A DNA stretch of 56,217 nt, counting the filler, from Dimargaris cristalligena (Eukaryota), in the NCBI GenBank assembly GCA_003614675.1. It is 2 parts of 2 records of this genome, joined end to end, with 100 filler letters (N's around TTAATTAATTAA, not from the genome) between each part and the next. Parts side by side here need not be neighbours in the genome. Positions count along the whole stretch, not along the records: positions 28,183 to 56,217 come from ML002505.1; 1 more part is not named here. One strand, 5' to 3'. Below the pieces are notes generated by a model. That model saw nothing but the letters and a program-made list of their open reading frames with translations, was not told the origin of the DNA and did no database searches. Shown in pieces: positions 1 through 56,217 of this stretch (positions are counted from its first letter, which is position 1; each line of letters starts with the position of its first letter). Both the position numbers and the translations under genes were made by a program.

Positions 1-116
1 TTGTAGCATTGACTATTCCCAAGTGGTCACCCACCTCAGTACTAAATCAACCGATTGGAGCTTATCTTCGCAGATCTAACGGGATACGGAGCATAATCCA
101 ACATATGGCCACAACT
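1..116 (-). rRNA. 5S rRNA gene, copy 1 (last ~3 nt cut off by the window edge)
   Basis: Reverse complement reads AGTTGTGGCCATATGTTGGATTATGCTCCGTATCCCGTTAGATCTGCGAAGATAAGCTCCAATCGGTTGATTTAGTACTGAGGTGGGTGACCACTTGGGAATAGTCAATGCTACAA. It shows eukaryotic 5S hallmarks: GGCCATA, CCCGT..GATC, AAGC, TTAGTACT, GTGGGTGACCA, GGGAA, and complementary 5'/3' ends. Near-identical copy at 16293-16411. Confidence 0.93.
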
Positions 117-871
117 GAAAAAGTTTAAACAAATTGATATAAATTATTTCCTTATTAAAGATGGCAATCGAAGAAGATAAGCACACCGGATTTCGACGGT
201 TATTCAACTGAGTATTAAGAGGGAGGAATAACTGCTAGAGGTATCAGTAAATGTCTGCACTTAGTCATAAACCCGAGAAATAATAGCTGATATTCAATGA
301 TATAGTGAATATAGGACAATTGGCCGGGGTATAGACCCGGTCCGTACGAGTGAAGGTAATCTCTAACATATTAGCCATCTTTTAATATTACAATAGTCTC
401 CATTCAACATGCATTTACTCCCAAACCCCGATTTGGCGAAACTTGCCGTTTGCTATACAGCTTGGTTACATCTATCCCAACTATATGCATCTGACGGCCC
501 TGGGGTCGAATTTATAAGATAAATATTGGTTCATTATTTATTAGCGATTACAACTTAATCTAAGCCAAAGCGAGATGTTGATATAGACTGCACGCCATTA
601 CACTCGGGAATTAAGCGAAAGTTAGAAAAAGAATCATGAAAACGAAGCTTTGTTTTGTTTAAAAAACAACAACTGGTAGGAGTATGATATGGAAAAAGAA
701 AGATAGTAGAAAAGGACGCCCTTGGGACTTGGGATTGTGTATAAGCAAGTAAAACATTAAAAAAAGGGATCGATCGGAGCCACCGCGTATTAACCTAGAT
801 AACTAAACAATATTTCGCCGAGGATTGCGCCCCGCAAGGTCTGTTTATTTATCTTAAAAAAATATTATTAT

Positions 872-2413
872 TTAGGCCTGGGGCTTGCACTTGGGGGGGG
901 GCGGAGTGTTGGTGGGGGTTGGGGTAACGACCGCTACGCTAGTGACCACGGAACCGGGCAAGGTGGTAGGGGTACCGGAGATGGTGGTAACCGCGCCGGG
1001 CTGGGTGGTCACGAAGGACGTGTAGGAAGTGACGGCGGGCACCCCCCCGGTGTTACCGGGCACGTTGCTGGTAAAGACCTGGGTAACGTCCGATACGCTG
1101 GTAATAATGGAGCCGGGCTGAGTTGTGGGGGTACCGGAGATGGTGGTAACGACTTCGGGCTGGGTGGTCACCAGGGTGGTCTGGAAAGTGGTGGTAACCA
1201 CGGTACTACTGGTGGTGGTGGTGGTGGTGGAGGAGGCGGGCGGAGGAGAAACGAAGGGGTCGACTTCGTTTGGGGTGGTGGTTGCCACGGAGGAGGTCGT
1301 CGAGGAGCTTGAGACCACATCAGAGGTGCCGGAGGCGGAGGAGCTCGAGGAGCTCGAGACTGAATCAGTGGTGCCAGAGGCGGATAAGGTCGAGGAGCTC
1401 GAGACTGAATCAGTGGTGCCAGAGGCGGAGGAGGTCGAGGAGCTCGAGACTGAATCAGTGGTGCCAGAGGCGGAGGAGCTCGAGGAGCTCGAGACTGAAT
1501 CAGTGGTGCCAGAGGCGGGGGGAGTCGAGGAGCTCGAGGCCGACTCGGAGGTACTGGCAGCGGAGCTAGAAGTGGAGCTGGAAACGCTAGACGACGTGGT
1601 GGTCGTCACTTCCGCAGAAGTGGTGGTCGTGACTGCCGCCGACGTGGTCGTTGAGCTCGCCGACGCCTGGGTAGTACTGGGCTCACTGATGGTGGAAAAG
1701 GATGTCGTGGCCGGGGCCTTTCCTTCGCAGTAAGGCACAACTTCCAACCAGTCCATGTAGGCGGTATAGGAGTTACCGTTGTACTTGGCGGTACCGGCCC
1801 ACTCATGGACACTCGAGCCATCCCACACGCCAAACATGAGCCATTCGACACCCTCCGGGAATTTGGCGGGGTCCGAATTGGTGGTGGTCCGACCCTCCAC
1901 CCCATCCACGAACCACTTGACCGTGGTGTCGGTCTTTTCAATGGCGTACGTATGGTACGAAGCCGACGCATTCCCGCCACTGACCGGCAGACGTTTCAGG
2001 GGCTCGTTTTCTTCGTCCAAAATACCCTTCATATGGTACGTGGTTTCCACGGCGTCGGGCTTCCAGCCCAGCCATTCCATGTCCACTTCGTCCTTGTTGT
2101 CACCCATCAGGATGAAGGCCGTGGCCATACCGGCGGTGGGGGCCACCTTCATGGAGGTGGTGAACCGACCGTTGGGAATCCGGCTGAGCAGACGGAGAGT
2201 GGTGGCCTTGTGCTGCTCGTCCAGCGTCATTTCCAACTTGCCGCTGGCGATATTGGAAATACCGCCTTCGTCCATGCTGAAGTAGCTCATTTCACCGGCG
2301 GTGTCGAAGTTGAAACGGACCGGCTGACAGGCGGGAATTTCCTTCGTCAGGCTGGCGGGTGTGGACAGGGCCAGGAGACCCATGACCAAACTGTAGACGG
2401 AGATGGATTTCAT
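872..2413 (-). CDS. Secreted GH16 Crh/Utr2-like cell-wall transglycosylase/glucanase with long Ser/Thr-rich stalk (513 aa)
   Basis: N-terminal signal peptide; GH16 catalytic ExDxE motif DEVDMEW (nt 2075-2089); YHTYAIE, VKWFVDG and FP...LMFGVWDG motifs typical of Crh-family GH16; Ser/Thr/Pro-rich C-terminal half; single exon. Confidence 0.85.
   Translation of the reverse strand: MKSISVYSLVMGLLALSTPASLTKEIPACQPVRFNFDTAGEMSYFSMDEGGISNIASGKLEMTLDEQHKATTLRLLSRIPNGRFTTSMKVAPTAGMATAFILMGDNKDEVDMEWLGWKPDAVETTYHMKGILDEENEPLKRLPVSGGNASASYHTYAIEKTDTTVKWFVDGVEGRTTTNSDPAKFPEGVEWLMFGVWDGSSVHEWAGTAKYNGNSYTAYMDWLEVVPYCEGKAPATTSFSTISEPSTTQASASSTTTSAAVTTTTSAEVTTTTSSSVSSSTSSSAASTSESASSSSTPPASGTTDSVSSSSSSSASGTTDSVSSSSTSSASGTTDSVSSSSTLSASGTTDSVSSSSSSSASGTSDVVSSSSTTSSVATTTPNEVDPFVSPPPASSTTTTTTSSTVVTTTFQTTLVTTQPEVVTTISGTPTTQPGSIITSVSDVTQVFTSNVPGNTGGVPAVTSYTSFVTTQPGAVTTISGTPTTLPGSVVTSVAVVTPTPTNTPPPPKCKPQA
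1290..1515 (-). repeat. Intragenic 45-bp tandem repeat (about 5 units; 15-aa SASGTTDSVSSSS[ST][SL])
   Basis: GAGACTGAATCAGTGG recurs at 1356, 1401, 1446 and 1491 (period 45). A second, two-copy repeat (VTTQPxxVTTISGTPTTxPGS) recurs at about 971 and 1130. Confidence 0.9.
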
Positions 2414-5400
2414 GTTGAAGCTTGGGTAGGAAAATAATGAATGGGGGTGTACGTGGGGATATAATGAATGCTGGCGTAATAAAAACGTGATGGTGGTTTA
2501 AGGCTTATGAAATAATATAATAAATTTAAGATAGTATTGCGTAAATAAATCGTTAAAGCGCGACGATATTCAGAATTCTAACTGGATTGAGTCTAACCGT
2601 AAGAAAGAGACATAGATGGTTGGCGTGGCAAATGAGGCAAGGTGAGGAGGCTGCAGCTGGGCAAAGACACGGATTAAAGTACCATTAACGGTAAAGGACG
2701 ACTAACTAGCGGTAATTCAAGGTATTGTTTTAGTATATAAAAAACCGAGATGCTAGTCAGCCAAAACGGTCGGCTAAGCCAAATGAATCGTGAAGTCGGA
2801 AGAATGGGAAAGGTGAGAGTGGAATGGGATAACGAACTATTAGAGAGGTGGGGCGACGGGCGCCCATTTTATATTCCGGAGAATACTATTCCCTCACTTG
2901 ACGCGGCTCGTAGGAGGTGGGGCGGCATCGAGGGCCCTAGACCAGAGTGAGATGCAGGGCACTGCGTATAAAGAACTTAACTGCAGGGCCCTAAATCGGT
3001 CGATCTCAGGAACATCGTTCAAACTAGTGGCTCGCTGTGTGTAGTTGTTGATGTGAGCCAGGCTGTAACTAATAAAAGAAATTATGCGGGTAAAAGGGTG
3101 GTGAACGGAGCGAAATTGAACAACAGACAGGGAACGTTGGTGGGCGACTAGGCCTGTTCGCTAATCCAGAGGACCATGCCATAGCTTCGCTGGCTCTACT
3201 ATAATTAGTGGGACCAATAGATGAGGAGGAAATCGTGAGCTTAAGGGGACGATCAAGGCGAGACGATCGATTTAGTAGAGGGGGGCCAAGGGAAGTGAAG
3301 GCGGAGGAGGAGGAGGAGGAGGGGGGGATATAGAGAATCATTGGATCATCGAACTTGATATTGAGAGGTCGTTGGCTAGGCAGCTCACTTTGGCTCTTTT
3401 CTTTTTTCTACGCGAATCTTACATTGTGCTCGGAGTTATAATTAGGATTAAACAACCGCTCGCTTCTCTCTCCCGCCATTGGCCCATTCTCCGCTCTTTA
3501 GTAGATTGAATACGCTTAACAGTACCTCGGACAATAGGGGGGGGCACTACGTACGATCGTTATCCAGTAAATAACGGGCGGTGGCGGAGATGTGTAAAGG
3601 AGGCCTACAATACTTGTTAGAGAAAAAAAAAACAGATATTGGCCCGTTGATCCTTTCGACAATCTATGACAATACATGTGACTATCAAGGCCAGATAGGG
3701 CTAGAATAGGGAGAACTATGTGGACAACTATTGGCTTGAGAACAAAGCACCTGGTAGTTAAACAGGGCGGAATTAGCCATGTTGGATATCGGCGGTGTAG
3801 AGTCCGCCGTTTCGCTCTTGCTACTTGATTCTGAACATCAAGACATAAAGGTTGCCAAAGTCGAGGTTACCCACGAATGATATATCAAGAGGAAATAATA
3901 TATGGTAGGCGCGGATGCAACTATATCCACCATTTAAAGAGCCGTCCAATTATTTAGTACATTGGACAGCTACCCCCTCCACTAACCTTTTTTGTACTAG
4001 TGATATCAATTATCCATTGTCAAACAAAATACTATCACCGATAATCATTATAGTCTAGCGTGGTGTGGTATATACCGATCATAAAAGAGTACAACCAATG
4101 CCAAAGTGTTACCAGCTCCAAAGCCATTGTATTCAATTTTACCTATATCGGGAGCAGGGGAAGTACGGACAGCATTTTTATAATTAGCACTCAAAAGATG
4201 AGGCATGTGCCTATTTTCAACACTTTGCATTACATGGGGATATAAAATGCTAGATGAAATAATTAAGCGGTCAGGCGTACGCTAGCATATAATACTGGCG
4301 TAAGTAGAACAGCCATATATAGAGATACATAATGGTATACCCATGTAACTTAGCAGGGGGCCTTTTGGGCTGTATTCGATAGGGACAATCAAGTTGATAC
4401 TAGTAAATAAGAATATATTCAGATACCATTTCGGGAACTAATGCAATAATCGATTCATAATTGGCGGATATAGCTAGCGACCCAGGGTAACAATAGGAAA
4501 TAGGATGGGTCTCTAAAGACCTACACATGCCTGTCGTAAAGTCCACCCGCCATCGTAGCTGAAAAGAATGACAGACTGTTAACCACACCGTGTAATTCTA
4601 TTTATAAAGCGAGCTACGCGCTTAAATAAGAATAATACGACGATTTGAATAAGTGTCTACACTTACTAGGCCAGGATAGATTTTACCAAGTCAGTCTATA
4701 ATTACTATTCGGAAGAATACTCGGTCATTTCGATGATAAAATCATCACATTTAATGTGGGCACAGGCTGGATAGCGGGTTGGCAGGTTTCACATCGAACC
4801 CTATGTTCTCCATATATATATATATATTGATCGACCTTGGTCGCTCGACCCGTGATTATCGCTGATTAACTTGCTACCGATATATGTACACTCGTTTTGA
4901 TTTACAGTTAATTGAAACGAAGTCATTTCGAGTATCAGTTGAAAGCCAGAAGATGGTATTTTCATTGGACTATTAATCCATTAAATGGACAATTGACTGA
5001 CGTTATACACGAACACCATTGGTAGTACCATTTGAAAATGAGTTTTCGTGAGATACGTTTGAGGATTTAGTACTTGGATCCGTTGTATATTTTGGTAAAA
5101 TTAAAGATAACAACAAGGGTATCTCGCCTGCATCGCACCATCTAATGAATGGTTTACATAATAAGGCTTCCTAAGCGAGGAAGACCGTTGGGCGTCTTTG
5201 ACCCTTGAAGTGCTTACCACATCAAGCTCCTGGTAAGCGGCATCCTTGACCCTCCAGCTTATAATTCGAAGCCAGAATAGCTCGACAGGATCTAAATAAA
5301 CATACATGTACATGTATATGTGTATGTATGTGTGTGTAAAAATAGATTGATAAGGTTGAATAACCGAAAACCCAGCTGGTGAGACGGGCTTTACTGGTTT

Positions 5401-7240
5401 ACTGTATTACCCCATTTGCATGGCATTTAGAATCTTATTCGATTGAGTTGGGATTTACCCCTATGCTTGGACATTCTTAATATTTAAAGAAAAAATGGGC
5501 AGTCTGCTTTTTCGTGAGGCCGATAAGCGCAAGAATGTAGCAAGTCCCAATACTTGGAGGAGTTCCATGGATGACATTTAGGTGTATGGTATATAATTAC
5601 GCTATTGCTTAGTTGTTTTTAGGCTGCAAGATGCCCCACCAATGGAGGGATCAACAATCAATTATATCAGTGAATCAACCCAGTTGATGGGCGTACAATA
5701 AGAGGAGGTGTGGGTTTTGGTGAGTCCTTGTATATTTCTAAAGGGGGGGGGGCTGTTGTTATACTGACCGTATTCCCCCACTTCCAATTGGCTAGATAGC
5801 AATGATTCCGCCAATTCAGGAACTAATGATTGGTTGGCTACGTAACACTCTCCTGCCTTTTACCACCACCCCTTTCTTTCGAGTCTTCCGTCGGATGACA
5901 GGACTAACACAGGGATTTAAGACCAACAGGGGATGAACGGATGGACAGTGCATATCATAATAATACCCCGCTATTTAGAATAGCCCGATGGAAGTCTGAT
6001 GGTGGAAATAGAAATAAGGCCAGATATCAATCGAGGCATTAGTGAACCCCATGATCCACCAAGTCTAGCGGTAAAATGGCCGAGTGGGTATTTCATTGTC
6101 GGAGCAGACTAGGCGGCTAGCCTGATTAGCTTAGTATTGCCCAATCCCCTCCGATTGTAAATGAAAGGGAAAGTTGGTGTAATTTGACCCCTATTATTAG
6201 TATCGGCAATGAAACTAAGTATCGCTGCACCAGCTCGGGCGATTCTGGGAATCATGTATGTGGGAAGCAGCAATTGGTTGATACCCCACCATGCGGTAGA
6301 GAACCCGGGGCAAGTGGGGGACGGAAGGGTGACGATGGATAGGGAGGGAATGAGAGGGGGATCATCAACCCACTTGGGCCAGGTAGTATAATAGTGGTCA
6401 TTGGCAGAGGACCCCGTAGGTCGGATTGGACATGGGTTAATCAGCACCATTGATACCCCTGCTGAATTGATATTCGCCCAGCCGAGCAACTGCAGCTGTA
6501 GAGGGATATGGGTAGAGTGGTATAGGAGTCCTGGCCATATAATGGGTGAGAGAGAGAGAGAGAGAGAGATACCAGCTTCTGCTGGATCATTTAAATAGAC
6601 GGACCCGTAACATTTGCTGGGTTGGAATTGCGTTTCGAGCCATTCGCTGGTTCGGCAAGGGTACTGATAAGTATCCAGGAGGGAAAGGGTAGTATTTTTA
6701 GGGAGAGATGGCCTGCGCGCAAATGTGTTGGGAGAAGAGAGAGGATCGAGGGGTTGGTGGTATTCGCACCAAACGATAACCGATACGGTCCACAGTGAGA
6801 GGCCCTGGGTGATTCACGGCATGTGCCTGTCTTTGGGCGCGAGTGTGGGGCATGGTTACACTCTCCAGTCGCCGTTGGGTCTGCGACGGAAGCTGTCTCT
6901 ACGTCCACGCAACGCGCTGGGGTGGTTGCTGCTATGTGGTAATGGCGGGTCCGCGCTCTGTCTATGGTAGACGAGTTGGGCCATTACGCGTCAGTGTCGC
7001 CTGGGAACACCGCCCCGTTCGTCTCCGCATTTCCCATGGCAGTTCCCCCACATATAACCCTCCCGCCCCACTGCCTCCGGGTTTTGTCCCTTAGTCCGCT
7101 TCTCAACGTTGTCACTCGCAGTTTCGTTGATCTTCGTTCTTTCTTCGTTGATTTTTTATTCCCTTTTGTTGCTGGGGCTTTTTGTGCTCGTGGTCATTGT
7201 CTGATCCGTATCTCCAGTTTACCCTTCGCCTTGATTAACC

Positions 7241-7411
7241 GTAAGTATCGTATGCAGCGCCAACCCACTCACCTGCATAGGAAGGGAAAGGGGGAGGGTC
7301 TGTAATCCTATTCCCCACCCGGGGCAACTGCCTTACCACCCATCGGCTCGGATCCGCACCCCTCTCTAACCCCATTCTAATATCTATGCTATTTTCATCT
7401 TCCGCTCCCAG
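7241..7411 (+). other. Putative 5'-UTR intron of the C9-methyltransferase gene, ending immediately before the ATG
   Basis: Donor GTAAGT at 7241, branch-like TCTAAC near 7365, pyrimidine tract, acceptor CCCAG ending at 7411 directly followed by ATG 7412. Confidence 0.6.
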
Positions 7412-8806
7412 ATGGCGACCCCCAACGTCGGGCCCAAGCGCGTCAACAAGACCGTGCCCATCCCCCCCTACCCCATCGATGGCGCCAACAACAAGCAGCT
7501 CTCTGATCTGCACATGTACGCTGCTATTCTGGTCGTCCCCGTGGCCCTGAAGCTGTACTATGGCATCAGCATGCTCACCTTTCTTATTCTGACCGCCGTG
7601 CTGGCTCTGCCCGTCGTTGGTATTTACCTGTTGGTGAACTCCTGGACCGTGCCCGTCCCCCACAGCAGCATCCGTCTGCCCGGTCGCCCCATCGAGGACT
7701 ACCTTACTTTCCGCGATGCTGACCTCGCCGCCAAATTCAACGGCCGCAAGAAGATCCCCATGGAACTGTTCTTCGAGAACTACATTGAGGGCAAGATCGA
7801 CGTCAACGGCGACTTCTTTGAAACTTTTGAAGCCCGCTACGACTGGGCCTCCTTCCCCCTGCACTTTGGCCAGGTGAAGTTCTTCATCACCCAGTGGATC
7901 CCCGAATTGCTCTGGCACACCCGTGTCCAGGACGAAACCCAGGTCCGTGACCACTACGACCGGGGTGACGATTTCTACGCCGCCTTCCTGGGCCCTTCCA
8001 TGATCTACACCTCCGGTATCATTTCCGATCCGTCCAAGGAGGAGACTCTGGAAGAACTCCAGGAGAACAAGCTCAAGAACGTCTGCGAACTGCTGCAACT
8101 CCGCCCCGGCGAACGTCATTTGGACATTGGCTGTGGTTGGGGAACTCTCGTCGCCTACGCCTCCAAGAACTGCGGTACCGACTCCACCGGTGTTACTCTG
8201 GGCCGCAACCAGACCGCTTTCGGTAACAACCGGGCCGCTGAATACGGCGTGGCCAACTCGGCCCGTCTGATCTGCCAGGACTACCGTGATATCACCCGCA
8301 CCCCCCGTTACAACAAGATCAGTTGCCTCGAGATGGCCGAGCACGTGGGTATCCGCAAGTTCCAGGAGTTCCTGCTCCAGGTCCGCGACATGCTCGAGGA
8401 CGACGGTCTGTTCTACCTCCAGATCGCCGGTCTCCGCGCCAGCTGGCAGTTCGAGGACTTCGTCTGGGGTCTCTTCATGGCCAAGTACGTCTTCCCCGGT
8501 GCCGATGCCTCCTGCCCCCTGTACTGGGTGACCAAGCAGCTGGAAACCGCCGGCTTCGAGGTCCGCAGCGTCGACACCATTGGGGTCCACTACTCCGCCA
8601 CCATTGACCGCTGGTACAAGAACTGGATGAAGAACAAGGACCAGATTGTCAAGTCCTATGGCAAGCGCTGGTTCCGCCTCTGGCAGGTGTTCCTCTGCTG
8701 GTCCACCATTGTGGCCCGCCAGGGTTCTTCCACTTGCTACCAGATCCTGGCCCACAAGAACTCCAACTCCTTTGATCGTACCACTCTGATCAATACCCAG
8801 GCCTAA
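7412..8806 (+). CDS. Sphingolipid C9-methyltransferase (cyclopropane-fatty-acyl-phospholipid synthase family, 464 aa)
   Basis: N-terminal transmembrane hairpin; QVRDHYDRGDDFY, LGPSMIYTSG, SAM-binding LDIGCGWG, KISCLEMAEHVG, KYVFPGADAS and IGVHYSAT motifs, matching the fungal sphingolipid C9-MT subfamily; strong GC3 codon bias. Confidence 0.9.
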   Translation: MATPNVGPKRVNKTVPIPPYPIDGANNKQLSDLHMYAAILVVPVALKLYYGISMLTFLILTAVLALPVVGIYLLVNSWTVPVPHSSIRLPGRPIEDYLTFRDADLAAKFNGRKKIPMELFFENYIEGKIDVNGDFFETFEARYDWASFPLHFGQVKFFITQWIPELLWHTRVQDETQVRDHYDRGDDFYAAFLGPSMIYTSGIISDPSKEETLEELQENKLKNVCELLQLRPGERHLDIGCGWGTLVAYASKNCGTDSTGVTLGRNQTAFGNNRAAEYGVANSARLICQDYRDITRTPRYNKISCLEMAEHVGIRKFQEFLLQVRDMLEDDGLFYLQIAGLRASWQFEDFVWGLFMAKYVFPGADASCPLYWVTKQLETAGFEVRSVDTIGVHYSATIDRWYKNWMKNKDQIVKSYGKRWFRLWQVFLCWSTIVARQGSSTCYQILAHKNSNSFDRTTLINTQA

Positions 8807-9734
8807 AATCCCGTCCCCTTTGTGCCTTTTCCTTACTCTACTTTACTTTAGTTTACTTGACTCTGTAGGGCTGTGTCCCCCTGTATTAGGCTTTGGGTGC
8901 ATCCCCATCCTTAGTTTTGTTTTGTTCTCCCTGTGGTTTATTTTACTAATCTGCTCGTTCGGCTGTACCTCCGTTGACGTGTGGGACTTGGTAGTGTGTC
9001 TATTGTTTTTGGGAGTTCATCCTTTTTCACTCCCCTTTTCTTTTAGTTTTTTTTTAAAAAAACGTATATCTATTGTTCAAACGTTGATAAAAGCTTGTTG
9101 ATTCACGCATAATCCCCCTTCCGATAGTGTGGGAGTGAGGTGGCCTGTTTGTTTGAGTATTAGGTAATGGATTTCCACCCCTGTTTTATACGGTAAATAC
9201 TGCCTTGGTCATCTTTCCCAATATTTAATGAATTAGGGCTAGTAGAGCCCACCCTGTGACTCGCGGGGGGGGGGGGCTCGCTAGGTTATATTAATCATTC
9301 ATCGGGTTGGGGGTGTCTGCCTGTACTGATTGGCGAACCATACCTGAGCCAAATCAGTGTATAATTCTATTGAATAGGCGTGGGAAAGCAGCTGGTCTGT
9401 ATTCACGTGATAGAACTTGAGGCCCCGATTACTTACTTACATTACCCATAACCCCAGCCATTCGAGTGAGTTGAAATGATGGCGTCATTGGCGGCTAAAT
9501 GGCCAATAACCAGAGCAGAGCCACTGTGGTTCTCCTAAATGGTGTGGGGGGTTGTAAGTTCAGAGCCAATTCAATTACGCGATTACGATTAGTAGAGGTA
9601 TATTAAACAAGTGGGGTAAATATTCCACGATTTATTTATTATACAATGTCGACAATTCGATACAGAAATTGAGCAGAGGTGGAGGGGGGAGTGGTTGGCG
9701 TCGGTCACAAAATATATAGTCCACCGATGGTTCC

Positions 9735-11831
9735 TTATAATTCGAGCGATGAAATATGTCGCTCGAGTTCTTGTGTCGAACCAATCGCCGCGGACCCTTG
9801 GGTGATATTCCGTTGCGCTTGCTGTAGGGCTACCTCGGTGATTTCCGGCAAATCACCCGGTACCACTACCGTTTCGACCTGGTACGACGGGGCCGGTGCT
9901 AGTAAAGGGGCACACATATCGATGGGTAGGTATTGTCCAAAGAGTTGGGTAAAGGCATCCCGCTCCTGGGTTTCGGTGGCATGGAGGGCGGCCAAATGAT
10001 GGGCGAATTCGGCGGCCATGCGGGCGTGTTGGTGTTGCACCTGGCGTCGCCGGTCAATTTCGACCAGCAGGTAGTCATAGGCCCGGGCGAACTCAGTGTA
10101 CCACGAGCGGAGGTTTCCGCATTCGGCGACTAAAAGTTCGGCACGGGTTTCCAGTGGAGCACCTGTGCCACCACCACCTCCCCCTACACTACTACTTCCT
10201 AGATCCGTCCCTTCGCCTTCGCGGAGGTCCGCCATGGATGGGCGGAGCAATGTGCTAAAGAGGCGGGTTATGGTGGGCGTAAACTCAAAAATGCGCTGCA
10301 GACCCCGCTTAAGATCCGCGTAGAAAAGTTGGTACTGATGGGTACGAATTTCCATCTCCTCCCGGATGGCCTGGATAAAAGCCAGTCCCTCGCGTAGTTC
10401 GTTCACAATAACGTCGGTTTCTTCGGCGTCCCGTTCGAGCACCGCGAGGTTTTCCTGCGTGAGCAGTGACGGGTCCTCGGCCACGAGCTGCATTTGTGAG
10501 GCATGGTGGGAGATAGACTCCAAGTCCCCCAACATGCGGTCGAGTTCGTCGGTTTGTTTGGCGCACTGGTGTTGGATGTGCTGTTGGTCGAGGGAGAGGT
10601 CTTCAAAGGAATCAAATTGGTCCAACTCAAGAGTCTGGAATTCCCGGTACGCCTGATCCACGGCCTGATTTGAGCGCTACATAGGGTTATGGTTGTTGGG
10701 GGGTTGAAAAATCAGATAAAATATAATTGGTTTATATAAAGGGGTAAGTGGCCCAGCGGATACCAAAATAATTACTGTGTGCCTCATATAAGATTGGACA
10801 GGTCGATGTTCTGCTTTAACCCAACGGAATGGGAATTTTAACCAAATACTTACCTCCAATTTTTGAATCGTTTCTTTGGCCTGGCCCCACACGGCCCGTA
10901 GACCTTCATCATCAATAAGATCGTACAGTGTCATGGGCTTAGCCGGTAAAATCGGACTGTTTTCGCGTGCATCCGGTGAAACATGGGTACCATTAGTCTG
11001 CGACAGACCATCCGTGCTATTGGACACTAGGCCGTTCGTTTTGGCGACTTTACTAGGGTTGCTTCTCGGTGGCTGTAGACAGGGCTCGACTTCTCTCTTT
11101 TGTAGCGTCTCGAGGGTTTCAAATAGTTCAGTGTTGATGGTTTCAAACTGCTCTATTTTATCCTAATTATATTGGTCCGCAGCCGAGATTATACATAAGC
11201 AGTAGATGGGATAGGCGCTAAATATATTAGATTGGGCAGCGGGGCCGGTGTCATTTTCGACCAATAGCGGATTTCATTGAAAATCGGCGAGCTTAGGATG
11301 CCTCGCGAAGGTGTTTCAAGGTAACCGCGAGAGCAGTGTCACTTGGTATTATAGGACTTACTTTAGCCATATTGTGAAGTTTGTCGTGGCTTTGCCGAAG
11401 TCCTGTCTCGATATTTTGTAGATACTACCATAGCCGGTAGGTGTCCACCCAATAGCCATTCCAAACCAAAGAAAAATAAAATAAGGTTAAGTCAGACGCT
11501 AAAGCATAAGTAGACGGGCTGAAACGCACGGTTGGCCTGGCCTCCCATCCCACTTTGCCAGGGGAAGGGAATGTGAATACTAAAAAAGGGCGAATAATTC
11601 CCAGGCCTCTGCATATTTCATAGAAGGGTCGGCCAGGTCCCCCCACCCACATACCTGAGACTGAGTAGTCCATTCGCGTCGTAGAAAACCGAGACGGGGA
11701 TTGAGTTCCTGGAGGGTTTCGGCGTGGTTCTGGGTAGCTTCGGTGTGTTGTTGGGCGTCAATGCACATTTCACGGGCCACTTCCAGCGCTTCAAGAGCTT
11801 CGGAGACCATGGTGGCGATGAACTCGGCCAT
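9735..11831 (-). CDS. ATG17: Autophagy scaffold Atg17, 4 exons (11831-11655, 11424-11362, 11162-10854, 10676-9735; about 496 aa)
   Basis: Three phase-0 GT-AG introns (GTATGT/GTAAGT donors, TAG acceptors) join the exons in frame. Atg17 signatures TLYDLIDDEGL, AYDYLLVEIDRRR and ERDAFTQLFGQYLPIDM; coiled-coil composition. Confidence 0.85.
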
Positions 11832-12673
11832 GGTGAACAAGTGACTCTCGGTATGGGCACTAGAGATGGGCGGAATGGCCAATGTCGGGAATGGATGGTC
11901 TGATTGGATGGGGGGAAAGGTGGTATGGTATGGTGAAGTGAAGTGGGCGAATGGGGGAGACTATTGAGTAGTGGTGGGTGGCATGTCAAATAAACATTTC
12001 AATGAGTAGCAATGGAGTAAACTGGAAAACGAACCCGGGGTAAATGACTCCGCGGCAATAAGAGTGCCCGCCAAGGATAAGCTAAATACGAACGAGTATT
12101 AATGGGTCATATTCAAAGAGTACCTGAATGTGACAGAGCCCTTCGCATTGTGAAATATAGGCTGGGGAGCTTGGAGGGTGGGGGGGAGAGGGCAGTGGTC
12201 CTACCACAAAAAAATGGGCAAGATTGGGCAAGTCACGCTGACCCTGCCCCAACTATTAGCCACCAGCGATAATTTAGGCCCCTGCCCCCCCCCCACTGCA
12301 ATGTAGAGCACCCCTTGTATAAATGAGCCATTCTAATGCTTAGTTGGCAGTCCTCACAAAACCGCCCTAAAATACTATGATTAAAACTTTCTCTTCCTTT
12401 ATGAGTATACACGACAATAGTGTAATTGAAACGACTTATTTAGTGAAATTAAAGGGCACAACAGTTTTAGAAATAATGTACAAAATTGACTAATCGTAAG
12501 GTGATGAGTGTAGAAAGGGAAATGGGGATTGTAAAGCCACTATGTGGCGAAATAAGGCAATTTTAGTCGTCGGACCCAAACCACCTCAGCGGTGCCATAT
12601 CTAGGTCGGGTTGGGGACTTGGGCGGACTTGGAGAAGGTAAGGGAGCAATAGTCCGCAGTGCTTCCTCGGCGA

Positions 12674-13789
12674 CTAGAGCTGAATCGCGTAGAGTAGGGC
12701 TGCATTGCCCAGTAAAAAGGTCAGCTGGAGCCACCCACCCATGCTACCATAGGACTGGCCGGCCGATGCAGTCGCCACCAGCGGTGTGTGGCTCTCTTTT
12801 GGCACATTGCTGGTCGCAGTATAATTGCCAAACAAAGTCGGCCGGGTCGAATTCATGGCCGTGGTGGTCGTATCCAAGGGGAAGTCGTCGGGATCCTCGC
12901 AAACATTGGTCGACCAGTCCCCCACGCTAAGGAGCTCCTCGTCCACGCCCAGCGTTTCCGTAATAAAGGGCAAATAATACGCGACGTGCGTGAAAAACCC
13001 CAAAGGGTCGGCCCCCCCGCAAGCCACGTATTTCTCAATGAGGGATCCCCCGTGGCTCGTAACGCCCACAATGGACCACCGATCGTCCCGCCGACCGAAC
13101 AGCGGGCCGCCGGCATCCCCACGGCAGGTGTCCTGGTTCTGCTTGAACGTGCCGCACACCAAATGGTTGTTGGAGCTGGTAAACCCACTGTCAATGAATT
13201 GGCACTTTTCACGGTCGTTGGATACCTTGACCGAGATTTGTTGAAGAGTTGCAGCAGCGGATTGGGCATTGTCGTTGGTGGTCCAGCCCCAACCGGTGGT
13301 GTTAAAAGTATCGTACTCGACCAGCATGGTGGTCTCAATGTACGCCGGCTGGATTTCGGGGGATACCGTAACTGTTTCGTTGAGTTCGATAAGGGCCAGG
13401 TCGTGGGTGAGCGTCGTGTAATTGTACTCGGGGTGAATGGTAACGTTGGCCGTGCTGAACCATTGCATACCCTCCAGTGTGGTGCTGCCCAGGCCAATGG
13501 ACAGGGAGCTGAGTGCAATCGGCTGGGTCTCGCCCCGGTTAAGAAGGCATTGGGCCGCCGTCACCACGTGTTTAAGGGTAGGGAGAAGGGTGCCTCCGCA
13601 GTAGGACTCGGCGTTAATTCCTGAGTCCTTGTTGCCCACGAATGCCATGAAGGGGAGCGGCAGTGGAACCACAGTGCCATCTAAAATGCGGCGGAAAGGC
13701 TTTACAGTTGAATAGGTAGCATTGACAGGAACTGCCACGATGTCGAGCAGGGCGGCGGCCCAAACCACTCCGGAAAATGCTGGTTTCAT
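12674..13789 (-). CDS. Trypsin-fold (peptidase S1A) non-peptidase homologue, secreted, probably GPI-anchored (371 aa)
   Basis: Signal peptide MKPAFSGVVWAAALL; activation-like site RR|ILDG; CGGTLL, HPEYN...HDLALIEL and GWG motifs. Catalytic motifs read TAAQC (His57 to Gln) and DTCRGDAGGP (Ser195 to Ala). Thr-rich linker and hydrophobic C-terminal tail. Confidence 0.88.
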   Translation of the reverse strand: MKPAFSGVVWAAALLDIVAVPVNATYSTVKPFRRILDGTVVPLPLPFMAFVGNKDSGINAESYCGGTLLPTLKHVVTAAQCLLNRGETQPIALSSLSIGLGSTTLEGMQWFSTANVTIHPEYNYTTLTHDLALIELNETVTVSPEIQPAYIETTMLVEYDTFNTTGWGWTTNDNAQSAAATLQQISVKVSNDREKCQFIDSGFTSSNNHLVCGTFKQNQDTCRGDAGGPLFGRRDDRWSIVGVTSHGGSLIEKYVACGGADPLGFFTHVAYYLPFITETLGVDEELLSVGDWSTNVCEDPDDFPLDTTTTAMNSTRPTLFGNYTATSNVPKESHTPLVATASAGQSYGSMGGWLQLTFLLGNAALLYAIQL

Positions 13790-16292
13790 TGGTGTTTTTT
13801 TTATATAAAAAAATGGAGTTAAAAGCGAGTTAAAAAAAGATAATGATGAAAATTGGATATCCAAGTGAAACCGGGAGGGAAGTAATGATGGGCCAGGTGG
13901 AATAAGGCCACTTACATGAGCAGAGGCAAAGTGAAAATATTAGTAAACATGATTAACATTTCCCAATGGTGGGCCAGGTGGGCAGTCATTTATACAGGAC
14001 CTGCTCCACATCGTTGGGGTCAAAAAGAGGCCAATATGGGAGGGGAGGGGGTAGAGAGAGGGAAAACGAGAATACATTGGGTGAAGCCGATCGTCTTTAA
14101 CCCCATATTAGTGCCCGTACCCCCCGGTCACAAATTGAAGCAGCTAGTCCCTGTTGGGTAAAGGGAAGGGTAATACCATCTATCAACGAAGTGAATATAA
14201 ACGAACACGTCGTTGGGCTGAAATAACTAAGACAACGCGACAAAGAATAAGTTCAACGAAAAGAACATCACTGGATTCTCGTTTATAGCCGTTGTTGGAA
14301 ATGACCAGCTCAAATCAAGGCAAGGGAGAAGGGCGGAAGGGAGAGACCCTCTCTCTTTTCGCTGCCCTGTTTTAGTGCCATTTCTCGTCAATTGACTAGA
14401 TAAGTGTTGGCGTGCAATTTAATACCCGAACCCCCCCCCTCATGTTTATAGCATTACGGAGAGGGACTAGTTCAATATGCGAGAGGAGAAGGGCGAATAA
14501 GTGGAGCTCGATGGTGCCTTCAAAGGCAGACTCGATACTATCCCGCCTCTCCCGTTGGCCCGTATTTTAAGGGACAATGTATCCTAAATAACATTGTTCC
14601 CCTTTACCTGTCGGGGGGATTTACTGGGGCAGATTTCGTTATCATCTCCATACCCATGCTACCCAAATGACCAATCCCACATACTGTACTTTCTCTTCTC
14701 TGCTCCCTCACCCGCCCACTCGTTCGTTCGTTCGCCCATCTGTCCATATACTCACCCCCTACTTCCCTTCCCTCCCTCTTCCTTGGGCCTGGCCCAAAAG
14801 CAAAGTGACAAAAGTGTAGGCGAATCGAGCGGGGAGTGGTCGATGGAGGAGGATTTGCGAGAGCCCTATTGGTCATCATTGTTCTTAAAAAAATATTAGG
14901 GGTAGGCGGAACGGTTAAAAGGGCGGAGAGCAAGTAGATCCTCGGAACTTTAGCTATTCGGGAGTTTCGTTCGTTAATTTATTTTTAAATAAGGACCACT
15001 GGAGCCGTCATTGTAAACTTACAGGGTTTAGCAACAATGGTTACTCATGTTCATTCGCGTATTGGACTGGGGAAAAGGAATTGCAGACAAGGGGGGGGGG
15101 GGTCGTTGAAAAATATATATATCGAACTTTGAAATCGAACCATCACCAATGGCCCACTATTGACGTCTACAAAAGCGAGCAGAACATTGGCATTCATTAA
15201 TATTCGCTTCTTCGTCTAAACAACAGTACTCGCATAGAGAATTCACCTAACTTTAGGGGGGGGATTTCATTAGGTACATTGGTTCTTGATAGTAGAAGGG
15301 ATGACCTACCCCCACCATCCGCAGTATGGGTTCTAAGTGGTTACCCCCTTTGGCTCTTCCTAAACCAAACTTCACTCGCCTCCCACTCTGTTCACTCCTT
15401 GCCCCATCTCCCCCATTCGATAGACTGAATTAGTATAGTGATCACTCTTCTCTAATAGGGATCGGCTCGACTGTCCCGTTAAGGTCAATATGTAACGATT
15501 ATATAAGTATGTTGAGTGTTCAAAATCGCCTCAGTCAATTGGCATATCATTGTCCCCTCCACTCCAGAGCCCAACTCTACTACGTCATAGTTACTAGCCG
15601 AGCGATAAAACCGTAAAACCTGAAAATCACCAATTCCATATCTACAGGTTGGAAAATCAGTTAGTTTGGCGAGACAATAGCGCTCTATATAAGGGATATG
15701 TTCAATCTGGCTATATAGTCAGTAATCCAATGACCAGGCCGGATCTTACCGGTTAATAATTCATGTTACAACGAGCAGAAATCCCTCCTTTGGCCCAGGT
15801 ATGGCTCGTAAACGACCGGGACTTCAGTGATGGATAAATAAGAACGGGCTGGGGTTATATGGGGGTTCATTGAGGAAATAAAATGTTAGAAAAGGCAACA
15901 TCGCTTATGTGTGTCTTCAAAATGACTGTAGAGGGGAAATTTGATTCAAATGTAACGATTGAAATGAAGCGCATGCGGTAGGTTAGTCAGAATATATTTT
16001 TCATCTAAATATGCACACTACCTAAGAGCTAAATTTTTGACGGTATGGCTAAATTGAGTGTGTCCTATATCCGACTATACTCTGAGTAATAATTATATTT
16101 CGGAACAACTCGCATAAAAAGATTAGCCAAATTACGTATAATGCACTTTTAAGCCCTATGAATCTGGCTCAAGCAGGCTCCGAGTTGAGGGTATATTTAG
16201 GTCCCTACGAAAAGAAAAGTGCTAAAATCACGAAGGGGTTGAAAAATGAAGGTGCGATTAATGATCTATTTAGACGAAATATTAATAATAAA

Positions 16293-16411
16293 AAGTTGTA
16301 GCATTGACTATTCCCAAGTGGTCACCCACCTCAGTACTAAATCAACTGATCGGGGCTTATCTTCGCAGATCTAACGGGATACGGAGCACATCCCGACATA
16401 TGGCCACAACT
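16293..16411 (-). rRNA. 5S rRNA gene, copy 2 (full length, about 119 nt)
   Basis: Same 5S motifs as copy 1 (7 differences over 116 nt), ending in a minus-strand TTTTT tract (16290-16294) typical of a Pol III terminator. Confidence 0.95.
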
Positions 16412-19010
16412 GATAAGTAGTAAATAATAGAGATCTTATTATTTAGTTATCAATAATATAGCTGCTTGATTTAATCGTAACTCAAAATTATTCGCATAGC
16501 GATCCGTAGCTTGGAAGCTCCTCCCATTAATATATGGCCATTAAGCTACCCTAGTTTTACTATTGGTATCCATTAGTGTCAATAATTTTTACATTAACTA
16601 GTTATTTTTTCATTAAAAATGCCTAATCTCATGAACAGAATTTGCGTTTTCTAGCTAGATTGCATTTTAAACCGCTCTAAAAATATGGGTGCTTGAAACG
16701 ACTCAATCGACTAACTGACCCATAATTCGGATTGTTAATGCTACCAACGGGCACCGCTCAATTCAAGTGGTTATACTGGTAGTTATATATTGGGCGATTA
16801 CATGGGCGGCCAAAAACGCGATGCCTGAACATACCACGCATTACTGAAAGTAACTGAGGAAAGTGAATTTCAACTTAGATGGCCTGGCTGGCAATGTATC
16901 CCATAAAGAGGTGAACCTGCTGCAGCTATTAATCTAGTAAGCAGATATCTCATCATATGTTCTGTTTCCATGTTTGAAATAGTGATGGCGAATTTTAATA
17001 CAGGTAGGTTCGGCGGGGGTGGGAAAGAGAGTAGCCGACAGGTAGTATGTAACAACTACTATAATATAGAAAGTGGTTATTGATCCCGGAATTAATGCGC
17101 ATCCGGGTCTCTGTCCTGACCAGAATCTTCTAAATCATCAAAATATGTTTTCTATACCATCGAGGCCAACATCTCTGGTAAAGACTAGACTGGTTTAAGG
17201 TCAGATGCCCACTACAGATATAGTGCATAAATGAAGATATAATACCAATCAGGTCACCCAAGTGATGCACAACTACGCCGTCCCTTGCCTACAGCTTCCT
17301 ACTTTCCGGTTGTTTCACGCTGAGAGTCGGTTCAATATCAACTGACGGCACACGCTCTGTTTTTTTTTTTTTTTGTAAAGACACCTGTCGCGTTGATATT
17401 AAAATTGAATGGATGTGCTATTGCGAACCAGACCACTCGAGGTATTTACGCCTCTATATCATCATATTACAAAACCGGCCATAGATCTACTGAGTTGCCC
17501 ATCCAATCCTCGAGATTTGCCCGCTAACATGATGGTATATCCTATTGCCTGGGCTATTTTCATAGTGATAGCCTCGCGCACTCCGTTATGTACGAAAAAT
17601 TGGTTTTACCAGGTCCAAACTTCGAGCCCTAATAAATTTAGGCCGGTTCTAATAGGGCCAATTAGCCCTAGAGAATATGGGCGAAAATCAGTCTAACTGT
17701 ATAGGGTTTTATATGATATGTGTATAGGAACATAGGTGGGTGATTCGTATTTAACCAGCGGTATTCTTTACAAACCCATTATGTTAATAGAGGGGATATA
17801 CCATTTTTTCCGTAGAAATATTACTTTCCCCGAAATAGAAAGGATAAATTTTAGTGCCAAAACATGTTTCTCTATCCTTCTCCTTTTATTCCCTCCTACT
17901 AGCCGGTCCTATTTGGTTTACTTTATTATTATAGTCAAGATATATCTCTGTCGTGTTCTTTGCACATGTGCACGACGACTTTTCGGCTATTGCAGACTGT
18001 GGACTTGTCCATTGTGCGAAATAAGTAACGCTAATAAATAACCAAAAGTCGATAGCATCTATTAACGATAATTTACCTCACCCAACGGACTTCTCATTAT
18101 GCAGTCTGAATGAACTTCTCCCATATTCTTCATCCAGGTGGGCGATTATTGACTGCTCTGCGAATAGTTCCTGGTCTACATCAAAGCGCTAACCCCGAAC
18201 CAATGTAATTAGGCACCCCCGCTTTCCACAGTCCGAAGTCCAGACTAGTACTTCATTCCCGAGTATTCCCACAGGCCACTGCTGTTCACCTTATCTTGCT
18301 GAGCTTTTTTCATGACGAGTTTAGTCAAATGGCGATCGACTGTATCTACTGTATCTACTATATCCACTGTTCCAATGATTGCCTTTTCCTCGCATGCCCA
18401 TCGTTAGTTAGGCTGGTCCATGTATAGGTTGGCCAGCCCCATTGCCTAGAGGCGAGTAATGAAAGTATATTCTAGGTGGAGTCGGCTGGCGCCTAACGGC
18501 CCATGTTATTATTTGGTTGCCATAGTCCATTCCCAAAGTTACTCGCCTTTTTTTTTTACTCAACCATCCCTGTAGTATCCATATAGCCCCACGCTGTAAA
18601 CTTAAAATGGGGAGGGGGGTCAATGTGGGTTGGTTGGCTATACTATTCGATTCACGGCAACCCAGAGTGGCTTATTATATTAATAGGAGAGGCCCCCTTA
18701 ATGGTGCCTTTAATTGAAACTAAGGCAGTACCATGCCATTTGATATACCCCATGCTTCTCCCCGTTTTCTTGCCAAGTCAAATTATAATTTCTAGACTAG
18801 ATTTTTGCCCACCAGAGGGGCAGGCTCCTCTATTTTCTCGTTACCATTCTCTTGATACACCGGTTATATCTGTCTTCTGTTGAGCTTATTTCCAGTCCCC
18901 ATTATTTGCAGAATACCAACCCAGGTACAATATTTGGCCCGGCTTGATTACGTGCCCTGGTGTAGTTTCGTATGTAATTCCTGTTGCTTCCGCCTGAATC
19001 AGCTTTCACT

Positions 19011-20023
19011 ATGGATGGGGAGATGACTATTGCCAGCCAATATCTGCTAAAGCGCTGTTGGATTGCCTTATCCATTTCGATGGTGCTGTCGCTGGGTTCT
19101 TACAACCTATATCATTCATGCCTTACCCTTGCCCACAATCGTCAAATTATCCATGTGCTTACCTTTTTAATGAACCTGTCCTGCGTTATAATAGGCATTA
19201 TTTTAAGTTTATATGAAACCGCCTATTCCTCCTGCATGGTTTATGCTGCATCAATTGACGCAATCTACTTGAGCTGCTCTATGTTTAGCGGGCTCATTTT
19301 ACTCACCAAGTCCTACTATGCCAGTAACTTCAATCGCAAAATTCTTTACCCTTTGGCTGTATCTCAAACGGCGACCATTGTAGTTCTCAGCTATGCGCTT
19401 TCCCAAATTACCGTCTACCAGTCCACTCGGGTCCTCTTGTGTGAAATCAAACTGAAACAATCGAGTTTTTTAACCGCCATGTCCATGGAGTTTGTGCTCA
19501 ATTTTAGCTACTCGGCACTGTTTCTATTCTATATTTACCAAGCCAACCTCCAGTTTGACTCGTCCCTCTACTCTGTGCTGTTTCGTGACGGTATGATTTA
19601 CTGGTTGATCACTTCCATCTTCCCCGTTATCATTGGTATGGCCGCTTTTATTCCGACCCTTGCTCGCAACATGAGCACTCTGGTCGTTTTCTATAGTAAG
19701 TACGAATCTTGAATTTATATGTAATTAACACTCACGCTAACTCGAATCCCCCCTTCCAGACAGCTGTGGTGGTTGTGGCCGTATTTGGATACCCAGGTTT
19801 CTTTGATTCTAAGGAATGCTTTTAATGCTATGGTCCACTGTTGCTATATAACTTTTGCCGTGCTTTTGTTACCTATTCGGAAGTCATCGGCACTACCTGC
19901 ATCATTACTTGGCAATTGAGCATTGCTCGACGAGAAAGAATCCAGAAAAAGCGAAATACACTCCTACCATCCTCGCAAAATGGCCACAGCCCCCACACCT
20001 GCGAAAATAATGTTGATTTTTAA
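19011..20023 (+). CDS. Orphan seven-transmembrane (GPCR-like) protein; exons about 19011-19695 and 19884-20023
   Basis: Six hydrophobic segments plus the start of a seventh in exon 1. GTAAGT donor at 19696; splicing to the AAG ending at 19883 completes TM7 (VVFYIIGTTCIITWQL) followed by a basic helix (ARRERIQKKR). Cys at the top of TM3 (SSCMV) and in ECL2 (LLCEIK); SVLFRDGMIYW before TM6. The start codon and 3' splice site are uncertain. Confidence 0.65.
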
Positions 20024-21271
20024 CCGGATTTCCCACTGAAGGCAGTATTTTATATCACTATTAAAGCTACACCAGATTGGATGAAGTGGCTAACTGGTGA
20101 TCGGACGAAAACGTGACTACACCAATAAGGGTGGTCTCGTTTCTATTCAAGCTCAGTGACGGGACGGGCTTATAACATGGCCTATTTTTGTTAATACGAG
20201 TCTGGGGCAAGATAGCATGTACAACACACCCAGCACACGAGTGGGCAATGCAGCAGGGGGGGGGGAAGTCTATGGTAGGCTCCAAGCAAATCCACCACCA
20301 TTTCACGTGATTTGATCCAAAACCAAAACAAATGAATCGGAGAATACACGGAATGAGAAGGGAGAGAAGGCTGGCTTCCTGCCCGCTGGTGCCAGTTTGA
20401 TGAACAAACACCAAGTGGCGGTGTATTGCAACCAAGGGAATACGTATTCTCTTTCCTCCATTGGTGGTTGGTAGACTATAACAATTCCGCATGCTAATTA
20501 CCGCCGTAAACAATATATCTGCCCTTTGCGGTCGTCAGTGCATACAACAACCCAATTGCCAAAATCAAAACACCGCCAGCCCCATTGTACGGCCAAAACA
20601 CCCTATACCCTGCATACAGTCGTCTCCTTAGTCTATAGGACTTATACCACCACTGACCGACAGCAGCCCCTGCGCTCTTTCCCCTTCTTCTCCATTTAAC
20701 TATATATTTTTCTATTCCTTTTAGACTTACTACATGACTGACTAATCCGGGTGTAGCTACTGCCTATCGATCCGATTCCTTCTTATTTTGCGCTGGTCCG
20801 CCGACGCTGGTGCTTTCGTTACGTATACGGTTTATCTAGAGCTACTGGATTCCAACCATCGCCCTCTCCCAAACCCCGCCTCGGTTTTGCCCCACTCCAT
20901 AGCCTTCCCTCTCTTCTTACCCAGGCCCTCCTCGACCTTACCGGATGAACTTTGTTTTACTCCCGTCCAGTTCGCTCCCAACCGCCCACTCCGTCGGTAT
21001 TTTAAACATTCTCCTTTGCTTAGCACTGTTGGTTCTACTTAACACTACTGGCTCGGCGATTCCCAATTAGTCCAGCCCCCGGCTATCCCATTTATCGCAT
21101 TGCTTACTCTCCCCTTCCCGCCCAATAAAACGGGTCTCGGTCCCGGTGACCTTGCTTCTCTCTAACCCGCCAGCGTCTCTTACTCGAGACGTTCCCCCCT
21201 CCTCCTCCTACACCTGACCTCCTCATACCCCATCCACCATCCCTCGCGCGGCCTCCTCCATACCTTTGACC

Positions 21272-24200
21272 ATGCTACACGAGCCCATCAATACGGTATG
21301 TAGTGCCGTCTACTCAGGGATTCCCGTCTACGAATTCAACGCCAACTCAGTGGCGGTGATGCGTCGCCTAGCCGACTCGTTTCTCAATGCCACACAGATC
21401 CTCAAAGTAGCCAACATCCCCAAACCCCGGCGCCTCAAAATTATCGAAACCGAACTCAACCCCGACCTCTGTGAAAAGGTCCAGGGGGGCTACGGCAAGT
21501 ACCAGGGCACTTGGTAAGTTTGGTGGACACACACAGATACACCCAAGGCGTTCTTCTGTGATGCGCTTTCCTTTCGGGGTTGGCGGAAGCATGTGACCTA
21601 CGGCGAAGGTTCCCAAGGCAGATTCCATGTCTGGCTATTGCGGGAGCAGTGTATGACACCACGCTTTCATCCGTGATCAAGCCCTTCCAGTTAGCGCAGA
21701 TTTGACGTCCTTTTAATCAGTGGCTGCGAGATGATAACGGTGGGAGAGTGGGAATCAGCCCCCGTCCTAAACTTGGTTTCCCTGAAACTTGTTTTATTTT
21801 TCCAAGATCCTCGACTAAATCATCCCATCTATTGACCGTACCTTCCCTGTTTATTCCATTTCCAGGATTCCATTTGAGATTGGCGTTGACCTTGCCCGGC
21901 GGTATAGTGTCTACGATATTCTCCGACCCATTATTGAATACAACCCCACCAACAACGGTACCACGGCTGATGAAACCCCCAGCAAAGATGTGTTACGACG
22001 TCAGCTCAAGAATGCTGAAACCGCCTCCCGGAACCAAATGAATGGGAGTGGCACGGCCGACCTGAAACGGAAGCCCTCCAATTCGGGAACTATGCCAGCC
22101 AGCAGCCCCATCATCAAGCGGCATCGCGACAGTGTGGAGGAAACTTACACCCGGCCTACCGAGCCTATTGTTACCAACTACCACCGGGCCCCCCGTCCTA
22201 TTGCCCAGTCCTCACCTACACCGTCACCCCTCCAAACGTATTATAATCCTTCGTATGCCCCATCCATCTGCTCGTCCCCCGTATTTGGGGGGATTCCCCT
22301 GGGCAACGGGTCCCACCATTTCATCCCCCCAATGGCGCTGGATCAGACCGGGCGACCCACCCCGGTCTCAGCTTCCATGATGGTTGGCTCCAACTCATTA
22401 TTGGGTGCCGTGACTGCCAGCTCCCCCATGGCCTTACTAGGGGGTGGCGGACCTGCCTCCGATGCTCTGCTGGATTTCCATGACTCCCCACGTCTAGATA
22501 CTGCCATGGTTACTCTTACCGATGGCCGAGACGAAACTGGGAACGACGGGACCGGATCCCTTCTAAATGCTGTAGGATTGTCTCCGGTTTCCGCCGTTGA
22601 TCGCCAACGCGGCCTTCTCATGGCCCTCTTCTTAAGCGAAGACCTACCGCCCGCTTTTGACGACCCCGCCGCCACGGCCCTCATGACCCCCGAGGGCGAA
22701 CCACTAGATTTCGATCTGGTGATTGATGATCAGGGCCACACACCCCTCCATTGGGCCGCCGCGCTCGCTCGCAACTCCCTTCTCGAGTGGCTCCTCGAAC
22801 ATGACGCTGACCCCTTGAAACGCAACCATGCGGGCCAAACCCCACTTATTCGGGCGGTACTCAACACGGAACATTTCGATCATGACCCACAGTCGTTCCC
22901 GAACCTCTTGGTTCATCTGCACGACACCATACCCCTAGTGGACTCCAAATCCCGGTCCGTCATTCACCATATCGTCCGACTCGCCAATGATCAGAGTAAA
23001 GTGTCCGCCGCTTTGTATTATCTGGAATGCCTCCTCGAATGGATCGTCCAGTCGGCCTCGACGCGGTCGGAGTCGATATCCTCCGCCCATCCATCGACCG
23101 CTGCCAAAGACAGTAAAGGCCACCAGACCACGACTCTGGCCCTGAATACCGATGACTTTATTAACTTCATTAACCTGGTCGATTCCAATGGCGATACCGC
23201 TCTGAATATCGTGGCCCGTATCGGCAATGGCGAACTTATCGCATTGTTGCTCCGGGCCGGAGCGTCCGTGGATATTGCCAACAACTCGGGCCTCAAACCG
23301 TCCGACTTCAGCTCCGTCAATGCAGTTCGGTCTACGGTCGAGGATTCCTCCCAGGGGGGCAATAAAAGGTCGGGTTCGGAAGATTCTTTACTCAACCGGA
23401 TCCAAGCCTCATCGCGCCCTCACCCATCGGACCTAAAATCCACCCACCAGGCCGGTGGTCGGGGTCAACGCGGCCACAAGTTCGCTTCCCTCGTCCAGAA
23501 AATTGTGGACGAACTGGAGGACGACTTCCAAGGGGAACTGCGGAGTCGGCAACTGGAAATCGACTTGCTCCAACAGCAACTCAAAGAGGCCACCGAAGAA
23601 TTGGCGCAAGCCAAATCCACGATTGAAGATATAAGGGGTCAGGCCCATGATAAGAACGATATTCAGGCGCACATCAATCGACTGGAAGCAATTATCGCCC
23701 ACCCGAGTATGGGGGCGAGTGGCAATGTTGGTGGTAATGGTAATGGTGGTGGTGATTCGAACGGAACTGCGACGACTGCCCATCCATCCAGTATTTCAGA
23801 CCAGCCCCCACCGCTCCTGGATAGCGAATCGACGACTCATAACATCATCCGCCTCAAATCCCAGGCCGAGGCCTACCTGATGGTTAATAACCTATTACGC
23901 CAACAGCTAAATGATGTGCAATCCCAAGCCACCCTCAAGGAATTCCAGTGCAAGAAGGTCATTGCCCTGTGCTGTAACTTGCCATTAGACCGGGTTGACC
24001 AATGGGTCCAGCAAATTTTGGCCGCGGTGGAAAGTGAAACAGCAGCACCATCACACCACCACCACCACCAGCAGCAGCAGTCCAATCATCCGATGGAAGC
24101 GGGTAGTAATGCCATGGAGGGCGTGGAAAATGGGCTTATGGCTTTTACGACGGGCATGTCAGCCGTTGGTGATCCTTCGATACCGGCTTTGTTTGCGGCC

Positions 24201-24686
24201 GGTATGGCTTCCGCCGTACCCATGTCCACCTCGACGGGACATACCAATGTGTTGCCTAATACATTTCTGCCCAACAACGGATTAATGGGCAATCAGGATG
24301 TTTGTGGATTTAATACACCTACATCGCACCCTATGGGGGCCACCTCCAACAACAACAGCAGCAGCAACCACCACCACCATAATAATAATAATAATAATAA
24401 CAATTCGTTAACGACGACTACAACGACGGCAGCCATGTCTCAACATACGCCCATCTCCGCCGATAGTATCCTATCGCCCAGTATCTCGGAAGAGCAAAAC
24501 ATCCAACGAATCACTGAGTTTATGAATTCTATCCAGCGGCCGAAGAAAACCCCCGTATCGAAACTGGTGGCGGCGAACACAGTGCCAGGAGGTGTGGGGA
24601 CGCCGACACCATCGGGCACTCCGGGGACGGGGGCGGATATATCAATGGCCATGTCTCCGTCGACCACAACCCTTTCGGCACTATGA
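21272..24686 (+). CDS. MBF/SBF cell-cycle transcription factor (Mbp1/Swi4/Res1-2 type; KilA-N/APSES + ankyrin repeats + coiled coil); exons 21272-21513 and 21866-24686, about 1020 aa
   Basis: APSES motifs [30 protein letters not shown] and [14 protein letters not shown], continued in frame across a GTAAGT..CCAG intron (21514-21865) as [14 protein letters not shown]. Ankyrin motifs [24 protein letters not shown] and [16 protein letters not shown]-terminal [10 protein letters not shown]. Confidence 0.92.
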
Positions 24687-26154
24687 TTTGTCTGCAACTT
24701 GGGGAACGTTTTTTTATTTTATTTTTTTATCTTACTACAATCTCTTATGATATTTTTGTGGCTGTAGTATTTGTTATTGTTGGGCCTGAATTAACGAATC
24801 GGTTGGTAAGGAAGGATTTTCGGGCGAGTTCTTTTTTTTGTTTTGTTTTTTATTGTACACCATTTTTCTAATCTCTTTCGTAGCATTGTTTTACAACATC
24901 TCTATTAGCTAATCGTCATTTCCACTTTTACTTTTATGTTCTATTTCTATTTCTCTCTATATATATATATCTACATATTTATTTATTATCATTTAGGTTC
25001 TTACCAATACTCCTCCCTCACTTCAGCATCCTTCGTCCCCGGCTTTGTTGGTTTGACCTGTTGTTTATTCATCTATTTCATGAATGCCTGACTGACTGAT
25101 AATTTGTAATTGATTGCATAATTTTAATAATACCATTTAATTCTTAATGGATAAGGGCGCCGTTAAACACCATTAATATAATTGCTTATTTTATATTGCA
25201 TAAGCAGGGGCCTTGCCAAATTTAGGGAGACCGCCTGGGTGTACTTTTCTATACCCGTTTTTTGTTTTAAATGTTCTTCATGACGGTATAGAGCTTTGGT
25301 TCTATCCCATTGAACTTAATTATTGATGTGATTTATGTAAGATAGCACATGTAGCTCTGAATGCCTCTTGTTTATTTCGCCCCAATTAAGAAGGTAGGCA
25401 TCCCATTTGTCGACCATTCACGGGGACAAAGCACCTAGCCGAAAGAAGGCCGCCCAATGCAATGCTAAGGGTGTATTACCAAATGGCAAGTTTCAAGAAC
25501 GTATACCCCCCATTAACAAGTGTCCCGTTTAAAAAATGGGAGAAAGTTCACCCCTGGGCTATATAACGGGGAAAATTATCCATTGGATGAGGCAAATGTT
25601 GCCGGCTAAAAGGTATTATCCCCATATAGTATGTTAAACCTTATTTAGTTGAGTTGGAATTTCACCTAAATGGACCTTTGTCCTAATCCTCTAGGCTGAA
25701 ACGAATGAAACAAAAGCATGAGGAGTTGGTGAGTGAATGAGTGGGGGGATGGGGTATAGTGGCCAACTCCGAACGTTAGTTGATGATGGCCAAGAACGGG
25801 AAATTGCCAAGCAAATGACGACAGAGTGGGGGGAGAAAAGAAGGTGCGGAAGGAGGAGAGGAAAGTCGAGATGGGGTCGATCCTCGTAACCCCGTGTGTG
25901 CGTTGTATACACTTAATATGTATATAATATATAGTCGTCACGGGCGATCCTATCGGATTGTGATACTCTTGGCACATCCAACACCCTATTGGGTTATGGC
26001 CACTTGGGTGAATGACCAGGGCTGATCGCCCTTTTCCCTGTCTCTATCTCTCTCTCTCTCTCTCTCTGAATCTTTTGGAGATGGTGATGGGTGGCCAGTA
26101 TTGTACACACTAAAGCTGGATGGAGTATGGCGCGCGTGTGTGGGAATGGGTGCG

Positions 26155-26192
26155 AGTGTGTGTGTGTATGTGTGTGTGTGTGTGTGTGTGTG
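26155..26192. repeat. (GT)n microsatellite
   Basis: Directly visible GT dinucleotide run with one interruption; a (CT)n run lies at about 26041-26067. Confidence 0.85.
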
Positions 26193-28025
26193 GTATAGGG
26201 TGTATGATTTGGGTGGTGTGGGTTACTTAAGTTGCCATTGCTTTCTAACCCTCACAATTGGCGAATACCACTGTGAAGGCTTCGGCAGAGCAAAATGCCA
26301 GAATGGAAGCTGAAATAAATCAATATTAGGAGCCCTCTAACTCCCAAGCCGCTTTTTTCAGGTACCCTTTTATTCCAACTAGCAGACATTCTTCCCTAGT
26401 TAGTTTGGAAATAAATTAGTCTGGAAGAACAGGGATTAAGTTCCCAGAACCCAGCCACTTTACCCAGCACTCTAAATCAAAATATAGCTTAAACCTTGGG
26501 ATTTATATTCATATGTATATTTATATTTATATTTATTTATTGGGATTGATAGAAAGAGGTTGGATGTTTATCACACGGCTATTCGCCCCTGCCGACCTGG
26601 TCATTTTATTCGGAAATAAAACACTTTGAATAACGCGTACAGTATTACCGTGTTGGGTTAGATTATCGGGAAAAAGTAGACTCGGTGTCCTACTGGTGCC
26701 CTGGCTATTCAATTTTCCTTGAGCGCCCTTTGCTAACCCCACGCTGCCCAAGATCCGTGTAGTTGGGATTCTATGGGTTGTGGGGTCTAGGGGATACATT
26801 ATAATGTAATAATATAGTGGTGATACGAATATGGGCGTAGCTGCATAGTGATAGTTACAATACGGTTATTATCATTATTATTACTATTATTACTATTAAC
26901 AGTCGCGTTTAAATGATAGTGGTGGAATAGGGGGAGGTGGGAGAGAGCGAGGGGTGTACCACCCGCTCTTTACTAATCCCCTATCGCAACCAGCAGCAGC
27001 AATCCATGAACATCACCAGGGTCGATTATGGAGATGCGGACTTTGTCTAACTGGTTTAGAATAGCCAGACGAATGTTCATTGGTCGCCCCCTCAATTAAT
27101 TGACATTATAGGGTGGTAATGGTCGATGTATACCTTTGACCAACAGCGGATCCTGAGGTCATCTCTTCTTCTTCCATCCTACCCCAGAAAGGGTGGCTTC
27201 TGTCCCCTCCCTCTACATCGCCCGCCTCCCGAATACAATACCTGTGGGGAGAAGAGAAGAATAGGAGGGGTTCCATTTCCCGTCTATAGACCGTCCCCAC
27301 TACACCGCCTTTGTTGGCTGCTAAGTACGGAATACCTGAGCTAGGATGACCACCAAGGTTATGTATAGGGCAGGCATGAATAATTCGGCTTGACAGATCA
27401 TTTTTAGATACAATCAAGGGAGAATATTCATAGAGTGCTTCATCGACGGCCACACATTTCTTCATTCACTATAACGATGGTATAGGCTCTTGGGGGAGGG
27501 AGGCCATCATTGATATTCCGTTTGAAGTATTTTAGCGTCGCCCATCCACGGCGACAACCCTTAGTGGGTGGTTTATATAGCGGATCGCTCCCCCGATGGT
27601 CGTGTGGGCTATACTAGATATCGGTTGTCCGTATTACTTACTCCATTTTATGCATAACTCTTTCTCTAGCTACATCACCCCGCCCTACTATTCTGCTGGG
27701 CTTTGTATAATTGGCAGTTTCGTATTCATTCTATTTCATTACAAGGTTCCCAGGCCCTACAGCAGTAGCTCGTTCCTGGCTTAATTAAACTGGGTGTGTT
27801 TTATCTGTTATTATTATTATATTAGTGTTCGACGGCGGTGGCTCTGTATCTGCATGCACGACGTGAGTTAGTGTGCGGTTAAGCTTCTGCTTCATTGTAA
27901 ACCCGGCCTCTAAAGTTTGGCCTGATTGGCTGCTTTGTAAATTCGGGAGTCTAATAGAATAGGATTGCTAATCACTTGTGGCCTTGACTTGCCACCACCC
28001 AATCCCGTTGAATTTATGTGGCGAG

Positions 28026-28026
<1 letters not shown>

Positions 28027-28082
<56 letters not shown>
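28027..28082. repeat. (CT)n microsatellite at the contig end
   Basis: Perfect CT run running into the N gap. Confidence 0.9.
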
Positions 28083-28182
28083 NNNNNNNNNNNNNNNNNN
28101 NNNNNNNNNNNNNNNNNNNNNNNNNNTTAATTAATTAANNNNNNNNNNNNNNNNNNNNNNNNNNNNNNNNNNNNNNNNNNNN
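28083..28182. other. Artificial 100-nt contig-joining spacer (N44-TTAATTAATTAA-N44)
   Basis: Symmetric N runs flank a 12-mer (28127-28138) that gives stop codons in all six frames, a standard pseudomolecule linker. Confidence 0.95.
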
Positions 28183-30882
28183 TTTCCCATACACGTATAA
28201 TGTAAACCCTTATATAGCTGGGCCGAATTTCACCCATATATTGATAGTAGACTTAGTATGAGCCTAAACATGCAGAACAGTAGAATGTATAAATTATTGA
28301 TACATTATAGTGAATAATAGAACTGTCAGATGACATGTATTTTTTTAGCTAAGGTGGAGAAGCTGTTGGTTTAATGACCACTGGCTTATCACGTATTCGA
28401 TTCCGGAAAAATGCTATCTCGTTCTCCAAAGAAAATTTGACCTGAAAGGGGTATATTGTAGTGGGTCCCTGATATGGAAGAATGGATAGTGGCACACAAA
28501 AAATTGAAGACCAGCTGAGATTGCTACATTTACCCACTTTGCTCTAGGAGGGCCAAATCATACCCCAATTTGTAGGATGGGTTAGTTTGCACCATCACGA
28601 CGGTGACCACCCAGAAACTAAGGTGGGACTGGGTCGCGTCAATGAAGGCACACCGCCGAGTACTCTTGCTATAATCACCACCACTAAACAGACAGTGAAC
28701 AGCCTTAAACCCCCAATTGGCTAACGTATCAATATGTAGTACTATGAGACGGTCGCATTGTAGCTTCGAATATTTAGCCATCTGTTCAGCCGATTGTTAC
28801 GATGACAAATCTACTATTATCAAGTATTTGAATGGTCCGATTGATATGGCAATTCTGGTGAAATACTTACATGCCTCCGAGAAGCTTGTACCTCGATTAC
28901 TGTTTTCAATATTGTTCAAATCACCATGTGTTATGCCAGTTTTATGACGCCTATTTGAAATGTGGAATGTAATTTGGCATATTTAAATAAATTATTTGTC
29001 TCTCTAGTTCAGGGAACCCTCCGCGAAACAGATCGTGAAATTATGTTCATACCTTTCCATCCCGTTTACGATTTATAATCCTAGTGTTATAATTGGTTAT
29101 TGAGAAAAATATCTTGTTCATAAATTCGGCATATTCTACCCATTTATTGATAATTTTAACAGTTCGATTGTTATTATGCCCCACCCCTCATTTGTTTCTT
29201 CTGGGGCCAATGTCCCTCTCTGTCGGCCAGGAGACACCTCCCATCGATGCCAGTACGCCCTACACCAAAACCTGCTATGCCCAGTCGCATCCCCAAACCT
29301 AGCGCTGGATGGACGAAGCCTGGCGGCAATACATATATGTAGTGCCACCTAGCGACACAATTTCACGTCCCCAACTATGGACAGCATGTTCTCTTCAGTA
29401 AGGGATAGAAAAAGGCGCTATATTTAGCCACCACTCCATTACTGGCCGCATTTCTGCCATGTGCCGCCTTGTAGGAGGACAAGTAGGTGTGTGACGTTTT
29501 ACAAATCCATGGCTACCGTTCAATATATATTATTAATGCGTCTATCTACGGGACTACCATTACCATTGACTCATTCCATCACCGCCGCTTTGCATTCTTC
29601 TGGGGCTGCTCGGTTTTACTTCACTACACCATGATCGCACTTAGGTTTCAATGGCCATGCCACTCCTTTTTGAATGGTGTCCTCTGTCAGCAAGTAAAAG
29701 AGATCACCATCACTAACAACCACGATTCGTAACATTGTACTTTTAATTGCCTTGTTCTCCCCCCCCCCATTTATTTACATATATTAGCATTGCATACTCG
29801 CAATAAACCTTGGTCTCAACAACATTAGTGAGACTGACTAAAATGTGTTTCTTGAGGAGCTCTTATACCGTTGCAAGGTGAATTGTTCCCCTTTGATTAG
29901 GCCATTCGAACCAAGGCTTGCCGTGCACCGGCGACCCTATTCTAACAATAATCGTCATGAATTTACATTTCCGACTTTGTGCTTGAGAATCCAATTCACC
30001 TTTCTCTTTCATTTTCCGACCACCTTTTCTTTTTTTGGACTTTTAGCGTCTCACTATCAATTAACGGCCTAAACCAACTAATCACAAATTAATAAAAATA
30101 GCTGGCGGAATTTCTTCCCTTGGAGACGTGTCGTCGGCTATCCTTGGGATTTCATCGTTGACAGTCTTATCTTACTTTATCACTCTTTAATTATTTACTG
30201 GTTATTATCGTTCTTATTCCCAGTTTAGTTATGATAGCCACATTTCCTTCTTTGATACTGGGTTCGAAACTGCGTCCCATTGGCACCAGTCTGCGCCAAT
30301 TCAGTGCAGTGATCGCGTCCATTTCTGTAGCTGTATCCTCCAACTCAATGATCGCCCCGTCTTCTACCGCTAGGGAGCTGCCCTCAACTTCTTTGGGCTG
30401 TGCCAATAGCGAGGCAACGTCCTCCTTCCGAACCCCGAAGTCCAGCCATTTGAGGCCGGACTCCAGCAGCAATACATGTACGAATAGTAAAAATGGACAA
30501 TCAGAATTAGACCGGCCGTCACTTTCGTGTTAGAGCAATAGAATGGTCGACTGAGCACTTTCTTTGAACTGCATTTATAGGATAGACGATATTCTCTGAC
30601 TTTTCTGAAGCCGACGGGCATTGCTATAAAAGTCCCGAGATTCCCCAGCACCATTTCCAACCATATCCCAACCACACCTTCCTCTTCCCCACTGTTTCAT
30701 TTACAGCCCCCGATCATTTTTTCATTGACACAGGTTTTCATACATATATATATACTACATCGTTTGTCCAAGTCACATCTACTCTAACTTCTCAACATTC
30801 ACTTGACTGCAACAGCCTCCACTTCCGCTCCAGCACCATCTTCAACTCCCGCCCCATCCATCTACCCACCGCCCCTGCCACC

Positions 30883-31365
30883 ATGTTGAGTATTAAATTG
30901 ACCGCCACCTTACTTGTCCTGGCCCTCGTAGCTGGCAGTCTTACCGGCAGCCGGGCCTCTTTGCCATATGCCCCCGTTCAGAATGATCGGAACTTGGTGT
31001 CTCTGCACCGTCGCTCTGGGTGGAAAAGGCTTTTTGACTTTTTAAAACCAATTGCGATTAAATCCGTAAAGGACGTCGCCCCCTAAGACAAAATACCCGG
31101 TATAGTGGGCAACATTTACGAGATCTGTAAAACAAACCCGACTGGTTGTACCGCTCAAGATAGGGAAGTTACTAGGAATGTACAGGCCATTCTAAAGGGC
31201 GAGAGTGCGGCTACGATCGCTAAAAACATTGTAGACTATGCTAAATTGACGGAGTTCAAAGTGTTCAACACGGAATGGGCCGAGGCGATGACCCAACTGC
31301 GTGAAGACATGGCAAAGAATGCAGGCACAAACGCGCCCACTCCGGCCGGTCCGAGAAAAACTTAA
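30883..31365 (+). CDS. Small secreted prepro-protein interrupted by one in-frame TAA at 31084-31086 (67-aa product, or 160 aa if read through / ancestral)
   Basis: GCCACCATG start context, TA-rich box near 30745, signal peptide MLSIKLTATLLVLALVAG, dibasic RR and KR sites. ORFs 30883-31086 and 31105-31365 are in the same frame, separated only by the TAA and six sense codons (DKIPGI). Confidence 0.65.
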
Positions 31366-32200
31366 ACATGTGCTTCTTCGATTGGGTTAGGAGGACTCGT
31401 TGCTTACTTACCACCATACCCCCGGTTGTTTCTTGGACACCTTCCCTTCTTTAATCTTCCGCTTATCTGGTCCCTCCTGCAATCTTGTTTGAATAAAATG
31501 TTTTGTACCTCAAACTAATGACGATAATGCTTTTTGCCAATGCCTCATGAAAACAACACTGGGTACTGCCTAGATGTTCTTCATCGCAAATAACAGTAGG
31601 TGAGGCAAGTTCCTGGCCAATGTATAACTTGGGTGAATGTGCGAGTAGTACCACAGTGTAGCCAATTTTTAAAACATATGGAAGAGGTTCAACTAAGTTG
31701 TATAACGAAAAACTCGTTGGAGGAGGTAAACACTACTAGTTTACAATGAATCCTCCACCTATTTTCACATATACATATATAACCTGGCAAATGGGAAAAC
31801 AAGTGGGAATCCAGTATAAATTGGAACGGCCAAGTCCTAGCCAAAACGCTATTCGACATAGCATCTCACTCAAAAACGGATCAATTGGCGCGGGATCCTT
31901 GTCTAAAAATGGAAAGGGGGGAATATTCGTTAATTTGCATTTGTTTATGCCTCCACGAAGCTGCTCCAATTATTATCGAATGATAAGCATTATCTATAGC
32001 AGCATATAATCTAGCAAAGATCTATTTATGTAGAATAAAGTAGTACGAATTATAAAACCCGGCTAGGATGTGCCCCATTAGCGCGTTTCATTTGGGCGAA
32101 ATTGAAATTGAAAAATATAGATTGATGAGAACAGATGATAATAGTACGAGTAGCCGTCTTAGTTGCTAGAGACGGAGCGGAAATGGCTAAATCCGGGCAT

Positions 32201-33703
32201 TTAATTGAGCCAGGATTTTTCGGTGGGCGCGCCCCACTTGGTGGTCACCTTACGACGGTAAGTGAAGAATTCAATTCCACCATCGCCGGTAATATCCATA
32301 TCACCGAACTTGCTGGCCTCAATCCCGCCGAAGGAGAAGGGTTCGCGTGGGACTGGGACCCCGATATTGACACCGATCATGCCGGCCCGGAAGCGCTGGG
32401 TATAGTGTTGGGCCACCGCCCCGCTGGAGGTATAGATGCAAGCGGCATTGCCGTAGGGGTTGCTGTTCTCGATTTCCAGGGCCGCTTCACCGGAGGGGCA
32501 TTCCAGGATGGATAGGACGGGGCCGAAGATTTCGTCATGGAGGGCCACATCGGTCTTGTGGTGGTGGCGAATCACGGTAGGGCCGATCCACGAGCCCCCG
32601 CTGGCCTGGGCCCGCTCGGTAAAGGCGGCGTTAAGGCGGCCATCGACCAGGATTTCGGCCCCGGCCTGTTCGGAACGAACAATGTAGTCCAGGATGCGGG
32701 CGCGCGACGCTTCATCAATGACCGGGCCGATTTCACGGGGGCCCGAGCCCGGTTGGAGGGCCACCGTTTTGGCCACGATAGACGCGACCAATTCGGCCTG
32801 GGCGCCCACGGTCAGAAGGACTGAGGCGGCCATGCAGCGTTGGCCGGAACAGCCCGTGAAGGAATTGACCACATCCTGGGCGGTCAGCTCGGTGTCGCAG
32901 TCGGGGGCGGCCACCAGGTGGTTTTTGGCCCCGCCCAAGGCTAAGCAGCGCTTATTGAGGCGGCGGCATTGCTGGGAGACTAGTTCGGCCACATGGGTGG
33001 TCCCTACAAACGTCACGGCGCGGACGGCGGAGTGTTCCAGGAGCGGGGGCACCACCTGTTTATCACCGTGCACCAGACTCAGGACCCCGGGGGGAAAGAT
33101 GGTACCGGCCAACTGGGCGACCCGGTCCATCGTGAGGGGCACCTTCTCCGATGGTTTGAGGACCATGGTATTACCACAGCCGATGGCGATGGGCAGCGTC
33201 CAGAAGGGCACCATAAAAGGGAAATTAAAGGGCACGATACTGACCACCACGCCCAGGGGCACCCGGGTGTCCTGGCAAAACACGCCGCGCGATACTTCCA
33301 GGTTACGCCCGGTCGCTAGCTGAGGCAAACTAATAGCGTATTCGAGGGTTTCAAGGCCCTTTTTGATTTCCCCAACGGCTTCCTCGTAGGTCTTGCCGTG
33401 CTCCAAAACCACCAGCTTGGCCAGCTCATCCAAATGGGCGGCCAGGGTCTGGTGGAAACGGAGCAGGTACTGGGCACGGTCCTTGAAGGTACGGGAGCTC
33501 CAGGCGGGGAAGGCACTCTCGGCGCTGCTGACGGCCTCATTGACATCGACGGCCTGGGAAAGGGGCACTTCGGCAATGAGTTGGCCCGAGAGCGGGGTGG
33601 TGACGGGGAGGAACTGGGCCTCCGACGGGGCCACCAGACTCGCCTGTGACTGGTTGTTAATCCAGTTGGCTAGGCGGGTGACGGAGGGAGAAGTCGGGTC
33701 CAT
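32201..33703 (-). CDS. Methylmalonate/malonate-semialdehyde dehydrogenase (ALDH6/MmsA-IolA family, 500 aa)
   Basis: ALDH motifs PFNFPFMVPFW, LKPSEKVP, FVGTT, GGAKNH, GQRCMA (catalytic Cys), EIFGPVL and GVNIGVPVPREPFSFGG. GAKNH and GQRCMA are characteristic of ALDH6. First ATG at 33703. Confidence 0.92.
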   Translation of the reverse strand: MDPTSPSVTRLANWINNQSQASLVAPSEAQFLPVTTPLSGQLIAEVPLSQAVDVNEAVSSAESAFPAWSSRTFKDRAQYLLRFHQTLAAHLDELAKLVVLEHGKTYEEAVGEIKKGLETLEYAISLPQLATGRNLEVSRGVFCQDTRVPLGVVVSIVPFNFPFMVPFWTLPIAIGCGNTMVLKPSEKVPLTMDRVAQLAGTIFPPGVLSLVHGDKQVVPPLLEHSAVRAVTFVGTTHVAELVSQQCRRLNKRCLALGGAKNHLVAAPDCDTELTAQDVVNSFTGCSGQRCMAASVLLTVGAQAELVASIVAKTVALQPGSGPREIGPVIDEASRARILDYIVRSEQAGAEILVDGRLNAAFTERAQASGGSWIGPTVIRHHHKTDVALHDEIFGPVLSILECPSGEAALEIENSNPYGNAACIYTSSGAVAQHYTQRFRAGMIGVNIGVPVPREPFSFGGIEASKFGDMDITGDGGIEFFTYRRKVTTKWGAPTEKSWLN

Positions 33704-34755
33704 GCTGTGTAGAGGGCAAAGGTCGAGGAGAGTCGAGCGGTTAGTAGAGAGAGAAAGAGTAGACCAAGGAGGATATGAGTGCAAAGTCAAGGTAAAGTAA
33801 AGGTGGGAGAGATAAAAGAGACGGGGTGAAAGGGGGGAAGTTTAGTAAGCAGTATATCCAGGACTATTGACTAGAAATCACAGGGCTTGGGGAACGGCTG
33901 GTTGGTCCCCTTCCCCCTGCTTGAAGGCCCTGGGGGGGAGTGCGTTCCCCTTGCCTAAAGACCTATTCTTCAGGACCACAGCCTATTCATGGCCAAAAAC
34001 AGTCCCAGTGACTCACCTTTGTCCTGCCCAGTTCGTCGTATATCCAGCGATCCCCGCTCTCTGTAGCACACCCAGCTGACTAGCGACGGTATGTGTGTAT
34101 GTGACTATCATTGCCTGGATTGCCATGTATGACAAGAGAATGCTGCACTTAATCACCCGTGTTGGTACTGTTGTTTAGCACCCCACTGCTGACCAGAATG
34201 CGGCTGGAAATGATGCCAGTATATACTGAGTGTTCTTCCACCCCCCCAATAGGGGCGAATTCACCACGGTGAAAGGGTCAGAATAAACCAACTTCAAAGT
34301 AATAGGTGGCTAGTGGGAATCGAGCCATTTACGACGACCTCGTCAAAGGGCCATCTCATTATGCAGAAGATTTGCTCCCCTGTATGTTCATGTGCTTTAT
34401 CTATACCATATGACCCAGATGGTAATCAGCACCAGACCCAACCCAACTGGCTCGAGATTGGCTAGGACATATACTACCCAATTAACTCATATCCACATTT
34501 CCCCAGTCCAGGCACTATAATATCCCCCTCCCCGAGACAATACGATGTGTTTGAGGACCCGCGCCCCCAATTATGCCAAAAATATGATTCGGATTAGCTT
34601 ATTTATATCCGCAAAACACACACAAGTCCAGATTGTACACTGGATGACGATAACCACAAGACTGATGTTAACACACACACTCTCTCTCTACAGTTCAAAT
34701 AAAAGGCATACGAATGAATTGATCATTCTCAACCGGTCCCTATCCCTAGCTTTAT

Positions 34756-36822
34756 TTACCGGGATCGTTTGGACTGATTCGACTGTGAACCCGGTTCACC
34801 GGCTGGCCGCTTCGACCGCTTGGCCTCTTCCAAAAACTGGTCCAGACCAAACACATCGGCCGCCGAAGATGAGGCCGCGGCGGTTGCCGAATGACTCGCC
34901 GATAATGATGATGACAACGACGACGGTTTTCCGCCTTCCGTACCGGACTTGCCCGTCCGGGCCTTTTCGAACTGTACCGGTCCCTCCCGCGACGCTGACG
35001 CCAGGGCATCGGGCCCTTCCGTGCCCTGGAAGCCCCGGAAACTGACACCACTATTACCCGCGAACCGGTCCTTTTGCATCAACCCTGATATCGTGTCCGC
35101 ATTCCCGCCCCCGAACGCTTCACCACCATCACCACCGTCGGTTGGACGGGTAGGTCGGTAAATAGACGAAGCACCGGTCCCGGCAAAGAGGGGTTTTTCG
35201 TACAGATTGTACGTGTCATCCCCCTTAAATCCGGAATCCAGCCCCTCGCTGCGGTTGAATAAACGGGTGTCGAAGAGACTATCGGTCGTGGGCGTCGGTT
35301 TAGCCAAACCCAGCGCAATCTTTTCCGATAAATCGCGGTTTTGTTCACGGGCCAGTTGTTGGGCCCGTTGGGCCACGCCCATGTGCGACTGACGGACCTC
35401 CCGTTCCCGTTTGGCCCGTTGTTCCTGGCGAAGTTCTTCACGCTCCCGGTAGGCCTGGTCATCTTCGTCTTCCCTACCACCGGGGGTAGGCCGGCCCCAG
35501 CCACTAACCCCACCACCAGTACCTCCAACGCCAACCGCGGCCCCACCCCCGGCCCGGGCTTCGCGGGCCTGTTGGGCCAGCGCCCGTAAATGCGCCTCTT
35601 TGGCATCCTTTTCCTTCTGGGCTAATTTCTGTTCCTGCATTTTCCGGGCCCGAATCCCCTCGCGGGCCAGCCGTTCGCCGGCATTGAGGGCATCCGTTAA
35701 TTTCGCGAAATTATCGTTAATCTGCACCTCCTGGAGCCCGCGACCGTCGGCGGCCAACCGTTTATCCAGCGGAATGGTGAAGCCTTTGGGATTTTTCCAG
35801 TTCGAAATGGCGGGAGGGATAAACCAGTCCCGCTGTTCGTCGGCCGTGGGTTTACGCGGGGGGGAATGCATAATCGGGGCGGGAGGGGACGGGGGACCCC
35901 GGGGGATTTTCTTTTGCTTAAACCGTTGCGGTTCGAACGGATCCACGGGCATTTCGACCATGCGGACCACGCGCTGTTTGGCCCCCGAATTAAAAGCGGC
36001 GTTCTGTTGGTTGGGGGTATACCGAATATACTGGGGATTCTTGTTGGAGGCTTTGGCACCATTGCCACCTAAACGCTGACCCGCCGCCAATTTGCCCTGG
36101 GTGATCTTTTCCAAAGCCAGTCGCGTCCGTTCGGTGGTGTCCTGAATGGTATCGGCATCGGGCCGGTCCAACAAAGCCTCCGTATCCAGACTATTAAACC
36201 CCGGCCGTTCGCTTAGCGGCACCAAGTCCTGGAACTGCGCGTGGACGGTACGGTTTTGGCCATGGCCCTGGCGTACGATGGCGTCGTATTGAATCTCACC
36301 TTGGGCATTCACCTGGAGTGGCAGGGGAGTGCCGGCTTCGGCGGCCCCCCCGATGCCGATTCCCTTGGTACCACCACCACTGGAGCGGCCCATGCCGAGG
36401 GGATGTTGCAGAATGTGAATCTCCGGGAAGGCCCCGCCATCGGCGAAATCAGCCGCCACTTTCGGCAGCCAGTTCTGGCGCCGGCCGTAGGGAGGGGGCC
36501 CACTACTACCCGTTACAGTGAGGGCATTCGAGGTTCGCTCGGGGGCGGCAACACTCGGTGAAAGCTCGGCAGTAGTAGCGAGCTCGGGTTCGGGGGCGCG
36601 TTGACTCGCGTTTTTGGGTTTGGGAAGAAGGCTATATATATAACAAACAACGGGCAAGGCCCAATGGAATGGCAGGGTGAGGGAAATTATTAGTACTAAG
36701 TGCGTGGGATTGGGGCAAGGCCCAAGGCTCGGAAAGTGGACGGGGTCTGACGCGCGGCTGGTGAAGGAATCCTACTTGGCAGATGACGTTAGTGGATGGA
36801 CTTACCTTGCGAGTGAAGACAT
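34756..36822 (-). CDS. PRP45: Pre-mRNA splicing factor SNW1/SKIP/Prp45; exons 36822-36806 and 36631-34756
   Basis: A 17-nt first exon ATGTCTTCACTCGCAAG|GTAAGT spliced to TATAG|C gives MSSLASLLPKPK. Diagnostic DFADGGAFPEIH, GPPSPPAPIMHSPPRK, IPPAISNWKNPKGFTIPLDKRLAADGRGL and REGPVQFEK motifs. Confidence 0.95.
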
Positions 36823-38315
36823 GTTGCTGTGAAAGGTCAAGTGGAGAACTAACCACTCAGTAGGGCTAGTTGTGATGCGTTAGTATGAGAATGAACAAAT
36901 GCTGGAATCGTGACAGGCTTAGTCAATATGAAATAAAGGTAGTGCCGCGTGGCAGAGTAAAGGAAATATAAAGGTAACGAGCTGAAATGAAGAATAAGGG
37001 AAAGTGAGTAGTGGACTGGCGATAAACCAAGGTGTAAAAGAATGAAAAAAAGAATGGTATGGCACACCCCTCTCTCCCTATTGTGCTTCATAATTTTTTC
37101 GCGCTCCAAATGGGAATCATCTATCTACATTGACTTACAACCAGCCACATTTGATATAAAGCGCTTGGCGGATACAGTAGTAGTCCTTGGCTTAGTATTT
37201 TTCGGTTCTTTGCTCCGGTCGATAATCCAAAAGCCGCCTCTATTGTAGCTAGGATAAACCAGCTTAAACGGGCCAGTTCGCTAGACGGGCTGTATTCCAT
37301 GGGCCTAACATGACCTTCCTTCCCCGCATTTAATACTCTAAAAGATAGTATTCCACCCCCAACTAGTTAGCTACTTTATCAGACCTCCCGTCCTGGCGGA
37401 TAGGCCATTTTTTCACCCAAGTCTATTAATGATTGTTAACCCGTGAAAAAATCGAATGAAGAACACACCACAATAATTAGAGTATGAGTGCATACATAAA
37501 TTAAAGTAGTCAATAGGGCACATATAAATAAATGTATCGCAATGATAAGGCAGTCGGCGTAGAGTCATATATGGGATATAATAAAAAAGAATAAATCAAC
37601 ATTGGTAAAAAAAGTAATAATAAAAGGAAGGGAAAGCCCATCTTTCATCCACCTCCCCGCATAATAGACAGTGTATGTGACAGTGCCATGGGCCAGTGGG
37701 TGGAATATAACATGGACCGCTTCGAATGTCAGGGGAAGAATAGGTAGAAAGGGAGCATAGTGTCCAAGCCATCAGCACGAAGTAACCGACTGGTGGAATG
37801 CATAGGAATATGATGGACAAGGGAAACAGCGACATTGTCATTCCATGACCAATGTGCGTATATGACCCCAAACAAAACAAACGTAGTGTGCATAATAAAA
37901 AATATAAAAAAAGGGATGCTAGTCAAGCCATCTCTATTTAGTGCAATATCTGGAATATGCACCAACAATGCGAGAATAAGGCAAAGAAGTAACCAAGTAT
38001 AGACCTCGTCCACCCATACTAACCCGTGTGTCACTACCTACTGGCGCTGGGCCATCTGGTCCACCGATGGAGAATACATAAACTCCTTGATCTGAGCAAT
38101 AGCGATCTTGGGTTCAATTTTGTCGATGCTAGGAATAGCCAAAACGATAGGAAAAGTAGTAAACGATACACTCCATAAAAGGTTAGTGGTCATACGTGAT
38201 AAAAGATATACTTGCAACCACTTGAATATTATACATATACATATAGTATCAGGGACCAACCCAGGCCATCCGTCCATAGCAAACCGGTACATTTGGATCA
38301 TAACCCCTTTCAAAC

Positions 38316-39210
38316 TTACTTCTTGAGTCGCACATCCCATTTGCCGTCGTGGCAGGTGAAGAAATGGGACACCCATTCGACCCCTTCGTGTTCGCGCTCC
38401 TTGCGCTGCTCCCGCTGCATTTCCTCAATCTTGGATTTTTCAGTGGTGGCTGTATCCAAATCCTTGGCCCGCATAGCCTCCGTTACCTTGGACCAGAGAC
38501 GCCGGGATTCCATGGCAGCCTGCTCGGACTCCGGGGCTACAATCTTGGGGATCATAGAGGCGTTATCGGCATCGAAGAGAAGGGTGGTCTTGCCCGTGGC
38601 CTTGCTCTTGATATACATGGTGGAGGTCCAGTGGCCCGAGATTTCGTACAATACCTCACCGTTGGATATCCGCTTGATCTTGCCCGCAATGGCGTTGTAG
38701 CTGCCACTGAAGAAACCCTTAGTCTTGAACTCGACTTCGCACACGAGGTTGGACTGTGGACACTGAACCGTAGCCATTTCGCCCAATTCAAGCATCATAG
38801 TACCAAAGAGGATCCCCCGGGCGTACATGTTAGGGTAGGTGATGTGGTAGACCTCATTCACTCCCACCGCAGTCAGGTCGCTACCGCCTTCCAAAATCAT
38901 AGCCACGCTGTTTCCCAGGAACCGGGACTTGGGGCATAGATCCCCGGAGATGTAGATACCGTGCTCGGGACAAGCGTAGAAATAGGCAGAGATTGGGGGG
39001 TGGTGGGACACCTGTTCGGCAATGTAAAAGGCCTCAGTCTGGTCGGGGAACTTCCACTGGCAGCGGAAGATTTCGCCGAGGACAGGGTTGTAGGGTTTCT
39101 TGACCCCCTTGGGCCGAATGTGCCAACCCGATAGGTAATATTTGACCATCTCGATGAAGCGCTGCTCGGGGTCCTTAATGCCGATGGCACTGGGTGGATG
39201 ATTCAGCAAC

Positions 39211-39241
<31 letters not shown>

Positions 39242-39691
39242 GGGAGTATCATGCGACCATGGGACGAGGGAAATAAAAGAAATCAAAGGAATATAGTCTA
39301 TTAATAGGGAGGTCACTAAACTAGGCAACACCGGGACTTGCCAATGCCAAAGAGACGATTGGTTTGCCCAGAGGGCTGCTTGCTGTGCGAATACATATTC
39401 AGCGAGGTTGTTTGTGGGGGCAAGACCGGGATGTGGCGATGGATGAGTAAGAAGAAGGCCTTGGCATAGCTGTTATGTAGCTACTTACCCAATCATAATG
39501 TCGGGATGAGTCATGAAGTCGGTGACTCGCTCCAAGAAACTCCGGGGTTCCAGGACGAAGGTCGGAAACGTAACCTTGGACAGGTCCATATCCCGGCGCA
39601 ACTGGCCAATCATGCCCAGAATAATGTTGCGAGGCTCGTCATCGAGAACTTCCTCGTTATCATGGTCGTGGTTGTGGGGATGCTTGCCCAT
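38316..39691 (-). CDS. Short oxysterol-binding-protein homologue, Osh6/Osh7 (ORP5/8)-like PS/PI4P exchanger; exons 39691-39489 and 39189-38316, about 358 aa
   Basis: DLSKVTFPTFVLEPRSFLE lid, KKPYNPVLGE and EQVSHHPP ORD signature, ARGILFG; a phase-2 GTAAGT..CCAG intron restores the frame. Confidence 0.9.
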
Positions 39692-42600
39692 GGTGGCTAG
39701 ATAGATACTAGGGGCGGGGTGAGGGAAGGGAGGGAGGGAGGGAGGGAAGGGAATCGGGGTAAAACTGGAAAAGGACGGTTGTGTGTTGAAGACCGATGAG
39801 GCAATAAATCAGGGCCAATACAACACTGGTTAAGGTGGGGAAGGGATGTTAAGGGGAGGTAGGTAAGGTCCTCTAGGGTGAGAGACAAGAGGGGGCGGTG
39901 TCAGGATAAACCACGCACAGGAGTACTAAACCCAAATAGTAGGAGATCTAGAAGGAGTTAAACAAATACAACAGGTAAAAGAAGGGGAAAGAGGGGGATA
40001 AAAAGTGGGGAAAGCCAAGCTGATTAGTCTAAGCCAAGGGAATGAATAACGGCGGAGCGGGTCGGCAATTAATTTAACGTGCCTTAACTTAGGGTCGAGT
40101 TTTAGTGGTAGAGCGGAAAAAACTATTGGTGGAGAACTAGGGCGCCAAGAGTTGTTATAACTTATTGCTGCTAGGAAAGGTAGAATATTATTAGAAGATG
40201 GGGGCGAGGGAGAAACAATAAGGCCACCCCGTTGAGACCAACTAGCTAATCCACACACACAAAACCAAGGTCAGCCCAAACCCGTTGGCAATGCCACCTC
40301 CATTACAAAATGTATACACTGAATGAATAGCCAACAACCAACCAGACACCCGCCCCCCTCACGTAAGCGTTGTACTTACCAACCTGCCCAGTGTGGGCTC
40401 GTTCATATTCTCAGGACTCTCTGGTCATGCGAAACACGCCTAATTTTGTTACTTACGAGCCGAGTGGTGTAACAACCCTCCTTCCTACCTTAATGACGAC
40501 GAGGACCAAGAACCAACCGAGTGGGCCAAGCGGCCTTCTTCGGGCATTCACCAGGCACACACGTACTCCCAAAGTGAGGGTACACACGGGACTCTGTAAT
40601 GGCTTTGCGGTTGAGGTTGAAACTGTGGCAGGCCGAAGGGCAGAGGTGCCTCGGGATGAGGGCGAATATAAATGTCGGTGGAGTTGCGAGAGATTAAGCC
40701 GAAACGGACTATAGACGACTATAAAACGGGACTTTAATAATTGTCAGATACGGTGGAAAGAAAGTAAGCGTCGAAGCCGCAGTTGCTGGGCCTGGTTTTC
40801 ACAGCAATCAGCATACGCGTCTATATGCGTGGGTCCCGGCAACCATGGCCGCATACACCCTGGGTAATTTATCGTTTATGCCACCGAGTCGGCGGGATTG
40901 CAAGGGAATCCACGCATACATCCCGGATTGATGGAATCCGGTGAGCGAGCGCCTTGTGTGAAAGTAGCAGCCTTGTTCGGCATCAATCCCATCCTCCCTC
41001 CTTTCCTTCGGCCCCTATATCCACTAATTTGGTTATTTATTCTCGATAAACCGAACCCAGTTTGGGGAGTCGTCATGCCCACAGTTTATAATCAGCTGCT
41101 GTACAATATCAATGATTCCGAACAGACCCGTGGATTTGAATGACGAGGTCCTGTCGGGCTTTTTCCTCATTTATCAAGAGTGGCCGAATGGCGGTCTCTA
41201 GTGTGACGGCGGCGGCAGTGGGCCCGGGTACTGTGGGTCTGCTACTCGCCCAGGCAATGCGCCCTACTTATCGACTATGAACGTGAGCTGACTTGAGGTC
41301 TCCCCCATTCGGCTTAGACCGCCCCTGCCGGTTTCGCCAAAGCTGCATGACTTCAATCCCTCGCATACCCAGTATACTTCTCTCTAGCCATGTACTGTTG
41401 CCCTTGGACTCCTAACTACCCAGTCCGGCGGCAAGGGTATATAGTGCTCTTGCGGGTGGACGTGGGCCACTCACCCGCTGCCTCTATTATCTGACGGCCC
41501 TACTAAACTAGACGCCCTTATCAGTCAGTGATCTCTCATCCCTTCCCTCCTCGTTTCCATCCTTATAGTTGGGAATTGAAACCCCAGAAACCTTTAGACA
41601 GTAGTGGCATGTTCTTTGGGAACCTACGGGATTCACACGACTGAATAGTATGGGTACGAGATAGGGGGGGGTTTCGAAACTATCTCTATCCATGGTTTCG
41701 GGGCAAGCGGAAACACGGTTTACTGGCACTGCAGAGCACGACGAACCCAAATAGTACGGGCCTAATCTATTCAAGGTAAATTAGATGGAGCACCACCGCC
41801 CAGGAACCATTTGAGGGTCCTTAAGCATGAGCCTTTCCTATATTAGGTTAATACGAATTGGAGCGGAGGTGTATAGCAAGCAACAATAAATACCGGGAGT
41901 GCCTATTTGTTATTAAAGTGGCTGCTGGGTTTCGCTCCAATGGTTTCTTCAATGTCAGATAAAGGTGAGTGGAAGGGAAGAAGTATACTATTCAGATTAT
42001 ATTATCCACCACCATTCCCCAATGAATTGGGTCGAACGAAAGCACCTGGTCAATCCGTTGGGGTTGGATAAATTGGACTACTGCATGATCGTACCTCCGT
42101 TACAGATTGTTTGGTTAGATACCCGTTCAATTGGGCGTGGCGATCTCCTAACTATACTAACCGGAGGGTGAGATGGGCCCAATGTTATTTCAGGCTCCTG
42201 TCAGCCAGCGTGCTGGATATGCTGTCGGTTGACATGGAGTGCTTGGGATTTTTTTGGGTTGGGCTGGAAAGGGACGATCCCTCCCGACATAATTACAGGC
42301 TGTCTATTCCTTATATATATTCAAATAGAAGGAATACCAGGTTGCTCAAGTTGAAAAACAGGACAACCCAGACTGTAGCAGGCGTTTGGCCCCTTTTCCC
42401 AGTTCAGCCATCCTCCCTCTGCAGAAGCAATGAAAGGCAGGCGACTCCCTACATTCAAAACCCGGGTTGTTTATGTCTGTTTACCCTTATTGTCCCCCAA
42501 CCTCTATATTACGGCGGTGATTGGGGGCATGTACGGGGTGCGTGGTAAAGTCACCGGCCCATGGGCATCTCCAGGGACACCCTGGACACTGGCATTGCTG

Positions 42601-43630
42601 GGGCTGAACAGGCACAATGAGGCACGAGTACGCACAGCCCTTTTCCCTACCTTGGCGCATCAAGCCATCGTCAATTGAAGGATTCGTTAGGGGCGCTGGC
42701 CTTTAAGATGGGTACGGTTTAAGGCTCATTTAGTGTAAAATGCCGGTCCCTGGAAGAATTTCCAGTGGTTTGCTACGTCCGTTGGATAGCCGTGAATGCC
42801 TTGTTTAGGAAGCCCAAGCTAATCCGATTTTCTTAACCGGTACAGACCTTATTCCCCTTCTTACATTTCCTCCAACAAACGGCCCCTATTCCATTTAATC
42901 TACCCTCAGTAATTGCCAGGATTTAGGAGGCCCTAGTGAATCAGCCAGCTAATTATATATATAGGCGGCTCAGGCCATACCGCTGCAGGTCGCCCTGTGG
43001 AGTGAAGAAGTGGCGACTTAGTCATCCTCATGCACCCCGATGGCCCACACCCCTCCCCAGACGTCAATTCACCTCCTGAACATACTTGGCCAAGCCCATC
43101 TAATATAATAATAGTAATTAGAAGTTGAATCTAAATACGAGATTCACCCGACCTATACCGACAAATTCCACTTCCCATTTAGTATAGAGGGGACACTACG
43201 GTAGGGCTTTAATATACAGGCCTGGGGAATTGTGGTTACAAGCCCGGTGGCTGTTACCATGCCACCGGCCGTGTCATTAACCGACTTCCCTCGCCCCGTC
43301 TGCCATGGATGCGGCCAACGGCCGTAATTCGTTCAACTCCACAGGCCATCTGGGATGTAGCGTCGTTGCCCACTCTGCGATTACACAGCTTCCCCCCCAG
43401 CGCTACCCGTCCCGCCCAGGCCAGTAGATAGTATATATTCCACTCGACGGCCGTACCGTGCTGTGTTGTCTCCTTTTACGAATTCGCATGCCACTCGACA
43501 TCCCGGGTGCAGCGGGGTAATGAATTTAACTTTGGGATATAGCGTCTTCTACCACTCGGTCTGTCACACTCACAGGGGATATAGTCCGTCTTATTCCCCC
43601 CTACTATACTATGTCATACACCCGCACATA

Positions 43631-43660
43631 CTCATGCTCATGCTCATGCTCATGCTCATG
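43631..43660. repeat. (CTCATG)5 hexanucleotide microsatellite
   Basis: Direct reading of the sequence; an (AAT)n run also lies at about 44006-44027. Confidence 0.85.
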
Positions 43661-44546
43661 CCTATATACTCCTAAACTCACTCACACCGGGGTACAAAGG
43701 GCGATAATGGAATGGGCTGACCGTTGTAGAACAGCGCCCGCACCAAAAAATACCAGTACTGATTTACCACCCTCCCTCCTCTCCCTTCATGGTTTATTTT
43801 TATTATTCTTCTTCCTCTAATCCGGAAGGTTACAGACAAGGGAAAGGGGCTGTGTTGCTGCTATACTATATTCCCTTCACGTTTTAAATGGGGAGGGGGG
43901 TGTTTGGAGTGACGGGTGGGATCCACTTGCATTGGGGGGACCGCCTGCCCCATAATAATTCAGCCCTCTCTATCACATCCCCCATCAGTCAGTCTCCATA
44001 ATTATAATAATAATAATAATAATAATAGTATTATAGTACCTGCTGATTGTTCGTCCATAGCCAGACACTGTGCGCCAGGTGGCATGCAAAGGGAGATATG
44101 CGAGGGCTATACTATACACGGGAGGGCGATGGGGAAGAAGAAACGAGAAGAGCAGAGAAGGGAGATGAGGCTGAGTCCTCCGCCCATGGCTATAAATCCC
44201 CCCGATATCCCCTCCCCCCAGTTCTTCGCTTATGCCTTTGTTCCGCTTGGCCTGTCACTCCTTCGTTTCCTCCGTCTCTCTATTGCTCTCTCTCTGTGTG
44301 TGTTTCTTACATTAGTCTTCCCTTGTTAGGCTCTGGTTACCTTCTCGACTAGATACTCTCTGTACGTTTTAATTGTGTAGCCCCCTCCCTCCTCTTACCG
44401 AGTCTCCTTCCTCCTTCATCTCGGTATCCCACCCCCCTCCTCTCTTCTCTTATATCCATCTCCGAGGTCAAATCTATTGGAACTCTCTTCCTTCCTACGT
44501 AAGTTGCTCTTTTCCTCGTCGTTACCTTTCCATCAATCTCGTCACC

Positions 44547-45899
44547 ATGAGAGAAATTGTCAACCTTCAAATCGGCCAGTGCGGCAACCAAATCGGTACC
44601 AAGTTCTGGGAGTCCATCATGACCGAGCACGGCCTGAACAACGACGGTATCTACCACGGCACCAACGACCTGCAGCGCTCCCGGCTCGATGTGTACTTCA
44701 GCGAAGTGGCCGGCAACAAGTTCGTGCCCCGTTCCGTTCTCGTTGATTTAGAATGTGGTACCATGGACGCCGTCAAATCCAGTTCATTGGGTAATCTGTT
44801 CCGCCCCGATAATTTCATCTACGGCCAAAACGGTGCCGGTAACAACTGGGCCAAGGGGCACTATACCGAAGGCGCCGAGCTGGTGGACCAAGTCCTGGAT
44901 GTCGTCCGCAAGGAAGTGGAAAATTGCGACAGTCTGCAGGGCTTCCAACTCACCCACTCCCTAGGGGGTGGTACCGGTTCCGGTATGGGCACCTTGTTGA
45001 TTTCCAAGATTCGGGAGGACTACCCTGACCGCATGATGGCCACTTTTTCCGTCATGCCCTCGCCCAAGGTGTCCGATACCGTGGTGGAACCCTACAACGC
45101 CACCCTGTCTATACACCAGCTGGTCGAAAACGCCGACAAGACCTTCTGCATCGACAACCAGGCCCTGTACGACATTTGCATGAATACCCTCAAAATCGGG
45201 TCCCCCGCGTACCCCCAGCTCAACCAACTTGTGACGTCCGTCATGAGTGGCATTACCACCTGTCTGCGTTTCCCCGGTCAGCTCAACGCCGATTTGCGCA
45301 AGATGGCCGTCAATCTGGTCCCCTTCCCCCGCCTCCACTTCTTCATCATCGGTTACGCCCCGCTGTCCGCCAGCACCGCCAAATCCTTCCGCAACATCAC
45401 CGTGGCCGAACTCAATAGCCAGATGTTCGACCCCCGCAACATGATGGCCGCCTGCGACCCCCGGCACGGCCGTTACCTGTCCGTCGTGACCGTGTACCGG
45501 GGTAAGATTTCCCAGCGGGAAGTCGAGGACCAAATGAACCAAATCCAACGCAAGAACAGTTCCCAGTTCGTCGAATGGATCCCCAGTAACGTCAAGACCG
45601 CCATGTGCGACATTCCACCCCCCGATACCCAAATGTCCTCCACCTTCATTGGCAACAGTACCGCCATCCAGGAACTGTTCCGCCGTAACATTGAACAGTT
45701 CACCCTCATGTTCCGGCGCAAGGCCTTCTTGCATTGGTATACCGATGAAGGTATGGATATCATGGAATTTACCGAAGCCGAATCCAATATGGCTGATCTC
45801 ATTTCCGAGTACCTACAGTACCAGGACGCCACGGTAGACGACGATGATTACGAAGATAATGGTGGGGCCTACGCCGAAGAACCCGAGCATGACGAATAA
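44547..45899 (+). CDS. Beta-tubulin, divergent, intronless (450 aa)
   Basis: MREIV start, [43 protein letters not shown] and [10 protein letters not shown] motifs, acidic tail. True ATG at 44547 (context GTCACCATG). Confidence 0.97.
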
Positions 45900-47702
45900 C
45901 CCCGAGCTAGAGTATCTCCTTCTCTCTCTGTTTTTGCACTAGCTTTCTCTCTTTACCCCTACCTCCTCTTTTTATCCAATTCGCCCTTTCTCACTTCGAT
46001 TAGGCGTTTATGTATTCTAATTTCTCGCCGATATTTTAATTACGCTTCCCCCTTTTCTCTCACCCCCCCCTTCTCTTCATTTTGTTTGGCCTACTGTCTC
46101 GCCCGCCTGTGAGACCAATAACCCCTCTTTCCCCCATCACTTCCTAATGTAACCCCCCCCGGGGCCCCTCGCCTCTTAACTCCATCCCCACCAAACCTGC
46201 CCCTTGACAGGCGGTGCATAGGAGAGGAGGGGGAGGAGGAAATTCCGCGGTATCTTCTTTTCCTCCCTCCTACATTTGGAAGTCTGATGAGGGGGCTTAG
46301 TCGTCAATAAATAGAATAGTCACTGGGCTCTCTCCCCTCCCCACACCTAATACTCAATTTATGGTTATTGTGCTAACTCCCACCACCATCGATGGGAGTA
46401 ATATATACCCTTGGGGGGAAATGTGAATTGGGATTGTTGGCGTGACCACGGGATACTGAAAAGCACTTCCTTCCATTCTGAAGAATTAATAAATGTAGGG
46501 TGCTTTCGTTTAAATGGGAACAATAGCCTTAATTATATATACCCTGCTTAGAATGGTCAGCTGATAGGGGTTACAAGGGACAATAGTACACAGTTCATTG
46601 GAAAAACAAGGAAGGGCGTAACTATAAATACGCCGAAATTTACCGTAGGCTATACCAATGGGAAGGGGAAGAAACAGGCCTAAGCTTGATATGCCCATTA
46701 TGGGGGCGGGGTGGGCTTAGTCTTGAATAACTTGATCCGTTTTAAAGCGAATTATATCTATTAATATATTTCTCCATCTACAAACAAAACAGCCGCACGC
46801 CACTCCCATTTCTAAATTGTGCAGGCTATCCTGGCTAAAACACTATAAACTCCACCCCCAACCAAACGACCCCCCCCCCAAAAAAAAACACTGCACGCTA
46901 AATATAACCCCGTATTTAGACCATTTTTATATTTTATAAACCTATTTCAAGCATCTATGTAGCATCCCTGTTACTTATCGCTGCGCGTACTATCGGGGTG
47001 GTACCATGGCAAAGTGTCAGATGGTGTTGATAGCCATGCACTCCATCTGTTTATCAACCCTATATTTGCAACCGCCAATTCATATGCACCAGAGGTTTGT
47101 GACCCGCAAAAGCCATAACAGACCTCCAGAGCCGCCAATAAAGTTACAATAATAGTTTAATACGGTATAATAAAGTGTCAAGTCTAATGATACATAGCTA
47201 AATGCCAATGCGCGGAAGGATGAGTGGGGAGGGGGTGAAGGATATTGCACATGAGAGTAAATAGTAGATTGTGGAAATCGAGGATTAATAACACAAATAG
47301 AAATAAATCATATTCCATCCACCGTCTATCTCCATAATCGCTGTTTAACATTAAACTGTGATGCAAGTGGTGGAGAGATGGGAATGAAGCGATGGTGATT
47401 GTCGGATGATATGGACCAAAAACCTCGTCAAGTTGAATATAATAGATTCACACCCCCTAATTACACCCCCCCCCCCTGTTACCCCATATTTATCGAGGTA
47501 TAACTGGGGGGAAAAGGGGTTAAAGCGAGAAGAATGACCTAAAGAAATAGCAGCAAATCGTAGCAGATCATTTTACACACTGCGGCCAATTAACATAATT
47601 GAAGATTAACAGGTGATTTTGGCCAACACAACAACCGAATGCCATTGGGATTGCTCATTTTCGGCCACGGCTCAAAAGTTCGCAGTCAACAAAGGGTCTA
47701 AC

Positions 47703-50700
47703 CTAGATATCACCCATTTCGTCCTCGGAATCAGACACAAGGTTGTCGTCATCCTCTAGTGCTGGCACAAAGGAGTTGTAGAGTGCGAAGTAGACTTTCC
47801 AGTTGTGGGAGGCAACCCGATGCAGCTTCTGGGCCAAGTTAACCACCTCCCCCGCCAGGCTGGTGATGCACAATTGCCGGAAAAGAGATTGCAGTTCCTG
47901 GGATAGAGCTGGGGCAGGGAGCGGCTTGAAGGTAGTGGAAGACGAAGTAGTATGCCCAGACGCCAAGGTTGATAATGATGTCGACGACGAGCCAGCTGAG
48001 CCAGCATCAGAGGAGGCGGTCACGGACGGGGTGGGAACATCCGTAGGCAGGGGCTTGGTGGGGAAGCCCTTGCTAAACGAGGCGTGCCAGAGGGTCTTGC
48101 CCAGAGCGGTGATGATACGCGCATGCATCAGCTTGAAAATGGCGCTGTTGTAAACAAGCGCTCCTTGGAGCAAATGCCGGAATGTCAGTCGCTCACTTTC
48201 GGTGACTGGCTTACCACGGATAACGGTGATATGCTGGAGCAATAATTCAACAATATGATCAAAAGTGACCGGGGGGAGGGCGGAAGCGGGTGTACGGGAT
48301 GGCAAGGTCGATTTATGACCATTCCCACCGCGACTGTGGCCCGCGGTCGCACCAGTACGGGTTGGGGTGGAGGCTGGAAGGTTGGTGAGACGGTTGACCT
48401 CGCCCACACTGCGGTTGGATGGACGTTGTGAGGCTGTGGTCGAGTTGACCGCCCAAGCTACGCGGCTGCCTCCACCCACCTGCTGCGATTGCTGGGGAAG
48501 GCCGGGGTGGGATGCACCATTCGCAGTAGCACTCACTGAGCCATCGAGAGGGCTCAAAAGTGTCCACAGGTCGTTCTTGACCCGTAGAATATGGGCCTGT
48601 AAGTGCTCGTCGTCCGTTTGGGTACCGTCAGCATGCTTGGTGGGGGGTAAAAAGGCGTGGACCCCCGTAGGGCGCAGGAAGGTGGTTATGGCCTGCCGGT
48701 AGATGAGCAGAATGATGGACATGACGTAGATATTGTGCCACTCATTGCGCAGAAGGTGCAGTCGGCTAATATCGAGGTGGAAAGTCTCGGGGATGTGCTC
48801 AGCCCATCGGCGATCGTCCGATACTAGGAACTGGACAATCCCGTCTAGAAATAGGGCCAGGCGATTGGAATTGGTCTCGGCAATGGGGTTGCTACTAGGG
48901 TCCAGCAGCTGAGTCCACCAGGCCTTGGTACGCGTCACTGATAGAGTGCCGGCTTTAATCAACCCAGACATGTAAGTCCATTCGAAGTGGGGCGCGGAGG
49001 CCACTAACTGGGGGCGCATGGTGCGAACCTGGTGGTTGGCTAGATCCAGCCGCATCAGTTCCAATAACTCAAAGCAGCGTTTAAGGGTCAGGGTGAAATC
49101 CTTACGGTGCACAGCCCTCAGGATGCTGTCGATAAGGGGATCCCGTACCGGTGCACAGTGACGCTTCAAGACGGCCGTGATGTAGCAAACGATACCTACC
49201 ACATCGAAAACGCCGTGCTGCAACTGCTGGTGGATCAGGCGTACGTCCAGGTGGGTAGTTAGATCCTTGCGTAAGTCCATGTCGTGGGTCGCTAGCATTT
49301 CAATCATAATCTCCCGAATCTCACTCATCATGACCACGATTTTACTGGTACCTAAGAACATAGTGGTCCGGCTGGGAGTTTTGGGGGTCGATTTGTCTCC
49401 CGTGGCGGCCGGGGTCAAAAGGCCCTTGAGCTGGTGGAGTTCCATTTCGACCGAATACCAAAACCCGGCAGCATCGCGTTCCTTTATCCGACCGAGGTCA
49501 CCAAAGTTATTGGGGCGGAACTCGAGGTTGGACTCCATCACAATATCATGCCGAAGTTGAACATTATTGATAATCGAGTTGAGGCTGAGCTCCCGCAAGG
49601 AGAATCGATTGATGGGCGGAAGGAAAGACGAGGAAGTACCAAGTGGGGCAGGAGCAGGGGCAGCTTGACTGCCTGCCCCAAATTGGTGGAATTGGTGCCG
49701 GTGATTGCGGTGCGACTTGCTCTGGCTTGACGGGAAATTGCGACGATGGCGACTCAATGACGGAGGACCGGGTGCCTTGACTGATGCGGCAGACGACGAT
49801 GAGCCCGTAGTATTGGCAACGGAGGCTCTCGGGGCGGATTGGGGCATGCCTCGATTGGAAGCAGCAGGAGTCTGGATGTCCTTGGGAGAAGACTTATCAC
49901 TTTGGTTATTGTTTGCCGACCTGGTAAGTGGTGTGGCCAAGGAGGGCACTGGCTTAGGGGACGGGGGTGAATAAGACAATGGACAACCACGGTGGGCCAC
50001 TGGCGTTTCATGGAAAGGGGTGGCCACTGATATTGATTCACTTGGTGCACCTGCCGCGTGAGGAGATGAAGTGGGAGACAGGGGAAGCCCGTCCGACTCG
50101 CGCAGCGTCAGAATCTCTGATCGCGAAGAACGGTGGTGAAGTGATGGACGAGCTGCGGGGGTTGACCCTACCTGTACCTCCACAAGTCGATGGGCATGAA
50201 TAGCGGGTTCGTGGGCAGCGGAATGCGCATCGGATGAAGCATTGACTGCGTAATCCTTGGTCGGACTGGCCGCCAGGGGGGAGCTGGCCGTTGGTGTAGG
50301 GGGGGCTGGAAGTCATAAACACACCGCCATTGGTCTGGGCCAAAGTGGATCGACTGGATGGACCCGATACGGGGCCAATCCCTGGAGAGCGCAGGCGGGA
50401 TACTTTGGAAGGGATGGTCATCCGATGGACTCGGGCCACTTTAGGGAGCAGGCCAATAATTTCGTCGGAGGTGCTAAATAAAGTGGAATGATTACGCTTA
50501 CGCTGACCCAGCTCTAGCGCGGGTGGAGGGGAAGGGGATACTTCGGCGGGACGGGTTTGGGCCAGGTGGTCAAGAATAGGAGGAAGGGAGGTGGTGGCAG
50601 TTTGACCACTGCGACTCTCCATGACTGGCAGGGGAGGCTGGGAAAAATGGAGAGAAGACAAGTCGGAATTAGAGGCGGAGCCGGAGGTGGGAAGGTCGTT

Positions 50701-52203
50701 GGCGGCCGTCCCCGGATGAAAACCATAACTATTTATATCCAAAGAGAGGTGGGAAGGTTTGGGCCGGGAAGGCTTGCTAATACACAGCCGACGGATGCGG
50801 AATGGCAGCGAGGCGGAGGAGTTGGAGGTCGACAGGGCTGGTGCAGCAGGGAGGGTCGAGGAGGGGGCATGTTTAGCGGCGTACGTATGCAAGGCTCTTC
50901 TTACGAAGTCCCTGGAGTTTAAGGAGGAGGCGGTACCCTCACGCGCGGGGCTCCGGGGGGCTGATGTGGTTACCATGGACGAGACGGGGTCACCAGGTTG
51001 GCGCAGAAGTGGGAGGCCGCTTGCGCTGTCCCCTTTCTGGCGTCTCCTGACACGAACCCGCTGAGCAACTTTGCGCTGTAAACTGAATAGTAGTGCGGGG
51101 GAGGTGCGTCTCAGCGAAAGGTAGCAGAAAGCCTTCGGCGTTGGTAATTGGCGGGAGTCAGGGGAAGCCCTAGTGGGGAAGAAGGGTTGCCGTTGCACCT
51201 GGCAGTGAACCGAATTGGATGGATAGGGCTTTGCCTTGAGCGACCGGCGGGAGCTGTACCTATTAGCAGTACCAGCAGTTAGAATAACAATGTGGGACCG
51301 ATAGCCACGGTAACGCCGTACCTGGACAGACTGTGCATCGCCCTTCGCCGACGCTGTTGACGATAACCGGGCAAGGCCCAATGTCACTGGCCCCGCGGGG
51401 TGGGAACCTGCAGGCGAGCGTAAACAACGCCGGAGGAGGCGGGCCCCGTGGCGGTGGAAAAGTTGAACACAGCCACTGGACGGGGCAGTGGGGTCAACAA
51501 CCGCTGGTTCGCCCCACTGATTCCGGGCCTTTTGGGCGAGAGGTCCGTTTTTCCGGTAGGGCCGGGACGTTGTGACCAACCGACCCGCGGCTAAGAGACC
51601 GGCCACAATAGAGGAGGGGTGGGGAGCGGAGGAAGTCGAGGTACCCTCGGTCTCATCGGGCCGGGAGTTTCCCGCAGAAACCGTGGTCTTATTGGGGGTA
51701 GTAGCTGATGCTGACAGGGATATCCCCAAGGGTAAAGGGGAAGACGGCAGGGACGACGAAAGCGAAACACTGGAGCTACCCGAGTGGAACATGGGACGTG
51801 GTGAGGATATGGATAGCCCCTGACTGTTCCTGGTATTGGGGGAGGAGCCGCAGGCAGGGGAAAGTGGCCGTGTGGTGGTGTTGGTTGTAGCAACAGTGCC
51901 GGTGGACGGCGGCGGCAGTGATCCACTATTACCCCGCTGGGTGTTGCCACCACTATGGCTTAGTCGACTATGTGGGGAGGGAGTCGCACTGGCAGGCCCT
52001 GAAGCGGAACCCACAGATCCAGAGGAAGTCGATGGGGAGGACAGGGGGCTAGATGATGCGAGGCCATCATTGGACTGGGAGTTACCAGATGGCGTATGGA
52101 AAGGGGACCGGTTATTCGGGAGGGCGGCGGCCGCTTGCAGCTGGGAGAGGTCGGTATTGCCGAGTGCGCTTTGCCCTTCACTCTTATGAATGGCTCGTGA
52201 CAT
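47703..52203 (-). CDS. TCP11/Sok1-family protein with very long low-complexity N-terminus; encoded in two frames joined near 50300 (intron, frameshift or assembly indel)
   Basis: The C-terminal frame has Sok1/TCP11 motifs LPPINRFSLRELSL..IINNVQLRHDIV, LEFRPN, LIHQQLQHGVFD, LKRHCAPVRD, LLELMRLDLANHQ and IPETFHLDISRL. That frame has no ATG before the domain and is closed upstream by a TGA at about 50312. An upstream stop-free frame starts at ATG 52203 (MSRAIHKSEG). Confidence 0.8.
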
Positions 52204-55200
52204 TATGCAGCAAAGTTGCTGGCGGCAGTGAGTATGTGCTATGAAGGGAGTTTGAGAAAGGGGGTGAGAGCAAGCGCAAGTAGGATATGCTGTGTCGGTG
52301 GGTGGAAACAATGGCAACCAATATAGATAAATATATATATATATATATATAACTGGTCTGAGCGGATGAGAACTGATGGGGTGTCTGGGGAGGCGAGGGG
52401 GATAAATGAGATGTATACCACCCAGCCACCGTAGGGCGGTAATGGAGGGAGGGAGAGAGAAAGGCCAGAACAACAGGGCAAGAGTCTAATCGGACAGCTT
52501 AGAGGGGGAACACATATAAGAAAGCCGACGGCCGGAAACCTGGGACGTGGAACAGTCCAAGAGATACACGCAGATGGGAAAGTGGAATGGGTGAGCTGGA
52601 GAGACCAGTGGACAATTGAATCTGGAGGCAACTTACGTCTAATGGACCGATCGATGGCAGTGAATAATGGAAGCGATCAAGTTCAAAAGATGGACAGGGT
52701 GTAGAACCACCAATAAACACCAGGGGAGGAGAGGAAGGAGTCGCGGAACAAGGGGGACACTAGTAGAGAAAGGGGAGGTGAAGACCCAAAGGAAGGAGAG
52801 AGGGACGAGGGGGTAAAGGTAAAGGAGCCAAGTGAAAGTAGTCACAGTCTATGAATGACAGCAGTAGCAACACGGAGAAAAGGGAGGGGTACAGGCCGAG
52901 TGAATGGCCAGGGTAAAGATAATTCACCGAGGGCTGAGCAGCGGCTATCGTCCGGTTTGACAGATAGACAGTAGGGTGAGAGATATCGAAATAAGGATAC
53001 AGAGTGGGTAAGCAACAGTAAGGGAGGCCAGGCGGGGCGGTGGAGACGGGTGGATATTTATAGCTACGCGTGGTCACCAAAATAGAGAACAAGAATGTAG
53101 ATTATATGCGTTGGTTGGTATGGTGGTTGCGGGGGCTGTGTATGCGCTTTGATGGCTGTATGCGGTAGGGGTCTATTTCGGAGGGTGGTAACAGAGCCAG
53201 AAGAAGATTCAAGGCCACACGAATAGCAGTGGGGCTCAGGGAGCACCAAATAGGATCGCTGCCGGGGAATAGCCAAGTGGGTGATTTTATATGTAGGAGA
53301 TGCTGCTCCTCTCTGCGTCTGCGGGGCGATGGCGAGGGGCCGTATCGGCTGGGTCACAGCCAAAGAGTTGATAAATCGAGGGAATGGAGAAAAGTCACTC
53401 GGGCGGCCGCGGGGGAAGAGGCGCGCATAAAAGTACAGAGAGGGGAGAGTGGGTAAGGTTGGCAGTATGCGCGTCCAACAAGAGAGAGAGAGTGAGAGGG
53501 GTTTGTATAGCCGAATGTGGGTAATGGATACCGGTGGTTGTCAGCGTCAAAGCCGTGGTCAGCACGCTGTCGTTATATATAAAAAGGCAAGATGCGTTCC
53601 CAAAGCGGTAGAGAAAAATTCGGAGCAGACACAGAAGGATGCTAGTGAAAAGTAGGTGGGGTGTAGGTAGGTAGGTAGTTGTATAGTATGGAAGAGGCCT
53701 ATAGTTGTATGGGGTGTTCCAAAGTTAGCTGTGGTGGATATAGATTAGTTTCGAGTTGGGCGGAACCGCAGGGGTTATGTGGTCGGCAGTAGTAGTGGTA
53801 CGAACAGGATATTTGTAGTAAGAAGATTGTGTGATACTAGAGAACAGAAAAGTGTAAAGAAATAGATATTTAAAGAGACTCGATAAGGAAAGAAAAAAGC
53901 GGCGCTGCTTCACAGTTAGTAGGCATCCATGGATATATGTACATAGTAGTAGCAAATACTGGTGGAAAGGAGGGTGGGGCGAGAGAGGGGAAAGCGAGCC
54001 CAAGGGGGGCATGGGGCGGACTAATATATAGTAGGAGGGCGGGCTGGGCGGTTGGCGGCCATGGGGCTAGGCCATAGGGCAGGCCGGGCGGGAAAAGGGG
54101 AAGGGGATAGGCCGAGGTGATACAGCGGGTTGAGGGGTCGCGAAATCAACCACGAAACCAAGGATCCAGTTGGACTGGACAGGAGGAGGCGTGTGGATCT
54201 CGCCCAGAAATAGGGCGGTTTTAAGGCATTACCATGGCCAGATTCACACACAAGCCAATAATCAAGGTACAGACCGCCAATCCCTGTGAGCGCCGTCGGC
54301 TATCCAGGCGAATTATATACTCCATAGTTTATAGAATGGGGTGTGTCCCTTCCTATCCATTTGGTTCGGCTGTTCATCGCGCACACCTACGCCTCCCCAT
54401 AAATACATATACATCTATATCTATATTGATTATTTATTTACAATTGTAGTATACACCCTAGACCCCAGCAAAATGATAGTGGTAGTGTGTGCGGGGAAAT
54501 GGGGTATATAAGTAGCAGAAAGGGGGCTATCCCTTCGAAAATTAGTTGGTAGGAATTGTAAAAAAGCGCCACAAGTAATATAGTACACATTATGGGCAAA
54601 TTAACTACATTTAACTACATTATTAATCACCACCTTGTGGGGTAGATGAAAAGCTACCATGGGTGATCCAGGGCCACCCGCGCAAATACGTATTATTTAC
54701 CACTTCTTATACTAACATCCCAATGTTGAACCAATATTTTGGGCCTTTAGTTCAATAACAGTCGTACATATCGAAGCACTCTTGTGAGTAAACGACCCCC
54801 ACCCCTTTCAACGCAATGTGGACTAGGACAGAGACTCCACCCCGCTCTAGACTTGCTGAGGGATATATATTCCAACAGTGCCAGGATGGCCGTCAGTGAA
54901 TCAAAGGATAGGAGGAGTATACTAGTGTACGATGGAAGCCAACCTTTTAAACCAGCGGAACCAGTAACGAAGGTCCTCATCGGATGACCTTATCCACCCA
55001 CCTAGCCTACCTTTTCTTTTAACCGTATGCATAGCCAGGGCTAATCCCCCGACAGATGTTGACAATAGTTGTCGTATCTTCAACTACTGTTAGTACACAC
55101 CTGTCGGAACAAAGACGTCCGCCGGGTACATCCCTTATACCAGCCAGCAAATATGGTGAGAGAGAGGGAGAGGAGGAGCCACTCCCCAACGCCGATCCTC

Positions 55201-56217
55201 TTCCCTTTTACGTGACCTAGGGCTTGGTCACCCCCCTCCCCCTTTCTTCCAGACCACTCAGCAGCCTCGTCAAGTATAATAATTTTTCATCATTTCGCAA
55301 CCCCCCGTCGGTGGATACCCCGCTTTGAACATTTAATATAACAGTGTAGCAGCCCACTTCAGTCATTTTTTCTTCATCTTCCTTTGTGGAGGTGCACTGT
55401 TTTCCATTACCATGAACCAACAACATTATTATCCAGTCCCGCATGCATTATAGTGCAGGTTTAGTGGGGTGATTTACCCCTTCGAGGAGACCCCCCACAC
55501 CCCACCCTGAATAATTATATCCGACCGAATATCGCTTAATTTGGGAATTGATGCGGGGGTGCCGGTTAGTTTTGCCGAATATTAAACCAGCAAATGCTCC
55601 GGGTGCTAATGAATGAGATAACATCGTTAATTGGCATGAACCTGTGTCGTCGGAATCAACAATAGGAACCCCTAGCACTCTTGAAGTGATGTGAATTTGG
55701 AATGTTGGGGCACCTAACCATTGCGAGGGCTGCCAGAATAACCCGAAAATTGGCCTGGGGGGGATTGCCAATTGTTTAACGGGGCAGTGGGAGTTTCCCC
55801 CACTTTCATCTGAAACTTAATCCTTCTCATCGGTGAATACTACCTAATCTGTCAGTAAAAATACCAATGGTGAAGGTAATCTCAACTGTGAGGTAGAAAA
55901 ACCTTCACGACTTTCTATGAACACTCTTTCCACCAGGTCGGATGCACTCCCGAGGCCTACGTAAGTTGATCTGTCAAAATAATCGGGCTGGGGCTTTTTA
56001 ATGCGGAGCTGTCGAACACCGCCATATTCTTTATGAGAAAACCGAGAGTTGGTATAGTATTAATAACCAGGGTAACGTAGACAATGCGCCCTATAGTTTC
56101 CTAACCTTCGATCAGCCAACCACTGCATAACCTACCTCCACTACCACCCATTAACAACATCCATATGGGAGTAGTTCAACAAGGCTGTATAACGAAAAAT
56201 CCATTTGATGAGGCAAA

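Follow-up and report, generated by a model that had tools for sequence, protein, structure and literature searches.

The reading frame at 30883-31365 and its features

The window analysed here, a stretch of 56,217 nucleotides from the genome of the fungus Dimargaris cristalligena, carries on its plus strand a 67-codon open reading frame that starts with the ATG at 30883 and ends with the TAA at 31084-31086, as an earlier note on this DNA had described. Beyond that TAA the same frame is open for another 92 codons, up to a second TAA at 31363-31365. The features of the locus are listed below. Motifs, layouts and stops were read directly from the sequence, and the helices are predictions from low-confidence models.

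30625-30632 (+): box TATAAAAG, candidate core promoter element, 251 nt 5' of the ATG
About 30744-30754 (upstream of the ATG): (AT)n run
30877-30885 (+): start context GCCACCATG, with the first in-frame ATG after an upstream stop
30883-30957 (+): codons 1-25, signal-peptide-like by n/h/c layout, likely cleavage after S-R-A
30958-31014 (+): codons 26-44, putative pro-region ending in L41-H-R-R44 (Kex2-type RR plus LxxR motif; predicted cleavage)
31015-31083 (+): codons 45-67, cationic segment of 23 residues, predicted to form helix 1 of the mature part
31084-31086 (+): in-frame TAA at codon 68, probable premature stop; Tyr in the protein of the other assembly
31087-31362 (+): codons 69-160, probable remaining coding sequence with four predicted helices, two Cys spaced as C-x6-C and a tail rich in Pro and Thr (identical to protein P0002 at all 92 residues; codon log-odds)
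31126-31128 (+): Cys82, forming the C-x6-C pair with Cys89
31147-31149 (+): Cys89, forming the C-x6-C pair with Cys82
31363-31365 (+): TAA, probable natural stop of the 160-codon gene
31492-31497 (+): AATAAA, candidate polyadenylation signal, 127 nt past the distal stop and 406 nt past the premature one

The N-terminal layout is largely as the earlier note had it. Residues 1-25 resemble a signal peptide, with Lys at position 5, a hydrophobic core of 13 residues and S-R-A at positions -3 to -1, and to this extent the product looks secreted. The proposed Kex2-type site is present as a motif (L-H-R-R at the end of a short pro-region), and directly after the RR lies the cationic tail of 23 residues (nt 31015-31083), with five Lys or Arg, two Asp and an internal KR.

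No ATG occurs anywhere in 30584-30882. That the 251-nt leader is free of ATG is unremarkable because this stretch contains only 8% G; 1192 of 5000 shuffles of it likewise lacked an ATG. On the opposite strand of the locus only short ORFs of 30 and 50 aa were found, with codon scores of at most 0.04, and an Rfam scan of both strands of 29500-32300 gave no matches at E ≤ 0.1.

Both sides of the stop look coding in one frame

An open run as long as the 92 codons behind the TAA at 31084-31086 follows only 15 of the 1286 stops in the presumed non-coding parts of the window. A codon log-odds score, trained on nine Pfam-supported ORFs of the window, gave in-frame values per codon of +0.227 for the half before the stop and +0.195 for the half after it, with values of at most 0.04 in the other five frames. 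Both halves score above all 242 presumed non-coding windows (maximum 0.086) but below the 25th percentile (0.332) of 143 coding windows, for which the 5th percentile was 0.043 and the mean 0.442. The pre-stop and post-stop halves thus look coding in one frame, toward the low end of the coding range.

A protein from another assembly reads through the stop

We searched 5.8 billion clustered proteins with the read-through translation, in which the stop was replaced by X. Among 135 candidates a single protein appeared at E ≤ 0.01, namely P0002 (160 aa, E = 8e-98), which is 'hypothetical protein H4R33_001003 [Dimargaris cristalligena]' from another assembly of the species. More than one isolate of Dimargaris cristalligena has been sequenced, according to the available portion of PMC9866270. 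When placed on the window by tblastn, P0002 is colinear with 30883-31362, without gaps and with 158 of 160 residues identical. The window and P0002 differ at two residues only: Ala66 in the window is Thr66 in P0002, and the TAA at codon 68 is Tyr68. It should be kept in mind that P0002, the sole homologue behind the 160-codon model, comes from automated gene prediction in the same species. Nor can the complete identity across the 92 codons past the stop be taken as proof of constraint, because the divergence between the two assemblies elsewhere offers no yardstick.

We regard it as probable, with a good margin of confidence, that the locus is a single-exon gene of 160 codons (30883-31365, plus strand) which encodes a small secreted protein specific to the Dimargaris cristalligena lineage and which is interrupted here by a premature stop at codon 68. 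The gene copy in the window would then be a nonsense allele, either as a young pseudogene or as a null that segregates, or else contain a base-call error, because a colinear protein reads Tyr at the TAA and both halves are coding-type in that frame. The AATAAA past the distal stop also favours the 160-codon model, since the premature stop lies 406 nt away from it. The statement of the earlier note that this is a real gene is therefore borne out at the strength of 'probably', and what was called a 23-residue "peptide" most likely represents helix 1 of a larger protein.

The possibility that the draft is wrong at the TAA, through faulty base calling or assembly, and that the gene is intact in the organism is real but clearly the minor one; it is counted within the truncated-gene reading and takes up roughly a third of the probability given to it. 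Consistent with such an error, this is a draft window with two N runs, at 28083-28126 and 28139-28182, and both differences from P0002 fall within 9 nt, which would suit a mistake confined to this spot, or else one complex event. Against it, substitution errors are rare in finished consensus sequence, and no other known gene of the window contains a bare in-frame stop. A scan for in-frame stops flanked by coding-like open frames returned five positions in the window, four of which are antisense to known genes. Since 31084 is the sole position remaining, the sequence is not generally riddled with nonsense errors.

The two differences lie at window positions 31078 and 31086, 8 nt apart and beside a run of five C. 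By our own arithmetic, two random positions among 160 would fall two codons apart in about 2.5% of cases. A66T and the change of the stop to Tyr68 may represent a single complex mutation or a local error. The two N runs, of 44 bases each with 12 bases between them, are situated some 2.7 kb upstream of the gene, where the sequence is AT-rich, and are taken as scaffold gaps.

Alternatively, the TAA might be spliced out, by an in-frame intron of 57 nt (GTAAAG at 31066 to GAG at 31122), giving a protein of 141 residues, or by an intron of 40 nt (31066-31105, ending in TATAG), giving a frame-shifted protein of 90 residues. Both candidates came from an enumeration of GT..AG pairs. The 57-nt candidate has a fair donor, a branch-point-like CTAAG overlaps the stop, and introns with in-frame stops do occur in the window, as in the 99-nt GTAATT...TAG intron of an ATG17-like gene. 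However, the model in the other assembly is unspliced and colinear with the window, the GAG acceptor of the 57-nt option is unusual, and lengths of 57 and 40 nt are far below the 99 nt of the sole delimited intron. Moreover, the would-be intron encodes the beginning of the protein's most amphipathic helix, and the frames that the 40-nt option would reach score as non-coding (-0.86 and -0.60). Splicing of the TAA is very improbable. The ATG17-like autophagy gene that served as yardstick lies at 9735-11162 on the minus strand and is split by its 99-nt intron (10775-10677), which contains an in-frame stop and shows a GTAATT donor, a TAG acceptor and a CTGAT branch-like motif; it is the only intron that we delimited.

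Reassignment of the stop codon was rejected, as the gene itself ends in TAA and TAA closes six of the nine long training frames, although some of these frame ends may be intron boundaries and not true stops. TAA followed by G is a strong terminator, and programmed read-through is unlikely here, with no read-through motif after the stop.

The intact protein is probably an orphan with five predicted amphipathic helices

Judged by sequence searches, the intact protein appears to be an orphan small secreted protein that has no credible homologue outside Dimargaris cristalligena. For the 67-aa first half, Pfam returned no families at E ≤ 1. On the 92-aa second half DUF3865 was disregarded (E = 0.16, 12.1 bits where the cutoff is 31.6), as was a RidA protein (E = 1.2), the sole sequence match in the PDB at E ≤ 10. 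A HMMER scan of 1.84 billion representatives yielded three proteins at E ≤ 0.001, one of which is the query itself. The other two were rejected as chance matches: P0003 (440 aa) is a translated tandem repeat whose seven matches are all to one short motif, and P0004 is a bacterial repeat surface protein of 2754 aa. The whole protein found no usable match in the ESM Atlas, with a recognition value of 1737 compared to a benchmark of 2300 that 91 of 100 known-family proteins reached. No paralogue of the gene was found within the window.

The neighbouring gene offers a comparison. An aldehyde dehydrogenase gene at 32201-33703 on the minus strand, intron-less, 500 aa long and convergent with the target gene, is of the methylmalonate-semialdehyde dehydrogenase type (PF00171, E = 2e-113). 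Its best matches are in Dispira simplex and Tieghemiomyces parasiticus, at only 76%, and no Dimargaris cristalligena protein is found among the best 120 of the 7823 proteins at E ≤ 1e-100; the same collection does hold P0002, the Dimargaris cristalligena homologue of the target gene. Since the aldehyde dehydrogenase keeps 76% identity in these other Dimargaritales while the target gene has no detectable relative there, the latter would be a fast-evolving or young orphan. The early-diverging fungal source named in the earlier note agrees with both the Dimargaris cristalligena origin of the best match and the Dispira and Tieghemiomyces affinity of the adjoining gene.

AlphaFold2 models calculated without an alignment were all-helical but of low confidence, with a mean pLDDT of 43.3 for the full protein and 49.2 for residues 45-160, and a compact fold is for this reason not established. 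In the full model the cationic segment is helical from residue 47 to residue 61, and in the model of the mature part from 46 to 61, both with low confidence. A Foldseek search of the PDB with the model of residues 45-160 gave no matches at E ≤ 0.001; the generic helical bundles that it listed (best E = 0.73) are meaningless at such model quality. Computed apart from the models, the helical hydrophobic moment along the protein (windows of 18 residues) peaks five times, where the windows begin at residues 46, 66-67, 88-89, 107 and 128, with values of 0.48, 0.57, 0.44, 0.37 and 0.47 in that order. These peaks coincide with five of the six helices of the full-length model and with all five of the mature-part model. 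The 23-residue segment is thus one predicted amphipathic helix among five, and is weaker than the second (0.48 versus 0.57). The only two Cys residues of the protein are both encoded past the premature stop; spaced as C-x6-C, they fall at the turn that links predicted helices two and three, an arrangement that fits a secreted folded domain.

The lack of relatives has also to be weighed as a sign that there is no gene at all, and that a predictor annotated in the other assembly a chance open frame with an accidental signal-peptide-like start. The absence of homologues outside the species, of Pfam families and of PDB sequence or fold matches would all be expected of such a frame, as would an Atlas recognition below the benchmark and a codon score in the lowest quarter of coding windows. 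On the other hand, the frame is open over 160 codons in the other assembly, both of its halves outscore every one of the 242 non-coding windows, a canonical signal-peptide layout at its start is followed by five regularly spaced amphipathic helices, and a TATA box and AATAAA stand at sensible distances. Taken together, we consider a chance frame improbable and retain the truncated 160-codon gene as the preferred reading.

The proposed reading of the cationic segment as an antimicrobial peptide

The earlier note had proposed that the 67-codon ORF is a functional gene from which Kex2 releases a cationic amphipathic, membrane-active peptide of 23 residues, or of 18 residues if the internal KR is also cut. 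The ORF, the RR, the KR and the net charge of +3 on the 23-mer are real. The amphipathic character that was claimed is only moderately borne out: the helical hydrophobic moment of the 23-mer is 0.39-0.43, a value reached by 3.1% (Eisenberg) or 6.1% (Fauchere-Pliska) of 5000 shuffles, while the 18-mer after the KR is unremarkable, with a net charge of +1 and a moment that 14-25% of shuffles attain. A proline mid-helix also speaks against the peptide. With regard to the likeness to frog peptides, the compositional part stands, as the nearest Atlas feature clusters of the 23-mer include dermaseptin (0.84) and a frog antimicrobial-peptide cluster (0.80). These values do not go further, since Atlas scores below 0.9 count as 'a lead only', shuffled proteins reach 0.8 a third of the time and the feature search is uncalibrated for parts of proteins; nor does the 67-aa ORF belong to any Pfam family at E ≤ 1.

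The coding-type frame goes on for 92 codons, and the other assembly reads through the stop with Tyr, so that the 23-residue peptide is not upheld as an end product: its sole homologue has Tyr at the stop position, followed by 92 residues. In the intact allele, 93 further residues (Tyr68 and the 92 after it) would follow the segment without a dibasic site where the two join, and only in the truncated allele of the window would the segment formally be an end product. There, the early stop would leave a 3' UTR of about 400 nt. A family of short precursors was also looked for: a search with the 67-aa ORF among proteins of 36-118 residues gave one candidate and none at E ≤ 0.1, and paralogues that share the prepro region but carry variable mature peptides were found neither in the window nor in the protein collections. 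The earlier note had itself named, as an outcome that would speak against the peptide, homologues in which the segment is the first helix of a globular protein; the larger protein is indeed found, whereas 'globular' is not secured by models of low confidence. We therefore hold it to be very improbable that the 67-codon ORF is a functional peptide gene in this strain.

If the TAA is real in the strain, the truncated ORF would nevertheless encode the prepro-peptide that was described, as a putative product. In the boldest version, the TAA would be a real segregating allele and kexin would free a membrane-active cationic helix of 23 residues that acts against the host fungus or competing microbes. 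This is a long shot. Were it true, a peptide toxin would have arisen when a young orphan gene was truncated; in a milder form, the N-terminal helix of the intact protein would be the membrane-active part of a new mycoparasite effector.

Other genes and composition of the window

Two secreted-type enzymes are encoded on the minus strand of the window, a GH16 glycoside hydrolase in a long ORF at 872-2497 (E = 4e-29) and a trypsin-domain protein in a long ORF at 12674-13939 (E = 3e-30). Enzymes of these types could act on the wall and the proteins of a host fungus. Also on the minus strand, ORFs of 869 codons (47703-50312) and 815 codons (50038-52485) overlap by 275 nt in different frames and may be joined by an intron or a frameshift; the downstream ORF of this pair is Tcp11-like. 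Pfam gave no family at E ≤ 0.001 for several long frames, between 234 and 815 codons in length (6109-6813, 7235-8842 and 50038-52485 on the minus strand, 18978-19712 on the plus strand), and these may be further lineage-specific genes. AT-rich islands with a GC content of 0.39-0.40 occupy 4001-6000, 16001-18000 and 28001-30000 and separate gene-rich blocks of GC 0.50-0.60.

Proposed working of the intact protein and its meaning

On the preferred reading, the intact protein would be secreted co-translationally by means of a signal peptide of about residues 1-25, after which a Golgi kexin (a Kex2-like protease) probably cuts off the pro-region of about 19 residues at L-H-R-R44. The mature part of about 116 residues is predicted to consist of five amphipathic helices in a helical bundle with a Pro/Thr-rich tail, in which a Cys82-x6-Cys89 disulfide probably staples the turn between helices 2 and 3. 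From the allele in the window, translation would end after the first helix and leave a 3' UTR of about 400 nt, and this allele is expected to be null or near-null. Given that Dimargaris cristalligena parasitises other fungi by means of haustoria and that secreted-type GH16 and trypsin genes are present in the window, the protein may plausibly act at the host interface, as a putative effector toward the host fungus.

To our knowledge, almost nothing is known about the effectors of haustorial mycoparasites, and the gene is a candidate for such work. It is also a possible case of a young, species-restricted gene with a null allele, and it illustrates that draft sequence with a premature stop may pass for the gene of a peptide precursor. 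As it stands the finding matters little, as the annotation of another assembly already lists the 160-aa protein as hypothetical and orphan small secreted proteins are abundant in zygomycete genomes, going by the available part of PMC9391592.

Comparison with known systems

With the frog skin precursors of aurein/citropin and dermaseptin, the 23-mer shares a cationic composition rich in Leu, Phe, Lys and Ile. The Dimargaris ORF has no prepro region in common with these precursors, and common ancestry of frog peptides and a fungal orphan is implausible.

Candidalysin/Ece1 and the Kex2-processed repeat proteins (KEPs) have dibasic sites behind a signal peptide that could free a short peptide, as the Dimargaris protein has behind its signal-peptide-like segment, and KEPs carry several repeated peptide cores that are each flanked by Kex2 sites (as described in the accessible parts of PMC6339444, PMC9769878 and PMC7329392). 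The Dimargaris protein differs: its dibasic sites are a single RR, a single KR five residues away from it and a C-terminal RK, and no repeated core is visible; because repeated cores are lacking, it is not a KEP or an Ece1-like polyprotein. The difference from candidalysin/Ece1 is also that the segment in the intact allele would not be freed at its C-terminal side. The HMMER scan of 1.84 billion representatives showed no similarity to KEP or Ece1 members.

Another parallel is offered by secreted effectors of plant-pathogenic fungi with a Kex2-processed pro-domain (K2PP), such as SnTox3, ToxA and SIX1/4/6. The in-silico criteria for this class, in the portion of PMC8528282 that is available, are that KR, RR or LxxR occurs within the N-terminal half and that the region before this motif is poor in secondary structure. 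L41-H-R-R44 of the 160 residues supplies both RR and LxxR in the first half (PMC8528282, same portion), and residues 1-35 are coil in the low-confidence full model. As that portion presents them, these effectors have an architecture that the intact 160-residue form would share: a putative signal peptide, next a short N-terminal pro-region, then a Kex2 motif that falls in the first half, and finally a folded mature domain. There is no sequence similarity between them, and the Dimargaris protein is predicted to be all-helical and has only two Cys. K2PP effectors belong to plant pathogens, whereas the hosts in the case of Dimargaris are fungi, and for its protein both processing and effector activity are putative.

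The most general comparison is that with the small secreted proteins (SSPs) of zygomycetes, for which we rely on the available part of Chang et al. (PMC9391592). There, SSPs are defined as secreted proteins of less than 300 aa with no enzyme domain, and 47,494 of them are reported from 132 genomes; 74% are in non-singleton groups, more than two-thirds of these groups have no Pfam similarity, and related species have few SSP groups in common. The Dimargaris protein, with 160 aa and no catalytic domain by Pfam, falls within this definition. As zygomycete SSPs are, in that account, mostly devoid of Pfam similarity and little shared between species, an orphan of this sort seems to be the norm. The Dimargaris protein is thus the same in kind as other zygomycete SSPs, and its peculiarity is that, of the two sequences available, one carries a premature stop.
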